Notes under the pieces: model-generated | Seen by the model: only the letters and a program-made list of their open reading frames with translations | Told to the model about the DNA's origin: nothing | Databases searched by the model: none | Shown: one piece after another, positions 1-64,000 of the stretch | How positions within the stretch are numbered: position 1 is the stretch's first letter | How the letters are laid out: each line of letters opens with the position of its first letter | Position numbers and translations under genes: made by a program | Origin: Christensenella sp. UBA7703 | Lineage (GTDB): Bacteria; Bacillota; Clostridia; Christensenellales; CAG-138 | NCBI GenBank assembly: GCA_002482505.1 | Contig: DLGD01000028.1 | Coordinates: forward strand, 3,682-67,681 | Length of the DNA: 64,000 bases | Reading direction: 5' to 3'

Positions 1-614
1 ACGCGGACGCAGCGGGATTGCAGTATTGCACCGATTTGGTCTATCTCGATCTGGTGAACAACAAGATCACTGATCTTTCGTTTGTGAAAAGCCTGCTCAA
101 GCTACGTATGCTTAGCATCGGCAACAACAAAGTCACGGATATCTCCGCGCTCTCCTCGCTTGCCGAACTGGAATTTCTGGATCTTTACGCAAACGCGATT
201 GCGGATCTTACGCCGATTACGGGGCTCACAAAGCTGACCAACCTGAACTGCGCGCGCATCGGGCTGACGGATGTGACCACGCTCAGCGGTATGAAACAGC
301 TCAAGATGCTCTGGATGATGAACAACAAGATCACCAAAGACGACCTGGCCAAGCTGACCGAAGCACTGCCGGAATGCACGATCAACGTGCGCGGCACCAA
401 TCCGCTGGCGGCGGACTGGCATCTGGCCTCGATCTATCACGAGTTTGAGATCGCCGCCGGCCTCGTCGCGCCCGACCCGACCGCAACGCCGGAAGCCAGC
501 GCAAGCCCGGCTGCTTCTACCACGCCGGACGCTTCCGCTTCGCCTGCAACGTCTGCAACGCCCGCGCCGAAGACGACGCCAACGCCGCTGCCTACGGCTA
601 CACCGAAGAAGTAA
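1..614 (+). CDS. Leucine-rich-repeat protein, C-terminal part (5' end outside window)
   Basis: Frame is open to the window edge (the ORF-track start at 18 is an internal TTG). Repeated ~22-aa LRR units (LVYLDLVNNKITDLSFV, LRMLSIGNNKVTDISAL, LEFLDLYANAIADLTPI ...) are followed by a Pro/Thr/Ala/Ser-rich tail. No LPXTG-type signal seen. Confidence 0.7.
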   Translation, partial: ADAAGLQYCTDLVYLDLVNNKITDLSFVKSLLKLRMLSIGNNKVTDISALSSLAELEFLDLYANAIADLTPITGLTKLTNLNCARIGLTDVTTLSGMKQLKMLWMMNNKITKDDLAKLTEALPECTINVRGTNPLAADWHLASIYHEFEIAAGLVAPDPTATPEASASPAASTTPDASASPATSATPAPKTTPTPLPTATPKK

Positions 615-655
615 CGGTTTCGGACAAACCAAACCAAGACTAGCTATTTTAGCAA

Positions 656-693
656 AGAGCCTGTCCCATCAATCGGGGCAGGCTCTGTTTTTA
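656..693. terminator. Intrinsic terminator between convergent genes
   Basis: Inverted repeat agagcctgtccc / ggggcaggctct followed by TTTTT. A-rich on the other side, so possibly bidirectional. Confidence 0.6.
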
Positions 694-756
694 TTGCGGT
701 TTGTGGTTTTTACGCGAAGCTTTGGATCGCGCAGCGAGATCACACCAGATCAATGA

Positions 757-1449
757 TCAACCAATGACCGCACGGACGTTTAGCCCGAGGGTGTTGATCA
801 CATGCCGGATATGGATGCTCATCGCGCTCTTTGCGCCCGCGCCGTCCCGCAGGCGGAGAAAACTGACCATATCCCGATTGTCATAGATCACGATATTCTT
901 GAGATCCTCGATGTTTTCCGTCATCTCCATCGCTTCGTTGACGGCGGCGTTGATGATCGGGAACATGCGGATGATGAACTCGTTGTGCGAGGCTGCGGCG
1001 ATCATCTCATGGAAACGCTGGTCCTCGTCCGGCCAGTTTCCGTCCGAACGCACGAGGGATTCCACCAGACGCGCCTGCGTAAAGATACCCTCCAGCTCGT
1101 CCTCCGTGGCACGAAAACAGGCGAGCATCATGCACTGTGGCTCAAACATCAGTCGGATTTCATACATATCCGCAAGCCGCGTGTGGCTCAGTACGCCCAT
1201 GTCATACTTGTGAAACATGGAAAGATCGTCGCTGATAAACGTACCGCGTCCGCGCTGTACACTCAGAATCCCTTGTGCGATGAGATAATGCACAGCTTCG
1301 CGCAGCGTGGTTCTGCTCACGCCGAGACTTGTGGCAAGTTCATTTTCGTTTGGCAGCTTTTCGCCAACGGAAAACTTCTTTTGCAGCACGATCATGTTGT
1401 AAAGTTCGGTTGCCGTCCGTTCGGAAAGGCTTCTGTTGTCGCCGGACAT
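757..1449 (-). CDS. GntR-family transcriptional regulator with FCD-type ligand domain
   Basis: Winged-HTH signature ELATSLGVSRTTLREAVHYLIAQGILSVQRGRGTFI plus a helical C-terminal domain. Start chosen at ATG 1449 (AGAAGGTG 8 nt upstream). ATG 1518 lacks an RBS. Confidence 0.8.
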   Translation of the reverse strand: MSGDNRSLSERTATELYNMIVLQKKFSVGEKLPNENELATSLGVSRTTLREAVHYLIAQGILSVQRGRGTFISDDLSMFHKYDMGVLSHTRLADMYEIRLMFEPQCMMLACFRATEDELEGIFTQARLVESLVRSDGNWPDEDQRFHEMIAAASHNEFIIRMFPIINAAVNEAMEMTENIEDLKNIVIYDNRDMVSFLRLRDGAGAKSAMSIHIRHVINTLGLNVRAVIG

Positions 1450-1540
1450 GAAATAGTACACCTTCTCTTTGGGTTGATTTGCGTTTTTTGTCAATTCCCG
1501 CGTTTCAGCAGAGAACATCTTGATATAACAATCTGGTTTT

Positions 1541-1655
1541 CAAACATCATACATCATATATTTTCGTCTTACAAGCGCGGAAGGGTGTTTGGACTTGACA
1601 TCATACGACTGATTTAGTAGTATGATGTCGTATCAAAATATCATACATCATACAA
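1541..1655 (+). promoter_or_regulatory. buk-operon promoter with overlapping palindromic operator and flanking ATCATAC repeats
   Basis: TTGACA (1595-1600), 17 nt, TAGTAT (1618-1623). Perfect inverted repeat GACATCATAC (1597-1606) / GTATGATGTC (1620-1629). ATCATACATCATA also at 1546-1558 and 1640-1652. Confidence 0.6.
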
Positions 1656-1746
1656 CTCATAATATCCCATCGTTCGTGTAATGACAGAATAAAAGGACAA
1701 TAACAGATTGAGCCAGCAACAGCCAAACGAAAGGAAACACGCAGGG

Positions 1747-2814
1747 ATGAATGTTCGAATCCTCGCGATCAATCCCGGTTCCTCGACGACGAAACTCGCG
1801 GTTTACGAGCGCGAGACTCCTCTCTTTGAGGAAACGATGGAGCATAACGGCAGCGCGATTGCCTACAGCCAGGACCCGCAGGGGGCGCTCGCGTTTCGGA
1901 TGGAGCATATTTTGGCTTCTCTTGCGGCGCATGGCGTTGCACTCGATTCGCTCGATGCGGTCGTTGGCCGCGGCGGACTTCTCCGCCCGATTCCCGGCGG
2001 CGTTTACACGGTGAACGAGCGGATGCTTGCCGACCTCAAAAGCGGGAAATATGGCGACCATGCCTCAAATATGGGCGGTATGCTCGCGGACATTCTCGGG
2101 AAAAATCTGAACATTCCCGCGTTTATCGCGGACTCCGTGGTTACAGACGAACTCTGCCCGTTCGCCCGGCTATCCGGTCATCCTCAGATCAGCCGGGTTT
2201 CTGTGTTTCATGCGCTGAACCAGAAGGCGAAAGCGCGGCGTTTTTGCGCGGAGCGCGGGCTGAACTACAGCGAAATCAACCTGATCATCGCGCATATCGG
2301 CGGGGGAGCCACCATCGGCGCGCATGAAAAAGGCCGTGTGATCGACGTCAACGATGGTCTCGGCGGGGAGGGCCCATACAGCGCGCAACGCTGCGGTGGG
2401 CTGCCGACCAACGCGGTTCTTCATTTGATGGAACAAGAGCAGCTGAATGCGACAGCGCTGCTGCGCAAGTTCAACACCAAAGGCGGGTTATTAGGCTATC
2501 TGGGAACCGACGACGGGAAAGAGATCAGCCGCCGCGCGCAGAGCGGAGACGAGAGAGCGCGCCTTGTCTACGAGGGCATGGCGTATCAGGTTGCAAAAGA
2601 GATCGGCGCTTGTGCGGCGGTTCTCAAAGGCGACGTAAATGCGATTATCCTAACCGGCGGTTTTGCGCGGGACGCGATGTTTACAGGCTGGATTGCCGAG
2701 CGGACAAGCTTTATTGCCGAGATCGTGGTCATGCCCGGCGAGGACGAGCAGCAGGCGCTTTGCGAAGCGGCGCGGCGCGTGCTGACGGGGCAGGAGCAGG
2801 CGCTGGAGTATTGA
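1747..2814 (+). CDS. buk: Butyrate kinase
   Basis: ASKHA N-terminal motif ILAINPGSSTTKLAVY. ~355 aa with butyrate-kinase-like sequence throughout. Start ATG 1747 preceded by GAAAGGAAA. Confidence 0.85.
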   Translation: MNVRILAINPGSSTTKLAVYERETPLFEETMEHNGSAIAYSQDPQGALAFRMEHILASLAAHGVALDSLDAVVGRGGLLRPIPGGVYTVNERMLADLKSGKYGDHASNMGGMLADILGKNLNIPAFIADSVVTDELCPFARLSGHPQISRVSVFHALNQKAKARRFCAERGLNYSEINLIIAHIGGGATIGAHEKGRVIDVNDGLGGEGPYSAQRCGGLPTNAVLHLMEQEQLNATALLRKFNTKGGLLGYLGTDDGKEISRRAQSGDERARLVYEGMAYQVAKEIGACAAVLKGDVNAIILTGGFARDAMFTGWIAERTSFIAEIVVMPGEDEQQALCEAARRVLTGQEQALEY

Positions 2815-2837
2815 GCGCAACGCAGGAAGAGGACGAA

Positions 2838-3509
2838 ATGAACGATCATCTGACCATCGTCACCGGGCACTATGGCAGCGGCAAGACAGAGTTTGCCGTG
2901 AACCTTGCCTTCCACCTCTCGCGGGAGGGAAACGCGGTGACGCTTGCAGACCTCGACATCGTGAACCCCTATTTTTGCTCCCGCGAACGCAAGCAGGAGC
3001 TCACGCAGCAGGGCATCCGCGTGATCGTCTCCAAGGGAGCGGATTCCGACCTGCCTGCCATCAACCCCGAAGTATACGCGCTGTTTGAGCCCGGTGTTTG
3101 CGGCATCATCGACGCGGGCGGGGATGCGGTCGGCGCGCAGACGCTCGGACGATTCTCGCAGAAGATCAAGTGCGTTCCCTATGAGCTACTATGCGTGGTA
3201 AATTTCAACCGCCCCGAGACGAATACGCCGCAAAAAGCGGAGGCGTATCTTCGGCAGATTGAATACAGCGCGCGTCTGAGTGTCACCGGCCTCGTGAACA
3301 ACACGCATCTGGATCACGAAACCACGACGCAGGACATCCTGCGCGGGGCGGAGCTGAGCGAAGAACTCTCAACCCTTTCGGGGGTGCCTGTGATCTATCA
3401 CGCGTTTGAGGAACGTTTTTCCGGCAGGCTCAACCTGCCGCAGGACAAGCAGTTTCCGATGCAGCTGTATATGAGAAAGCCCTGGGAGTTTGAGTCGACT
3501 GTTATCTGA
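2838..3509 (+). CDS. SIMIBI-class (MinD/CooC-like) P-loop NTPase, function unknown
   Basis: Walker A GHYGSGKTE near the N-terminus and a later DAGGD motif. ATG 2838 lies 24 nt after the buk stop. The upstream part of the 299-aa ORF overlaps buk and is Arg-rich shadow sequence. Confidence 0.6.
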   Translation: MNDHLTIVTGHYGSGKTEFAVNLAFHLSREGNAVTLADLDIVNPYFCSRERKQELTQQGIRVIVSKGADSDLPAINPEVYALFEPGVCGIIDAGGDAVGAQTLGRFSQKIKCVPYELLCVVNFNRPETNTPQKAEAYLRQIEYSARLSVTGLVNNTHLDHETTTQDILRGAELSEELSTLSGVPVIYHAFEERFSGRLNLPQDKQFPMQLYMRKPWEFESTVI

Positions 3510-3541
3510 TGCAACAGGAACCCAATGACGAAGAGTAAGAG

Positions 3542-3760
3542 GTGATTCGATTGTCCGGAACCGTTACATTTTTTGAAGAGCGCTGCAAGGGCTGCGAGCT
3601 GTGCCTTTCCGTTTGCCCGCGGCATATCATCGTAATGCGCGCCGCGACAAACGCAAAGGGATATCATCCCGCAACGGTGGAGCGCATGGAAGAATGCACC
3701 GGCTGCGCAAGCTGCGCGCGGATGTGTCCGGACAGCGTGATCACTGTGGAAAGGGGCTGA
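3542..3760 (+). CDS. 2-oxoacid:ferredoxin oxidoreductase delta subunit (2x[4Fe-4S] ferredoxin)
   Basis: Two CxxCxxCxxxCP motifs (CKGCELCLSVCP, CTGCASCARMCP). 72 aa, immediately upstream of the alpha subunit. Exact start uncertain (GTG 3542 or TTG 3551). Confidence 0.8.
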   Translation: MIRLSGTVTFFEERCKGCELCLSVCPRHIIVMRAATNAKGYHPATVERMEECTGCASCARMCPDSVITVERG

Positions 3761-3764
3761 GCCA

Positions 3765-4829
3765 ATGGCAAAGGAACTCTGGAAGGGCAACGAGGCGGTG
3801 GCGGAGGCCGCAATCCGCGCGGGCTGCCGCTATTTCTTCGGCTATCCCATCACCCCGCAAAACGAAATTCCCGAGTATTTTGCCCGCCATATGCCGGAGC
3901 ATGACGGCGTTTTTGTGCAGGCCGAGAGCGAGGTTGCCGCGGTAAACATGGCATACGGCGCGTCGGGATGCGGAGCGCGGGTGATGACCTCCTCCTCGTC
4001 GCCGGGAATCAGTCTCAAGCAGGAGGGGATTAGCTATATCGCCGGAGCGGAGTTGCCCGTGGTCATCGTGAATATGATGCGCGGGGGCCCGGGACTTGGC
4101 AGCATCGCGCCCGCGCAGGCGGACTATTTTCAGGCGACGCGTGGCGGCGGGAACGGGGACTATCGCACCGTGGTGCTTGCTCCCGCGACGATTCAGGAGA
4201 TGACCGACCTCACCCAGGAGGCGTTTGAGATTGCAGACCTCTATCGTATCCCTGTGCTGATCTTAGCCGATGGCATGATTGGGCAGATGATGGAGGCGGT
4301 GGAGTGGAAGAAGCCGAAACCGCGCAAGCTGCCCAAAAAGGACTGGGCGACCAGCGGCACAAAGAACGCACGGACGCACAACATCATCAATTCTCTTTTC
4401 ATCGACCCAAAGGATTGCACCGAACACAACAAGAAGCTTCAAGAAAAACATGATTTGATCGCGCAAAACGAAATTCAATATGAAGAATACAGGACCGACG
4501 ACGCGGAGGTGCTGTTCGTGGCCTATGGCACAACGGCGCGGATCTGTCAGGCGGCGGTGCTCAAACTCCGCGAAGCGGGCGTGAAGGCGGGGGTGTTCCG
4601 GCCGATCTCGCTCTGGCCGTATCCGGAACAGGCGCTGTATGCCTGCGCCAACCGCGCGGGTGTGAAGGCGGTTGTCTGCGCGGAGATGAGCATGGGGCAG
4701 ATGATCGACGATGTGAAGATTTCGCTCGCCGGCAGCAAACCTGTCTCCTTCTTCGGCACAGGCGGCGGAACGTTCCCCACGCCGGTGGAGCTGATGCAGG
4801 CGGCACAAAGCGCGCTGAAAGGAGTGTAA
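3765..4829 (+). CDS. 2-oxoacid (2-ketoisovalerate-type):ferredoxin oxidoreductase alpha subunit
   Basis: 354 aa. N-terminal KGNEAVAEAAIRAGCRYFFGYPITPQNEI is typical of the VorB/KorA/PorA family. Confidence 0.85.
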   Translation: MAKELWKGNEAVAEAAIRAGCRYFFGYPITPQNEIPEYFARHMPEHDGVFVQAESEVAAVNMAYGASGCGARVMTSSSSPGISLKQEGISYIAGAELPVVIVNMMRGGPGLGSIAPAQADYFQATRGGGNGDYRTVVLAPATIQEMTDLTQEAFEIADLYRIPVLILADGMIGQMMEAVEWKKPKPRKLPKKDWATSGTKNARTHNIINSLFIDPKDCTEHNKKLQEKHDLIAQNEIQYEEYRTDDAEVLFVAYGTTARICQAAVLKLREAGVKAGVFRPISLWPYPEQALYACANRAGVKAVVCAEMSMGQMIDDVKISLAGSKPVSFFGTGGGTFPTPVELMQAAQSALKGV

Positions 4830-4835
4830 GCAGTT

Positions 4836-5590
<755 letters not shown>

Positions 5591-5594
<4 letters not shown>

Positions 5595-6139
5595 CGCACG
5601 AAATCATCCTTTCAGGATTTGGTGGACAGGGCATTATGGCCATGGGCAAGATGCTCGCGGAGGCGGGCATGCAGGAGGGCTTGAGCGTCAACTGGCTGCC
5701 GAGCTACGGGCCGGAGGTGCGCGGCGGCACCGCGAACTGCTCGGTGATGCTCAGCAGCGAGCCGATTGTCTCCCCGATTGTGCTGGAGCCCACGGAGATC
5801 ATCGTCATGAATAAACCCTCGCTTTTGCGCTTTGAGCCGCAGCTCAAGAGCGGCGGGCTTGCGTTTATCAACAGCAGCATCATCGAAATCCAGGCGATCC
5901 GGCACGATATTACGGCGTATTATGTGCCGTGCCTGGAGATTGCGCAGGAGCTTGGCAATCCGCGCGCGGCGAACATGGTCATGCTCGGTGCGTACATCGA
6001 GGTTACGCAGTGCCTGCACCCCAAAACGGTGGAAGAGATGCTTTCGCATCTGTTTTCCGGCGCAAAGGCAAACCTTGTCGCGCTCAACAAAGAGGCGCTC
6101 CGGCAAGGCGCGGCGTGCATCCTAAAAGTAGCTTCCTGA
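5591..6139 (+). CDS. 2-oxoacid:ferredoxin oxidoreductase gamma subunit
   Basis: Start ATG 5591 overlaps the beta-subunit stop. ILSGFGGQGIMAMGKMLA is the gamma-subunit signature. Confidence 0.85.
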
Positions 6140-6174
6140 AAAAATCTTTTCCAAACAATAAAGCGAGACGAACA

Positions 6175-6214
6175 AAAAGCGCGCTCCGTAATAGAGTGCG
6201 CTTCATTTGGTTTT
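6175..6214. terminator. Intrinsic terminator between convergent operons
   Basis: Stem aaagcgcgctc / gagtgcgcttt (one G-U pair) followed by T-rich cttcatttggtttt. Confidence 0.5.
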
Positions 6215-6244
6215 GGTGATTTGATTGGAAGAAACTGGGCTATG

Positions 6245-6961
6245 TCAGGACAGATACAGCACGCAGACCAACTCTGGGAAAACATCCCCGTCGCGGCGGT
6301 AGGCGAGGAAGCGATAACCGCCCTGTGTGTCCTTAAAGTCGTCTCCTGATTTTTTGAGCAGCATCACCTGCTCCGCCCAATAGTCTATAAATGAATCCTG
6401 CAACTCGTCCTTTGCATCCGCGGCGGGCAGCAGATCGCCCAACAGGACGCCGACCGCGTCCGTTAGCGCAAGCGTTTTCTCTTCGGCGATTTCGCGAAGC
6501 TGTGCGTCGATTTCTGATTTGCTCTTACTATCCGGTTGGTAGGGCAACGGAAAGGTGAACTCCAACGAGGCGATGCAGCCGTTTTCAAGCTGATACTTTA
6601 GGGTTGAGGTAATTTCGTCCGTCTCGCCATAGGTGAGTTCATATTGCTTTTTTTGCCCTCTTTGTTTGGCAGAAAACAAGCCGCTCGTGGCAAGATGCGT
6701 TTGAAAAACCGCCTCCGGCACGCCGCGCGAAGAAGCTTTTGCTTCGGCGGCGCTTGCGGGTACAGGGGTTTCATCCGGTTCGGCGGTCGTAGATTCGGTT
6801 TGCGCATTTTGAAAGGTGGTGGTTTCCGGTGAATCGGCCTTTGCCTGCCCGCCGGTTTCCGCGCGGGAAAGAAGATAGATCACCACGGCAGAGGCGACGA
6901 TCAACACGATCAACACGATAAACACGATGTTGGTGAGTTCACGACGGAGGATTTGCTTCAT
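6245..6961 (-). CDS. Membrane-anchored hypothetical protein
   Basis: One N-terminal hydrophobic helix (IVFIVLIVLIVASAVVIYLL), a Thr/Glu/Pro-rich linker, then a globular C-terminal part. No family recognised. Confidence 0.5.
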   Translation of the reverse strand: MKQILRRELTNIVFIVLIVLIVASAVVIYLLSRAETGGQAKADSPETTTFQNAQTESTTAEPDETPVPASAAEAKASSRGVPEAVFQTHLATSGLFSAKQRGQKKQYELTYGETDEITSTLKYQLENGCIASLEFTFPLPYQPDSKSKSEIDAQLREIAEEKTLALTDAVGVLLGDLLPAADAKDELQDSFIDYWAEQVMLLKKSGDDFKDTQGGYRFLAYRRDGDVFPELVCVLYLS

Positions 6962-6979
6962 TCCGCGTACACCTTATAC

Positions 6980-7011
6980 GAAAAATGTCAATCACGCAGA
7001 CGCGCGATTGA
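6980..7011 (-). terminator. Intrinsic terminator after the glycosyltransferase gene
   Basis: Minus-strand hairpin gtcaatcgcgc / gcgtgattgac followed by ATTTTT. Confidence 0.55.
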
Positions 7012-7102
7012 CACCAGTATAGCAGATCATTGTATTTTTACGCGAGATAGAACAATAATTTAAAACAAAATAGTTTAATTTGTCGAAATCTGTAAGGCGC
7101 TG

Positions 7103-8206
7103 TTATAGTCTGCCCTCGTGCAAAAACCGCACAACGTGTTTTGCGCCGTCCGCAATACTCTCGCTTTGCTGGCGACTGCGCATCTGTTCCTGCTTTTCGC
7201 CGTCTTTTGCGAGGGAGAGGGCAAGCGTCGCTGCCTCGTCATAGTTGCCTGCCAGCGCGCTCATGCCTTGCGCCGCAAAAAACTGTGTGGTTTGCGCCTC
7301 GAAGGAATCACCGGCAGGTAGATGCACCAGCGGGATACCGGAAAGCGCAGCCCTTGTGCTGAGCGCGCCGGAGGGGGAGCAAAGCATCACGTCGCACGCC
7401 GCGCAATAGAGCGCATGCGAATCTTCGCCGGAGAGTACCACAACCCGAATATCCCCGGAAAACCGCGCAACAAACGGGCTTTTCGGCGGCGCGCCATCGG
7501 GTGAGACAACGCAGACGCGCCCGTTTTCCCCGCGGATGCGGGAAAGCAGCGCAACAGTTGCCGCCTCCGGGTCGCTGGCCGCGGGAATATAGTAGCAGGG
7601 CATTCCCTGCGGCAGATTGAGGATTGCGCGCGCATCCACCCGATCCTCCGCACAAAACCAGTCGGAAGGTAGTGGAATTCCGGCGGGTATAATCTTCTTT
7701 GCAGGGATGCCGCGCGCTTCGTAAGCTGTCGTCAAGCTACCATGCGCGGTAAAATAGTGATCCAGCCGCGTTTCTTCCAAAAAAGGCACGCAGGCATAGT
7801 CACAGGAGAGGAAGCAGCAGCGTGCGGAGAATGCGAGCGTTTTGCGGATGTGGCTGACCGCCTCCGCGGGATATCGGTGCAGGCACAGAACCGCGTCAAA
7901 CTCGCCTTCGCGCAGCAGCGTCTCCAGATGCTCTGCATAGCGCGCGTTGACCGCATAGACGGTGGATTTTCGTTTGCCTTCGCGCAAGAACGCGGCTCCG
8001 GCAGAGAGAAACGCAAACCCGCGCGGGCTTGCAAGCGCCTCATTTTCCAGCGCTTTCAGGTAAGAGAGCGGCGGATGCTGCCCCAGCAGCACGCGCGCGC
8101 TGAGGGCGAGGCTCGTGTCCCCGCGTGCAGTAAACGCCTGCTTCAGCGCACGGACAACAACCTGCTGCCCTTCACTCTCGGAGCCGGTCAGGATCAATGT
8201 CCGCAT
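7103..8206 (-). CDS. Glycosyltransferase, MGDG-synthase/MurG-like (family 28-type)
   Basis: 367 aa. The two-domain layout and C-terminal block (DVMLCSPSGALSTRAALSGIPLVHL) resemble diacylglycerol glycosyltransferases. Assignment by eye only. Confidence 0.5.
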   Translation of the reverse strand: MRTLILTGSESEGQQVVVRALKQAFTARGDTSLALSARVLLGQHPPLSYLKALENEALASPRGFAFLSAGAAFLREGKRKSTVYAVNARYAEHLETLLREGEFDAVLCLHRYPAEAVSHIRKTLAFSARCCFLSCDYACVPFLEETRLDHYFTAHGSLTTAYEARGIPAKKIIPAGIPLPSDWFCAEDRVDARAILNLPQGMPCYYIPAASDPEAATVALLSRIRGENGRVCVVSPDGAPPKSPFVARFSGDIRVVVLSGEDSHALYCAACDVMLCSPSGALSTRAALSGIPLVHLPAGDSFEAQTTQFFAAQGMSALAGNYDEAATLALSLAKDGEKQEQMRSRQQSESIADGAKHVVRFLHEGRL

Positions 8207-8267
8207 TTCGGTTTTCCTCCCATCCCCATGTGAGAAAAATCGTGGATACTGTGTAGATTGCGAGGGC

Positions 8268-10601
8268 TCAGCCGCACTTGCTGAATCCGCACGCGCGGCA
8301 GATCACACAGCCGCCTTCGTGCTCTACCTTGCCGCCGCATTCCGGGCAAACATGCACTTCCGAAGCATTTGCGGGAACCTCAACGGTATCCGCCGGAACG
8401 AAGGGCGCGCTGCTCTGCGGAACCGGCGCGGGCTGCGGGGCAAGCGTCTTTGCCTGCGCATCCGGCGTGGTATAATCCGCGCCGCTGTCGATGTATTTGC
8501 TGACCTTGAGCAGTACGCGGGCGATCGCGTCCGGGCAGGAGGTACAGCTCATGTTCTTTTGCCGGATGGTGGAGGGGCAGCGAATTCCTTTGAGCTGGTC
8601 ATACACCTCGCTCATGGAGATGCCGCTTCTCAGCGCGATGGAGGCGAGCCTTGCCGTGGCCTCGCTCTGGCTCGGGCAGCCGCCCGCCTTGCCGGTGCTT
8701 GTAAATACCTCGCAAATGCCGTTTTCGTCGTAGTTGACGGTTACATACAGCGTGCCGCAGCCGATGTTCATCTTCTCCGTAAAGCCGCGGGTCACCAGCG
8801 GGCGCGGGCGCGGCTCGATCTTGCCGTAGTTCTCGGGCAGCGGCGCGTCCAGCTCCGGCTTGTCGGAGTCGGCTTTGCCGTCGTTGACTTTGCCGATGTT
8901 GAGCACCTGCCCCGTGCGGCTGCCGTCGCGATAGATGGTCACGCCCTTGAGCCCTTCCCGGAATGCCATCAGATAGACAGCGTGAACATCCTCTCGCGTG
9001 GCGGAGTTGGGGAAGTTGACCGTCTTGGAGACGGCGTTGTCCGTGTGCCGCTGGAATGCCGCCTGCATGCGGATGTGCGCTTCCGGCGAAATATCGTGCG
9101 CGCAGACGAACACGCGGCGCACCTCTTCGGGAATCTCCGCGATGTGCGCAATGGTCCCCTCAGACGCGATGCGCTGGTACATCTCCTCGCTGTCGAGCCC
9201 CAGAGAGCGGAGCTTTTCCATCAGCAGCGGGTTGACTTCGACCATTTGTGTGCCATCCATGACGTTTCGGATATAGACATAGCCAAACACGGGCTCCACA
9301 CCGGAGGAGCAGCCCGCGATGATCGAGAGCGTGCCCGTGGGTGCGATGGTGGTCACCGTCGCATTTCGGATGGGCTCGCCGTCCTTGAGCGTACTTTCGC
9401 CAAACAGCGGGAAAGCGCCGCGTGTTTTTGCCAACGCGCGGCTTGCGTTGTGCCCCGTCGCCTGAATGAACGACATCACGCGCTCTGCAAAGGCAACGCC
9501 TTCGTCGGAGTTATAGGGGATGCCGAGTGCCAGCAGCGCATCGGCAAAGCCCATCACGCCAAGTCCGATCTTTCGCGTGCTCCTGGTCATTTCGCCAATG
9601 TGCGCGAGCGGATAGTTATTCACGTCGATGACGTTATCGAGGAAATGGACCGCTTCCTCAACCGTGGTTTTTAAGAGGTCAAAGTCCAGCTTCACAACGC
9701 CGTCTTCGGTTTTGAGCAGCGATACAAGATCGATGGAGCCAAGGTTGCAGCTTTCGTAGGGCAGCAGCGGCTGCTCGCCGCAGGGGTTCGTGCTCTCAAT
9801 TTCGCCGACGGTGGGCACGACATTGTCCCGGTTGAGGCGGTCGAGGAACACGATGCCCGGTTCGCCCGTGGCCCATGCCGCGTCCACGATCTCTTCAAAC
9901 AACGCGCGGGCGCTGAGCTTTGCGACGCTGTGCTTCGTCTTCGGGTCGATGAGGTCATAATCCGCGCCCGCCTCGACGGCACGCATAAACGCCTCCGTCA
10001 ACCCGACGGAGATGTTGAAGTTGTTGATGTCGCTGGTATCGCTCTTGCAGCGGATGAACTCCAGAATGTCCGGATGATCCACGCGCAGGATGCCCATATT
10101 TGCCCCGCGTCGCGTGCCGCCCTGCTTGACGGCCTCGGTTGCGACGTTGAACACGCGCATGAAGCTGACGGGACCGCTCGCTACTCCGCCCGTGGAGCGG
10201 ACGGTTGCGCCTTTTTGCCGCAGGCGGGAGAACGAAAAACCCGTGCCGCCGCCGGATTTGTGGATCAGTGCCGCGTTTTTCACCGCCTCAAAGATCTCCT
10301 CCATGCTGTCGCCAACGGGCAGCACAAAGCACGCGGAAAGCTGCCCCAGCGGGCGGCCTGCGTTCATCAGCGTCGGCGAATTCGGCAGAAAGCGAAGCGA
10401 GGTCGTGAGCTCGTAAAATCGATTCGCGACCGCTTCTACATCTGCGTTCGGGTCATAGTTTGCGTCCGCCGCGGCTACCGCGCGCGCAACACGGAAAAAA
10501 AGGCCGGAGACGTCCTCCGTGACTTCGCCGTGTTCATTTTTTGCCAGATACCGCTTTTCGAGTACCTTCATCGCATTGTCGTTGATGCCACCAAGTGCCA
10601 T
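8268..10601 (-). CDS. nrdJ: Adenosylcobalamin-dependent (class II) ribonucleotide reductase
   Basis: RNR active-site block TNPCGEQPLLPYESCNLGSI. ~777 aa, single chain, no adjacent nrdB. C-terminal Cys-rich ribbon CPECGGKVEHEGGCVICRACG. Start ATG 10601 preceded by AAGGGGTGGGG. Confidence 0.85.
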   Translation of the reverse strand: MALGGINDNAMKVLEKRYLAKNEHGEVTEDVSGLFFRVARAVAAADANYDPNADVEAVANRFYELTTSLRFLPNSPTLMNAGRPLGQLSACFVLPVGDSMEEIFEAVKNAALIHKSGGGTGFSFSRLRQKGATVRSTGGVASGPVSFMRVFNVATEAVKQGGTRRGANMGILRVDHPDILEFIRCKSDTSDINNFNISVGLTEAFMRAVEAGADYDLIDPKTKHSVAKLSARALFEEIVDAAWATGEPGIVFLDRLNRDNVVPTVGEIESTNPCGEQPLLPYESCNLGSIDLVSLLKTEDGVVKLDFDLLKTTVEEAVHFLDNVIDVNNYPLAHIGEMTRSTRKIGLGVMGFADALLALGIPYNSDEGVAFAERVMSFIQATGHNASRALAKTRGAFPLFGESTLKDGEPIRNATVTTIAPTGTLSIIAGCSSGVEPVFGYVYIRNVMDGTQMVEVNPLLMEKLRSLGLDSEEMYQRIASEGTIAHIAEIPEEVRRVFVCAHDISPEAHIRMQAAFQRHTDNAVSKTVNFPNSATREDVHAVYLMAFREGLKGVTIYRDGSRTGQVLNIGKVNDGKADSDKPELDAPLPENYGKIEPRPRPLVTRGFTEKMNIGCGTLYVTVNYDENGICEVFTSTGKAGGCPSQSEATARLASIALRSGISMSEVYDQLKGIRCPSTIRQKNMSCTSCPDAIARVLLKVSKYIDSGADYTTPDAQAKTLAPQPAPVPQSSAPFVPADTVEVPANASEVHVCPECGGKVEHEGGCVICRACGFSKCG

Positions 10602-10711
10602 AGGAACCCCACCCCTTATCATAATCGCTTCAAAAATTGAATGATCAGGCTGTTAATAAAAACAGCACAGTCCTTTGTAGAAGACAAGACGCCTGATTCA
10701 GGCGCAAACTC

Positions 10712-10760
10712 AGCATAGCACCATATCTGGTATCAAACAAGACTTGACATTACCAGATGT
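10712..10760 (-). promoter_or_regulatory. Putative nrdJ promoter with NrdR-box-like palindrome
   Basis: Minus strand reads TTGTTT, 17 nt, TATGCT. The spacer contains ACCAGATATGGTG (plus strand CACCATATCTGGT), similar to the NrdR box aCACwATATaTwGTGt. A 9/10 inverted copy TACCAGATGT lies at 10751-10760. Confidence 0.35.
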
Positions 10761-10875
10761 TGCGAGTTTACAGATCGTTTACTCTTGTTACACCCTGACT
10801 TTAATTCCGGGTTCAGCATTGGTTTTTTTGCACGCCGGAACGTAAAAAAACACCGTATTCGCCCGCACTGACGCA

Positions 10876-10905
10876 AGAAAAACCCCGGAGGAGGCTCCCC
10901 CGGGG
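10876..10905 (-). terminator. Intrinsic terminator after the MBL-fold hydrolase gene
   Basis: Minus strand ccccggggg-agcctcct-ccgggg followed by TTTTT. Confidence 0.7.
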
Positions 10906-10946
10906 AAACGATGATTGCGGATGTAACGTTGCGGTAACGCGACTTT

Positions 10947-11591
10947 TCAGCGCTTATAGTCGAGGATCAACAGCCTGCGATCCCCGAGCGTTTCGTGTGT
11001 GAGCGACGCGGTGTTTGCGTTCAGGTGGTGCACCCTGCGGTTTTTGTTTGCGGCAAGCAGCGGCTCAAGACCCTCGATATTGAAGTGCAGCGCGGGGGTT
11101 TTGTAGTGCATCGGAATCAATACCTTTGCGTTCAGGCGGTCGGCAAGCTCTGTCGCGGTCTTTGCGTTGATGGTGAACACGCCGCCGATGGGGGCAAGCA
11201 AAATATCGACATCGCCGATCTTTTGGATGACTTCGTCAGAGAGCATGTGCCCAAGATCGCCCAGATGCAGCACCTTGAGATCGTCGATCTGATAGAGAAA
11301 CACGATGTTCTCTCCGCGATGCGCACCCTTTGCGTCGTCATGATAGCTCGAAAAACCCGTCACGGGAATCTCTCCCGCGCGGTATTCGCCCGGCGCGCGC
11401 AAAATGTCCGGCTTGCCGGCGACGATGGCGAGGCAGTTGTGGTCGTGGTGTTCGTGGCTGATGGTCACCGTATCGCAGGTTAGATCGTGCAGTTCATAGC
11501 CCGTGTCCTGATCGCACGGGTCGGTTAAAATGGAATAGCCGCTTTCGCTGGTGAGCAGAAAGCAGGAGTGTCCGTACCAGGTCAGTTGCAT
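10947..11591 (-). CDS. MBL-fold metal-dependent hydrolase
   Basis: MQLTWYGHSCFLL start and HxHxDH motif SHEHHDHN. ATG 11591 preceded by AAGGAGAAG. The longer 360-aa ORF adds only Arg/Ala-rich shadow sequence. Confidence 0.8.
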   Translation of the reverse strand: MQLTWYGHSCFLLTSESGYSILTDPCDQDTGYELHDLTCDTVTISHEHHDHNCLAIVAGKPDILRAPGEYRAGEIPVTGFSSYHDDAKGAHRGENIVFLYQIDDLKVLHLGDLGHMLSDEVIQKIGDVDILLAPIGGVFTINAKTATELADRLNAKVLIPMHYKTPALHFNIEGLEPLLAANKNRRVHHLNANTASLTHETLGDRRLLILDYKR

Positions 11592-11719
11592 AAAATACTC
11601 TTCTCCTTTATATGAAAATAACCCTGCGTCTTGTTGCAGGTTCGTCGAGAAAGCGTCTTTGGTTTCATCGGCGAAATTCCAGAATACGGTTGAATGCCAG
11701 ATGAGAAACGACAATTGAC

Positions 11720-12280
11720 TCAACGGGAATAGGATAACAGCCGCCAGAGCGCACCACCCAGAGCGCCGCAGCGGGAAAATAGCCCGATGCGTTCCTGCGG
11801 GGGGAGCGTGTGAAAGAGGGACAGCGCCGCTCGCTCCGCTCTGCGGTAGGCAGCGGGACTTTCCCCCGCAACGAGCGAGAGCACAAGCGCGCGCTGCAGA
11901 GCAGGTAAATCCGGGCAGCCTTTGCCCTCGTGCCGCGCGAGAACCCGCATGCGGTTTTCCGCATGGGTTTCGTCCTCTCTCTGCGGCGCCTTCAGGGTGT
12001 GATTGACCTGATCCACCAGTGCGGAACAAAACGCGGACGAAAAGTCGAACAGCATCCAGCCGTTGACCACGCGGATGGAGTCCACCAGCGGCGCACCGTA
12101 AAGCGAGCCAAAATCGAGCGTGGAGAGGCTGCGTGCATCCGTGCCCTGCGGCGGGCGGAAACTTGCGTGCGCATCCCGCGCGGGCAGGCGGATTTGCGCG
12201 GCTTGCGGCGGTTGCGGGAGCGCGCCGCCGAGTACGCGGACAAGCTGAGAGCGGATTTCGCTTTCATACGGCGGTATCAT
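11720..12280 (-). CDS. Hypothetical protein (weak resemblance to ArgRS N-terminal/DALR-type helper domains)
   Basis: 186-aa ORF in the dominant frame. Pattern IRSQLVRVL...VDSIRVVNGWMLFDF recalls the add-1 domain of arginyl-tRNA synthetase. Resemblance is by eye only. Confidence 0.35.
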   Translation of the reverse strand: MIPPYESEIRSQLVRVLGGALPQPPQAAQIRLPARDAHASFRPPQGTDARSLSTLDFGSLYGAPLVDSIRVVNGWMLFDFSSAFCSALVDQVNHTLKAPQREDETHAENRMRVLARHEGKGCPDLPALQRALVLSLVAGESPAAYRRAERAALSLFHTLPPQERIGLFSRCGALGGALWRLLSYSR

Positions 12281-12606
12281 AAAGCCAGTTTATCCATGCG
12301 GATTCCCGCTGTCAATGACCGCGGGCACCAAGCGGTAGAATTTTACCTTGTATACGATGTTAAATTCCGTTTTTTACGTGAAAATTATGTGAAACGCGAA
12401 CCGGATAGCACCTGTTGTTGCGATAAAAGGTGTGGCGAAATGTAAACTTCCCACGTTGCGCGCTTCTATGCTAAAGCGTGTGTGGTATAATAGGCGCATC
12501 CGACCGATCAAACGCGAACCGAAGTTCAGTGATGTGGAACCATGATTCGCCAATCAACCGATCATCTACCTGTCGATCTGTCCTATGATAAAAAACGGAG
12601 GCCGTT

Positions 12607-12951
12607 ATGCCAAACAAACAGCTGCGCTGCCAGGTCAGTGTCCGCATTTTCGGCGAAGAGAAATGCTTTGGCCCCGGTGTGGCAGATCTTTTGGAACGTG
12701 TCGATCGGCTGCACTCGCTGCGCAAGGCGGCCATCGAGATGGACATGGCATACAGCAAAGCCTGGAAGATTGTCAAGACCGCCGAGGAGAACCTTGGCTT
12801 TCCGCTTCTGGTTTCGGTCACGGGCGGCAAAGGCGGTGGCGGGGCGGAGCTCACACCGGACGCAAAGAAGTTCCTTTCCGCGTTTCGCAGGTTTGAGGAT
12901 TCGGTCAGGAGCTATGCGGACGAAGCGTTCGTGGAGATGATGGGCGGCTAG
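12607..12951 (+). CDS. ModE-N-terminal-like winged-helix DNA-binding protein
   Basis: SLRKAAIEMDMAYSKAWKIVKTAEENLGFPLLVSVTGGKGGGGAELT matches the ModE/LysR-type HTH followed by a Gly-rich turn. RBS ACGGAGG. Confidence 0.7.
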   Translation: MPNKQLRCQVSVRIFGEEKCFGPGVADLLERVDRLHSLRKAAIEMDMAYSKAWKIVKTAEENLGFPLLVSVTGGKGGGGAELTPDAKKFLSAFRRFEDSVRSYADEAFVEMMGG

Positions 12952-13025
12952 GAAAAGGGCTTATTTGGCTTACGTATCTTAGGAAGACGAATTTTACCAA
13001 GTGAAACCAAAGGAGAAACGCAGAG

Positions 13026-13850
13026 ATGCAGTTTACGAAAGTACACGGACTGGGCAACGACTTCATCATTCTGGATGGAAGAACACAAACGCGCGATTAC
13101 GCGGCGCTTGCAAAAAAGCTTTGCCATCGACAGACGGGCATCGGCGCGGACGGACTGCTGATCATTGAAAACAGCGACAAGGCGGATATCCGTATGCGCA
13201 TCGTCAATGAGGACGGCAGCGAAGCGGAGATGTGCGGAAACGGCATTCGCTGCTTTGCGAAATACGTCTTCCGCGAAGGGATTGTACCCAGGACAGAGTT
13301 TGGCGTAGAGACGCTTGCGGGCATTATGCGGCCAAAGCTCGTGCTCAAAAACGGCGAGGTCACGGGCGTGACCGTCGACATGGGTGAGCCGATCTTGGAA
13401 TGCGAGGATATTCCCGTCTCCGGCACGGGCCGCTGCGTCGATCGCGAGATGACGATTCAGGGGCAAACACTGCGTTACACGACGGTGCTCGTGGGCGTGC
13501 CGCATACGCTGATCTATGTGGACGACCCGACGGATAAAAAATGGATGAACATGGGCTGGGATATTGAACACGCGAGCGTATTTCCCAAGCGCAGCAACGT
13601 CAACTTCGCAAAGGTGGTAGACGATCATACGCTTGTGATGCGCACGTTTGAGCGCGGCTGCGGGCCGACGCTTGCCTGCGGCACGGGCGCGTGCTCGGCC
13701 GCGGTTGCGAGCTATCTCAACGGCAGAACAGGCCGCAGTGTGGATGTCAACATCGAACTCGGCACGCTGCACATCGACTGGGCGGAAGACAACCATGTCT
13801 ATATGACCGGCCCTGCTGAGATTGTCTTTACGGGAGAGATTCATACTTAA
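13026..13850 (+). CDS. dapF: Diaminopimelate epimerase
   Basis: HGLGNDFIILD, catalytic Cys motifs MCGNGIRC and ACGTGACS. 274 aa. Confidence 0.9.
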   Translation: MQFTKVHGLGNDFIILDGRTQTRDYAALAKKLCHRQTGIGADGLLIIENSDKADIRMRIVNEDGSEAEMCGNGIRCFAKYVFREGIVPRTEFGVETLAGIMRPKLVLKNGEVTGVTVDMGEPILECEDIPVSGTGRCVDREMTIQGQTLRYTTVLVGVPHTLIYVDDPTDKKWMNMGWDIEHASVFPKRSNVNFAKVVDDHTLVMRTFERGCGPTLACGTGACSAAVASYLNGRTGRSVDVNIELGTLHIDWAEDNHVYMTGPAEIVFTGEIHT

Positions 13851-13859
13851 CAAAATTTC

Positions 13860-14061
13860 AGGCGGGAAACCGCCTTAGTCCATCGACAAAGTCCTGCGGA
13901 CTTCGCCGATGGGTTTTACTTTGGGTAAAAAATACCGCTAAACGCGCCATTTTTAGCAAATTCAGCGAATGAATCGCCGAATTTGATTGGAAGATGGGGA
14001 TTTTTGATCCCCCATACCCCTTTAGCGGGGTTTGTCGATACTCTGAGGCGGGAAACCGCCT
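13860..14061. repeat. 170-bp hairpin-rich insertion flanked by a duplicated 16-bp terminator stem-loop (MITE-like, copy 1)
   Basis: AGGCGGGAAACCGCCT occurs at 13860-13875 and 14046-14061. The insert 13876-14045 starts TAGTCC and ends TACTCTG, with inverted ATCGACAAA / TTTGTCGAT and CCGCTAAA / TTTAGCGG. Confidence 0.5.
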
Positions 14062-14069
14062 CTTTTTTT
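14045..14069 (+). terminator. Intrinsic terminator (functional copy of the dapF hairpin)
   Basis: gaggcgg-gaaa-ccgcctc followed by TTTTTTT. Confidence 0.8.
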
Positions 14070-14223
14070 ACGCGAAACGTGGCGGAATTGGACACGTTAT
14101 ACAGAAACACATCAAACCATTGTTATTGTGAACAGAGTGTGATACGCTTTCACTCAGACGGTCGCCTGACCGAACCAGCTGTTCATTTTTGTGCAATTCT
14201 TTGGAATGGGAGCAATTAAAAAC

Positions 14224-16059
14224 ATGGAGAATAAGGTAGCAACGGAAGCTGCCGCGCCGGACGAGAAATCCGCCGTGGAGCTGCTACGCAAAAAGACCTT
14301 CAACCGCAACAAATGGTTCTATTCCGTCAGCGGCATCGGCCGCGACATGAGCTACGCCCTGATCGATTCGTTCTTGCTGATCTACATTCAGTTTGGCGTT
14401 TCGCTCACGCTTGCGCAGTTCACGACGCTGAGCCTGATCATCGGCGTTGGCGGGCGCATTTGGGACGCGATGAACGACCCGCTGATGGGCGCAATCATCG
14501 AAGGATCGCACTTCAAAAACGGCAAGTTCCGCCCGTGGATTCTGCTGGGCGCAATACTCTGCGGTCTTGCCATCATCGTCATGTTCAACGTGCAGAGTAT
14601 ACCCGGCTGGCGATTTGTCGTGTTTATGACGATCATGTACCTGCTTTGGGAATCCACGTTTACCATGAACGACATCGGCTATTGGGCAATGCTGCCGAGC
14701 CTTTCGAGCGTGAAGGAGGAGCGAAACTCCATCACGACGCTCACGGTGCTCTTTGCGGGCGTCGGCGCAATCCTTGCCCAGGGCATCATCCCGCAGGTGA
14801 CGGTCGGCGACATGCGTGCGGGGTATCGCTTTGTGTCGATCCTGATTGCGGCTGCATTCATCGGCTGCCAGCTATTGTTGTTTTTCACGGTCAAGGAACC
14901 GCCGCGCCGCAAGGTGGAAAATTCCGAAAACATCTCGCTCAAAAAGATGTGGAAGACCATCGCGCGAAACGACCAGGTACTCTGGATGACGCTTTCGATG
15001 CTCTTCTACAACATCGGCAGCACGATGCTCATCGCGCTTGCAGCAAACCTTCTCTATATGGAGATCGGCTACAACGGCACGCTCTATTTCTACGTCGTTG
15101 TGGCATATGGCGTCACCATGGTCGCGGTCAATGCGCTGTATCCCGCGCTGGTCAACAAGCTCGGCAGAAACCGGCTACAAAACACGAGCATCCTTACTGC
15201 GGTGATCGGCTATGCGCTAATTGCATTGATGGGTTGGACTTCCATATTGCCGTTCAACATTGCGCTCTTGTGCGCATTTTGCATGATGGTATCCGCCGGG
15301 CAGTCGCTGTTCTATATGAGCTGCATCATCAACATGGCAAACTGTGTGGAATACAACGACTATAAATATGGTGAGCGTAACGAGGCCGTGGTCTCCACGC
15401 TGCGTCCGTTTATGGCGAAGTTTGCGGCGGCGATGCATACCCTGATCGTGACGCTGGTGCTCGCGATCTCGGGTACGTTCCTGCTGAGCCAGTCGATCAG
15501 TACGCTGGAAACCCAACGCGACTTTTTCGACAAACACAACCCTGCGGATCAGGCATACTACATCACGCAGGTGCAGGATTATTTGAAGGAGTACGATGGG
15601 CTAAAAGCAGGCACGCCGGAGTATAAGGCGGCGGCTCAAGCTGTCGGCACGCGGATTGCGGCAGACGATGTCGTCAGCAAATTCCAGCTCGATCCGGAGT
15701 ATGTGCCTGCACTGAGCGACGCGATGGTCATCGTGACCGATGCGCAGGGCAATGCGAAGGAGATTAGCCGACTCGGTGCGTTTGACGCGAACATGATTTC
15801 GGCTACAAATGGGACGTTTTCCATTAAGATTGACGACCTCAAGAGTGGCGATGAGAGCGCGGCAAATATTCATTTCCGCGATCAGCGGACGATGACCATG
15901 CGCGTTTGGGTGCGGCTTGCGGCAACGCTGCTGCCCGCGCTGATGCTTGTGATTTCGCTCTGGATTCAGAAGAAGAAATTCATCATCGACGAGAATTTTT
16001 ATGATCAGATGATGGTTGAGATCAACAACCGCAAAGAAGAGGAGAACTCTCTGGCATAG
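14224..16059 (+). CDS. GPH-family (glycoside-pentoside-hexuronide:cation symporter) MFS transporter with large C-terminal insertion
   Basis: N-terminal FYSVSGIGRDMSYALIDSFLLIY and RIWDAMNDPLMG motifs of the MelB/GPH family. A ~130-aa hydrophilic segment precedes the last hydrophobic helix. Confidence 0.75.
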   Translation: MENKVATEAAAPDEKSAVELLRKKTFNRNKWFYSVSGIGRDMSYALIDSFLLIYIQFGVSLTLAQFTTLSLIIGVGGRIWDAMNDPLMGAIIEGSHFKNGKFRPWILLGAILCGLAIIVMFNVQSIPGWRFVVFMTIMYLLWESTFTMNDIGYWAMLPSLSSVKEERNSITTLTVLFAGVGAILAQGIIPQVTVGDMRAGYRFVSILIAAAFIGCQLLLFFTVKEPPRRKVENSENISLKKMWKTIARNDQVLWMTLSMLFYNIGSTMLIALAANLLYMEIGYNGTLYFYVVVAYGVTMVAVNALYPALVNKLGRNRLQNTSILTAVIGYALIALMGWTSILPFNIALLCAFCMMVSAGQSLFYMSCIINMANCVEYNDYKYGERNEAVVSTLRPFMAKFAAAMHTLIVTLVLAISGTFLLSQSISTLETQRDFFDKHNPADQAYYITQVQDYLKEYDGLKAGTPEYKAAAQAVGTRIAADDVVSKFQLDPEYVPALSDAMVIVTDAQGNAKEISRLGAFDANMISATNGTFSIKIDDLKSGDESAANIHFRDQRTMTMRVWVRLAATLLPALMLVISLWIQKKKFIIDENFYDQMMVEINNRKEEENSLA

Positions 16060-16083
16060 CTCCAATATGACGAGAGACGATAA

Positions 16084-16114
16084 ACGCGCCGATGAACATC
16101 GGCGCGTTTATTTC
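16084..16114 (+). terminator. Intrinsic terminator after the GPH transporter gene
   Basis: acgcgccgatg-aa-catcggcgcgt followed by TTTATTTCT. Confidence 0.75.
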
Positions 16115-16135
16115 TGTATCTCTAGGTTTAAAGAT

Positions 16136-16240
16136 ATTATCTCACCCACTCACCTGCTTCCGGGAAATCTTGCATATGCAGGTAATTTTCTAAAAATTAC
16201 CTCACCCACTCACTTGCTTCCGGGAAGCAGTGCATATGCG
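16136..16240. repeat. Two ~45-bp direct repeats, 60-bp period: duplicated 3' end of the deacetylase gene
   Basis: attatctcacccactcacctgcttccgggaa... (16136-16180) versus attacctcacccactcacttgcttccgggaa... (16196-16240). 29/31 identical in the core. The second copy includes the stop codon and last 14 codons. Confidence 0.8.
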
Positions 16241-16961
16241 TCGGCGAAAGGGTGCGATAGCCGTCGGCTAGACCCATCCATTTTCGTAAACCGAGGCGAA
16301 TCGAGCGGAGCTTAAAATACATGCAGATATCCGCGACCGTCTTTTCGTCAAACTGGCTCTTGTGGCAGGAGAGCGCCTCCGCACGAGCGGGAAACGTCTT
16401 TTTGACGCCCAGATACGCGTTCGGTTTATCGGTATAGTAAAACGCAAGCGCTTTGATTGCATGGCTGCCCGAGAAACCAATACTCTTCATCACGCTCTCA
16501 AAAGGCGCCATGTTCATGCTCATCTTGACAGCCATTCCCGTCTTGATATGGTCGATGTGGCACTCGCTGATCACGTTTGGATCGGGCGCAAACACAACAT
16601 CCGGCTTTAGCCGGACGATTGCTTTTGCGACCGCGCAGCCCGCGTCCTCCATTTGGTACATTCCGCCGTCGTGAAAGGGAAGAAACGTCACGTCCGTGAC
16701 CCCAAGCAGTTTGGCGGAAGCCAGCGCCTCCGACTGGCGAATCTTCACCAGCTCGTCACCATACAGCGCAGGATCGATGGCGCCCATGCACCCATCGGTC
16801 ACGATCAGGAACGAAACGTGCTTGCCCGCCTGCGTCAGCGCGCACACGCTCGGCGCGCAGGCAACCTCGATGTCGTCCGGATGCGGGCCGATGAAAAGAT
16901 ACCGCTCAAACGAATCGAGTTTCGGAATCGGGGTGACGCGCCGAAGAATGGCGTTGAACAT
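16197..16961 (-). CDS. PIG-L/LmbE-family N-acetylglucosaminyl deacetylase
   Basis: GPHPDDIE motif and VTDGCMG. Start ATG 16961 preceded by GGGAGGA. The longer ORF would overlap the divergent GH20 gene. Confidence 0.8.
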   Translation of the reverse strand: MFNAILRRVTPIPKLDSFERYLFIGPHPDDIEVACAPSVCALTQAGKHVSFLIVTDGCMGAIDPALYGDELVKIRQSEALASAKLLGVTDVTFLPFHDGGMYQMEDAGCAVAKAIVRLKPDVVFAPDPNVISECHIDHIKTGMAVKMSMNMAPFESVMKSIGFSGSHAIKALAFYYTDKPNAYLGVKKTFPARAEALSCHKSQFDEKTVADICMYFKLRSIRLGLRKWMGLADGYRTLSPTHMHCFPEASEWVR

Positions 16962-17114
16962 ATGCGGAATCCTCCCATAAACAAGCATTTGCGAACGGAT
17001 TGCAATCAGTATACCACTTGTGTAGCGTTGCTGTAAGGCTTGCGTCGGGGTATAATAGAAATTGAATGGAACAAATGACCCGTTTCGCGAAGAAACGTCG
17101 GGAGGAGAAACAAC

Positions 17115-18668
17115 ATGCCGATTCCGCAGGTAAAAAAACAACAGATTCTGGAAGGAACCCTTGCACTCTGTCGTACGGAGGCGGCGTTTGATCCGGCCCT
17201 TGAGAACGCACGAGAAGGTGTGCTTGCCATGTTTGCCCTTGGCGAGAGCGAAGCAAAAGATGGTGTTCGCGCTTCATTCCGGTTGAATTCCGCGCTGGAC
17301 GCGGAGCAATACCGTATCCTTGTCGATGGAAACGGCGTCTTTGCGGAGACAAGCGATGTTGCTGGCGCGGTGCATGCCGCGGCAACCCTTGCCCAGCTTT
17401 GTGCGGAGCATGGCGGGCAGTTGCCTTATTGCGCGATCGACGATGCGCCGGAGAAGCCTTGGCGCGGATTTTTGTTTGATGTTTGTCGCCATTTTTTCCC
17501 GATGCATACGGTCAAGTCCGTCGTCAATCTGTTGGCATACTATAAATATAACCGCCTGCATCTGCATCTGACGGAGGATCAGGGGTTTCGCTTGGAGAGC
17601 GAGCGGTTTCCGCTGCTCAACAGCATTGGTTCTTTCCGCAAGAGTACGGCAAAAAAGCACGCGGACAATGCGGGCGCGGATGGCGTTCCCCACGGCGGAT
17701 ATTATACGAAAGCGGAATTGCGCGAGCTGGTTCGCTATGCAAAGGCGCGGGGAATCGAGATTGTACCTGAAATCGATATGCCCGGGCATGCGCTTTCGAT
17801 GATTGCGGCATATCCCGCGCTCGCGTGTGTCAATGAACCGGTGGAGGTGGCGACGCGTTTCGGGATTACAGACTTCTCGAAAAAGCTCTTTTGTGCGGGC
17901 AACGAGAAGACATTTGAGTTCTTATTTGCTCTGCTGGACGAAGTTCTTGAGATATTTCCGTTTCCCTATGTGCACATCGGTGGGGATGAGGCACTCAAGA
18001 GCGAATGGAAGCAATGCGAATGCTGTCAGCGCGTGATGCGCGAACAGGGGTTGAAGGATGAACGCGAGTTACAGGGGTATTTTCTCAACCGTGTGATCGA
18101 ACATTTGAAATCGCGCGGCAGACAGGCAATCGTCTGGAACGACGGGCTTTGTGAAACGCTCTCGCGCGATGCCATCAGCCAGTATTGGACGCCGTGGTTC
18201 CTCGAGGGGCAAGGGCGCACCGCGCGCCGCGTCAACGTGGGCGGGCTTGCGATCCTGAGCCCGTATCTCTACACGTATTATGATTACCCTTACGGTATGA
18301 CCCCACTCAAGAAAACATACAACTATCGCGCGACACTGCGCGGGCTCAAGCAAAAGAAAGACAAGAATATCCTCGGCGTAGAGGCGGCCATCTGGACAGA
18401 GTGGGTCGACAGCGAGGAAAAGCTCTTTTTCAATACGCTTCCGCGCCTCGCCGCGACGGCGGAGACGGGCTGGACCGCGCGGGAAAACAGGAACTATGCC
18501 GGCTTTTTGCAGCGGCTCATGCCGCACTATGGTTTATACGAGCGGCTCGGAGTGACGTATGCAAAGAATCTGGAAAAGCCGCTTCCGCTGCTGCAACGCA
18601 TCCAGAGCGTCAGGACGTATTTTATGAAAGAAACGCACGCGGAACTATTCGCGCAGAACAAGCGGTAA
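17115..18668 (+). CDS. Beta-N-acetylhexosaminidase (GH20)
   Basis: RGFLFDVCRHFF, NRLHLHLTEDQGFR and HIGGDEA catalytic blocks. Confidence 0.85.
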   Translation: MPIPQVKKQQILEGTLALCRTEAAFDPALENAREGVLAMFALGESEAKDGVRASFRLNSALDAEQYRILVDGNGVFAETSDVAGAVHAAATLAQLCAEHGGQLPYCAIDDAPEKPWRGFLFDVCRHFFPMHTVKSVVNLLAYYKYNRLHLHLTEDQGFRLESERFPLLNSIGSFRKSTAKKHADNAGADGVPHGGYYTKAELRELVRYAKARGIEIVPEIDMPGHALSMIAAYPALACVNEPVEVATRFGITDFSKKLFCAGNEKTFEFLFALLDEVLEIFPFPYVHIGGDEALKSEWKQCECCQRVMREQGLKDERELQGYFLNRVIEHLKSRGRQAIVWNDGLCETLSRDAISQYWTPWFLEGQGRTARRVNVGGLAILSPYLYTYYDYPYGMTPLKKTYNYRATLRGLKQKKDKNILGVEAAIWTEWVDSEEKLFFNTLPRLAATAETGWTARENRNYAGFLQRLMPHYGLYERLGVTYAKNLEKPLPLLQRIQSVRTYFMKETHAELFAQNKR

Positions 18669-18711
18669 CAATAGAGCGCGCAACCCAAATTGCAATTAGG
18701 AGGAAATCACG

Positions 18712-19230
18712 ATGAATGAAACGCTGAATAACCTGAAAACACGCCGGAGCATCCGCTCCTATCTACCCAAGCAGGTCGAAAAGGACTTGCTGGAGCAGGT
18801 GCTGGAAGCGGGGACGTTTGCCCCGACCGGCGGCGGGAAGCAGGTGCCTCTCATCGTCGCTGTGCAGGACCCGGCCACGGTCAGGCAGCTTTCACGCATG
18901 AACGCGCAGGTGATTGGCAACGACAGCGACCCGTATTATGGCGCGCCGACGGTGCTCGTCATTCTCGCGGAGCGCTCGCGCAGAACCTATCTGCTCGATG
19001 GCGCGGCGGTGATGACCACGCTGGTCAACGCGGCACACGCGGTTGGGCTTGGCTCCTGCTGGATTCACCGCGCAAAAGAGATGTTTGAAAGCGAAGAGGG
19101 CAAAGCGCTTCTGCAAAAATGGGGCGTCGAAGGGGATTATGAAGGCATCGGGCAGGTGATTCTGGGCTACCCGGCCGGCCCCGCGCCGGAACCCGCCCCG
19201 CGCAAGGAGAACTATGTGATCCGCGTTTGA
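18712..19230 (+). CDS. Nitroreductase-family protein
   Basis: LKTRRSIRSY N-terminal signature. 172 aa. Confidence 0.8.
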   Translation: MNETLNNLKTRRSIRSYLPKQVEKDLLEQVLEAGTFAPTGGGKQVPLIVAVQDPATVRQLSRMNAQVIGNDSDPYYGAPTVLVILAERSRRTYLLDGAAVMTTLVNAAHAVGLGSCWIHRAKEMFESEEGKALLQKWGVEGDYEGIGQVILGYPAGPAPEPAPRKENYVIRV

Positions 19231-19251
19231 ACGCGGAACGAACGAAAGAGC

Positions 19252-19794
19252 ATGCGCATTGAAAAACTGCTGAACAAATACGCAAAAGCACATGCGATTG
19301 TGAACACGGGGGAGATTCGCTTCGACCCCGCGTTTCACGCGCTCTGTGAACAAAACGCCTGCGGGTTTTACGGCGCATGCTGGATGTGCCCGCCGGATGT
19401 TGGCGGTGTTTTGGAGTGGATGGCGAGAGCGCGGGCGTATGAGCGCACAATCGTATTTCAAAGCGTCCATACGATTGCGGATTCGTTTGATATCGAGGGC
19501 ATGCAGCACGCGGCGCGCAGGCACAATCACCTGATTGTTCGTCTCAGCCGTGCGGCGGAGAAAGAGGGCATCGATTGCCTTTTCCTCGGCGCGGGGGCTT
19601 GCGGCGGTTGCAAAACCTGCGCGAAAAAGAAAGGCGAGCCCTGCCGCCATCCAGATCGCGCGGTGGTTCCGCTGGAGGCGGCGGGTGTGGATGTTGTCCA
19701 GCTTGCGAAGCTCGCCGGCCTGCCCTATCTAAACGGCAAAAACACGGTAACGTATTTCGGCGCAATGCTGTTTCGCGGTACACTCGAAGCATAA
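19252..19794 (+). CDS. DUF2284-type predicted metal-binding protein
   Basis: Cys-rich: CEQNACGFYGACWMCPP and GAGACGGCKTCA...PCRHP. 180 aa. Confidence 0.6.
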   Translation: MRIEKLLNKYAKAHAIVNTGEIRFDPAFHALCEQNACGFYGACWMCPPDVGGVLEWMARARAYERTIVFQSVHTIADSFDIEGMQHAARRHNHLIVRLSRAAEKEGIDCLFLGAGACGGCKTCAKKKGEPCRHPDRAVVPLEAAGVDVVQLAKLAGLPYLNGKNTVTYFGAMLFRGTLEA

Positions 19795-19850
19795 AAAACC
19801 GCGAGAAAAAATTCAGTCATCAACGCAACCCAAATACAAAGGAGAAGCGC

Positions 19851-21038
19851 ATGAAAATTCTCGTCTGCAATGTTGGCAGCACCTCATTGAAATATCGGCT
19901 GTTTGATCTCTCCTCCGGTGAAGAAACCCTCTCCGAAGGAAAGATGGAGCGCGTCGGCACACAGGCGGGCACCTGGATGCACAAGGACGCGGGCATGAAG
20001 GAGACCAAGCAGACGCTGCCGATTCCCGATTACGCGACGGGGATTCGCCTCATGCAGGAGGCGCTTCTTGCTTCCGCGCTGGAGAGCATGGAGGCGCTGG
20101 ACTGCGTGGCGTTCAAGGTTGTGCATGCAAAAGGAGTGACGGGGGTGCAACTGCTCGACGAGGCTGTGCTTTCGGCGATGGCTGCGTTCAATACCGTAGC
20201 TCCAAGCCACAATCCGCCGTATATCGCCGCAATCCGGCAGTTTCAGCAGGCGTTGCCGCATACGCCGATGATCGGCTCGTTTGAAACCGGTTTTCACGCG
20301 ACGATGCCACCCAAGGCATACCTCTATTCGGTGCCGATCGCGCTTCATAAAGAGCATGCCATCCGCCGATATGGCTTCCACGGCGCGTCGCACGAGTACG
20401 TTGCCACGCGCACGGCGGAGTTGATGGGACGCAGCGACTTTAAATTGATCTCGTGCCATCTGGGCGGCAGCGGCTCGCTCTGCGCCATCGTCAACGGAAA
20501 ATCGCTCGATACCAACCTTGGCTTCTCGTTGCAATGCGGCATCATGCACAACAACCGCTGCGGTGACATCGACCCGTATATTCCGATCTATCTGATGAAG
20601 GACTTTGGCTATACGCTGGCGCAGATTGAAACCATGCTCAACAAAGAAAGCGGCCTGCTTGGCATGAGCGGCGTTTCCAACGACCTGCGGGACGTAGAGG
20701 CGGCGGCAGAGACGGGCAACGAGGACGCGAAGAACGCCGTGGACAGCTACTGTTACCAAATTCAAAAGCAAATCGGCAGCTACGCCGCTGCAATGGGCGG
20801 CGTGGATGCGATTTCATTTGCGGGGGGCATCGGCGAAAACAGTGCGCTTGTGCGCAGAATGGCGCTCGAAGGGCTCTCCTTTATGGGCGTTTCCATTGAT
20901 CTTGCGAAAAACGAGACGGCAAAGCCGGACTGCGAGCTCACGGGGGAGGAGAGTCGCGCGCGGGTTTTCGTCATCGCCACCAACGAAGAAATCGTGGTTG
21001 CGCGAAAAGCAAAGGCGTATCTGCTCGGGCGCAGATAG
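19851..21038 (+). CDS. ackA: Acetate kinase
   Basis: MKILVCNVGSTSLKYRLFD, YGFHGASHEYV. 395 aa. ATG 19851 preceded by AAAGGAGAAG. Confidence 0.85.
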   Translation: MKILVCNVGSTSLKYRLFDLSSGEETLSEGKMERVGTQAGTWMHKDAGMKETKQTLPIPDYATGIRLMQEALLASALESMEALDCVAFKVVHAKGVTGVQLLDEAVLSAMAAFNTVAPSHNPPYIAAIRQFQQALPHTPMIGSFETGFHATMPPKAYLYSVPIALHKEHAIRRYGFHGASHEYVATRTAELMGRSDFKLISCHLGGSGSLCAIVNGKSLDTNLGFSLQCGIMHNNRCGDIDPYIPIYLMKDFGYTLAQIETMLNKESGLLGMSGVSNDLRDVEAAAETGNEDAKNAVDSYCYQIQKQIGSYAAAMGGVDAISFAGGIGENSALVRRMALEGLSFMGVSIDLAKNETAKPDCELTGEESRARVFVIATNEEIVVARKAKAYLLGRR

Positions 21039-21055
21039 TGGAGCAGAACATACAA

Positions 21056-21282
21056 TACGCATAGCATGCGTTCAGTCCGTCAAAAAACGGGTTTTTTGAC
21101 GGGATCATCGCGTTTTGCCTGCTGCCCCTTGGGCATCGGACGGCAAAGCGTGCAGAGAATTCGCCCCTGCGGGGCGATCCGTTGCGCTGGCACAGCCAGC
21201 GCAGCCGGATTTTATGGGTTAAGGGTTACGACCCTTAACAATCCCAGAGTTTTTTTGACACTCTGTACGCATAACATGCGTT
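21056..21282. repeat. 193-bp hairpin-rich insertion flanked by a duplicated 17-bp stem-loop (MITE-like, copy 2)
   Basis: TACGCATAGCATGCGTT (21056-21072) and TACGCATAACATGCGTT (21266-21282). The insert 21073-21265 starts CAGTCC and ends CACTCTG, with inverted GTCAAAAAAC / GTTTTTTTGAC and four internal GC-rich hairpins. Confidence 0.5.
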
Positions 21283-21444
21283 GTATGAAATACTCTTCAC
21301 AGTTAATTCACGATCTTGCTAAAACAACGAAAACGCGCGATTCGGCTGGTTTTTCTGTGAAAATTGTGCAAAATATGATTGCATAGTGGCTTTGTGCCAT
21401 GCATCTTGATTGCAAAGCGAAACCGTTTGGTTTATACTGCGCTT

Positions 21445-22287
21445 ATGAAACGGAAAAAACGCAGAGCGAGAACAAAAGCGGAGATCATCACGGCGGTGCT
21501 CTACGGCATCTTCGGGTTGCTTGTGGCCGGCGTGCTCTATGGCGCGGGCCGCGGGGCGTATGCGCTGATGGGCGAGACGGTTGGCAACCACTACTATGCG
21601 ACGCTGGCAGAAAAAGCCGCCCCGTCGGATACGGTGGATTTTGCCCAGCTTGCGAAGATCAACCCGGAAGTGCGCGGTTGGGTTCGGCTTTCGGATACGG
21701 CGGTCAACCTTCCGATTGTGAAAACCACGGATAACAGCTATTATCTCGACCATCGCTTCGACGAGGTGAAAAACAAACTCGGCACGCCGTTTATCGACGC
21801 GGGCAATGTTGGCGATTTTTCCGATCGGCACACGATTATCTATGGTCACGCGCTCAGCAGCGGGTCGATGTTCGGCTCCCTCTGGGAGTATGAAAACCCG
21901 AACTATTTCATGCGACATCCGGAGATTCAGCTCTTTTTGCCGGACGGCACGCAAAAGACGCTTTCGATCTTTGCCTGCTCCCGCGTGGACGGCACACGGG
22001 GCGCCATGCCGATTTCGTTTTCCACCGAGCAGGACTTTCTCTCGTTTATTGAAGAACTCCGCGCGGTCTCCGCGTTTACAAGCAATGTGAAGGTCACCTC
22101 TTCCGATCGGATCGTCACCTTCTGCGTCGTGCTGCCGGATGGCGGCGAGGGCAGGTTGCTGCTGAGTTGCAAACTCACGGAGAGCAGCGGCGTGACGATT
22201 GGCGATACGGCGGTACAGCCGCCGGCGCAAACGACGCAGGCTCCGCCTGAGGCGACGCAATCACCGGAAGAGACGCCGCAGGGATAA
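21445..22287 (+). CDS. srtB: Class B sortase with Pro/Thr/Gln-rich C-terminal tail
   Basis: N-terminal TM anchor, NLPIVKTTDNSYYLDH, IIYGHAL (His) and VTFC (Cys) motifs. Start ATG 21445. Confidence 0.75.
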   Translation: MKRKKRRARTKAEIITAVLYGIFGLLVAGVLYGAGRGAYALMGETVGNHYYATLAEKAAPSDTVDFAQLAKINPEVRGWVRLSDTAVNLPIVKTTDNSYYLDHRFDEVKNKLGTPFIDAGNVGDFSDRHTIIYGHALSSGSMFGSLWEYENPNYFMRHPEIQLFLPDGTQKTLSIFACSRVDGTRGAMPISFSTEQDFLSFIEELRAVSAFTSNVKVTSSDRIVTFCVVLPDGGEGRLLLSCKLTESSGVTIGDTAVQPPAQTTQAPPEATQSPEETPQG

Positions 22288-22304
22288 CCCAACCATGTTT
22301 AACC

Positions 22305-22330
22305 AAGGCCGCCTGATGGGCGGCTTTTGC
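22305..22330 (+). terminator. Intrinsic terminator after srtB
   Basis: aaggccgcc-tgatg-ggcggcttt followed by TTG. Confidence 0.65.
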
Positions 22331-22648
22331 TCTCTGAAAGCGCTTCGCGATTGAGTGAATCTGCATGAGGAACCGGCTTCTGTTCTTTTTTTAAAAAATG
22401 TGGTATCCTATACGCAATTCTGAACACGATAGTAGCAGGATTCGGCTCCATTATGGAGTTATGAGAAGTAAACCAAACATGCAACCAAACGCAAGGCAAC
22501 GTAGTGTTCTGTGTGAAAGCACTGTGGCCGGAGATGCGCAACCGCGCGTTGCAAGACAAAGCCCGCTGCGCTGTTTTCGGGAGGGTTGCCGCAACGAAGC
22601 GGCAGAAGAACAACACGGACGAATGAAACGGAAAAGGGGAGATCGATC

Positions 22649-23638
22649 ATGAAAACAAAACGCACCCTGATTGCACTCATTCTTTGCGTGGCGCTGCTGT
22701 TTTCCTTCGGCTGCGCAGCAAGAAGCGCGACACAAGAGAGCACTGCGGACTATGCAAAACCCGCCAGTGGAACGTATGACATGGCAGCTCCGCAGGCGGA
22801 GGAAGCCGGTTATTCCTCCAATGAGGCAGCTGCGTCCGAACCGCAAACCGGCGAACCGACCGGTGACTTTGACGTGCGAAAGATCGTCTACACCGCGGAC
22901 ATGACTGTGACCGCGGACGACCCGGCGGCGGCGCTCAAAGCATTGCTGGAAAAGGCACAATCGCTTGGCGGATATGTTTCCGGCTCGTATTCCACAACGG
23001 ATGATCTGGGAACCAACTACGCGTATACCACGCTGAAAGTGCCCGCCGACCAACTTGAGGCGCTCGTCACCGCTGCAAACGCGCTCGGCAAGGTGAACGA
23101 CTATCGCCTGAGCTCCGACGACATCTCGCTTTCGTATTACGACATGCAGGCCCGGCTTGACAACGCAAAGGCGGAGGAAGAGCAGCTTTTGCAGATTCTC
23201 GCCAAATGTGAAACGGTGGAGGAGATCCTCGCCGTTCGCCAGAGCCTGACCAGCGTGCGCGCGGACATTGAGAGTTATACCGCGCAGATGAACCTTTGGG
23301 ACAATCTGGTCTCGTATGCGACGCTCAATGTGACCATCAACCGCACGCCGAAGACGGCTGTGGAGGGTGAAAACGAACTGATTCAAATCTGGAAAGCTTC
23401 GGACGTTTGGAACAAGATGGCCAGAGGCTTCCAAAACAGCGCGCGCTTTGTGGTGAACGCCATTGGCGCCATCGGTATTTTCCTTGCCTTTGCGATCATC
23501 CCGGTTGGCGTGCTGTTCCTGCTGATCGGATTGCCGATCATTCTGCACAAGAAGAACAAGCATAAAAAAGCGGCTGCGCTTCGCGCGCAACAGACGGAGT
23601 CTCCCGAAGTGGACGACACCGTGAAGAAGAACGAATAA
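22649..23638 (+). CDS. DUF4349-like lipoprotein with C-terminal membrane anchor
   Basis: Lipobox LFSFGC after the signal peptide, a central coiled-coil segment and C-terminal hydrophobic helices followed by a Lys-rich tail. RBS AAAGGGGAG. Confidence 0.6.
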   Translation: MKTKRTLIALILCVALLFSFGCAARSATQESTADYAKPASGTYDMAAPQAEEAGYSSNEAAASEPQTGEPTGDFDVRKIVYTADMTVTADDPAAALKALLEKAQSLGGYVSGSYSTTDDLGTNYAYTTLKVPADQLEALVTAANALGKVNDYRLSSDDISLSYYDMQARLDNAKAEEEQLLQILAKCETVEEILAVRQSLTSVRADIESYTAQMNLWDNLVSYATLNVTINRTPKTAVEGENELIQIWKASDVWNKMARGFQNSARFVVNAIGAIGIFLAFAIIPVGVLFLLIGLPIILHKKNKHKKAAALRAQQTESPEVDDTVKKNE

Positions 23639-23663
23639 AATTTGTTTCAGGGGGATGGAATAG

Positions 23664-24779
23664 GTGGTAACAATCAAAGAAGCCGTGACCAAGAAGGACT
23701 TGGTCAAGTTCATGGAGTTCCCGCTCGAGCTCTATAAGGGGAATCCTTATTACGTGCCGGATGTACTGGCGAGCCAGGTTGCCGACATGCAGAAGGAGAA
23801 AAACCCGGCCTTCGCGTTCTGCCAGGCCAAGGCGTTTCTTGCTTATCGCGACGGGAAGATTGTGGGCCGCATCTCGGGCATTCTCAACGAACGCGCCAAT
23901 GCGTCGTTTGACAGGAAGTATATGAATTTCACGCAGGTGGATTTCATCGACGACGACGAGGTGGTGGATGCGCTCTTTGATGCCGTGGAAGGCTGGGCTA
24001 GAGAGCTCGGCTGCGCGGCGATGCACGGTCCGCTGGGATTCTCCGATATGGATCGCGAGGGTATGCTGGTTGAAGGGTTCGATCAGAAAAGCCTGTTTTA
24101 CACCTATTACAATCACCCGTATTATCTGACCCAGCTCACGCGGCGCGGCTACGGCAAGCAGGTGGACTGGATGGAGATGCGGCTGACGATTCCGACCGAA
24201 CCGATCGAGTCGCTCACCCGCGTTTCGGACTATGTGAAAAAACGCAAAAAGCTGCACGTGGTCAATCTGGGCGACAAACCCATCAAGGAACTCATCCACG
24301 ACATGTTTCTGCTCTATAACAGGGCATATGTGCTCTTTGGCATGATTCCGCTCACGGAAGCGCAGATTGCCAAATACGTCAGCGAGTTCCGGCCGATGGT
24401 AGCCCGGCGCACAACGTCTTTCGTCTATACCGAGGAAGGCGAGATGGTCGCGTTCGGCATCTGCTGTCCCGCGCTGGACGGCGCCATGCAAAAGATGAAG
24501 GGCAAGACGATGCCGTTTGGCTGGGTGCGCCTGCTCAAGGCACTTAAAGGCAAAAACGACACGGTAGACCTGCTGCTCATCGCCGTTCGCCCGGATCTGC
24601 AAGGGCAGGGTGTGAATGCCATCATTCTTGACGACATGCAGCACAAGCTCATCAAAGCCGGCGTGCGGTATGCCGAGACCGGCCCGATGCTGGAGATCAA
24701 CGACAATATCCTCGCGCAGTGGGAGCGGTTTCAGGGCGTGCAACACAAGCGCCGCCGCTGCTTCGTTAAAACACTGTAA
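23664..24779 (+). CDS. GNAT-fold N-acetyltransferase-like protein (~370-aa family)
   Basis: GTG start. The C-terminal block LLLIAVRPDLQGQGVNAIIL is a GNAT acetyl-CoA (Q/RxxGxG/A) motif. Confidence 0.55.
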   Translation: MVTIKEAVTKKDLVKFMEFPLELYKGNPYYVPDVLASQVADMQKEKNPAFAFCQAKAFLAYRDGKIVGRISGILNERANASFDRKYMNFTQVDFIDDDEVVDALFDAVEGWARELGCAAMHGPLGFSDMDREGMLVEGFDQKSLFYTYYNHPYYLTQLTRRGYGKQVDWMEMRLTIPTEPIESLTRVSDYVKKRKKLHVVNLGDKPIKELIHDMFLLYNRAYVLFGMIPLTEAQIAKYVSEFRPMVARRTTSFVYTEEGEMVAFGICCPALDGAMQKMKGKTMPFGWVRLLKALKGKNDTVDLLLIAVRPDLQGQGVNAIILDDMQHKLIKAGVRYAETGPMLEINDNILAQWERFQGVQHKRRRCFVKTL

Positions 24780-24792
24780 CGCAACACCAAAC

Positions 24793-24826
24793 AGGCTGTC
24801 TTCTACGGGAGGCAGCCTTCTTTTTC
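24793..24826 (+). terminator. Intrinsic terminator after the GNAT gene
   Basis: aggctg...cagcct stem followed by TCTTTTTC. Confidence 0.55.
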
Positions 24827-24947
24827 GGACACAGGAACCCCGATGTTGCATTTTGATACAAAAGAAAGGCGCTATGTGACAAACGAACAGTCATCAATCA
24901 GGGCCTGTGCTAAAATTCAAGTATATTCAACAGGGAGGGACTAAAAA

Positions 24948-25130
24948 ATGAAACTGAGTGCACCGAAATTTCTCGTATGGCTGCTTGCGCTGATTCTCGC
25001 CGCGCTGGCGATCGTGAGCAAATATGTTGCAATCCCGGTTGTTGGCGACTTTGTCAAGCAGTATGACTTCTGGGTGATGACCGCAGCCTACGGCCTGCTT
25101 CTGCTCGGAACGCTGTTCAAAGGGCTGTAA
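24948..25130 (+). CDS. Small two-helix membrane protein
   Basis: 60 aa with two hydrophobic segments. Strong RBS AGGGAGGG 8 nt upstream and a terminator directly downstream. Confidence 0.55.
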   Translation: MKLSAPKFLVWLLALILAALAIVSKYVAIPVVGDFVKQYDFWVMTAAYGLLLLGTLFKGL

Positions 25131-25150
25131 GCCAACTCAAGTAAGCAAAC

Positions 25151-25181
25151 AAAAAATGCCTGCTGCAAAGCGGGCATTTTT
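25151..25181. terminator. Bidirectional intrinsic terminator
   Basis: aaaaaatgcctgc-tgcaaa-gcgggcattttt, A-run and T-run flanking, between convergent genes. Confidence 0.75.
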
Positions 25182-25201
25182 AGTTCCAATCGGTTGTTGC
25201 G

Positions 25202-26413
25202 TTATTTTGAATCGCTCAGACGCTTTACAAAATAGCTCCGAATCTGCTCCAGTGCTTCCTTTGCGCCGGAAACGGAGGGAGCGGTGCCCTGCGCAAGCGT
25301 ACCTCTGCCGCCGCCTTTGCCGCCGAGTGCCGCGTTCACCGCCGGCATGAGTTCGGAGACATCCAGCGGAAACCCTGTCCCGCTGGAGAGCACGTAGAGA
25401 AGCCGGCCTTCACTTTCGCTGAGCAGCAGCGCGAGCGTCTTCTCCGCGGAGCAGGCTTGCGCGAGATCCTTGAGTCGCGCGGCATCGATACCGGAGGTAA
25501 GCTGCGCCACCACGTGATATTTTCCCGCAACGGAAGCCCCTTGGATGAACTCCGTCGCCATGTAGCCGTTGAGCGATTTGGCAAGCTCGCGCTCGCTTTT
25601 TTTCAGCGCGCCATAGTCGTCGGAAAGCTTTTTGACCGCACCGACAACCGCCTCCCGTTGGCAGGAGAAGCGACGCGCCAGCGCATCCAGGTCGTCGTGC
25701 TGCGCACGATGGAGCCGCAGCGCACGCTCCCCGCAGAAAAACGTGATGCGCGTGCCGCCCTTATAGCTGCTTGCATCCACAACAAATATGGAGCCGATCT
25801 CGCCTGTCGTGTAGCAATGCGGCGCGCAGCAGGTGCACATATCTGCGCCCTCCACCTGCACGATGCGAATCGGCGGGGTCAGCCCCTCCGCGTGCTTGCG
25901 CAGCGGCAGCGCGGCAATCTCTTCCTCGGTCTCATAAAACGTTGCCTGAACGGGCAGGTTCTTCCAAACAAAGCGGTTTGCAAGCAACTCCGCCTCCTGA
26001 ATCTGTTCACGTGAGACGGGCTTGTCAAAGTCGATGGTCGCATAGTCCAGTGCAAGGTGGAAGCCGACGTTGCACGCCGCAAACAGCTCGTAGAATGAAA
26101 ACGACAGCAGGTGTTCGCCCGTGTGCTGCTGCATCAGGTCAAAACGGCGCACCCAGTCGACCTTGCCGGGAATAGTCTTGCCAACCGCAAGCGCGTGATC
26201 CACACGATGATAGATTTCGCCTGCTTCTTCGCGGACGTGCAGCACAGTTGCTTCGCCCAGCGTGCCGGTGTCGGATGGCTGCCCGCCGCCTTCCGGGAAA
26301 AACACGGTTTGATCGAGCACAATATCAAACCCTTCTCCGGCGGGAACGCAGGAAAGGACGGTGGAGTTGCTTTCGCTCTGGTGGCTGTCCAGATCATACA
26401 ATCGCTTTGTCAT
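25202..26413 (-). CDS. AlaX-L-type alanyl-tRNA editing protein (AlaRS editing domain plus DHHA1-like C-terminus)
   Basis: Zinc motifs HTGEHLLS and CCAPHC of the Thr/Ala-tRNA synthetase second additional domain. 403 aa. Confidence 0.8.
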   Translation of the reverse strand: MTKRLYDLDSHQSESNSTVLSCVPAGEGFDIVLDQTVFFPEGGGQPSDTGTLGEATVLHVREEAGEIYHRVDHALAVGKTIPGKVDWVRRFDLMQQHTGEHLLSFSFYELFAACNVGFHLALDYATIDFDKPVSREQIQEAELLANRFVWKNLPVQATFYETEEEIAALPLRKHAEGLTPPIRIVQVEGADMCTCCAPHCYTTGEIGSIFVVDASSYKGGTRITFFCGERALRLHRAQHDDLDALARRFSCQREAVVGAVKKLSDDYGALKKSERELAKSLNGYMATEFIQGASVAGKYHVVAQLTSGIDAARLKDLAQACSAEKTLALLLSESEGRLLYVLSSGTGFPLDVSELMPAVNAALGGKGGGRGTLAQGTAPSVSGAKEALEQIRSYFVKRLSDSK

Positions 26414-26444
26414 ACGATACCTCAGTGAAAATTTCTCTTTGGAT

Positions 26445-27383
26445 TCAGATCAATCCAAACTGCTTGAGTACAAAGATAAACAGAAACATCGATAAGATCG
26501 AAAACACGCTTGTGACGGCAACCAGCGTCCCCGCAAGCTCGTCATCCGCCTGCATGCCAACCGCCATGGTATATGTCACCATCGCGACGGGCGCGCCGAA
26601 GATGATCAGCGTTACCACAATGCTCTCCCCGCGAAAACCGAGAAGCAGGAACGCGGCAACGGTGACAAGCGGGATAAGGAAAAGCCGAAGCAGCGTGATT
26701 ACTGAAATCGCGGCGCGGTTCTTTTTCACAGCCGCAAAGGAGATTGTGCCGCCGAGCAGCACGAACGCCAGCGGAGTGGTGACGGCGGCTAACGAGTCGA
26801 TTGGTTTTTGCAGCACGCCCGGCAGGTTGATGTTGAGCAGATTGACCAAAAATCCGGCATAGCAAGCAATCAGGATCGGGTTCTTGATCACCCGAAGAAG
26901 CACGACGCCAAAGCGCACGCGTTCATTGCGATAGCGTTCCATCGCGACCACGGCAAGAATGCCGAAGAGCGGAACGGAGAGCGAAACCGCGATCGACATC
27001 ATGTCAAGGTTGTTTTCGCCCAACAGTGCCGCGGCAACCGCGAGACCAAAGATTGCGTCATTTGAACGAAACACGCCGAGAATCAGCACACCACGGCGAT
27101 TGTTATCCTTGCAAAACACGGGGACAAGCCAGGCGGCAAGCGCGTAGGTCACGAGGATGCCGATTGCCATATACAGCAAGAAAGGCGTATCGAACATTGC
27201 GTTGATGTCCGCAACCGCGATTGCGCGATAACACATCAGCGGGAGGGTGACGTAATAGATGATGTTGTTTGCGTCGCGCATCAAGCGCTCGGAGACAACG
27301 TTGCTCTTGCGCAGCAGCACGCCGATGAGCATATAGATCATCAGTGGCGCGACCACGTTGAAGGAGAGAGTCAGGTTTTCCAT
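26445..27383 (-). CDS. AEC-family (auxin efflux carrier-type) transporter
   Basis: 312 aa, about 10 hydrophobic helices. N-terminal FNVVAPLMIYMLIGVLLRK is typical of the family. Confidence 0.7.
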   Translation of the reverse strand: MENLTLSFNVVAPLMIYMLIGVLLRKSNVVSERLMRDANNIIYYVTLPLMCYRAIAVADINAMFDTPFLLYMAIGILVTYALAAWLVPVFCKDNNRRGVLILGVFRSNDAIFGLAVAAALLGENNLDMMSIAVSLSVPLFGILAVVAMERYRNERVRFGVVLLRVIKNPILIACYAGFLVNLLNINLPGVLQKPIDSLAAVTTPLAFVLLGGTISFAAVKKNRAAISVITLLRLFLIPLVTVAAFLLLGFRGESIVVTLIIFGAPVAMVTYTMAVGMQADDELAGTLVAVTSVFSILSMFLFIFVLKQFGLI

Positions 27384-27797
27384 GGTTAACCCCGGTTTTC
27401 AGACGTTTTTTGTGCCATGCGGCGCGATAATGCATGCATTATACCATACCAAGGCGGGAACGCGGCACGCGGGGACAAGAAAACGGGATTGTTTTTGACG
27501 CGGGCGTTCAACCGCGGACGGAACCGTGAAGGAAAACAGATCGGCACATCTGCGTGCGGAAGCTTTCCGCGAGGATTCGTTAACGGCATGTAAAATACGC
27601 TCCGAGTAAACCCAATCGCCGAACTATGTGTTCCTTTTGACGTAAAATGATGGTATGATGACAGAAAGAGAGAGCATAGGAGCGCAGGGCAAACGCGCGC
27701 ACATACGATAGAACGAAAAAGATGGACAAGCGCGACGACTGGAAGAAACCGAACAAAACACGTTGATTTCGCAACGATATACCCGGGGGTTGCATTG

Positions 27798-29714
27798 ATG
27801 AGCAGATTTTCGGACGAAACAGCACTCTACTATTTCAACCGTGGTGTTTCCACGGCGGCCTATCTGGAACTTGGTTGCCACGAAGGCGTTGGCGAATATG
27901 GAGAGCGGGTGTTCCGCTTTTCCGTTTGGGCGCCAAACGCGGAGTCTGTCAGCGTGGTTGGCACGTTTAACTTCTGGAACGCAAAGGCGGACCCGATGGA
28001 GCGTGTTGGCACAACCGGCGTTTGGGAGGTTGCCATCGGTGTTGCGCAGCCCGGCGATCTTTATAAGTATGCCATCGGAACCTACACCGGCGAGGTGATT
28101 TTAAAGGCGGACCCGTTTGCCTTCCGCGCAGAAGCGCACGGAACCGCATCGATCGTTGGCGACATGCCGTATTACGAATGGACGGACGAGCGGTATCTCG
28201 AATGCCGCGAAGACGCGCGGGATAGTTACGCCCAGCCGATGAACATCTATGAGGTACACCTCGGCAGCTGGAAACAGGGGCTTGGTTATCGCGAGCTGGC
28301 GGATGAACTGATCGACTACGTGGCGGACATGGGATACACCCATATCGAGATCATGCCGTTGATGGAATATCCATACGACCCGAGTTGGGGCTATCAGGTG
28401 ACGGGCTACTATGCAGCGACGGCGCGCTATGGCGAGCCGGAAGAGCTGATGTATCTCGTCGACCGGGCACATGAGGAGGGCATCGGCGTCATCATGGATT
28501 GGGTGCCCGCGCATTTCACCAGAGATGCGCACGGGCTCAGGCTCTTTGACGGTACGCCGCTGTTTGAACATCCCGATCCCCGCCGCGGAGAGATGCCGCA
28601 ATGGGGCACGCTGCTGTTCAACTTTGAGCAGACACAAGTGCAGTCGTTTTTGATCTCCAGCGCCATGTATTGGCTCAGGGAGTTCCATTTTGACGGCCTT
28701 CGTGTGGACGCGGTGAGCGCAATGCTCTATCTCGACTTTGGCAAGCAACCCGGTGAATGGCTGCCCAATCGTTATGGCGGGCACGATAATCTCGACGCGG
28801 TTGCGTTCTTTCGTAAGCTCAATTCTGCCGTGAGCAATCTCGACGGCGGCAAGATGCTTTTTGCAGAGGAAAGTTCGGCCTATCCGTATGTCACGCGCCC
28901 AGTCGCGGAGGACGGCCTCGGCTTTGCCTACAAATGGAACATGGGTTGGATGAACGACATACTCACCTACATGGGTATGGATAGCATCTATCGAAAATAT
29001 CACCACGACAAACTGACATTTTCACTTTGTTATGCATTCTCGGAGCACTATGTGCTGCCGTTTTCGCATGATGAGGTGGTGCATGGCAAAAAGAGCATGA
29101 TCAGTAAGATGCCGGGCGATTATTGGCAGCAGTTTGCGCAGCTTCGCTTGCTGTACGCTTATCAGTATGCACATCCCGGGAAAAAACTGATGTTCATGGG
29201 TTGCGAGTTCGGGCAGTATATCGAGTGGAAAGAGGACGACTCACTCGATTGGTTTCTGCTCGACTATCCCAAGCATGCTGAGATGCAGCTGTATGTACAC
29301 GATTTGAACCACTTTTACCTCGATAACCCGCCGATGTTTGAAAATGACGATAGCTGGGCGGGATTTCGATGGTGCGGCGTGGATGATAACATTCACTCGA
29401 TTCTCTCGTTCATGCGCACGGATCGTGACGGAAATAACTTATTCTGGGCGTTTAACTTCACCCCACAGCCGTGGATGGACTATATGATCGGTGTACCGCG
29501 CTATGGGCTCTATACCGAGATGTTCTCCACCGATGCGCCATATTACGGCGGCACGGGAGATTATCCCAATGCACCCACGATGTCCGTCTATGAACCCTAT
29601 GGCGAACATCCTTGCCGGATTCGATTGAGGCTCCCGCCGTTTGGCGCGGTTTGCTATCGCATAACACCCAAACCCCTACCAAAGGTTGCGGTGAAAGAGG
29701 AGGACGACGCATGA
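27798..29714 (+). CDS. glgB: 1,4-alpha-glucan branching enzyme
   Basis: GH13 blocks [37 protein letters not shown]. Confidence 0.9.
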
Positions 29715-30940
29715 AAAAACGGATTGTGGCAATGCTTCTCGCGGGGGGGCAGGGAAGCCGCCTTGGCGTGCTGACATCCAGCATGGCAAAGCCTGCGGTT
29801 CCTTTCGGCGGCAAATACCGTATCATCGATTTCCCGCTGAGCAACTGCGTCAACTCGGATATCGACACCGTCGGTGTGCTGACACAATATCGCCCGCTTG
29901 CCTTAAATAGCTACATCGGTACCGGCCAACACTGGGATCTTGACCGTATGAATGGCGGCGTCTTCGTGCTGCCGCCCTATGTGACGGGCGTGGATGGCAG
30001 ATGGTACACCGGCACCGCGAACGCGATCTATCAAAACCGTGAGTTTGTGGATCAATATGATCCCGACTATGTATTAATCCTTTCCGGCGATCATATCTAT
30101 AAGATGGACTACGGCGCAATGCTGCGCTTTCATATCGAGAAAAATGCGGTGGCGACCATCGCGGTTCTGCCGGTTCCGATGGAGGAAGCGCACCGCTTCG
30201 GCATCATGAATACCGATGATGCGGACCGTGTCACATCGTTTGAAGAAAAACCCAAACAACCAAAGTCCAATAAGGCTTCGATGGGCATCTACATCTTCAA
30301 TTGGCGTGCACTGAAAGAATGCATGCGCGTCGACGACGAAAATCCGGATTCCACCAACGACTTTGGCAACGATATCATCCCCGCGATCATCAACGGCGGG
30401 CAGCCGGTGTTTGCGTACCCCTTCAAGGGATACTGGAAAGACGTCGGGACGATCCAGAGCCTTTGGGAAGCGAACATGGACATCATCGCGACCCCGCCAA
30501 AGCTCGTGCTCAACGATCCGCAATGGAGAATCTACAGCCGTAACCCCATCATGCCGCCGCATTATGTAGGCGAGCGCGCCTCGGTAACCCAGAGTCTCGT
30601 CACCGAAGGCTGCCGCGTGGAGGGGAAGGTGCATCACAGCGTGCTGTTCTCCAACGTTTTAATCGAGGCGGATGCGGAGGTATACGATTCTGTGATCTTC
30701 CCCGGTGCGGTGATCCGGCGCGGGGCAAAGGTCTATCAGGCGATTGTCGGCGAGAATTCTGTGATCGGGAAAAACTCGATCATCGGCGGCGAGTTGCGGC
30801 TGGGCGACCAGGTGGATAATTCGCTGACCGGCACGATTACGCTGGTCGGCAACGATATCAGCATTCAACCGGAGGCGTATCTGCCGCAGGGCACGGTCGC
30901 CACGGAAGACGCATGCGGAGGAAGATGCTATGACAAGTAA
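29711..30940 (+). CDS. glgC: Glucose-1-phosphate adenylyltransferase
   Basis: [13 protein letters not shown] nucleotide-binding loop. Start overlaps the glgB stop. Confidence 0.9.
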
Positions 30941-32054
30941 CGCGTTCGGTCTCATCTACACAGGAGAAACCAACCCGTTTTTGCGCGATCTTGCGCTTTC
31001 GCGCTCGGTCGCTGCGGTGCCGTTTGGCGGCAGATACCGCTGCATCGATTTTATTTTATCCGATCTGGTGAACACGGGTGTGACCAGCGTCGGCCTCATC
31101 ACACAGAAAAACTATCATTCGCTGATGGATCACCTCGGCGCGGGCAAGGAATGGGACCTTCACAGAAAGCGCGAGGGCCTCTTTATGTTGCCGCCGTTTA
31201 TGACCAAGGAGAACACGGGGCTCTATCGCGGCAGCGTGGATGCCATCCGCTCCTGCCTCGGTTATGTGCGCAGAAACCCGCAGCAATATGTGATCTTTTC
31301 CGGTAGCCATACGATCTTCAACATGACGTTTAACGACATGATCGCGCGGCATATTGAGACGCGCGCGAACATCACCATGCTCTATAACGAATGTGAGATT
31401 GCACCGAGCGAAGAGCAAAATCTTGATCTGCGTCTGCTGATGGACGAAAACGAGCGCGTGACGGAGATGGAGCTCAACCCGTTTTCGCCGCGTTCCGCCT
31501 ACCGCAGCTGCGACGTGATGATCATGGACAAGCTATTGCTTGAGTATCTCGTGGAGGAAGCGTATTCCCACGGGGACTATGACCTCACGCGCGATATCCT
31601 GCTCAAAAAGTGCCAGACGCTCAAGATCATGGGCTATCGCTACGACGGTTATGTTGCGCGGCTGGACTCGGTCAACGACTTCTTCCGCCATAACCTTGCG
31701 CTCCTGCAGCCCGAGGTGCGAAACGATCTCTTCAACCCCATGCATCCGATCTATACAAAGGTCAAGGACGAGGTCAGCGCAAAGTATGGCGAAAATGCCG
31801 TGGTGAGAAACGCGATGCTGGCGGACGGCTGCCAGATTGACGGCACGGTGGAAAACAGCATCGTGTTCCGCGGCGTCAGCGTGAAAAAAGGCGCGGTGGT
31901 GAAAAACAGTATTCTCATGCAGGGCGTCAGCATTGGCGAAAACTGCATCATGGATCATGTCATTCTGGATAAAGGCGTTGTGGTTCGCGAAGGGCGCACG
32001 CTCAACGGCTACGACGGATTCCCGATCATACTCAAAAAAGGCACCACGATATAA
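30930..32054 (+). CDS. glgD: Glucose-1-phosphate adenylyltransferase subunit GlgD
   Basis: GlgC paralogue lacking the GGxGxRL loop ([15 protein letters not shown]). Overlaps the glgC end. This is the Firmicutes-type arrangement. Confidence 0.85.
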
Positions 32055-32186
32055 TTCAGGTTCGCCCTGCGCGGGGATTTCCGCGTGTCAAACACAAACA
32101 CGGCGGGCGCGGCTCGCTTGGTTTTGCGCATGCATAATGCGGCGACAACCGCTTCAAAAAACGCTTTTAACGGGAGGGGTTACCAC

Positions 32187-33680
32187 ATGAAAGTGCTGTT
32201 CTGCGCAAGTGAGTGCGTACCGTTTGTCAAAACCGGCGGACTTGCGGATGTTGCGGGCGCGCTGCCCATCGCGCTTGCCAAAGAGGGGCACGACGTACGC
32301 GTCATCTTGCCGAACTATCGCATGATCGACCATTATTGGAAAGAGCGGATGGAGCAGGTTTGCGCGTTTAACGTGCTCTTTGGCTGGGAGAAGCTCTATT
32401 GCGGTATCAAGCGTGTGCTCGACAACGGCGTGACCTACTATTTTGTGGACAATGAGGCGCACTTTGGCGTCACCGAAATCTATGGAGACGGCATTTCGGA
32501 AGGGCTCCGCTTTGCCTTTTTCTGCCGTGCGGTGCTGGAAGCGCTGCCGCAGATCGGTTTTATGCCGGATGTGCTGCATCTCAACGACTGGCAAACGGGG
32601 CTGATCGCGGCGCTGCTCAAGACGCAATACAACGCAAAGGCGGACTATGCGCGCATCAGAACCGTGTTTTCGATTCACAATCTCAAATATCAGGGCATCT
32701 TCTCCTGGCGTGAAATCGCGGGCAGGCTAGGGTTGGAAGAACGCTACTTTACCTATGAGTATCTGGAATTTTTCGGCTGCATCAGCTGCATGAAGGGCGG
32801 GCTTGTGTTTGCAGACCGGCTCTGTACGGTTAGCCCGACGTATGCGGAGGAGATCAAAACCCCGTTTTTTGGCGAAAACCTCGATGGGCTGCTGCGTGCG
32901 CGGGAAAATACGCTCAGCGGAATACTCAACGGCCTTGATTATACGATTTTTAACCCCGCAAACGATCGTTTCTTAAAACATCATTTTGACGCGGATACGC
33001 TGGAAGAAAAGCTTGCCTGCAAACGGGATCTGCAGCGCGAATGCGGGTTGGAAGAGCGGGACGTACCGCTTATCGGCATGATCGCGCGGCTGTCCCAGCA
33101 AAAAGGGCTGGATCTGGTCGAGCGCGTGCTGGGCGATATCATGCGCAGTGATGTGCAGATCGTCTTCCTCGGCAAGGGTGACCGCCGATTTATAGACCTG
33201 CTCAACTGGGCAAACTGGCGCTATCCAAAGCGCGTCCACGCGAGAATTGAGCTGGACGAAGGACTGGCGCACCGCGTCTACGCGGGCTCCGATCTATTCC
33301 TGATGCCGTCTCAGTTTGAGCCGTGCGGGTTGAGCCAGATGATCGCGCTGCGCTATGGCAGCGTACCGATTGTGCGCGAAACAGGCGGATTGCGGGACAC
33401 GATCAAGCCGTATAACATGTACACCGACGAGGGCAACGGGTTTTCGTTTGCCAACTATAACGCGCACGAGATGCTCTTTACCATTGAACGCGCGGTGCAG
33501 TATTGGAATGAGGACAAGGAGCTGTGGCGGAGGCTGGTGCTTCGTGGCATGGCGGAGCGCTTTGATTGGGTCAAGCCCGCAAAGGCATATCTTACGCTGT
33601 ATGAAAAGATGCTGCCTCCGGCGGTTAGCGATGTAAAGCAAGACAAAACGGCGGATACGGCGGCAGCAAAGACGGAGTAA
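32187..33680 (+). CDS. glgA: Glycogen synthase (ADP-glucose type)
   Basis: MKVLFCASECVPFVKTGGLADV N-terminal signature. 497 aa. Confidence 0.9.
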   Translation: MKVLFCASECVPFVKTGGLADVAGALPIALAKEGHDVRVILPNYRMIDHYWKERMEQVCAFNVLFGWEKLYCGIKRVLDNGVTYYFVDNEAHFGVTEIYGDGISEGLRFAFFCRAVLEALPQIGFMPDVLHLNDWQTGLIAALLKTQYNAKADYARIRTVFSIHNLKYQGIFSWREIAGRLGLEERYFTYEYLEFFGCISCMKGGLVFADRLCTVSPTYAEEIKTPFFGENLDGLLRARENTLSGILNGLDYTIFNPANDRFLKHHFDADTLEEKLACKRDLQRECGLEERDVPLIGMIARLSQQKGLDLVERVLGDIMRSDVQIVFLGKGDRRFIDLLNWANWRYPKRVHARIELDEGLAHRVYAGSDLFLMPSQFEPCGLSQMIALRYGSVPIVRETGGLRDTIKPYNMYTDEGNGFSFANYNAHEMLFTIERAVQYWNEDKELWRRLVLRGMAERFDWVKPAKAYLTLYEKMLPPAVSDVKQDKTADTAAAKTE

Positions 33681-33708
33681 GACGCAGTACAATCAAACCA
33701 AAGCAAAC

Positions 33709-33740
33709 AAAGAGGCACTCGCGCGAGTGCCTCTTTTGAT
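33709..33740. terminator. Bidirectional intrinsic terminator
   Basis: aaagaggcactcgc-g-gcgagtgcctcttt with flanking A and T runs, between convergent genes. Confidence 0.8.
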
Positions 33741-33755
33741 TGCATCAACAGTTTT

Positions 33756-34585
33756 TTAGATGAATTCTTTGGAACTGCTTTCGCCTTCGCCGAGCGTGGG
33801 TGTTGCAGGGGTAACGGGGTTGGCTGGCGGTACCGGCGTGCCGGACGCGGAATACGGCGAGACGGACAGCCTGCCCGTGAGGTCGAGATAAAACGCTGTG
33901 TAGGCGGCCTTTGTGTAAGGAGCCAGAAAGACGTTGCCGATTCCTCCGGTGAGCCCGGCAAGAAGGACCCAGCCGATGAAGCTGAGTTGCAGGCAGAAGG
34001 CCGCCATTTGTTACCGGACATCAGTTGCTTGGATTGCTCGATGGCATCCATTGCGGGGATATCCGGATTTTCCGCCATGATATAGGGCGCCATCGAGTAG
34101 CGGTAAGCCGCGACGATACCCGGAATGACGAACAGCAGCGCCCAGAGCAGCGTCTTGACAAACATCAGCAGGCGAAGAGACACCGCATTGCCAAAGTGCG
34201 AGAAGCGCGAAAACAGAGTTTCGATCTTCGGCGCGGCGGTGCTTTCATAGAGCGAGAGGTTGAAGCGGTTATGCCCCAGTTCAATCGCGCTGCCGACGAT
34301 GAACATCGCGATGGCATAAACGAGAACCAATCCTGCGACGGATGCCAGCACTCCCGCAAACGGATGCATGATTGCGCGAAGCCGCTCGACATCAATGCGC
34401 CCGTCTGTCAGGTTTTGTACAAGCCGTGAAAAATCGCTTGAATCGTAGTTGTAGTTGAAGCTGAATGAGTTTCTGCCGCTGTAGCCGCCCAAAATCGCGG
34501 CAATCAACCCGGCAAGCACTGCCCACCAATACCGTCCGCGCAGGATATTCCACGCGGCTTCGCGATACTCGTATGCACGTTTCAT
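33756..34585 (-). pseudogene. DUF975-family membrane protein, frameshifted (one base apparently missing near 33998-34007)
   Basis: The N-terminal 193 aa (MKRAYEYREAAWNILRGRYWW...QLMSGNKWR) are in one frame. The expected continuation FCLQLSFIGWVLLAGLTGGIGNVFLAPYTKAAYTAFYLDL is in the -1 frame (ORF 33756..34007). The in-frame continuation is Ser/Pro/Arg-rich nonsense. Confidence 0.7.
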
Positions 34586-34663
34586 AGTCCCATACCCCCC
34601 CAGTTTGGTTATATTTATGTGCGTCCACTGAATCAACAGTCTTCTACCGGAAAGAGGCAATCT

Positions 34664-35560
34664 TCAAGACTCAGAGATGTTAACCCAATATTTATCGATC
34701 ATGCAGATCGGACGATAGGCGAGCTTGGAATAGCGCAGGTTCTCCTCGCCGGAATCGTCTTCGCGGTTGATATAGAGCGTGTCCTTCTCAACCGCGTATT
34801 TGGCAAACCAGGAAACGATTGCCTGATAGGAGCCCGCGTAGTCTACGCGCGCCTTCTCCACGTGACAATGCAGTGTGTCTCCAACAACCTCGCCAACCGA
34901 GAGAGCGACGATGGTACCCGCAACGTCGATATAGCCTGCCTTTTGGCCCAGCACGAGCGAATCGGCAAGCAATTCCTTTGCGCGCTTCATCTCTTCTGCT
35001 TCAATCACCTTGTCCAGCGGCGCATGCTGTTCGTATTCATCCAAAAAAGCAAGCGCTGCGGGCAGGGTTTCTTCTGTTACCGGAACAAACACGGCGGAAG
35101 GGTTGTCCTTGCAAAAACGATTGAGGTGGTTGCGCTGGGTGTGATATTTCTTCCCCGGGAAATCCATCAGATCGCAGGCATTGTAGACATAATCCGCCCA
35201 ATCGCGATGGGTTGAGACCACCGCGCGGGAACCATAGCGTTCGCAAAGCTGAGCGAGCGCCTCCTTGGGTACGGCGCAAAAACGAAGCGGCATACCGCTC
35301 TCTTTCGCGTGGGCTTCGATTGCGTCCAGCGCGGCGTTGAGGTCCCCATTTCCGACCGGGTAGACAAAGCAGGTTCCTTCGCCGGGATAGGTCGCGAGCA
35401 TGACCAGCATGCCGGAGACGATTGTAAAAGCGGAACGGAAATACGCGCGCCACTGGAACACCGCGCCGAGCGTATAGTCGCAACTGCGAAACGGTTGAAC
35501 GTCCAAATACGGCTTGAGTGTAAGCGCGTTTTGAATCGTTATTTTTGAAAACTCTAACAT
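34664..35560 (-). CDS. Stand-alone DUF2156 protein (MprF C-terminal, lysyl/alanyl-PG synthase-like GNAT fold)
   Basis: 298 aa, no TM domain. Blocks DYVYNACDLMDFPGKKYHTQRNHLNRF and INREDDSGEENLRYSKLAYRP match the LPG_synthase_C pattern as I remember it. Confidence 0.6.
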   Translation of the reverse strand: MLEFSKITIQNALTLKPYLDVQPFRSCDYTLGAVFQWRAYFRSAFTIVSGMLVMLATYPGEGTCFVYPVGNGDLNAALDAIEAHAKESGMPLRFCAVPKEALAQLCERYGSRAVVSTHRDWADYVYNACDLMDFPGKKYHTQRNHLNRFCKDNPSAVFVPVTEETLPAALAFLDEYEQHAPLDKVIEAEEMKRAKELLADSLVLGQKAGYIDVAGTIVALSVGEVVGDTLHCHVEKARVDYAGSYQAIVSWFAKYAVEKDTLYINREDDSGEENLRYSKLAYRPICMIDKYWVNISES

Positions 35561-35936
35561 AAAACCCCTGTATCATATCGCGCAGCCGAAGCATACTTGC
35601 CTAGGCTTAGAGCAATTCAATTTACTTTACCTATGATAACACGACTTTCTACGGGTGGCAACGCCGCGCAAAGCCGCTTTGCGTGAAAGGATTGCAACAT
35701 TTTGGTTCGTTTTTGTCAATTGCACACGGAAATGTACAACGCGTGTTTTTATCGCAAATGCGGGGGATTTTGCGGATGCAACCGGCACACGACAAAAAAC
35801 GACAGAATACACAAAATTACCTAAAAAATATCTCAAAATGTGCGTTAGTTGTACAGGATAGCCCGCCACAATCTGGAGCCTGCTGTCGTATAATAAGCGT
35901 ACAAACGTTCGTATTATGCGAACACAGGAGGAATTT

Positions 35937-36374
35937 ATGAAAGCGATCTCGTTACCGCGGCTCCGCGCGGAGGCCAAACGTCAACTCATGAACTACCGTC
36001 GCAACAACTCCCGCATCTACCGCGGCAGCGCAATCCGCGCGGAAGGCGGAGCCATGCTCGCCTGGATTCACGCAATCGACTCCGCGCGCGCCTATCTTCG
36101 CTTGCAACATCCCGCAAAGGAGCGCTATATGACGCGACTTTTCGGGCTGGAGACTCCGCTGCCGCGCAGCCAACCCATGCGCGCGCGGATGATCCGCCTC
36201 GGCGGGGAACTGTCTGTTTCGGAATCGACGCTCTATAAATGGCGAGAGGATATTCTTGAGATTGTGTTATATGCCGCGATGGAGGCAGGAGTGGTCGGCC
36301 TTTTCGGCATCCGTGCAGAAGCAGAGCAGGAAGCGGCGCAGGTGTCAACACACTATGATGTCGCGCTCGATTGA
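35937..36374 (+). CDS. Small phage-type (RinA/ArpU or sigma-70 region-4-like) transcriptional regulator
   Basis: 145 aa. C-terminal HTH-like LSVSESTLYKWREDILEIVL. Perfect RBS AGGAGG 6 nt before ATG 35937. AT-rich upstream region. Confidence 0.4.
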   Translation: MKAISLPRLRAEAKRQLMNYRRNNSRIYRGSAIRAEGGAMLAWIHAIDSARAYLRLQHPAKERYMTRLFGLETPLPRSQPMRARMIRLGGELSVSESTLYKWREDILEIVLYAAMEAGVVGLFGIRAEAEQEAAQVSTHYDVALD

Positions 36375-36468
36375 CGCGTGCTTCCAAAGGGTGATAAAAT
36401 CAGGTCAATTGCCGCCGCTTGCAAAGAACCGCGCATACAACGGCGGCAGAGGATCAAAGAGGGATTGC

Positions 36469-37155
36469 ATGGCAAAAATCACCCGTTTACAGGTCGGCGC
36501 ACATACGGTTCAAGTGACCCGCAAACGCATTAAAAATCTCTACCTGCGCGTATTGCCGCAAGATGGCATCTGCGTGAACGCGCCGCTGCGCGCAACCGAC
36601 GCGGAGATTTCGCGCTTTGTACTCAGCCGGACGGACTGGATCACGCAGCAGGAGGCAAAACTGGCAACCGTAACCCCGCGCGGCTATCAGGACGGGGATG
36701 CGGTTCCGTATTTCGGCAAAACACTCACGCTCCGACTGCTCCCCCGCACCGGGCGCGCGCATATCACGCTGCACGGGGATGTGCTGGAGCTTGCGATTCG
36801 CCCGGATGCGGACGAACCAGCGCGCAAGAAAATGGTGGATGCGTGGTATCGCGTGGAGCTGTATGAGGCGGCGGGGGCGATGCTTCCCGCTATCGAGCGG
36901 ACGGTCGGCAAGCGCGCGGGTGAGCTGAAGATACGGGACATGAAGACGCGCTGGGGCACCTGCAACATCAAAACCGCGATGATCACGCTCAACCTGCGCC
37001 TCGCGGAGAAGCCTGCGGAGTGCCTGCGCTATGTGCTCACACACGAGCTGTGCCATCTGCACGAGGCAGGGCACGGGGAGCGATTCTGGAACCGGATGGA
37101 TGCCTACTATCCCGATTGGAAGCGGGTGCGAAAGTTATTAAAACAACATAGTTGA
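36469..37155 (+). CDS. M48/YgjP-like (DUF45) zinc metallohydrolase
   Basis: HEXXH motif in LTHELCHLHEAGHGERFW near the C-terminus. 228 aa. Confidence 0.75.
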   Translation: MAKITRLQVGAHTVQVTRKRIKNLYLRVLPQDGICVNAPLRATDAEISRFVLSRTDWITQQEAKLATVTPRGYQDGDAVPYFGKTLTLRLLPRTGRAHITLHGDVLELAIRPDADEPARKKMVDAWYRVELYEAAGAMLPAIERTVGKRAGELKIRDMKTRWGTCNIKTAMITLNLRLAEKPAECLRYVLTHELCHLHEAGHGERFWNRMDAYYPDWKRVRKLLKQHS

Positions 37156-37180
37156 TTGAGCAGATCAAAACGAAGAACGC

Positions 37181-37220
37181 AAAAAGTGCCGGGCCAAACG
37201 CTCCGGCACTCTGTTTTTGT
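37181..37220. terminator. Bidirectional intrinsic terminator
   Basis: aaaaagtgccgg...ccggcactctgttttt between convergent genes. Confidence 0.7.
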
Positions 37221-37235
37221 TGGATCTTATGAAAA

Positions 37236-37802
37236 TCAGGACAGATGGTTCTTCTTGAGCACGGGGATCATACGCTTGGCAATCAGCGCGGCGACGAGGC
37301 TCTTTGCCAAATCACCGGGCACGAACACAAGGAAGCAATACAGTACCGCCGTCCAGACGGAGACTTGCTTGTCCAAATAGTAGTTGCTCAGGAAGTAGAA
37401 ATATGTTGTGCCGAGAACATAGACCGCGAGAAGCCCAACCAGCGCCGCAATCAGCAACCGCCAGAAGGAGGGGTTCTCCACCTTGCGCACGATTGCGCCC
37501 GTGACAAACGCGCCGACGACAAAACCGATCAGATACCCGAACGAAGGCTTAAGTACGTAGCCGATTCCGCCGCCTTGGGTGAAGACGGGGATGCCGATGA
37601 GCCCAACCGCAAGGTAGACCAGCGCGCTGGCAGCGCCGAGTTTCTTGCCCAGCAGCATGCCCGCGAGGATGACAAAGAACGTCTGCATCGTAAACGGCAC
37701 GAGCGGGACAGGCACGCGGATAAACGCGCCGACGGCGATCAGCGCCGCAAACAGCGCTACGAGTATCATTTTGTAGGTACGGGATTTGGCAACAGGGTTC
37801 AT
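37236..37802 (-). CDS. bioY: Biotin transporter BioY (ECF S-component)
   Basis: FIRVPVPLVPFTMQTFFVILAGMLLG and PVFTQGGGIGY motifs. Start ATG 37802 preceded by GGAGA. Confidence 0.85.
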   Translation of the reverse strand: MNPVAKSRTYKMILVALFAALIAVGAFIRVPVPLVPFTMQTFFVILAGMLLGKKLGAASALVYLAVGLIGIPVFTQGGGIGYVLKPSFGYLIGFVVGAFVTGAIVRKVENPSFWRLLIAALVGLLAVYVLGTTYFYFLSNYYLDKQVSVWTAVLYCFLVFVPGDLAKSLVAALIAKRMIPVLKKNHLS

Positions 37803-37865
37803 CTTGGACAAGTCTCCTAACATCGATTCTTTCTTACAATTTTGGCTATCGCGCGGCGGCAAAAA

Positions 37866-38840
37866 CTAGATTATTTTTACGCTGATTTCGCCGGAAGAGA
37901 GCGCCTCGCGGTGCCCGTTCGCAAACTCCACGATCAGGCGGCAGTGGTCGTCCACATCGATTGCGCGGGCGGGGGTGGATCGATCGGCGGCGAGCACATT
38001 CACCATGCGCCCGAGCACAAAGCAGCGCTTGCGGTATTCCGCATTGGTTGCGGCATCGCCAAGCTTGCGATAGAGCGGCAGAAACCGGTTGAGGTATTCC
38101 GCGATCATGCGGTTTTTCGCGTCCGGCGCGGGGCTTGTCAGCACGCTGCCTGCGATCTCGCGAATCTCCGGCGGGAATCCGCCTTCCGGCGCGAACACAT
38201 TGATACCCGTGCCGAGGATTGCGTATTCAAACTGTCCGCTCTCCATGTCAAACGAGCCTTCCGTGAGGATGCCGCAGATTTTCTTTCCGCGCATGAACAC
38301 GTCGTTGACCCACTTGATCGAGGCTGGTTCGCCGGAGAGCGCCTCCACAGCGCCGCAGACGGCGACCGCCGCCGTGGTGGTGATGAGGGTTGCGTCGTCC
38401 GGCGCAATCTTTGGCTTGAGCAGGAGGGAAACGTAGACACCCGTGCCCTGCGGGGAAAAGAAGCTGCGCCCTTTGCGCCCGCGCCCGCCGGTCTGTTCGG
38501 CGGCGATGACGACGGTGCCTTCCGGCGCGCCTTCGTTTGCAAGCTTGCGCAGGACGTGGTTGGTGGAATCCACCGCGTCGAACACGCGCAGATCGAGCGA
38601 TTTCGATTCTCCGGCGAGATATTGCCGGATGCCGCTTTCGGAGAGGACATCGCTACTGGCAGCGAGGCAATAGCCGCGGTTTGGCACAGCCTGAATCGGG
38701 TAGCCGTCCGCTTGGAGGGCTTTGATCGCCTTCCAGACCGCGTTTCGGCTCACACCGAGGCGGCGGGCGATTTCCTCACCGGAGAGGAAGACGCTCTTGT
38801 TGGATTCGAGGAGCGTGCGAAGGTGGTCTTGTACGGTCAT
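37866..38840 (-). CDS. birA: Bifunctional biotin-[acetyl-CoA-carboxylase] ligase / biotin operon repressor
   Basis: N-terminal HTH (LSGEEIARRLGVSRNAVWKAIKALQ) plus the ligase motif GRGRKGRSFFSP. Confidence 0.9.
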   Translation of the reverse strand: MTVQDHLRTLLESNKSVFLSGEEIARRLGVSRNAVWKAIKALQADGYPIQAVPNRGYCLAASSDVLSESGIRQYLAGESKSLDLRVFDAVDSTNHVLRKLANEGAPEGTVVIAAEQTGGRGRKGRSFFSPQGTGVYVSLLLKPKIAPDDATLITTTAAVAVCGAVEALSGEPASIKWVNDVFMRGKKICGILTEGSFDMESGQFEYAILGTGINVFAPEGGFPPEIREIAGSVLTSPAPDAKNRMIAEYLNRFLPLYRKLGDAATNAEYRKRCFVLGRMVNVLAADRSTPARAIDVDDHCRLIVEFANGHREALSSGEISVKII

Positions 38841-38860
38841 GGAGAATCTCCTTAAGGGGT

Positions 38861-38914
38861 AGTATAAGGGAGGGGAAAATGATTGTCAACCTATATAAAA
38901 AGCAAAGGTGACAA
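38861..38914 (-). promoter_or_regulatory. birA-bioY promoter with BirA operator
   Basis: Minus strand TTGACA (38884-38889), 17 nt, TATACT (38861-38866). Imperfect inverted repeat TTGTCAAC (38883-38890) ... GGTGACAA (38907-38914) resembles the Firmicute bioO TGTnAAC-N-GTTnACA. Confidence 0.55.
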
Positions 38915-38920
38915 AATGAA

Positions 38921-38952
38921 GAAAAAGGAAGTCCCATTGCTGAGACCTCCTC
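38921..38952 (-). terminator. Intrinsic terminator after the CHAP-protein gene
   Basis: Minus strand ggaggtc-tcagcaatg-ggacttcc followed by TTTTTC. Confidence 0.55.
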
Positions 38953-38960
38953 GATTAAAA

Positions 38961-40004
38961 TTACGACATTGGTATATAAGTTGCAATTCCGTTCATCCCT
39001 CCGCCGCGCGAGACAAAATCAGAAAGGACTAGGCTCTTTAACTGACCATCGGTTTTATCAGAAGTTCCACCTTCCGTAAAGTAAACAGTTATCTGCGATC
39101 CTTCTCGCTTTACATATTCTACGAAGACAACATGCCCTTTCTTCCCATCAACAGAGCCTGCGGAATTAAAGGACACAACGGAGTTGTCTTGAATATCACT
39201 CTGAGCGGCTGCAAGGATGGAATCTTTGCTCATGCCACTATAGTTGTGTGCAACTAACGTGTAATTCTTATCAGTTTGCGAATTCGCGCATGCAACTCCC
39301 TTTTTTGCCTGGTCAGAGCGGGCAAAATTACTAACGACATCTTTGCCATCTCCAGAGCTCAGAGCATTGTTGTTTAAAGTAAGCATTTTGCATCCGATAT
39401 AATATCCAAGCTTCTCTCTGGCTCTTGTTAAAACGTAGACAACACACCCACCACTTGACATTTTCAAGAAATCTTTGTAGTAGAGGTTGCCGTTTTTATC
39501 TTTTGCTTGGAAATTGGGTGTATTGCTTTGGGTCGGATCAGATGCGGGGCCGCCACCAGTCGCTGTAGGGGGCGGGCCACCTGCAGCTTCAACTAGAAAG
39601 TAAGCCATCTTTGTGATGGGGCTTGAGCCATAGCTATTATACGCCGCCATCTGGAAACGATATTTTCCGGCTGGCAGCTTGCCTATAGTAATACTTGATC
39701 CAGTAATATAGTTATCAAAAACGATCTCATTTGTTGAATCATTTACCACTGTGAGACCGTATTTCGTGGCCCCGGAGGATGCATTCCATTGAATTACAAC
39801 ATCCTCATTCGTGCTATATGTAGCTTTACTTGCGTACGAGCTAAAGCTACCTGGCTTTTTGTTAGATGCAAAGAGCACTTGTGTTTGATGTTTCGATTGC
39901 GCTAGAGACGATGTTGCATGGGAGGAAACGGGGAAGAGGGTAATAATGAAAGTTAGGACAAGTAATAGAGAAACAAAGGAGAGCGCTTTTCGGACATGCT
40001 TCAT
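38961..40004 (-). CDS. Secreted Fn3-like plus CHAP-domain peptidoglycan hydrolase (low-GC gene)
   Basis: Signal peptide (LSFVSLLLVLTFIITLFPVSSHA), an Fn3-like module (WNASSGATKYGL...), a Gly/Pro linker and a C-terminal CHAP-like Cys (SGGCVVYV) and His (GHVVFVEYV). Start ATG 40004 (GTG 40013 possible). Confidence 0.65.
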   Translation of the reverse strand: MKHVRKALSFVSLLLVLTFIITLFPVSSHATSSLAQSKHQTQVLFASNKKPGSFSSYASKATYSTNEDVVIQWNASSGATKYGLTVVNDSTNEIVFDNYITGSSITIGKLPAGKYRFQMAAYNSYGSSPITKMAYFLVEAAGGPPPTATGGGPASDPTQSNTPNFQAKDKNGNLYYKDFLKMSSGGCVVYVLTRAREKLGYYIGCKMLTLNNNALSSGDGKDVVSNFARSDQAKKGVACANSQTDKNYTLVAHNYSGMSKDSILAAAQSDIQDNSVVSFNSAGSVDGKKGHVVFVEYVKREGSQITVYFTEGGTSDKTDGQLKSLVLSDFVSRGGGMNGIATYIPMS

Positions 40005-40196
40005 AAAAATCACCGCCCATTCAATAATACAGTAATACTAAGAAAGGTTCTATTCGAAGTATTCTGCTATGTATTCATTATAACTTGCATAGGGTTGTTT
40101 ATACAAGAAACAATTAGGGTTATATTTACTGAAATAGTAAATTCCCCCGCCGACAACCGCCAGCGGGGGTATTTTCATTTTCTTTATAGTTAGGAC

Positions 40197-41051
40197 TTAT
40201 CTCTTTTTTCTGGAAAGGCTCAGCAGCGAAAGCCCGAGGAAGAGGAACCCGGAAAGCACCAGAACGATGATGCTGATCAGCGGCGTGACTGTCGTTTCAC
40301 CAATTTTGAAGGTGACGCCCATGAGCTCCTTGAACCCATCGACCATTTCCGTCGGCGCCCCGGCAAACCCGGTCTTGATCGCGTCCTCCATAATCACCTG
40401 CCGCAGCAGCAGCGCGGAATGCGACGGCGGAAACACCTTGATGACCGTCTGCACACCCTCCGGCAACTGCCCGATGGGGATGTAGATACCCGTCAAGAAG
40501 CCGATGATAGTGCCGATGATCGTGCTTGCAATCGAATATGCGTTGTTGCTCTCGAAAAACGAAACCACGAACAGCACCAGCGCGGTATTGCTAAACGTGG
40601 AAAGCAAAATCAGCGCAAAAATCTTCAGCAGTTGCACGCCGCTAAACAGCGCGCCGCCGCCGCTGAGCAGATACAGCTGGCACAGCACGAGGGCGACCAC
40701 GCACATAATGACCCCGATGACAAACGCGCTGAGGATATAGCCCCCCGCGATGCTGATGCGCGGCAGCGGTGAGGAGTGGATGTCCTTGATGATCTTTTTG
40801 GACTTATCCTCCACCATCGTGCCAAAAGCACCCATTGTGGTGGTAACCGAAGTCACCGCGATCAACCCCGCGACAATCCAGCAATCCATGAGATTGCGCG
40901 CGCCGGGGATATCGGTCATGCTGCTCGTCCAAACATCGCCGAGGAAGAGCGCATACATACCAATGATGATGAACACCGATAGCAGCGAGAAGAACACGGA
41001 AGCCTTGTCTTTAAAGAAGACGAGGAGGTTGCGCTTCGTAAAGTTGATCAT
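40197..41051 (-). CDS. ABC-2-type exporter permease
   Basis: 284 aa with six hydrophobic helices. Start overlaps the upstream ATPase gene. Confidence 0.75.
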   Translation of the reverse strand: MINFTKRNLLVFFKDKASVFFSLLSVFIIIGMYALFLGDVWTSSMTDIPGARNLMDCWIVAGLIAVTSVTTTMGAFGTMVEDKSKKIIKDIHSSPLPRISIAGGYILSAFVIGVIMCVVALVLCQLYLLSGGGALFSGVQLLKIFALILLSTFSNTALVLFVVSFFESNNAYSIASTIIGTIIGFLTGIYIPIGQLPEGVQTVIKVFPPSHSALLLRQVIMEDAIKTGFAGAPTEMVDGFKELMGVTFKIGETTVTPLISIIVLVLSGFLFLGLSLLSLSRKKR

Positions 41052-41962
41052 TCGCGAATCTCCTTTCCGGTGATGGCGATAAACGCATCGTCCATCGTGC
41101 CCGTCGTCACCGTAAAGCCGGTGATGGCATCTTTATATGTTTCCAGAATCGGCAGCGCGGCGAGGGTATTGGCAACCCGTAACGTCACGCGGTTTGCAAC
41201 CACCGCCGGCGCGAACCCGTCGACTGTGAGCCGCTGGGCGAGCTGTTCCGGTTCCTTCGTGGTCAGCGTGAGTTTATCGCTCGTGAAGCGTTCCTTCAAA
41301 TCGGAAGGCGTACCTTTGGCGACGATGCTACCGTTGTCGATGACGATGACGTAATCCGCCTCGGCCGCTTCTTCCATATAATGCGTGGTGAGAAAGATCG
41401 TCATGCCTGTATCGCGCTGGAGTTTTGTAATGGTCTCCCATACGCTCTTGCGCGTCTGCGGGTCAAGACCCGTAGTGGGTTCATCCAGGAAGAGAATCTT
41501 CGGCGTATTGACCAGCGCGCGGGCGATGTCGCACCTGCGGCGTTGTCCGCCGGAGAGCTTGCCGTACGGGCGCTTCAGAATCTCCTGAATACCCATGCGT
41601 TCGGCGATTTCGCGGATGGTTTTGTCGAGCTGTTTCCCCCGCAGCCCGTAAAAACCCGCGCGGATGCTCAGATTTTCGGAAACGGTGAGCAGCGGGTCTA
41701 GTAGCCCGTCCTGAAACACCGCGCCGATGCTCAGGCGAATCGCGTTGTCATCTTTTCCCAATCGATGGCCGTCCACCACGACGGTGCCTGCGTCGGATTT
41801 GAGAAACGTGCAGATGATGTCGATGGTGGTGGATTTTCCCGCGCCGTTTGGACCGAGAAACGCGAAGATCTTTCCGCTCTCCACGTAGAAATCGATCCCC
41901 TTGACCGCGTGCACTTGCCCGTAGCTTTTTTTCAGCCCGGATACTTCAATGATGTGTTCCAA
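41048..41962 (-). CDS. ABC transporter ATP-binding protein (DrrA-like)
   Basis: Walker A GPNGAGKST, signature LSGGQRRR, Walker B ILFLDEPT. Confidence 0.9.
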   Translation of the reverse strand: MEHIIEVSGLKKSYGQVHAVKGIDFYVESGKIFAFLGPNGAGKSTTIDIICTFLKSDAGTVVVDGHRLGKDDNAIRLSIGAVFQDGLLDPLLTVSENLSIRAGFYGLRGKQLDKTIREIAERMGIQEILKRPYGKLSGGQRRRCDIARALVNTPKILFLDEPTTGLDPQTRKSVWETITKLQRDTGMTIFLTTHYMEEAAEADYVIVIDNGSIVAKGTPSDLKERFTSDKLTLTTKEPEQLAQRLTVDGFAPAVVANRVTLRVANTLAALPILETYKDAITGFTVTTGTMDDAFIAITGKEIRE

Positions 41963-42133
41963 TCAACTTTTCCCCCTTTGTTGATGATATGTTACAATCG
42001 CCTGCATCATAACATGCCGCACATCTGATCGCAATGGATTGTATCATATTCTCTTGTCTCTCGTTGCGAAATTCAGATGGTGACGTACCAACTCGCGTTC
42101 CAGATTCGCTTAGATACGGCAATCGGATTCCGG

Positions 42134-42162
42134 TTGACAAGCGAAACAATCAGTAATATAAT
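42134..42162 (+). promoter_or_regulatory. Consensus sigma-70-type promoter of the hydrogenase cluster
   Basis: TTGACA (42134-42139), exactly 17 nt, TATAAT (42157-42162). Confidence 0.65.
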
Positions 42163-42214
42163 ATCGATAATAAAGTATGACTATCCGAAATTCATATTTT
42201 GAAAGGGCGTGCGT

Positions 42215-42493
42215 ATGAATATCACGGTATGCATCGGAAGTTCCTGCCACCTGAAAGGGTCGCGCGCTGTGGTTGAAAAACTGGAGCGACTGATCTTTGA
42301 GCGCGGACTAAAGGATGAAATTGCGCTTTGCGGCTCGTTTTGCATGGGTCAATGCCAAACGGGCGTCAGCGTACTGCTGGATGATGCATATTTTTCTCTC
42401 ACGCCGGAGAGTACGGAGCGTTTCTTTGTTCAAGCCGTACTCCCGAAGATTGCGAAAGCAAAACCGGAACTGGTAGAAATACCGCAACTGTAA
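42215..42493 (+). CDS. Small thioredoxin-like [2Fe-2S] ferredoxin-domain protein (HydD-like), copy 1
   Basis: VCIGSSCHLKG ... CGSFCMGQC Cys pattern. 92 aa. GTG 42209 alternative start. Confidence 0.7.
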   Translation: MNITVCIGSSCHLKGSRAVVEKLERLIFERGLKDEIALCGSFCMGQCQTGVSVLLDDAYFSLTPESTERFFVQAVLPKIAKAKPELVEIPQL

Positions 42494-42517
42494 TATCGAA
42501 TTGGGTGGATTAACATC

Positions 42518-44194
42518 ATGTCTGACGTGTTGCGACTCAAAAAGTCGAACTGCAAAAATTGCTATAAGTGCATTCGCCATTGCCCGGTAAAGTCGATCCG
42601 CTTCTCCGCCAATCAAGCGCACATCGTCGGCGAAGAGTGCATCCTTTGCGGGCAATGTTTTGTTGTGTGCCCGCAGAACGCGAAGCAGATTGCCGACGGA
42701 ACGGAGATTGTCCGTGTGCTGCTGGACGGAACCGCGCCGGTGGTCGCGAGCCTTGCGCCCTCGTTTGCGGCGTATTTTGACCATATCGGGTTCGCTTCAC
42801 TCAAAGCCGCACTCGTGCAGCTCGGCTTTGCTTCGGCGGAGGAGACCGCGATCGGCGCGACTCTGGTCAAACGCGAATACGAAAAGCAGATGCGGGAGCA
42901 GAGCATGGATGTGATCATCAGCTCCTGCTGTCATTCGGTCAACCTGCTCATTCGCAAATATTACCCGGAGTTGATTAAGTATCTCTCGCCGGTCGTGTCA
43001 CCGATGATTGCGCACAGCCAGGACATCAAGCGCCGCATGCCCGAGGCGAAGACGGTGTTCATTGGACCCTGCCTTTCCAAGAAGGACGAGGCGGAGAACA
43101 GCCCCGTGGACGCGGTGCTGACGTTTGACGAACTCTCGCGGATGTTCGCCGCGGCAAACATCACACCCGAGCCTGTGCTGGATTCCGCGGAGGAAAGCCG
43201 CGCGCGGTTGTTTCCGACCGTCGGCGGGATTCTTAAGACCATGGACATCCCGGACACGGGCTACACTTGCCTGACGGTCGACGGAACGGAAAACTGCAAG
43301 GCAGCGCTGGCGGACATCGCGGCGGGCAACCTGCACAAGTGTTTCCTAGAGATGAGCGCATGCTCCGGCAGCTGCATCGGCGGGCCGGTGATGGAGAAAT
43401 ACAACAACTCGCCCGTGCGGCATTATCAGGCGGTGACCACGTTTGCCGGCAAACAGGACTTTGCCGTATCGGAGCCGGAGGCGGGGGCGCTTGTCCGGCG
43501 GCATACGTACATCGGCATGCCGAGCGCGATGCCATCCGAAGCGGAGATTGCCGAGATTCTCGCCAAGACGGGCAAAATGTGCAAGGAGGACGAGCTCAAC
43601 TGCGGAAGCTGCGGCTACAACACCTGCCGCGAGAAGGCGATTGCCGTCTATCACGGCAAGGCGGATATCAGCATGTGCCTGCCGTTCTTGATGGACAAAG
43701 CGGAGCGGTTTTCCAACAATATTCTGAGCCACACGCCGAACGGCATCCTCGTGGTCAACGAGGATTTGGAGGTGCAGCAGGTCAACGCTGCCGCGATGAA
43801 GATGCTTCATATCGCGCGCGAAAGCGATGTGCTGGGCGAGCCGCTGGTGCGCGTCATCGACCCGCTGCCGTTTTTAAACGCGCTGGAAGGGCGCGCGGTC
43901 AAGGAACAGCGCGCATACTACGCGGAGTTTTCGAAATATCTAGAGCTCTCACTGGTGCACGACAAAACCACGCATATTCTGATTGCGATCTTGCGCGACG
44001 TGACCGCCGAGGAGGAAGAACGCCTCAAGAAAGAGGAAATCGGCCGCCAGACGGTGGAGATTGCCGACCGCGTGGTGGAAAAACAGATGCGCATCGTGCA
44101 GGAGATCGCCTCTCTTCTGGGAGAGACGACCGCCGAGACCAAGATTGCGCTCACCAAGCTGAAAGAGTCGATTAACAGCGAAGAAGCGCGTTGA
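42518..44194 (+). CDS. hydS: Sensory [FeFe]-hydrogenase-like protein with PAS domain (group C, HydS-type)
   Basis: N-terminal 2x[4Fe-4S] (CKNCYKCIRHCP, CILCGQCFVVCP). Divergent H-cluster motifs SSCCH, GPCLSKKDE, EMSACSGSCIGGP. Extra CGSCGYNTC cluster, then a PAS-like segment and a coiled coil. Confidence 0.75.
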   Translation: MSDVLRLKKSNCKNCYKCIRHCPVKSIRFSANQAHIVGEECILCGQCFVVCPQNAKQIADGTEIVRVLLDGTAPVVASLAPSFAAYFDHIGFASLKAALVQLGFASAEETAIGATLVKREYEKQMREQSMDVIISSCCHSVNLLIRKYYPELIKYLSPVVSPMIAHSQDIKRRMPEAKTVFIGPCLSKKDEAENSPVDAVLTFDELSRMFAAANITPEPVLDSAEESRARLFPTVGGILKTMDIPDTGYTCLTVDGTENCKAALADIAAGNLHKCFLEMSACSGSCIGGPVMEKYNNSPVRHYQAVTTFAGKQDFAVSEPEAGALVRRHTYIGMPSAMPSEAEIAEILAKTGKMCKEDELNCGSCGYNTCREKAIAVYHGKADISMCLPFLMDKAERFSNNILSHTPNGILVVNEDLEVQQVNAAAMKMLHIARESDVLGEPLVRVIDPLPFLNALEGRAVKEQRAYYAEFSKYLELSLVHDKTTHILIAILRDVTAEEEERLKKEEIGRQTVEIADRVVEKQMRIVQEIASLLGETTAETKIALTKLKESINSEEAR

Positions 44195-44230
44195 TCAGCG
44201 AAACATAGATTCGAAAGGAGGCTTTGGCCG

Positions 44231-45412
44231 ATGACTTCCCATAACCACCTCTGTGCCGATATCGGCTATATGAGCCTCAACCACGCGGGTGAACAGCTCT
44301 GCGGGGATCATATCGAGATCGCGGGGATGGACGAAAACTCCACCGTGATTGTACTCGCGGATGGTCTCGGCAGCGGGGTGAAGGCGAGCATCCTCTCCAC
44401 GCTGACCAGCAAGATCATCTCCACGATGCTTGCAGCAGGATTACGCCTGGAAGATTGTGTGGAGACCATCGCGGCGACGCTGCCGGTTTGCAGCAGCCGG
44501 GGCATTGCGTATTCCACGTTTACGATCCTCCGCCTCGTCAACAACGAGCGCGCGGAGATCATCCAATACGATAACCCCGCGGTGATCCTCCTGCGCGACG
44601 GCAAGAGCATGGAGCTGCCGGCCAGCATGCAGGTCATCGGCGGCAAGAACATCTACCGAACGGATGTCGCCCTGCGCGAAAACGACCTGTTGCTCGCCAT
44701 GAGCGACGGTGTTGTGCACGCGGGTGTTGGAGGCGTGTATAACTTCGGCTGGCGCAGGGAGGATATCGCGCGGTATATGGAGACGTTCTGGCACGTGGGT
44801 TTCACGGCAAAGACGCTCTCAACAATCCTCCTGCAGGAGACGAACCGCCTCTACGACGGGCAGCCGGGCGACGACGCAACGGTCTGCGCCGTGCGCATTC
44901 GACCGCGCGTGCCGATGAATCTGCTCTGCGGGCCGCCGAGCATCCGCGACGACAACGAGAAGATGATGTCGCTCTTCTTCGGAAAAGAGGGCAAGCACAT
45001 CATCTGCGGGGGCACGACCTCTACCATCGCAGCGCAATACCTCAACCGCCCGCTGGTTGCCGATTTGGCGTTCCCCGACCCGAAGATTCCGCCGATCGGG
45101 ACGATAGACGGGGTCGATTTGGTCACCGAGGGGGTCATCACGATCAACCGTGTGCTGGAATATGCGCAAAACTATCTCGACGATAACAGCGACTATGAGC
45201 GCTGGAGCACTGGCCGTGATGGAGCCAGCCGCATTGCGCGGCTCTTGTTTGAGGAAGCGACGGACATCAATTTCTTCGTCGGCTGCGCGGTCAACCCCGC
45301 GCATCAAAACCCGGAACTGCCGATCAATTTCAACCTCAAGATGCGCCTGATCGAGCAGCTCGCCGATTGCCTGATGAAGATGGGCAAGCGCGTCAAAACG
45401 AGCTATTTCTAA
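44231..45412 (+). CDS. PP2C/SpoIIE-family serine phosphatase with ~190-aa C-terminal domain of unknown function
   Basis: N-terminal GDHIEI...VIVLADGLGSGVKASI...LLAMSDGVVHAG...DDATV pattern of SpoIIE-type PP2C. The C-terminal half has no recognisable family. Confidence 0.7.
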   Translation: MTSHNHLCADIGYMSLNHAGEQLCGDHIEIAGMDENSTVIVLADGLGSGVKASILSTLTSKIISTMLAAGLRLEDCVETIAATLPVCSSRGIAYSTFTILRLVNNERAEIIQYDNPAVILLRDGKSMELPASMQVIGGKNIYRTDVALRENDLLLAMSDGVVHAGVGGVYNFGWRREDIARYMETFWHVGFTAKTLSTILLQETNRLYDGQPGDDATVCAVRIRPRVPMNLLCGPPSIRDDNEKMMSLFFGKEGKHIICGGTTSTIAAQYLNRPLVADLAFPDPKIPPIGTIDGVDLVTEGVITINRVLEYAQNYLDDNSDYERWSTGRDGASRIARLLFEEATDINFFVGCAVNPAHQNPELPINFNLKMRLIEQLADCLMKMGKRVKTSYF

Positions 45413-45493
45413 CGATTAAACCGTGCAGCAGGCAGTATTCTGTTGCGCGCGAAAAACGGCTTCACATAAACACGCTGGAGGAACGAGACACAC

Positions 45494-45997
45494 ATGCAGC
45501 CATCTTTTGACTACCGCGCGGTGGACGAAATCCTTTCCCTGTACGGGAAAAAGGAATCGAATATCATCGCCATCCTGCAGGACGTGCAGGAGCGCTACCA
45601 CTATCTGCCGCGCGAGGTGTTCCCTTATCTCGCAAGCGCGCTTGGCGTCAGCGAAGCGAGGCTCTTCTCGGTTGCAACGTTTTACGAGAATTTTTCACTG
45701 GAAGCCAAGGGCAGGTTCGTGATTCGCGTCTGCGACGGAACCGCCTGCCACGTCCGCAAATCGATCCCGATTTTGGAACGCTTGCGTAAGGAACTGGGGC
45801 TCTCTGTCGAGAAGAAGACCACACCCGACGGCGGGTTCACGGTCGAGACCGTCTCCTGCCTCGGCGCTTGCGGATTGGCGCCCGTCATCACGGTCAACGA
45901 GCAGGTCTATCCTGCCATGACGCCGGACAAGGCAAGCGAACTCATCGCGTCCCTGCGGGAGCAGCTGGTGGCGGAGAAAGCGGGTGAACGCGTATGA
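45494..45997 (+). CDS. hydC: NuoE-like [2Fe-2S] subunit of electron-bifurcating hydrogenase
   Basis: VCDGTACHVRK ... SCLGACGLAP Cys motifs. 167 aa. Confidence 0.85.
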   Translation: MQPSFDYRAVDEILSLYGKKESNIIAILQDVQERYHYLPREVFPYLASALGVSEARLFSVATFYENFSLEAKGRFVIRVCDGTACHVRKSIPILERLRKELGLSVEKKTTPDGGFTVETVSCLGACGLAPVITVNEQVYPAMTPDKASELIASLREQLVAEKAGERV

Positions 45998-47874
45998 ACA
46001 AACTAAATAACAGAAGCGAACTGATCGCGCTTCGAAAAGAATGCGCGGGCGCGCTGCAACTCGAAACGAAGCGTGTGCTCGTCTGTGCGGGCACGGGCTG
46101 TGTCTCCAGCGGGTCGATGCAGATTTTCGAGCGGCTGAAATCCCTGATGGAAGAGAGCAATATCCCCGTTTCGGTGGAACTCGCGCACGAGCCGCACGGT
46201 GAAAGCGTCGGCCTAAAGGAATGCGGCTGCCACGGTTTTTGCGAGATGGGGCCGCTGGTGCGCATCGAACCGCAGGGTTGGCTTTACACCAAGACCAGGC
46301 TGGAGGACTGCGAAGAGATCGTGGGGCGCACGGTTCTGGGCGGCGAGCGGATTGAACGCCTCGCATTCCAGAAGGACGGCGCAGCCTATCCGAAACAGGA
46401 CGAAATCCCGTTTTATCAGAAGCAAACCCGCCTCGTGCTGGAGCACTGCGGGCAGATTGACGCAACCAGTATCCGCGAGTATCTCGGCTTTGGCGGCTAT
46501 GCGGCGCTCGAAACCGCGCTCTTTGACCGGACGCCGGATGACGTGATCGACGAGATCATAAAAAGCAATCTGCGCGGGCGCGGCGGCGGCGGATTTCCCG
46601 CCGGGCGCAAATGGGCGCAGGTGCGCCGCCAGACGGAGCCGGTGAAATACATCGTCTGCAATGGCGACGAGGGAGACCCAGGCGCGTTTATGGACAGAAG
46701 CGTGATGGAAGGCGACCCGCACCGCATGCTTGAGGGCATGATGATCGCGGGGTTGGCTTGCGGCGCGCAGGAGGGATATATCTACGTCCGCGCGGAGTAT
46801 CCGCTCGCGGTCAAGCGGCTTCGCCGCGCGATTGCGCAGGCGGAGGAGTTGGGCTTGCTCGGCGACAATATCCTCGGCACGGAGTTTTGCTTTACGCTGC
46901 ACATTGCGCGCGGCGCGGGCGCATTCGTCTGCGGCGAGGGCAGCGCGCTGACCGCCTCCATCGAGGGCAAACGCGGCATGCCGCGGGTCAAACCCCCGCG
47001 CACCGTGGAACACGGCCTGTTTGACAAACCGACCGTGCTCAACAATGTCGAAACCTTCGCCAACGTGCCGCTGATCATCACGCGCGGCGCGGACTGGTAC
47101 AAATCCATCGGGCCCGAAAACAGCCCCGGCACAAAGGCCTTTGCGCTCACGGGCAACATCGTCAATACGGGGCTCATCGAGGTGCCGATGGGTACCACGC
47201 TAAGAGAAGTCATATTCGACATTGGCGGCGGCGTGCGCGGCGGGAAGGCGTTCAAGGCCGTGCAGATCGGCGGCCCTTCCGGCGGCTGCCTGACGGCGGA
47301 CGACCTCGACCTGCCGCTGGATTTCGATTCGCTTAAAAAAGCAGGCGCGATGATCGGCTCCGGTGGGCTGGTGGTCATGGACGAAGACACCTGTATGGTG
47401 GAAGTCGCGCGGTTCTTCATGCACTTTACCCAGAACGAATCCTGCGGAAAATGCGTGCCCTGCCGCGAGGGAACCAAGCGCATGCTCGCGATTCTGGAGC
47501 GCATTGTCGAGGGCAAGGGCGAGGAAGGCGACATCGAGCTGCTGCTGGAGCTTGCGGATACCATCACGGCGACCGCGCTCTGCGGCCTCGGCAAATCCGC
47601 CGCGTCGCCGGTGGTTAGCACGATCAGGAGCTTCCGCGCGGAATATGAGGCGCATATCCGGGAGAAGCGCTGCCCGGCAGGCGAATGCCAGAAGCTCAAG
47701 CGTATCTGGATCGATCCCGTGCTCTGCAAGGGCTGCTCCAAGTGCGCCAAAGCCTGCCCGGTGAATGCGATTACGGGGCAGATCAAACAGCCGTTCTCCA
47801 TCGATTTGTCCCAGTGCATCCGGTGCGAGTCCTGCATTGCAACCTGCGCATTCCACGCGATTTTGGAGGGATAA
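45994..47874 (+). CDS. hydB: NuoF-like FMN/NAD(H)-binding subunit of electron-bifurcating hydrogenase
   Basis: GRGGGGFPAGRKW, ESCGKCVPCREG and two C-terminal CxxCxxCxxxCP motifs. N-terminal thioredoxin-like 2Fe-2S module. Confidence 0.9.
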   Translation: MNKLNNRSELIALRKECAGALQLETKRVLVCAGTGCVSSGSMQIFERLKSLMEESNIPVSVELAHEPHGESVGLKECGCHGFCEMGPLVRIEPQGWLYTKTRLEDCEEIVGRTVLGGERIERLAFQKDGAAYPKQDEIPFYQKQTRLVLEHCGQIDATSIREYLGFGGYAALETALFDRTPDDVIDEIIKSNLRGRGGGGFPAGRKWAQVRRQTEPVKYIVCNGDEGDPGAFMDRSVMEGDPHRMLEGMMIAGLACGAQEGYIYVRAEYPLAVKRLRRAIAQAEELGLLGDNILGTEFCFTLHIARGAGAFVCGEGSALTASIEGKRGMPRVKPPRTVEHGLFDKPTVLNNVETFANVPLIITRGADWYKSIGPENSPGTKAFALTGNIVNTGLIEVPMGTTLREVIFDIGGGVRGGKAFKAVQIGGPSGGCLTADDLDLPLDFDSLKKAGAMIGSGGLVVMDEDTCMVEVARFFMHFTQNESCGKCVPCREGTKRMLAILERIVEGKGEEGDIELLLELADTITATALCGLGKSAASPVVSTIRSFRAEYEAHIREKRCPAGECQKLKRIWIDPVLCKGCSKCAKACPVNAITGQIKQPFSIDLSQCIRCESCIATCAFHAILEG

Positions 47875-47877
47875 CAC

Positions 47878-49581
47878 ATGGAACAACGGGAATTTATGAC
47901 GGTGGACGGCATCCCGGTTGAGCTCAACGGAGAAAAGAACCTGCTCGAGCTCATCCGGAAAGCTGGCATCAAGCTGCCGACATTTTGCTATCATTCCGAG
48001 CTTTCCGTCTATGGCGCGTGCCGCATGTGCATGGTGGAGACCGAGCGCGGCGGGCTGGAAGCTGCCTGCTCCACGCCGCCGAAAGCCGGCATGGTGATCA
48101 AGACCAATACGGAGAGATTGCGCCGCTATCGCAAAAATATTCTGGAGTTGCTGCTTGCAAACCACTGCCGAGACTGCACCACCTGCAGCAACAACGGCAA
48201 ATGCAAGCTGCAAGACCTTGCGATGCGGTTTAATATCGAAGGCGTTCGCTTCCCGAACACCGCTCCGCAGCCGCAAAAGGACGATTCTTCGCTCTGCATC
48301 GCGCGGGACGCGAGCAAATGCATCCTCTGCGGCGACTGTGTGCGCATGTGCAACGAGGTGCAGTCCGTCGGCGCGATCGATTTTGCTTATCGCGGCTCCA
48401 AGATGGAGATCAGCACCGCGTTTGGCATGCCGATTGCGCAATCCCCCTGCGTGGGCTGCGGGCAGTGCGCGGCGGTTTGCCCGACGGGAGCCATCGTCGT
48501 ACGGGACAACGCAAACCGCGTCTGGCGCGCGCTGGATGATCGCGGCGTGAAGGTTACGGCGCAGATTGCTCCGGCGGTGCGCGTGGCGCTCGGTCGCGAG
48601 ATGGGCCTGCGCGAAGGAGAAAACAGCATGGGCAAGATCGTCGCCGCGCTGCATCGCATGGGCTTTGACGAGGTGTATGACACCTCCACCGGCGCGGACC
48701 TGACCGTGCTGGAGGAGAGCGAGGAGCTGCTTTCGCATCTGGAGAGCGGAGCTGCGCTTCCGCTGTTCACCTCCTGCTGCCCGGCGTGGGTGCAGTTCTG
48801 TGAGAAATCGCATCCGGAGTTGTTGCCGCATGTCTCCACCTGCCGCTCGCCGATGCAGATGTTTGCCTCGGTCATCAAGGAGCAGGAGAAGACCTCGTCA
48901 AGGCGACAGTTTCATGTTGCGGTGATGCCCTGCACGGCGAAAAAGTTTGAAGCCGCGCGGGAAGAATTCTGCGTAGAAGGCGCGCCAAATGTGGATGCGG
49001 TGATCACCACGCAGGAGCTCATCCGCATGATCAAGGAATCCGGCGTGGTGTTTGAAGACCTGGAGCCGGAAGCGCTGGATATGCCCTTTGGCATGACCTC
49101 CGGCGCGGGCGTGATCTTCGGCGTGACAGGCGGCGTGACCGAGGCGGTGCTCCGCAGGCTCGCATCCGATAAATCGCGCGGGGGGCTATACACCGCGGCG
49201 CTCACCGGCGTACGCGGCATGAAAAGCGTGAAGGAAGCGCGCGTGCCGTATCTTGATCGCGAGGTACGCATTGCAGTCGTCAGCGGGCTGAGCAACGCGG
49301 AATCGCTGATTCAGAAGATTCTCTCTGGCGAAGAGCGCTATGATTTCGTCGAGGTGATGGCTTGCCCGGGCGGCTGCGTCAGCGGCGCGGGGCAACCCTA
49401 CAGCGCATCCATCGGCAAGGCGGAGCGCGGCGAAGGACTCTATGCCGTGGATCGCGTTTCCAGCATCAAGCGCTCAGAGGAGAATTCGCTTGTCCAGTCG
49501 CTCTATGGAGATGTGCTCAAAGGACGCGTGCACGAGCTGCTGCATGTAGACTATGTGAAGGACGGAGGGCACAACGCATGA
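47878..49581 (+). CDS. hydA: [FeFe]-hydrogenase catalytic subunit
   Basis: Canonical H-cluster motifs TSCCPAWV, MPCTAKKFE, EVMACPGGCVSGAGQP. N-terminal 2Fe-2S and 4Fe-4S modules. Confidence 0.9.
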   Translation: MEQREFMTVDGIPVELNGEKNLLELIRKAGIKLPTFCYHSELSVYGACRMCMVETERGGLEAACSTPPKAGMVIKTNTERLRRYRKNILELLLANHCRDCTTCSNNGKCKLQDLAMRFNIEGVRFPNTAPQPQKDDSSLCIARDASKCILCGDCVRMCNEVQSVGAIDFAYRGSKMEISTAFGMPIAQSPCVGCGQCAAVCPTGAIVVRDNANRVWRALDDRGVKVTAQIAPAVRVALGREMGLREGENSMGKIVAALHRMGFDEVYDTSTGADLTVLEESEELLSHLESGAALPLFTSCCPAWVQFCEKSHPELLPHVSTCRSPMQMFASVIKEQEKTSSRRQFHVAVMPCTAKKFEAAREEFCVEGAPNVDAVITTQELIRMIKESGVVFEDLEPEALDMPFGMTSGAGVIFGVTGGVTEAVLRRLASDKSRGGLYTAALTGVRGMKSVKEARVPYLDREVRIAVVSGLSNAESLIQKILSGEERYDFVEVMACPGGCVSGAGQPYSASIGKAERGEGLYAVDRVSSIKRSEENSLVQSLYGDVLKGRVHELLHVDYVKDGGHNA

Positions 49582-49838
49582 CTCAGCTCTCGGTTTGCAT
49601 CGGCAGCGCCTGCCATCTCAAAGGCGCATACAACGTGATCTCCACGTTTCAGCATCTCATTGAAACGCACAATCTGCACGACAAGATCGCGTTCTCGGCG
49701 AAGTTTTGCACCAAGGAGTGCCACAAACCCGGCGTCGCGGTCGCACTCAACGGCCAAAAGAGCGTGATTGCGGCTGAGGAAGCGCGCAAGTTCTTTCAAG
49801 AACAGGTGCTGCCCGCCGTGGAGCAAGCGCAGGATTGA
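49578..49838 (+). CDS. Small thioredoxin-like [2Fe-2S] ferredoxin-domain protein (HydD-like), copy 2
   Basis: VCIGSACHLKG ... FCTKEC. ATG overlaps the hydA stop. Paralogue of 42215-42493. Confidence 0.7.
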   Translation: MTQLSVCIGSACHLKGAYNVISTFQHLIETHNLHDKIAFSAKFCTKECHKPGVAVALNGQKSVIAAEEARKFFQEQVLPAVEQAQD

Positions 49839-49863
49839 CGAAAAACGAAAGATACTTACAAAC

Positions 49864-49902
49864 AACGACCCGCGCGGGAAATCCCGTGCGGGTCGTTTTA
49901 TT
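49864..49902. terminator. Intrinsic terminator after the hydrogenase operon
   Basis: aacgacccgc ... gcgggtcgtt followed by TTATT. Lies between convergent genes. Confidence 0.7.
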
Positions 49903-49913
49903 CGGGTGGGTAG

Positions 49914-50747
49914 TTACACCCGCCATGTGATCCATTGCGTGTTGAGTAGCGTTTCGTCCGCGACCATGCCGCCTTCTGCGACGGATGCAAAATACGCGGT
50001 GAGTTTCGGGCGGGATTCCTCCGGTGTGATGCCAAAGATCGTAAAATATCGCTCGTTGCGCGCGATGGTCTCCTCCAGCGGCAGCGCATAGGTAAACTTG
50101 CGCGAAAACGACTGCACCTCCGGTTGCTTGCCTGCCAGATACAGCGCTTCAAAATACCAGAGCGCTTCGGTCGTCATGCCGCCGGTCGGGTGGACATCCA
50201 GTAGCGCCATCAGCCGCTTTCGGTGCAGGTCGTAGGAGCCACGCGTCACCGCAATGATGCCGCAGGCGTGCTTAGCAAGCGATTCCATGCGCAATAGCTC
50301 CGCGTAGTTGCAGATTGCGGGGCACATGGAGCTAAACACAAAATCATACTGCTCTTCGGGTGCGAACGTCTCCCACATCTGCTGCTCGAACCACATGTTC
50401 TGTAACCCGAGTTGCCGCGCCTGCGTGCGGCAAACAGCGAGGGAAGTCGAATCCATTTCCAATGCGGTGACACTTGCGCCGCGGGACGCAAACGCATGCG
50501 CAAAAGCGCCCGTGCCGGAGCCGATGTCCAGAACCGAGCTGCCCGCGCTGAGATATCCGCGGGAAACGAGTCCGTCTGCTACCGCAGCCGCATGCGGGTC
50601 GATGGATGCCTGCGCCTCATCTCGACCATCCGCAAGAAAGGCGTAGTAGGGAATCCAGCGCGCGTTTCGTTCGATGCGCGTTTGAATATCCCCGTGATTT
50701 CCCGCCTGCTCCCATGCGGCGGCGCAGGCTTCCAGCGTTTCAAACAT
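49914..50747 (-). CDS. Class I SAM-dependent methyltransferase
   Basis: Motif I VLDIGSGTGAFA. Start ATG 50747 preceded by GGGAGGA. Confidence 0.75.
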   Translation of the reverse strand: MFETLEACAAAWEQAGNHGDIQTRIERNARWIPYYAFLADGRDEAQASIDPHAAAVADGLVSRGYLSAGSSVLDIGSGTGAFAHAFASRGASVTALEMDSTSLAVCRTQARQLGLQNMWFEQQMWETFAPEEQYDFVFSSMCPAICNYAELLRMESLAKHACGIIAVTRGSYDLHRKRLMALLDVHPTGGMTTEALWYFEALYLAGKQPEVQSFSRKFTYALPLEETIARNERYFTIFGITPEESRPKLTAYFASVAEGGMVADETLLNTQWITWRV

Positions 50748-50847
50748 AGATCCTCCCATTTTGCGGCGCGATCACACTTCTGTGCCTGAAAAAGAGAAAA
50801 ACAATTCCGCCGGATTTTGCCTCGGCGGAATTGTTGTAATAACGATG

Positions 50848-51159
50848 TTACTTCTTTTGAAACATGCCCTTGATCACGCCGCGCGGGTCTTTGATGAGCA
50901 ACACGACCAGCCAGACGATCAACCCGAGCGCGACCACGGAGAGCCCCAAGAACAGGTCGTTGAGCATGTCGGCCGGGGCGGGGGCGAAAAACGCCGCGCC
51001 GAGATCGGCATATTCATAGATCGCGTCCACGAACCACATGATCGCAGCGCCCCAGTAAAGGAAGCACAGCACGCTGATCTTCATCTCGTCCTGCGGGGCT
51101 TTTCGATACCAAAGCACGGTGCAGAGTATCGCGGCAAAGAGCGTAATCAATAGCGTCAT
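50848..51159 (-). CDS. Small membrane protein (3 predicted helices), unknown function
   Basis: 103 aa, hydrophobic, 12 nt after the upstream gene. Confidence 0.5.
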   Translation of the reverse strand: MTLLITLFAAILCTVLWYRKAPQDEMKISVLCFLYWGAAIMWFVDAIYEYADLGAAFFAPAPADMLNDLFLGLSVVALGLIVWLVVLLIKDPRGVIKGMFQKK

Positions 51160-51171
51160 TCTGCCGCCCTC

Positions 51172-51585
51172 TTATTTTGCGGCGAGAATGGGCTGAAGCG
51201 CTTTTTTCTCCATCGAGGAGGAAACGAGAACCATCGCACCCCAAACCGCTGTGACAAGAACCGCCATGGTCACGCCGACGGTGGACATCTCGTGCAGCAT
51301 GGCTGCCGTGTCCGCGGGGTTGCCCGCCGCCGTCAGGAATGGGAACCACGGCGTCACTTCGCCATGCCAAACATGCTCAAATGCGAGCAGGAAAGAACCG
51401 CCCCAAAGCAGATTGGAAAGCCAGCGCAGTTTGCGCGAAAACGGAATTTTCTCCGCTTTGTGTTCGCTTTGTGCTTCGGTTTCGCGCTTAAACTGCGGGA
51501 GCAGCTTATTTTCGTGTGCGATCACAACCTGCGTTGCAACGGTGACGATGACCGCCTCGGCAGCGGAAACAAGAAAACATGCCAT
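51172..51585 (-). CDS. Membrane protein, unknown function
   Basis: 137 aa. Hydrophobic N- and C-terminal helices around a charged loop. RBS GGAGGG. Confidence 0.5.
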   Translation of the reverse strand: MACFLVSAAEAVIVTVATQVVIAHENKLLPQFKRETEAQSEHKAEKIPFSRKLRWLSNLLWGGSFLLAFEHVWHGEVTPWFPFLTAAGNPADTAAMLHEMSTVGVTMAVLVTAVWGAMVLVSSSMEKKALQPILAAK

Positions 51586-51627
51586 GATGATACCCTCCAG
51601 AATGAATCAGATTATCGTTTCTTCTAT

Positions 51628-51676
51628 AGAAAAGAAAGTAAGGCGTGTGGCTTCCCGGAAAAAAGCCGCACGCCCT
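51628..51676 (-). terminator. Terminator-like hairpin inside the 5' leader of the membrane-protein operon (possible attenuator)
   Basis: Minus strand agggcgtgcggctt-ttttccggg-aagccacacgcct followed by TACTTTCTTTTCT. Located 45-90 nt upstream of the start codon at 51585. Confidence 0.4.
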
Positions 51677-51920
51677 TTGTCTCTTCGAACTTTTGGATCA
51701 AAAATGACGAAAATTGCCGGGGAAACTGCGCGGGCTGCTTCCTGTGAAACAACTGAAATAAGCCTAACGCAATGCACGGATGATGTCAATAGACGACAGG
51801 CGTTGATTTGTGTGAAAAGGTATAGAGGATGTGTTTCAGCACAATAAACATATTTTGCACATGCAGCATGCGGACGGAAACAACAGGCGATTGCCAGCTT
51901 ACAATAATCTGTTTTATTGC

Positions 51921-51949
51921 TTGACTTCGAAAATGTATCATGGTATATT
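51921..51949 (+). promoter_or_regulatory. Promoter of the sugar-ABC / RLP operon
   Basis: TTGACT (51921-51926), 17 nt ending in TGG, TATATT (51944-51949). This leaves a ~330-nt A-rich leader before the SBP start. Confidence 0.55.
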
Positions 51950-52287
51950 GTATCCAATCTGAGAAACGAACAAAAATTCCTGCTGCAAAATGGGCAAACG
52001 AATGTGAAGAGCAGACCGCAAATCCGCACAGAACAACAGCCACAAACGATTACTCTCCCGCCTGAGATCAAGATACACTAACAGTGCTGCCGCTATTCAA
52101 AAGGGCAGGTAAACAACTCTCATACGAACTGAATGATCGAAAAAAGTCATTGGTCGACAATTTGAAAACAACACACGGCATAAACAGAAAAAACGAAAGA
52201 AAAAGTAAATAGAAGAAATCCCTCCGTATGGAACTCTGCTGAAATGGTTCAGCTATCTATATCCCCAAATTAAAAGGAGGCAACAAG

Positions 52288-53451
52288 ATGAAGAAGGCTC
52301 TATCCATTCTGCTCGTGCTGATCATGGCTTTTAGCGCCGTGGCCTGCACCGCAGCCGCACCCGTGGCTCCCGCTGCGGAAGCAACCACCGCACCCGAAGC
52401 GGCAGCCACCGAAGCCGCACCGGAAGCAACCGAAGCGCCCGCGAAGGCTGACTTCTCCCAGAACCAGAACGTGGCCCGCGCATCCGAAGCCGCAAAGACC
52501 ACCATTGAACTGCCCGTGACCGGCATCGGCTCGACCATCACGACGGACGTGAAGGCCAAGGGCGACTACACGATCTGCGTGATGACGAAGAACTCCACAA
52601 ACCCGTATATGAACGGTATGTGGAAGGGCGCGGAAAAAGCGGCAACCGACCTCGGTATCAAGGTTGTTACGCTGGCTCCGGCACAGCAGGATTCCATCGA
52701 AGAGCAGATTGCGATCATGGAAGCCCAGATTCAGCAGGGCGTGAGCGCATTTGTCATCCATCCTTCGGACTCCAAGGGCATCATGCCCGCGGTTGACGAA
52801 GCAAATGCGGCAGGCATCCCGGTGATCTCCATCGGCACCGCGTCCGCATCTGGCTCCATGATGCGCACCGGCGTGGATTATTATGAAACCGGCGCGGTCG
52901 TTGCCAAGTATCTCTTTGAAAAGATCGGCGGCGAAGGCGGCCTGATCATCCTCGAGGGCCCTCCGGGCGCACAGAATGCGGAAGAGCGCAAAGCCGGCAT
53001 CACCGACCTGCTCGCTTCTTACCCGGGCATCACGCTCATCGACTCGCAGCCCGCGAACTTCAACCGTGCGCAGGGTATGCAGGTCATGGAAAACCTGCTC
53101 CAGCGTGAAGGCGTGAAAGACCAGCTCAAGGTCGTCATCGCCTGCAACGACGAGATGGCGCTCGGCGCAATCCAGGCGCTCAAAGCAGCGGGCATCACCA
53201 ACGTGCTCGTCGGCGGGTTCGACGGCTCTGCCGATGCATCCCAGGCGATCAAGGACGGCGACCTGACGGTGACGTATAACACCGATCCATTCGGCTCCAC
53301 CTACTATGCCATCACGATGCTCGTGAAATACCTTGACGACGGCGCGCTGCCGGAAGAATACTTCATTCCGTTCCCGTCCGAGCGTCACAAGCCGCTGATC
53401 GACTCCAGCAACATCGACGACTATATCAACAACTTTGCCTGGTTTAAATAA
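52288..53451 (+). CDS. Sugar ABC transporter substrate-binding lipoprotein (RbsB/Peripla_BP_4-like)
   Basis: Lipobox AFSAVAC, an Ala/Thr/Glu/Pro-rich linker, then a type I PBP fold (ICVMTKNSTNPYM..., VIACNDEMALGA...). RBS AAAGGAGG. Confidence 0.8.
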   Translation: MKKALSILLVLIMAFSAVACTAAAPVAPAAEATTAPEAAATEAAPEATEAPAKADFSQNQNVARASEAAKTTIELPVTGIGSTITTDVKAKGDYTICVMTKNSTNPYMNGMWKGAEKAATDLGIKVVTLAPAQQDSIEEQIAIMEAQIQQGVSAFVIHPSDSKGIMPAVDEANAAGIPVISIGTASASGSMMRTGVDYYETGAVVAKYLFEKIGGEGGLIILEGPPGAQNAEERKAGITDLLASYPGITLIDSQPANFNRAQGMQVMENLLQREGVKDQLKVVIACNDEMALGAIQALKAAGITNVLVGGFDGSADASQAIKDGDLTVTYNTDPFGSTYYAITMLVKYLDDGALPEEYFIPFPSERHKPLIDSSNIDDYINNFAWFK

Positions 53452-53553
53452 CCAAGCAATAAAAAACGGATTCTGTGCGGGACGGTGGACATCAGCCGCC
53501 GTCCCGCAAGCGACGCAGAGGACGCGTTTGCACACACTTTAGGGGGTTTTTGG

Positions 53554-55068
53554 ATGGAACAGCAACCCATTTTGACCGTTCGTGGCTTGAGCAAGTCGTT
53601 TCCCGGCGTGCGTGCGCTCGACCATGTGGACTTTGACCTGCGCGCAGGCGAAGTGCACGTGCTCGTTGGCGAAAACGGCGCGGGAAAGTCCACGCTCGCC
53701 AAATGCATCCTGGGGATGTATCAGCCGGAGGAAGGCGAAATCGTGCTCCGCGGAGAAAAGCTCTGCTTCTCTTCGCCGAAGGATGGCATTGCCCACGGCA
53801 TCGTCGCGGTGTATCAGGAACTCACGATGGTTCCCTATCTCAACGCCGCACAGAATATCTTTCTCAACCGCGAGCCGCTGATCCGCGGCACGGGGATGAT
53901 CAATCATCGAAACATGCAGCGCGATGCAAAGGCGATTCTAGCCACGCTCGGCTGTGCAGATATCGACACCAGGATTCCGGTCAAGCTGCTGGACGTAGCG
54001 CAGCAGCAGATGATCGAGATCGCAAAAGCGCTCTCCTTCAAGCCGCAGATTATCGTGCTCGACGAGCCGACCGCTTCGCTGTCCGAACGCGAGATTGAGC
54101 CGTTTTTTCAGCAGGTGCTCAAGCTTCGGGAACAGGGCATCGGCATTATCTATGTTTCCCACCGCATGCAGGAATACCACCGCATCGGGGATCGTATCAC
54201 CGTGCTGCGGGACGGAAAATTCATCCGCACGCTGGATGTAGGCGAGCTCAACGACGAAGAGCTGGTCAATCTTATGGTCGGCAGAGATATCTCCCAGGTC
54301 TATGTGCGCACGAAGAATGCACACAGCGGAGAAGCGCTGCGCATCGAGGACCTGTGCGATAAAAAAGGCCGTGTCAACGGCTGTTCCATCACGCTCAACC
54401 GCGGCGAAATCGTCGGCATCGCCGGCCTCGTCGGCGCGGGGCGCACGGAGATGGCGCGGTTGATCTTCGGCATCGACAAACCGGCAAGCGGAAAGATCTA
54501 TCTCCACGGCAAGGATGTCACCGGAAAGTCGCCCTCCTATGTCGTCAAAAACGGGCTCGGACTTTTGCCGGAAGATCGCAAACGCTATGGCCTTGCGCTC
54601 AAGAGTTCGATTGCGTGGAATACCGTCGCCGTCAGCCTCAAGAGCGTGTTTCCCAGCGGAATTGTCTCCGAGCGAAAGAACAAAAAGATCGCGGAGGACT
54701 ATGTCAAGCTGCTCAAAACAAGCACGCCGGATGTCGTCCGCCCGGTTTCCCAACTCTCCGGCGGAAACCAGCAGAAGGTCGTCATCGCGAAATGGCTCAG
54801 CGCTAAGTCGGACGTGATCATCTTCGACGAACCCACGCGCGGCATCGACGTTGGCGCAAAGATGGAGATCTATGCGCTGATGGATCGCCTCGCTTCCGAA
54901 GGCAAGGCAATCCTGATGATCTCTTCGGAGTTACAGGAAGTAATCGGCATGTCCGATCGCATCTATATCATGAAGGACGGCACAATCACGGGCGAAGTGA
55001 CGCGCAACCAGTGCTCTCAGGAAGAGATCGGCCGCGCGATGGTGCTCGGCAAGGAGGTGCTCGCATGA
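53554..55068 (+). CDS. Sugar ABC transporter ATP-binding protein (duplicated ABC, RbsA-like)
   Basis: Walker A GENGAGKST, a second degenerate domain and the signature LSGGNQQKV. 504 aa. Confidence 0.9.
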   Translation: MEQQPILTVRGLSKSFPGVRALDHVDFDLRAGEVHVLVGENGAGKSTLAKCILGMYQPEEGEIVLRGEKLCFSSPKDGIAHGIVAVYQELTMVPYLNAAQNIFLNREPLIRGTGMINHRNMQRDAKAILATLGCADIDTRIPVKLLDVAQQQMIEIAKALSFKPQIIVLDEPTASLSEREIEPFFQQVLKLREQGIGIIYVSHRMQEYHRIGDRITVLRDGKFIRTLDVGELNDEELVNLMVGRDISQVYVRTKNAHSGEALRIEDLCDKKGRVNGCSITLNRGEIVGIAGLVGAGRTEMARLIFGIDKPASGKIYLHGKDVTGKSPSYVVKNGLGLLPEDRKRYGLALKSSIAWNTVAVSLKSVFPSGIVSERKNKKIAEDYVKLLKTSTPDVVRPVSQLSGGNQQKVVIAKWLSAKSDVIIFDEPTRGIDVGAKMEIYALMDRLASEGKAILMISSELQEVIGMSDRIYIMKDGTITGEVTRNQCSQEEIGRAMVLGKEVLA

Positions 55069-56015
55069 CGGGTCAAATGCTCAAAAAGCGGGTTGCAGCT
55101 CTTCCGCCCGCCGTGTGGATGATCGCCGTGATGCTCATCTTCTACGGCATTAACACCAAGAATTACTTCACCGCGAGCAACTTCATCTCGATCCTCGTGC
55201 AGGCGGCTCCGCTGTTTGTCGTCGCTTGCGGGCAGACGATCATCGTGCTCATGCAGGGCACAGATCTCTCGCTCGGTGCGTCGCTGAATATGATGACGGT
55301 CGTTTGGGTCGTGCTGATGCAGAAAAGCCTGCCGATCGGCGTCGCGCTCCCGCTTGCGATGGGCGCTTCGATCTTCGCGGGCTACCTCAACGGCCTCATC
55401 GTCGCCAAGATGAAGCTGCCACCGTTTATCGCAACGCTCGGCATGCAAAACATCCTCAACTCGGTCGCGCTGGTAACGTCCAACGGCTCCTCGGTCTATC
55501 ACGAGCATGCGATTTATAAAATCGTCGCAAAGAGCAGTTTCCTCGGCGTACCGTACATCCTCTGGATCGCGATTGGCTGCTTTTTCCTCACGATGGTTTT
55601 GCTAAAATATACGCGCTTCGGCGCGCGCGTCATCAGCATGGGCGGCAACCCCGAATCGCTGAAGGTCGCGGGATACAGCCCGGATCTTGCGACGATTCAG
55701 GCGTTTACCTATACCGGCTTTATGACGGCGGTTGCGGGATTTATGCTCGCCTGCCGCGTGGAGAGCGGCAACCCCATCGTCGGCAACGGGTTTGAGTTCA
55801 ACTCCGTTGCGGCGGTTCTCCTCGGCGGAACCAGCATGCGCGAAGGGCGCGGCGGCGTCGGCGGAACGGTGTTCGGCGTGTTGTTGATCCAGATTTTGAA
55901 AAACGGGCTGGTCATGATGAACGTTTCGTCGATCTATCAGACCGCCATCATCGGCATCGTGGTGCTCTTTGCCATCATGCTGGACGCATACATCAAACGC
56001 AGGCAGGAGGAGTAG
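55065..56015 (+). CDS. Sugar ABC transporter permease (RbsC-like) 1
   Basis: Start overlaps the ATPase stop. ~10 helices with GTDLSLGA and LGGTSMREGRGGV motifs. Confidence 0.85.
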   Translation: MTGQMLKKRVAALPPAVWMIAVMLIFYGINTKNYFTASNFISILVQAAPLFVVACGQTIIVLMQGTDLSLGASLNMMTVVWVVLMQKSLPIGVALPLAMGASIFAGYLNGLIVAKMKLPPFIATLGMQNILNSVALVTSNGSSVYHEHAIYKIVAKSSFLGVPYILWIAIGCFFLTMVLLKYTRFGARVISMGGNPESLKVAGYSPDLATIQAFTYTGFMTAVAGFMLACRVESGNPIVGNGFEFNSVAAVLLGGTSMREGRGGVGGTVFGVLLIQILKNGLVMMNVSSIYQTAIIGIVVLFAIMLDAYIKRRQEE

Positions 56016-56024
56016 GGGGAAACT

Positions 56025-56990
56025 ATGATGAAGAAAATCGGAACCTATCTTCTGCAATCCAAGTACGCAATCAGCGTGTCTGTGCTCGTGTTTGTCGTCA
56101 TCGCTTCGAGCCTGATCACCCGCTCCTTTTTGACAGCGGATAATCTGATCACCGTGCTGCGGCAAACGAGCGTGCTGTTTATCCTGAGTTCCGGCCTGAC
56201 CGCCGTGGTACTCACGGGCGGGATCGATCTTTCGATCAACAACAGTGCGGCGCTGGTTGGCTGCATCGTGGCGCAGCTTTTGCTGCTGGGTGTGTCGATT
56301 CCGGTGGTCATCCTCGCCGGAATCCTCGTCGGCATCGTCATCGGCGTGTTCAACGGTCTCTTGGTCGGCATTCTCAAGCTGCCGCCGTTTGTCGCAACCT
56401 ATGGCACAAACATGGTCGTGCTTGGCATCTCCACCATCGTCATGCAAGGCAAAGTCATTTACGACCTGCCGCGCAACTTTACCCCGATCGGTGTAGGATA
56501 CATCGGTATTCTGCCGATTCCGGTGATCATCGCGATCGTGCTGACCGGAATTCTCTACTTCGTGCTGCAAAAGACCACGCTCGGCAGAAACATCTATATG
56601 CTCGGCAGCAATGCCTACGCAGCCAAGTACAGCGCGGCAAGGAGTGTCCGGGATACCATCACGGCCTATGCCATCTGCGGCGTGACCGCTGCCATCGGCG
56701 GCATTGTGCTCACCGCGCGGCTCAACGCGGCGGACGCGAACATGGGCAACTCCTATGGCTTGCAGATCGTCGCCGCGGTGGTCATGGGCGGCACCTCGCT
56801 GCTCGGCGGCGAAGGCGGAATCTTCGGCACGGTGATCGGCGCGCTGGTGCTTACGATCATCATGAACGTCATCAACGTCATCGGCGTATCGAGCTATCTG
56901 CAATCGATGGCGGTCGGCATCGTGATTATCCTCATGGTGTGGCTGGACATCTTCACAAGAAGCAAACGCGAAAAACTTTCGCGCGCATAA
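56025..56990 (+). CDS. Sugar ABC transporter permease (RbsC-like) 2
   Basis: GGIDLSINN and MGGTSLLGGEGGI motifs. 9 nt after permease 1. Confidence 0.85.
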   Translation: MMKKIGTYLLQSKYAISVSVLVFVVIASSLITRSFLTADNLITVLRQTSVLFILSSGLTAVVLTGGIDLSINNSAALVGCIVAQLLLLGVSIPVVILAGILVGIVIGVFNGLLVGILKLPPFVATYGTNMVVLGISTIVMQGKVIYDLPRNFTPIGVGYIGILPIPVIIAIVLTGILYFVLQKTTLGRNIYMLGSNAYAAKYSAARSVRDTITAYAICGVTAAIGGIVLTARLNAADANMGNSYGLQIVAAVVMGGTSLLGGEGGIFGTVIGALVLTIIMNVINVIGVSSYLQSMAVGIVIILMVWLDIFTRSKREKLSRA

Positions 56991-57046
56991 TGCCGCTTTC
57001 AGGCACAAAAACGCGATATAACACGGAAAGGTTCGGAGGTTAAACC

Positions 57047-57856
57047 ATGGCAAATTTCACAATTCGGCCCATCAACACGGGCTATGTGCCCACGTATCCC
57101 AAGCAATACCATTATCACCACTCAGTCTATAAGTACATTCCCGGTATTTCGGACGAGAAGGAAGCCCTCCCCGTTCTGACCTTCCTCATCGAAGGAGAAG
57201 GCAAGAAAATCCTCGTCGATACCGGTATGGCATGGACCGAACGCGCGGATAAATACCATCATCCGGGTTCCTGGCAGGGTGAAGGCGAAGCGATCTATGA
57301 ACAGTTCGCCAAGCTTGGCGTGGCATGCGAAGAGGTGGACTACGTGCTCTTCACACATATGCACTGGGACCATATCTTCTATATGGACAAGTTCAAGAAC
57401 GCGACGTTCATCGCGCATGAGCGCGAATATGCCTTTGCGCTGGATCCGATCCCGCTGTATTACAAGAGCTATGAGCATCCCTTCCTTGGCGTGAAGCGTC
57501 CGTTTGAGGGGATCAAGGTGGATACCTGCAAAGGCGAAACCGAAATCGTCCCCGGCGTTCGTTCGTTTGAAACGTTCGGGCATTCCCCGGGACATATGTC
57601 CATCGAGGTGGATACACTGGATGGCAAATATATCCTCGGCGGAGACTCCGCCTTCCGCATGGCGAACTTCAATGCAATCCCCGAAATCGGCTACAACGTG
57701 ACCCCTCCGGGCAGATTTGCCAACATCATCGAATGCTGGAGAAGCCTTGAGATCACCAAAGAGCGCGCGGAGAGCCTGGACCACATCCTGCTCACGCACG
57801 AAACGAACCTCATGAACCGCATGGAACAAACGCCTGTGTTTGGCCTAGGCAAATAA
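57047..57856 (+). CDS. MBL-fold hydrolase, N-acyl-homoserine-lactonase-like (candidate sugar-lactone hydrolase)
   Basis: HxHxDH motif FTHMHWDH, later GHSPGH. 269 aa. Confidence 0.7.
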   Translation: MANFTIRPINTGYVPTYPKQYHYHHSVYKYIPGISDEKEALPVLTFLIEGEGKKILVDTGMAWTERADKYHHPGSWQGEGEAIYEQFAKLGVACEEVDYVLFTHMHWDHIFYMDKFKNATFIAHEREYAFALDPIPLYYKSYEHPFLGVKRPFEGIKVDTCKGETEIVPGVRSFETFGHSPGHMSIEVDTLDGKYILGGDSAFRMANFNAIPEIGYNVTPPGRFANIIECWRSLEITKERAESLDHILLTHETNLMNRMEQTPVFGLGK

Positions 57857-58006
57857 GCGACTTCGGATCAAAGCCGATCGTTTGGCGGAATCATCAGCCT
57901 AACGATGGGGCAAACCATCATTCTTCATGAGCGGGAGCGCGGGCTCGCCTGCGCTCCCGGCTCCTCCCTTCACAACAAACCGAATGTCTCGGCAAAGGAT
58001 GCATTC

Positions 58007-59257
58007 ATGAATAGCAAAACCACCGTCAAAAGAAGGACCGTCGCCATCATCGCCTGTGCCGACACGAAGAAGGCGGAGATGGAATTTCTCCGCGCGCTTC
58101 TGGCGCGAGAGGGATTCGGCGTGCTCACAATCGATCTTTCCACCCAAGGCGGGTATACCTATGAGGCAAACGTCACCCCGCGCGAGATCGCGATGGCGGG
58201 CGGCAGCACGATTGAACACGTTCGCCTGTCCGGCCGTGCGGAGGCGATCTCCGTGATGGAAGCGGGCGTGGTCAAGATCGTCAGCAGCCTCTCTATCACC
58301 GGCAATATCGACGGCGCGCTGGGCATCGGGGGCTTACAAAACTCCCGCATGGCATCCGCCGCAATGCGCGCGCTGCCCGTCGGTGTGCCAAAGCTGATTC
58401 TCTCCACCGTCGCCTGCGGCAACCGCCCGTTTGAGCTGCTGGTTGGGGACAAGGACATCACCGTTATGCCGTCTGTTGCGGACATCGCGGGGCTCAACCC
58501 CCTGACGGAGACGGTTTTGACCAACGCCGCCGCCGCTGTGATGGGCATGGTGCAATATGGCGGCAAAACGCTCTCCGCCGATCAGCCAATGATTGCGGCA
58601 AGCATGATGGGCGCGACCAACGACGGCGTGGTCGGCGCGGTTCGCCTGCTGGAGCTGGCTGGCAAGAGCGTGGTCACGTTTCATTCCACCGGAGTTGGCG
58701 GCAGATGCCTCGAACAACTGGTTTTGGACGGTATGATGCAGGCAAGCCTTGATCTTTCGCCGCACGAGATCATCTCCCAGGATGTGTTTGGATTTGGATT
58801 TTCTGCGGGTGCGGCAAACAGGCTTTGTGCCGCGGCAAAGAAGGGGATTTCGAGCGTGGTTGCGCCTGGAGGTATGGACTTTGTCGATGTTTCGGCAAAG
58901 GATTTCTTCGCGGGCATCCTCGGTGACCCGGCGGCACGCAAATATGTGCTCCACAACAGCGAGATTGCGCATGTCAAACTCACGCCGGAGGAAGCAGCGC
59001 GCGGCGCGGCTATTTTCGTTGAGCGGCTCAACCGCCACACGGGGAAACTGAGTGTCATTCTGCCGCTGCAAGGATTGCGGAGCGACACGCGGCAAGGGCA
59101 GAAACTCTATGATCCCGCGGTGGATCAGGCGATTTTCGACGTGATCCGCAAAGGATTGCGAACGGACATCCGCCTTGTCGAGCTGGACGCGCATTTCTTT
59201 GATGAGGCATTCAGTGTGTGCGCGTTTGAAGAGATGATGCGCCTGCTGCAAGATTAA
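58007..59257 (+). CDS. UPF0261 / Tm-1-like ATP-binding-domain protein, function unknown
   Basis: N-terminal VAIIACADTKKAEMEFLRALLAREGFGVLTIDLS pattern of the UPF0261 family. 416 aa. Start ATG 58007 (AAAGGA upstream). Confidence 0.6.
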   Translation: MNSKTTVKRRTVAIIACADTKKAEMEFLRALLAREGFGVLTIDLSTQGGYTYEANVTPREIAMAGGSTIEHVRLSGRAEAISVMEAGVVKIVSSLSITGNIDGALGIGGLQNSRMASAAMRALPVGVPKLILSTVACGNRPFELLVGDKDITVMPSVADIAGLNPLTETVLTNAAAAVMGMVQYGGKTLSADQPMIAASMMGATNDGVVGAVRLLELAGKSVVTFHSTGVGGRCLEQLVLDGMMQASLDLSPHEIISQDVFGFGFSAGAANRLCAAAKKGISSVVAPGGMDFVDVSAKDFFAGILGDPAARKYVLHNSEIAHVKLTPEEAARGAAIFVERLNRHTGKLSVILPLQGLRSDTRQGQKLYDPAVDQAIFDVIRKGLRTDIRLVELDAHFFDEAFSVCAFEEMMRLLQD

Positions 59258-59270
59258 TTTAGATCAAAAC

Positions 59271-59335
59271 GTTCTGAATACAGAACGGGATCAATAGAAT
59301 ACGCGATTATAGAACACATAATTACAGAACACATG
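59271..59335. repeat. Inverted repeat plus two tandem 15-bp direct repeats in the AT-rich gap before the RLP gene
   Basis: GTTCTG-aata-CAGAAC (59271-59286). ATTATAGAACACATA (59306-59320) immediately followed by ATTACAGAACACATG (59321-59335). Confidence 0.6.
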
Positions 59336-59351
59336 ATTAAGGAAAAGAAAC

Positions 59352-60596
59352 ATGTTTTTCGATCTTCCGTTTGACAACGAAGAGAACATTCAATCCGGCG
59401 ATTTTGTGATCGCAACCTACCTCGTCAGCGGCATCAGCGAGGAGGACGCGCTCGCCCGCGCAGGCCGGTTTGCAATCGGGCAGACGGTCGGCACCTGGGT
59501 GGAACTGCCGGGGATCACGCGCGCAATGGTGGAAGGCTATCAGGCGCGGGTGCTCTCGTTGGAGCTCATTCCCGCAGAGCCCGTTTGCGCGGTGCTTCGC
59601 GTGGCGTTCCCCGCGCATAATCTGCCGAGCTTTGCAATGCTTCAAACAGCTCTGGTCGGTAACGACGTCTCCACCGCGCTTTGCGTCAAGTTGCTGGACG
59701 TTTCGCTCACGCAAACCGCGCTGAAGCGCTTTGGCGGACCTATCCAGTCCGTGACCGGCGTGCGTGGGCTTACGGGGGTGCCGGATCGTCCGCTGGTGCT
59801 CAACATGATCAAACCCTGCATCGGCTACAGCGCCGAAGAGGGCGCAAAGCTCTTTTTCGAGAGCGCGATGGGCGGGGTAGACCTCATCAAGGACGACGAG
59901 GTGCTGGCCGAGGTTCCGATTCTTTCGGTTGCGCAGCGTGTTCGCGCATATGCGAGAGAGGCCGATCGCGTGCGGGAAGCACGCGGGACTGCGCCGGTCT
60001 ATATCCCAAACATCACCGGAAGACCCAAATATATGCGCGAGACGGCGCGGATGCTCGTGGAAGAGGGCGCAAAGATGGCGATGGTCAACTTTGTCACCAC
60101 GGGGTTGGACTCGCTTGCGGAGCTGACGCAGGAGTTCGGCGAGAAGCTCGCGTTTCTTGCGCACTATGCAGGTGCGGGGATGATGAGCTCCACGTGGCTT
60201 GGCTATGCGAACCCCGTTTTACTCGGCACGCTGGCGCGGCTTGCGGGCGCGGACATGGTGATGACTATGTACCCCGGCGCACCGGGCAGCCGAGGCTATC
60301 TGGAGTTTTTGAAAACCGTACAGAAACAGAAGTTACCGCTGGGGCAGATCAAACCGATCTTCACGATGGTTGGCGGCGGGGTGACCCCGCTCAACCTTTC
60401 CGCTGTGATTCGCGAGCTCGGCAGCGATGTTGTCCTCGGCGTTGGCGGCGCGATTCAGGGGCACCCGATGGGGGCAAGAAACGGCGCAATCGCGACCATG
60501 GCGGCGGTGAATGCCGCGCATGCGGGCGTGCCGCTGGAAAAAGCGGCAAAGGATTGCCCGCCGCTGGCGGCAGTGCTCGGCGGCTACAGCAAATAG
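59352..60596 (+). CDS. RuBisCO large-subunit-like protein (form IV RLP)
   Basis: By-eye alignment to RuBisCO: MIKPCIGYS...GGVDLIKDDE (K175, K201, D203, E204 kept; K177 is Cys) and GVGGAIQGHPMG (GGxxxGHP). 414 aa. Confidence 0.85.
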   Translation: MFFDLPFDNEENIQSGDFVIATYLVSGISEEDALARAGRFAIGQTVGTWVELPGITRAMVEGYQARVLSLELIPAEPVCAVLRVAFPAHNLPSFAMLQTALVGNDVSTALCVKLLDVSLTQTALKRFGGPIQSVTGVRGLTGVPDRPLVLNMIKPCIGYSAEEGAKLFFESAMGGVDLIKDDEVLAEVPILSVAQRVRAYAREADRVREARGTAPVYIPNITGRPKYMRETARMLVEEGAKMAMVNFVTTGLDSLAELTQEFGEKLAFLAHYAGAGMMSSTWLGYANPVLLGTLARLAGADMVMTMYPGAPGSRGYLEFLKTVQKQKLPLGQIKPIFTMVGGGVTPLNLSAVIRELGSDVVLGVGGAIQGHPMGARNGAIATMAAVNAAHAGVPLEKAAKDCPPLAAVLGGYSK

Positions 60597-60631
60597 TTTA
60601 CACAACGAAGCACAAAGGCAGGAGACAGATT

Positions 60632-61096
60632 ATGGCAAAACCAATCGTCATCGGCTGCGACAACGCGGCGGTAGAACTCAAGCACACGCTCTGCGGCGTG
60701 CTCAAGCAGCTCAACATTCCGTTTGAGGATGTCGGCGTGGAAAGCGAGACGGATCAGACGCTCTATCCTGAAGTGGCGGAGCGCGTTTGCGAAAGCATCA
60801 TCGCAAGCGATTATCAAAAAGAGGGCATCATCCTCTGCGGAACAGGCATCGGCATGGCGATGACCGCGAATAAGTTCCCCGGTATCTTCGCCGCCGTGTG
60901 TCACGATTCGTTCTCGGCGGAGCGTTCGCGCCTCTCCAACAACGGAAACGTGATCTGCATGGGTGCGCGTGTGATTGGGCCGGAGCTTGCGAAAAAGATC
61001 TTGCGCGAATGGCTCACGCTGGAGTATATCCCCGGTGGCAGCTCGCAGCCCAAGGTGGACTGCATGCGCAGCATCGACGGCGCAAGCCGGAAGTAA
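60632..61096 (+). CDS. rpiB: RpiB/LacA/LacB-family sugar-phosphate isomerase
   Basis: IVIGCDNAAVELK and ILCGTGIGMAMTANK (catalytic Cys). 154 aa. Confidence 0.85.
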   Translation: MAKPIVIGCDNAAVELKHTLCGVLKQLNIPFEDVGVESETDQTLYPEVAERVCESIIASDYQKEGIILCGTGIGMAMTANKFPGIFAAVCHDSFSAERSRLSNNGNVICMGARVIGPELAKKILREWLTLEYIPGGSSQPKVDCMRSIDGASRK

Positions 61097-61130
61097 CCAC
61101 AACAACGACGAGCGGAAGGCAGAGAACACG

Positions 61131-61907
61131 ATGAAACCCCTACTCATGGGCACCAATCTCAAGATGTACAAGACCGCCGGGCAGACGCAGGCGTATTTGA
61201 GCGCGCTGCAGACGCTCACGCAGGATCTGCGCGCGCAAACCACGCTGTTTGTGATTCCGTCCTATCCTGCGCTGGAGCGCGCGGCAAACACGGTCAAGGA
61301 CAAAGCGATTCTCCTCGGCGCACAAAACATGCATCCGGAAGAGCAAGGCCAGTTCACGGGCGAGGTTTCCCCGCTGATGCTACAGGAGTTTGGTCTGGAC
61401 ATTGTGGAAATCGGGCACAGCGAACGCAGGCATGTCTTCGGCGAAACGGACGAGCAGGAGAACAAAAAGGTAGTCAGCGCGCTGAATCACGGCTTTACCG
61501 CGCTGCTCTGCGTTGGCGAGACGGCGGAGCAAAAGGCGGCGGGGATCGCGGACGAAGTGCTCGCCATGCAACTCAAGATCGGCCTTCGCGGCGTGCTGCC
61601 CGAGCAGGCGGCGCGCATTTGGGTGGCTTACGAGCCGGTTTGGGCAATCGGCGTCAACGGCGTGCCAGCCCCGGCGGACTATGTCAAGGAGCGACATGCA
61701 AGCATCCGGCGTATCCTCGGCGAACTTTTTTTACTCACGGAAATCCCCGTACTCTACGGCGGCAGCGTAAACCCGCAGAACGCGGAGGAGCTGATCGTCC
61801 AGCCGAACGTGGACGGGCTGTTTACCGGGCGCGCGGCCTGGGATGCGGAAAACTTTAACGCGCTGATTCGGCAGGTGCTGCCGCTCTGGCAGCGCAAGCA
61901 AGCTTAA
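61131..61907 (+). CDS. Triose-phosphate-isomerase-family protein (paralogue, probably a tetrulose-phosphate isomerase)
   Basis: TIM catalytic motifs GTNLKMYK (Lys), IGHSERR (His), AYEPVWAIG (Glu), YGGSV. Not in a gap-pgk-tpi context. Confidence 0.8.
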   Translation: MKPLLMGTNLKMYKTAGQTQAYLSALQTLTQDLRAQTTLFVIPSYPALERAANTVKDKAILLGAQNMHPEEQGQFTGEVSPLMLQEFGLDIVEIGHSERRHVFGETDEQENKKVVSALNHGFTALLCVGETAEQKAAGIADEVLAMQLKIGLRGVLPEQAARIWVAYEPVWAIGVNGVPAPADYVKERHASIRRILGELFLLTEIPVLYGGSVNPQNAEELIVQPNVDGLFTGRAAWDAENFNALIRQVLPLWQRKQA

Positions 61908-61991
61908 GACATCCGCAAAAGAAAATAGAAAGCCAAACATATAGTACGGCTGCTTCGGCAATGTGGTGAGTTTTTAGACACTAAGAACAGA

Positions 61992-62627
61992 ATGGAAAGA
62001 GAAACACGTATGGAACAGGCGAAAAAACGCGGCGAACTCTACGCGCTCCTCAACATGGCGGCACAGCGTGCCTATGCGCGCGGCATCCAGACCGGCAGCG
62101 GCGGCAACCTCTCCGCGCGGGACGTGGAGGCGGGGCAAATGATCGTGAAAGCCAGCGGCGGCTCGTTTGCGGACTGCACGAGCGAAGGCGAAGGCTTTGT
62201 CGTGACCAAGCTGGGCGGAGAACGCATCTGCGAAACCGACCCGAAGCCCACCCGTGAAGTGGTGCTCCACGGCATGCTCTATACGCTTTTGCCAATGATC
62301 GGCGGCGTGATGCATTGCCACAGCCCGTGGGCGGTTGCCTATGCCTATCGGCATGATGTGCTGCCGATGACCACGCAGCATGTCAAGCTCAAACTCGGAC
62401 ACGACATTCCGATTCTCAACGTCGATTCTCCGATGCTGCTTGCTGAGCACGTTCCCCTTGTGCGCCAGTTGTTTGAAGAAAACCCGAAGCTGACAGCGTT
62501 TATTCTGCGTGGGCACGGCGTGGTTGCAATCGGGAAGGACATCATCGAAGCGGAGCACACCGCAGAACTCGTGGAAGAAACCGCGCAGATTGCTTCCCTG
62601 CGCGAAATTCTGGATCACAAAGCGTGA
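61992..62627 (+). CDS. Class II aldolase/adducin-family protein (aldolase, epimerase or decarboxylase)
   Basis: GSGGNLSARD, HCHSPWAVAYA, ILRGHGVVAIGKDIIEAEHTAELVEETA motifs. ATG 62010 is an alternative start. Confidence 0.8.
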   Translation: MERETRMEQAKKRGELYALLNMAAQRAYARGIQTGSGGNLSARDVEAGQMIVKASGGSFADCTSEGEGFVVTKLGGERICETDPKPTREVVLHGMLYTLLPMIGGVMHCHSPWAVAYAYRHDVLPMTTQHVKLKLGHDIPILNVDSPMLLAEHVPLVRQLFEENPKLTAFILRGHGVVAIGKDIIEAEHTAELVEETAQIASLREILDHKA

Positions 62628-62710
62628 ATCGCAATCCTCCGAATGCCCGTTTATGCGGGATACGGCCTGTTTTGCGAAAAAATCGATCGATTGCGTGATT
62701 CACGCGGAAA

Positions 62711-62736
62711 CGGATTGTATGCTATAATACAATCCG
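62711..62736 (+). promoter_or_regulatory. Perfect 10-bp palindrome (GntR-type operator) overlapping a TATAAT box
   Basis: CGGATTGTAT-gctata-ATACAATCCG. TATAAT at 62723-62728 lies inside it, 26 nt before the regulator's start region. Confidence 0.6.
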
Positions 62737-62761
62737 TAATCATCCTTTGGGAGGAAGCAGT

Positions 62762-63478
62762 ATGCCGAAGAAACCGGATCTGCCCGTTGCGAAAATTCAA
62801 CTGAACAACAAGCGCATGAGCGAGCTGATCTGCGAGCAGATATCGGACTGGATCATGGACGGTACGCTGGAGGCAGGCCAGCGCATCAGCGAGGACGAAC
62901 TTGCGGAGCGTTTCGGCGTGAGCCGCATGCCCGTGCGAGAGGCGGTGCGTATGCTCTGCGCAAAGGGACTGATGCAGAGCATCCCCTACGTCGGCAGCTC
63001 GGTGCGAAAACTCTCCAACGACGAGATTCGTGAGGTCTATCTGCTCAGAAGCGTACTGGAACCGCTCGCAGGGCGCATCTCCGCGAGCCAGATTACGCCG
63101 GACGAGCTCAAGCAATTGCTCGCCTTGCAGGAACAGCTGGAGGCATACGGGCAAAAACCGATCAGCCTGGAGACCAGCAAACAGATGTATCAACTCAACC
63201 GCGAGTTTCACATGAGCATGTATCGTCCCTGCCGGATGGATCGCCTGATTCAAATGATCGATTCCCTTTGGGACAGCATCGCCTATCTTCGTATGCGCAC
63301 CGCGTTCAATCCAAAGTATCCGGAGCAGATGCAGGAAGAGCACAGGCGCTATATCTCTTTGCTGGAACAGAAAAAAGGGGACGACCTTGCCCGCCACCTG
63401 GAAGAGAACCTGCGGCGGCATGTCGGCTCGTTTCCCGCAAACGGTTCTGCCGTAAGCGCGGAAGAAAAGGTGAAATAA
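62762..63478 (+). CDS. GntR-family regulator with FCD domain
   Basis: ELAERFGVSRMPVREAVRMLCAKGLMQSIPYVGSSV HTH plus an FCD-type helical domain. ATG 62762 preceded by GGGAGGA. Confidence 0.85.
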   Translation: MPKKPDLPVAKIQLNNKRMSELICEQISDWIMDGTLEAGQRISEDELAERFGVSRMPVREAVRMLCAKGLMQSIPYVGSSVRKLSNDEIREVYLLRSVLEPLAGRISASQITPDELKQLLALQEQLEAYGQKPISLETSKQMYQLNREFHMSMYRPCRMDRLIQMIDSLWDSIAYLRMRTAFNPKYPEQMQEEHRRYISLLEQKKGDDLARHLEENLRRHVGSFPANGSAVSAEEKVK

Positions 63479-63508
63479 TGCCTATCAATTAAACAACACC
63501 AAAACACA

Positions 63509-63540
63509 AGCCGTCCGGCGAACCGGACGGCTTTTTCTTT
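63509..63540 (+). terminator. Intrinsic terminator closing the RLP operon
   Basis: agccgtccgg-cgaa-ccggacggct followed by TTTTTCTTTCT. Confidence 0.8.
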
Positions 63541-63619
63541 CTCTTTGTACCCTGCTTTGCATGTCGTAAAAAAGGCTTTTGTGAGAAAATCCGCACACGA
63601 AGTGCGTAATGTTTGCTTC

Positions 63620-64000
63620 TTATTTTACCCGCCAGCGGATTGCATCCACGCGCGCCGTTGCCTCCAAGACGATGCGCTTTGGCTGTTTTTCGAAGAACTC
63701 GACCACCGGCTCGTTTTTCACGATGTTCCAGATACCCGCTACCCGCCCGTTGACCGCGACGGATGGATTGCAGATGCCGGATTTTAGAATGAGCTTACTC
63801 TTGTGCTCGGCGGGTATCACCGCGCCGCGATCCGCATAGGAGACGATGTAAGGGTCAAACCCCGAAAGCAGAGTGAGTTCGGGAATATCCCCGGTCTCGA
63901 TCTCATCAGTGCAAAAATAACGGGTGCCGTTGTGCTCAAACTGCACAAGATCATCCAGCGGGAGCTTTTTGAGTACGTTTGCCTCCGCCTTCCAGAACCC
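63620..64000 (-). CDS. YcaQ-like winged-helix DNA-binding (DUF1006) protein, C-terminal part (5' end outside window)
   Basis: Frame stays open to the window edge (the ORF-track start at 63946 is an internal GTG). The C-terminal block NGRVAGIWNIVKNEPVVEFFEK is typical of the family. Confidence 0.55.
   Translation of the reverse strand, partial: GFWKAEANVLKKLPLDDLVQFEHNGTRYFCTDEIETGDIPELTLLSGFDPYIVSYADRGAVIPAEHKSKLILKSGICNPSVAVNGRVAGIWNIVKNEPVVEFFEKQPKRIVLEATARVDAIRWRVK

Follow-up and report, generated by a model that had tools for sequence, protein, structure and literature searches.

An 11-gene operon on the forward strand of the 64,000-nucleotide stretch of DNA analyzed here (the window) is preceded by a promoter-like site at 51921–51949 (TTGACT-17-TATATT, 10/12 matches with a TG extension; a consensus match only) and closed by a bidirectional terminator-like hairpin at 63508–63533 (11-bp stem, 8 GC pairs, T-runs on both strands). 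The first four genes are predicted to encode an ABC importer, composed of an RbsB-type (Peripla_BP_4) solute-binding lipoprotein (52288–53451; PF13407 at 2e-63), an ATPase with two ATP-binding cassettes (53485–55068; PF00005 in two stretches, 2.7e-51), and two permeases (55011–56015 and 56025–56990; PF02653 at 9.3e-29 and 1.6e-30, respectively). True starts of the ATPase and of the first permease probably lie near 53551 and 55065, and the lipoprotein falls below every NCBIfam equivalog cut-off, hence no ligand is named. An MBL-fold hydrolase follows (57047–57856; PF00753 at 1.6e-20, HMHWDH motif); its nearest solved structures are AiiA-type lactonases, and the designation “lactonase-like” rests on this distant similarity (about 55 bits). 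Downstream of it lie a UPF0261 gene (58007–59257), a gene for a RuBisCO-like protein (RLP; 59352–60596), an RpiB/LacAB-family sugar-phosphate isomerase (60623–61096; PF02502 at 6.2e-47), a TIM-family isomerase paralogue (61131–61907; PF00121 at 2.1e-73), and a class II aldolase/adducin-family enzyme (61992–62627; PF00596 at 8.3e-34) that could be an aldolase, epimerase, or decarboxylase. The latter matches NCBIfam models weakly (L-ribulose-5-P 4-epimerase, 86 bits; the 3-oxo-tetronate-4-P decarboxylase OtnC, 66 bits), with AraD 1K0W and 6VOQ as nearest solved structures. The last gene encodes a GntR/FCD-family regulator (62747–63478; PF00392 and PF07729), which has its own promoter-like site at 62699–62728 and is kept in related clusters. 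RNA-seq evidence of co-transcription was sought, and the public runs carrying the locus were DNA metagenomes only (bioanode, wastewater, and sludge).

The product of the 58007–59257 reading frame is a full-length UPF0261 protein of 416 residues, with N- and C-terminal domains matching PF06792 (176.7 bits, 5.5e-52) and PF23189 (182.1 bits, 1.2e-53), both above the Pfam cut-offs of 27 bits, and with a match to NCBIfam NF002674 (PRK02399 group) of 366 bits against a cut-off of 335. Profile search thus bore out the family assignment made in the original prediction, and the coordinates agree with its placement of a 416-residue protein 94 nt upstream of the RLP (the UPF0261 stop ends at 59257; the RLP ATG is at 59352). 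A longer UPF0261 frame from 57905 is less likely, given an AAGGA ahead of the ATG at 58007 and models that align from residue ∼10. No conserved RNA or operator was found in the spacer, which in close relatives (82–88% identical proteins) spans 65 to 175 nt and is unalignable. The host genome (94.6% complete) carries one UPF0261 gene and one RLP gene in total; neither PF09370 nor a DUF1537 (PF07005) acid-sugar kinase was found anywhere in it. Profile search of the 11 operon genes likewise returned no second kinase domain, in agreement with the earlier observation that the operon holds no other kinase-like gene.

In the original prediction, the UPF0261 reaction was regarded as unassigned and this operon as a possible route to a first functional assignment for the family. 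Both statements are outdated, as MarK (Saro_1862) of Novosphingobium aromaticivorans, a UPF0261 homodimer active without any barrel partner, was reported in 2025 to convert ATP and acetovanillone to ADP and phospho-acetovanillone (PMC12624787). MarK is the sole characterized UPF0261 enzyme. Its acceptor is a phenolic hydroxyl, with H219 bonding the acceptor oxygen, and the wild-type enzyme has Glu at an ATP-site position where an E16K change is needed for good activity (PMC12624787). Because the ATP and acceptor sites lie ∼25 Å apart in the crystal (PMC12624787), the mechanism of the family is not understood.

The window protein aligns unambiguously with MarK (PDB 9MPY), at 180 bits over residues 11 to 407, spanning both domains, and with Tm-1 (3WRY) at 144 bits. 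Although sequence identity is modest and the tree sets the window protein far from MarK, both have the two-domain architecture, the equivalents of Gly195 and Phe283, and a stand-alone arrangement with no PF09370 partner. D19-T20-K21 aligns with MarK D14-T15-K16 (E16K) and with the ATP-contact lysine K20 of Tm-1; the window protein therefore has natively the Lys that MarK lacks. All outgroups keep this Asp-Thr-Lys motif, as do 58/60 clade members, the remaining two sequences having alignment gaps at these columns. The counterparts of H219 and H304 in the MarK acceptor site are H226 and H316, neither of which varies across 67 aligned UPF0261 sequences. In contrast, the residues that hold acetovanillone are replaced: T196 by A/I/V in the clade (A203 in the window protein), I285 by Asp in 20/20 RLP-adjacent members (D294), S346 by Arg in 58/60 clade members (R358), and H348 by D or N (D360). 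The aromatic pocket of MarK, with its T196, I285, H348, and hydrophobic face, is thus not found. The clade-specific R358 and D294 occupy pocket positions, and this shift to polar and charged residues would suit an anionic sugar better than an aromatic compound. On these residue patterns, the window protein should not be classed as an aromatic kinase. The contexts differ as well, MarK acting in aromatic catabolism alongside a carboxylase and a phosphatase, whereas the present operon combines an importer, a lactonase-like enzyme, an RLP, and isomerases as expected for a sugar or acid sugar. The clade is monophyletic (99% SH-aLRT support) and marked by the signature residues Q111, N112, P155, N205, T228, H322, R340, and R358. 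The window clade has the UPF0261 fold and ATP site in common with Tm-1 and with UPF0261 + TBST pairs; it is set apart from them by the signature residues, the fixed MBL and class II aldolase-family neighbors, and the lack of PF09370 in the host genome.

The RLP (PF00016 at 2e-34) belongs to an uncharacterized form-IV clade; its nearest solved structure is 4NAS, and 2OEK matches at 160 bits. Across 121/121 clade members there is no variation at K154, K180, D182, E183, or H271, nor in either of the Gly-rich phosphate loops; in the window RLP, residues 180 to 183 read KDDE. K177 and R295 are absent (Cys156 and Tyr272, respectively, in their place); the spinach numbering was assigned by motif alignment to 2CWX together with the canonical site positions. 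As in form IV, the carbamate-Lys/Asp/Glu metal site is kept and carboxylase-specific residues are lost. Retention of the Mg/carbamate site and of one phosphate site without K177 and R295 points to a monophosphate substrate, and hence to a requirement for a kinase. Databases automatically annotate the clade as MtnW (DK-MTP-1-P enolase). In Bacillus methionine salvage, the DK-MTP-1-P enolase MtnW/YkrW acts with the kinase MtnK and the class II aldolase-family dehydratase MtnB, a trio to which kinase, class II aldolase-family enzyme, and RLP of the present operon are formally alike, and no named RLP family scores closer than MtnW. However, the matches to MtnW models stay below the equivalog cut-offs (247 bits against 409 for PRK09549; 185 against 514), no mtnK, mtnA, mtnX, or mtnD lies in the cluster, and the context is one of sugar ABC importer, lactonase-like enzyme, and TIM/RpiB isomerases. 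The MtnW label that databases assign is almost certainly wrong.

The UPF0261 and RLP genes are direct neighbors in 17 species-level genomes, and in 7 of 8 RLP-clade contexts sampled elsewhere UPF0261 lies immediately upstream (the exception, L072, has no UPF0261 within 8 kb), a recurrence that argues against chance adjacency. In the class sample, every RLP at ≥45% identity adjoins or is near a UPF0261 gene. Genome G073 was discarded as an example of the pair, its UPF0261 and RLP being on different contigs in unrelated contexts and its RLP being a KPK-type homologue. The statement that a TIM barrel is the usual partner of UPF0261 was upheld: PF09370 is adjacent in 17 of the 21 UPF0261 carriers in a same-class sample of 401 genomes, and UPF0261 is reported to accompany PF09370 (TBST) in 97% of the bacterial genomes that carry the latter (PMC5028733). 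The original prediction further held that the RLP replaces this barrel. By that account UPF0261 would normally be a two-protein enzyme with a PEP-hydrolase-like barrel, and the RLP would take the place of the barrel in a physical complex and be handed an ATP-activated intermediate. Three genomes (the host genome G000, together with G284 and G096) do combine a UPF0261-RLP pair with a lack of PF09370, the gene immediately preceding the RLP is almost always UPF0261, and PF09370-UPF0261 co-evolution has been read as interaction (PMC5028733). Nevertheless, this account is very unlikely in view of the wider neighborhoods. Among 62 related loci, the MBL gene is immediately upstream of UPF0261 in 53, and the gene directly after UPF0261 is of the class II aldolase family in 35 and the RLP in 17; an RLP is present in 24, whereas 38 have none within 8 kb. 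All 10 of 10 genomes with such an RLP-less MBL-UPF0261-aldolase triad are devoid of any RuBisCO-family gene, and the tblastn map placed no PF09370 neighbor at related triad loci, so that the clade works without either barrel; the window gene, too, has no PF09370 adjacent or fused to it as in two-gene UPF0261/TBST (Tm-1-like) modules. Genome G308 even groups an RLP, a PF09370 barrel, and a UPF0261 in one cluster, and that UPF0261 is of a different subfamily, so the RLP link is to the activity of the UPF0261 family. Finally, the activity of MarK as a homodimer with no barrel (PMC12624787) runs counter to an obligate partner, and the UPF0261-RLP spacer (52 to 175 nt) is unconserved, giving no sign of translational coupling. 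Tabulation of UPF0261 neighbors across genomes thus sustained the usual barrel partner and contradicted the RLP as its stand-in. With MBL and aldolase-family genes as the constant neighbors, RLP in 24/62 loci, genomes without any RLP, and the G308 arrangement, the RLP is not the structural partner of the kinase but an enzyme acting downstream or on a branch, and an optional one.

The window UPF0261 protein is instead probably the missing kinase of the operon, phosphorylating a small molecule with ATP as part of a conserved catabolic cluster, a sequence-based assignment that draws on homology to MarK, the ATP-site and acceptor residues, the absence of another kinase among the operon genes, and gene linkage. 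Of the original proposal that UPF0261 feeds a phosphorylated substrate to the RLP, the supplier role stands, as UPF0261 is supported as the only plausible source of such a substrate in the operon, while the barrel-partner role does not. We infer kinase activity on a sugar acid, an RLP reaction, and an order of steps as follows. The ABC importer would bring in a sugar lactone or lactonizable acid sugar, and the MBL-fold enzyme would open the ring to yield an acid or keto-acid sugar. UPF0261 would then move the ATP γ-phosphate onto a hydroxyl of the acid sugar, and so would take the part that DUF1537 kinases play in the pathways for tetronate (OtnK) and D-apiose (OiaK). Decarboxylation, epimerization, or cleavage of the phospho-acid would fall to the class II aldolase-family enzyme, and the RLP, where present, would be a downstream client of the kinase, carrying out enolization-based isomerization or decarboxylation of the phospho-acid at its Mg site. 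The resulting ketose or tetrose phosphates would reach central metabolism through the TIM-like and RpiB-like isomerases. Since no oxidoreductase was found in the cluster, the proposed route does not account for the keto group that RLP or decarboxylase chemistry would call for. Carboxylate transporters (TRAP, TTT, and KdgT) adjoin RLP-less triads, which points to an acidic substrate.

Two other roles for the protein were weighed against phosphorylation of an acid-sugar hydroxyl. In one, the acceptor for UPF0261 would be a hydroxyl of enediol or reductone type, for example on an ascorbate-like lactone or on the keto-acid formed when its ring opens, much as MarK phosphorylates a phenolic (vinylogous-acid) hydroxyl. 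The RLP or aldolase-family enzyme would then receive an intermediate of the enol-phosphate type in place of a phosphate ester of a primary alcohol. The one activity known for the family does act on an acidic aryl hydroxyl, the usual partner PF09370 has a PEP-hydrolase/PEP-mutase-like fold, and anion transporters adjoin RLP-less triads. Moreover, the combination of lactonase-like enzyme, class II aldolase-family enzyme, and no dehydrogenase resembles the Ula ascorbate route, in which UlaG is an MBL lactonase and UlaF a class II aldolase-family epimerase. This reading is nonetheless unlikely: the MBL protein has no match to UlaG-type models in NCBIfam, the phosphate loops kept in the RLP are the ones with which RuBisCO and MtnW hold ordinary terminal phosphate esters, and the cluster, unlike the acetovanillone pathway, has no phosphatase for removing an activating phosphate. 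In the other, UPF0261 would bind ATP in a regulatory or accessory capacity, e.g., as a sensor or as a factor that assembles or activates the RLP or the aldolase-family enzyme, and the kinase would be encoded elsewhere. Such a role recalls Tm-1, the best-known member, which works by ATP-mediated binding of another protein, and the naming of the UPF0261 partner domain for “signal transduction”; an FGGY kinase, moreover, lies ∼8 kb downstream of the operon end, near the contig end. That kinase, however, belongs to a separate RhaA/RhaD/RhaB rhamnose cluster, past a strong terminator and a convergent gene. A regulatory role is also hard to reconcile with the fixed place of UPF0261 between catabolic enzymes across phyla, the invariant acceptor-site His residues, and a cluster that already has its own GntR regulator, and is highly improbable.

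With UPF0261 as an acid-sugar kinase, the operon is reminiscent of two pathways that employ DUF1537 kinases. The oxidative D-apiose pathway described by Carter et al. in 2018 reportedly comprises ApsD, ApnL, ApnO, the kinase OiaK, the RLPs OiaC/OiaX, LerI (TIM-like), and DerI (RpiB-like). OiaK is a member of DUF1537. The enzymes of the pathway are named in PMC6302742, PMC13753588, and NCBIfam. Shared with it in overall logic are an importer, a lactonase, an acid-sugar kinase, an RLP acting on a phospho-keto-acid, and TIM- and RpiB-family isomerases, the present RpiB being DerI-like (143 bits against a cut-off of 240). In contrast, the kinase family here is UPF0261, DUF1537 being absent from the genome; the ApsD dehydrogenase and ApnO oxidoisomerase are missing; and a class II aldolase-family enzyme is added. 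Orthology of the RLP to OiaC/OiaX was rejected, given 108 bits against a cut-off of 700 for the NCBIfam OiaX model. In the tetronate pathway, the DUF1537 kinase OtnK acts with OtnC, a class II aldolase-family 3-oxo-tetronate-4-P decarboxylase (PMC13753588), and the succession of a kinase and a class II aldolase-family enzyme recurs in the MBL-UPF0261-aldolase triad. The aldolase-family protein, which matches the YgbL-like structures 6VOQ and 6VOP, nevertheless scores far below the equivalog cut-offs, the kinase is of another family, no OtnI isomerase or dehydrogenase is present, and a lactonase-like gene is.

Full-text literature searches on UPF0261/RuBisCO-like and on RLP/lactonase returned no description of the UPF0261-RLP pairing. 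Anaerobes of gut, rumen, sludge, and sediment carry a large set of conserved clusters to which the locus belongs. In these, a distinct UPF0261 clade has a fixed place between a lactonase-like enzyme and one of the class II aldolase family, and UPF0261 almost always serves an uncharacterized RLP clade. Cultured carriers include Faecalicatena contorta and Bariatricus massiliensis, which have the triad together with an RLP, as well as Extibacter muris DSM 28560, Clostridium transplantifaecale, and Blautia sp., in which the triad occurs with no RLP. As a tentative extension, less probable than the kinase assignment itself, UPF0261 might constitute a second, unrecognized family of acid-sugar (or enol/acidic-hydroxyl) kinases that replaces DUF1537 in anaerobes, and the MtnW-annotated RLP clade (hundreds of members) might depend on it for a reaction new to the RuBisCO superfamily, in a redox-free route from lactone through phospho-acid to tetrose or triose phosphate. 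The substrate of such a route could perhaps be a plant- or host-derived compound, e.g., an ascorbate-like lactone. Knowledge of what RLPs do, and of what the widespread UPF0261/Tm-1 family does, has long had gaps, most RLP clades having no assigned reaction. Assignment of the substrate would add a second activity for UPF0261 and define both a new reaction for an RLP and a new route of catabolism; it would also put right the mis-annotation as “DK-MTP-1-P enolase”, which is widespread. In some variants of the cluster, a tungsten aldehyde:ferredoxin oxidoreductase (AFOR) replaces the MBL and aldolase-family genes, and the logic of the pathway may differ from that proposed.

The UPF0261 gene is best read as starting at the ATG at 58007, since AAGGA precedes this codon and family models align from approximately residue 10, and would thus encode 416 aa. 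The product of 58007–59257 matched both UPF0261 Pfam domains at ∼1e-52 and exceeded the NCBIfam NF002674 cut-off, so that family membership, as originally predicted, was upheld by profile search. ORF and domain searches of the window placed the gene among 11 co-directional genes on the + strand (52288–63478) encoding, in order, an RbsB-type binding protein, an ABC ATPase, two permeases, a metallo-beta-lactamase (MBL)-fold lactonase-like hydrolase, UPF0261, a form IV RuBisCO-like protein (RLP; 59352–60596), an RpiB-family isomerase, a TIM-family isomerase, a class II aldolase-family protein, and a GntR/FCD regulator. A promoter-like site (51921–51949) lies ahead of this operon and a strong bidirectional terminator (63508–63533) past its end. 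The original description of a UPF0261 gene of this length, 94 nt from stop codon to RLP start in an operon without another kinase, was correct in every detail, domain search of the operon's other genes having revealed no second kinase domain. The spacer itself (59258–59351) is AT-rich with AGAAC repeats, varies from 52 to 175 nt across loci, and is unconserved in sequence even among relatives with 82–88% identical proteins; because neither length nor sequence is kept, a conserved regulatory element here is unlikely. Profile searches of the window genome (94.6% complete) tallied one UPF0261 and one RLP and detected neither a PF09370 (TBST) TIM barrel nor a DUF1537 kinase. Beyond the terminator, a convergent AlkZ-like gene is followed by a rhamnose cluster that includes an FGGY kinase of its own and is unrelated to the UPF0261 operon. 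Among the genes upstream of the operon are those for a HydABC-type FeFe hydrogenase and for a SpoIIE-type phosphatase; at 42518–49581, HydC/HydB/HydA-type genes are preceded on the same strand by genes for a SpoIIE/PP2C phosphatase and for a sensory FeFe hydrogenase that is HydS-like and has a PAS domain. The nearest cluster relatives are Christensenellaceae and Eubacteriales MAGs (proteins 82–98% identical), and the locus occurs in bioanode, wastewater, and sludge metagenomes.

The best-supported reading of UPF0261 is that it is the ATP-dependent kinase of its pathway. The reaction of the family had been described as unassigned, a view outdated by the proven ATP-dependent kinase activity of MarK, a UPF0261 homodimer from Novosphingobium aromaticivorans that uses ATP to phosphorylate acetovanillone and related aromatics, yielding ADP as stoichiometric product; E16K in MarK, at the position of the ATP-contact lysine of tomato Tm-1, raises the rate ∼1600-fold (PMC12624787). 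UPF0261 kinase activity is already known, and since MarK came before, the operon does not offer the anticipated first functional assignment for the family. The window protein aligned to MarK (PDB 9MPY) over window residues 11–407 (180 bits) and to Tm-1 at 144 bits. MarK D14-T15-K16 corresponds to D19-T20-K21, and the activating lysine is therefore native in the window protein, while the MarK acceptor-site residues G195, H219, F283, and H304 correspond to G202, H226, F292, and H316. K21, H226, and H316 are kept across 60 clade members and outgroups, two clade rows being gapped at the D19-T20-K21 columns. The aromatic pocket of MarK is altered: T196 becomes A, I, or V and H348 becomes D or N in the window clade, I285 becomes D294 in all RLP-adjacent members (20/20), and S346 becomes R358 in 58 of 60 clade members. 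Judged from sequence, a pocket that is polar and charged and has gained an arginine would fit an anionic sugar substrate.

A pattern scan, with one genome per GTDB species, provided 62 loci, onto each of which the window's operon proteins were mapped. An MBL gene lies directly upstream of UPF0261 in 53 of these, and the next gene downstream encodes a class II aldolase-family protein in 35/62 and an RLP in 17/62. In a tree, all UPF0261 proteins from the scan form one clade (99% SH-aLRT), separate from MarK and a PF09370-linked homologue; at least three of its subclades include RLP-adjacent members, four changes being inferred, and RpiB and TIM are retained in one large subclade that lacks the RLP. 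Ten genomes in which MBL, UPF0261, and the aldolase-family gene occur without the RLP contain no RuBisCO-family gene anywhere in the genome; the conserved unit is thus this triad, into which the RLP is optionally inserted, usually accompanied by RpiB and TIM. The original prediction held that the RLP barrel replaces the TIM barrel with which UPF0261 is usually paired in bacteria. The usual pairing was borne out, as UPF0261 is also present in 97% of bacterial genomes with PF09370 (PMC5028733), and 17 of the 21 UPF0261 carriers among 401 same-class genomes have an adjoining PF09370 gene. Replacement itself was unsupported, because the triad clade operates in many genomes with no barrel at all, MarK requires no such partner, and one class-sample genome (G308) has both barrels together. 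Canonical UPF0261 is flanked by two PF09370 genes in many Clostridia (e.g., G107:C19:207069–211089), one of ∼280 aa and the other within a 400–620-aa frame, so that the usual module may be three-part.

Dependence of the RLP on UPF0261 is much stronger than the converse. RLPs with at least 45% identity to the window's were found in the class sample only in G284, G096, and G308, where all adjoin or lie near a UPF0261 gene; those of 28–39% identity occur in genomes without UPF0261, except in G073, whose RLP (32% identical) is unlinked to its UPF0261. Tabulation of neighbors upheld the predicted association from one side: the RLP clade is nearly always preceded by UPF0261 (immediately upstream in 7/8 related RLPs sampled on long contigs), but an RLP lies within 8 kb of UPF0261 in only 24 of the 62 loci. 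At least 764 relatives of the window RLP are present in the protein database, the best 120 of which are 49–97% identical and all unnamed or auto-named “DK-MTP-1-P enolase”; the closest solved structure, 4NAS, is of an uncharacterised protein. The window RLP scored 247 bits against the MtnW model (equivalog cut-off 409) and 108 bits against the OiaX model (cut-off 700), too low for either assignment. With numbering that we take from RuBisCO motifs and from an alignment with 2CWX, a form III enzyme, the 121 clade members do not vary at the equivalents of K175, K201, D203, E204, and H294 or in either Gly-rich phosphate-binding loop; the K177 position is Cys in 113/121 and the R295 position is Tyr. 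This is the pattern predicted for a form IV enzyme that is active and binds a monophosphorylated enolisable substrate, for which a kinase would be needed upstream.

In the proposed pathway, the MBL hydrolase would release an acid or keto-acid sugar, which UPF0261 would phosphorylate with ATP; the product would feed the aldolase-family enzyme and also the RLP in clusters that encode one, and the TIM-like and RpiB-like isomerases would complete the route. The tetronate (OtnK/OtnC) and apiose (OiaK/OiaC, LerI, DerI) pathways use DUF1537 kinases; the logic of both is parallel, whereas the kinase family here, UPF0261, differs. An acidic substrate is supported by the carboxylate transporters (TRAP, TTT, KdgT) beside RLP-less triads. 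One appealing guess at the substrate is an ascorbate-like lactone, since a lactonase is combined here with a class II aldolase-family enzyme and no redox step is needed; a family-model search found no likeness of the MBL protein to UlaG. Literature searches returned no paper on UPF0261 together with RuBisCO-like proteins. On this reading, an acid-sugar-type kinase step would be performed by a different protein family and tied to an uncharacterised RLP clade.

The window's architecture comprises importer, MBL, UPF0261, RLP, RpiB, TIM, aldolase family, and GntR; a second, shorter one comprises importer, GntR, a small protein, a tungsten aldehyde:ferredoxin oxidoreductase (AFOR), UPF0261, RLP, and sometimes a URO-D-like protein. 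G308 carries the RLP-TIM-RpiB module as in the window, with an amidohydrolase, a PF09370 barrel, and a canonical-type UPF0261. In sampled loci L071, L075, and L076 (∼4650–9250 of each) and L073 (12471–14363), a tungsten-type AFOR (AFOR_N/AFOR_C) and a ∼100-aa protein lie directly upstream of UPF0261-RLP, with molybdopterin/tungsten cofactor genes nearby and no MBL or aldolase-family gene, which suggests that an aldehyde-to-acid step takes the place of lactone hydrolysis or that an aldehyde product is oxidised. URO-D/MT2-like genes recur in the clusters as neighbors of the MBL or RLP gene (L034, L063, L070, L076), and a Faecalicatena contorta locus (L052, 12573–17181) has two copies, between which lie a CobW-type GTPase gene and a ∼216-aa ORF; this set looks like a corrinoid methyltransferase (O-demethylase) system, and the natural substrate could thus be O-methylated. 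The cluster copy in G096 (L005, C47, 4006–13000) looks decayed or badly assembled, with the ABC ATPase split into two ORFs, a truncated TIM gene, and an RLP broken by an in-frame TAG. One metagenomic contig (L078, 1–16221) carries a full RLP-type cluster and, 1 to 2 kb away on the opposite strand, a second, RLP-less triad, with transaldolase, transketolase, and glycerol-3-P dehydrogenase beside both. A different RuBisCO-family protein with both lysines kept (IIKPKMGM), from the Clostridia genome G073 (L008, C28, 9269–10624), adjoins a class II aldolase-family gene and genes for E1 alpha, E1 beta, and E2 proteins that resemble those of acetoin/pyruvate dehydrogenases, and this locus is unrelated to the UPF0261 clusters.
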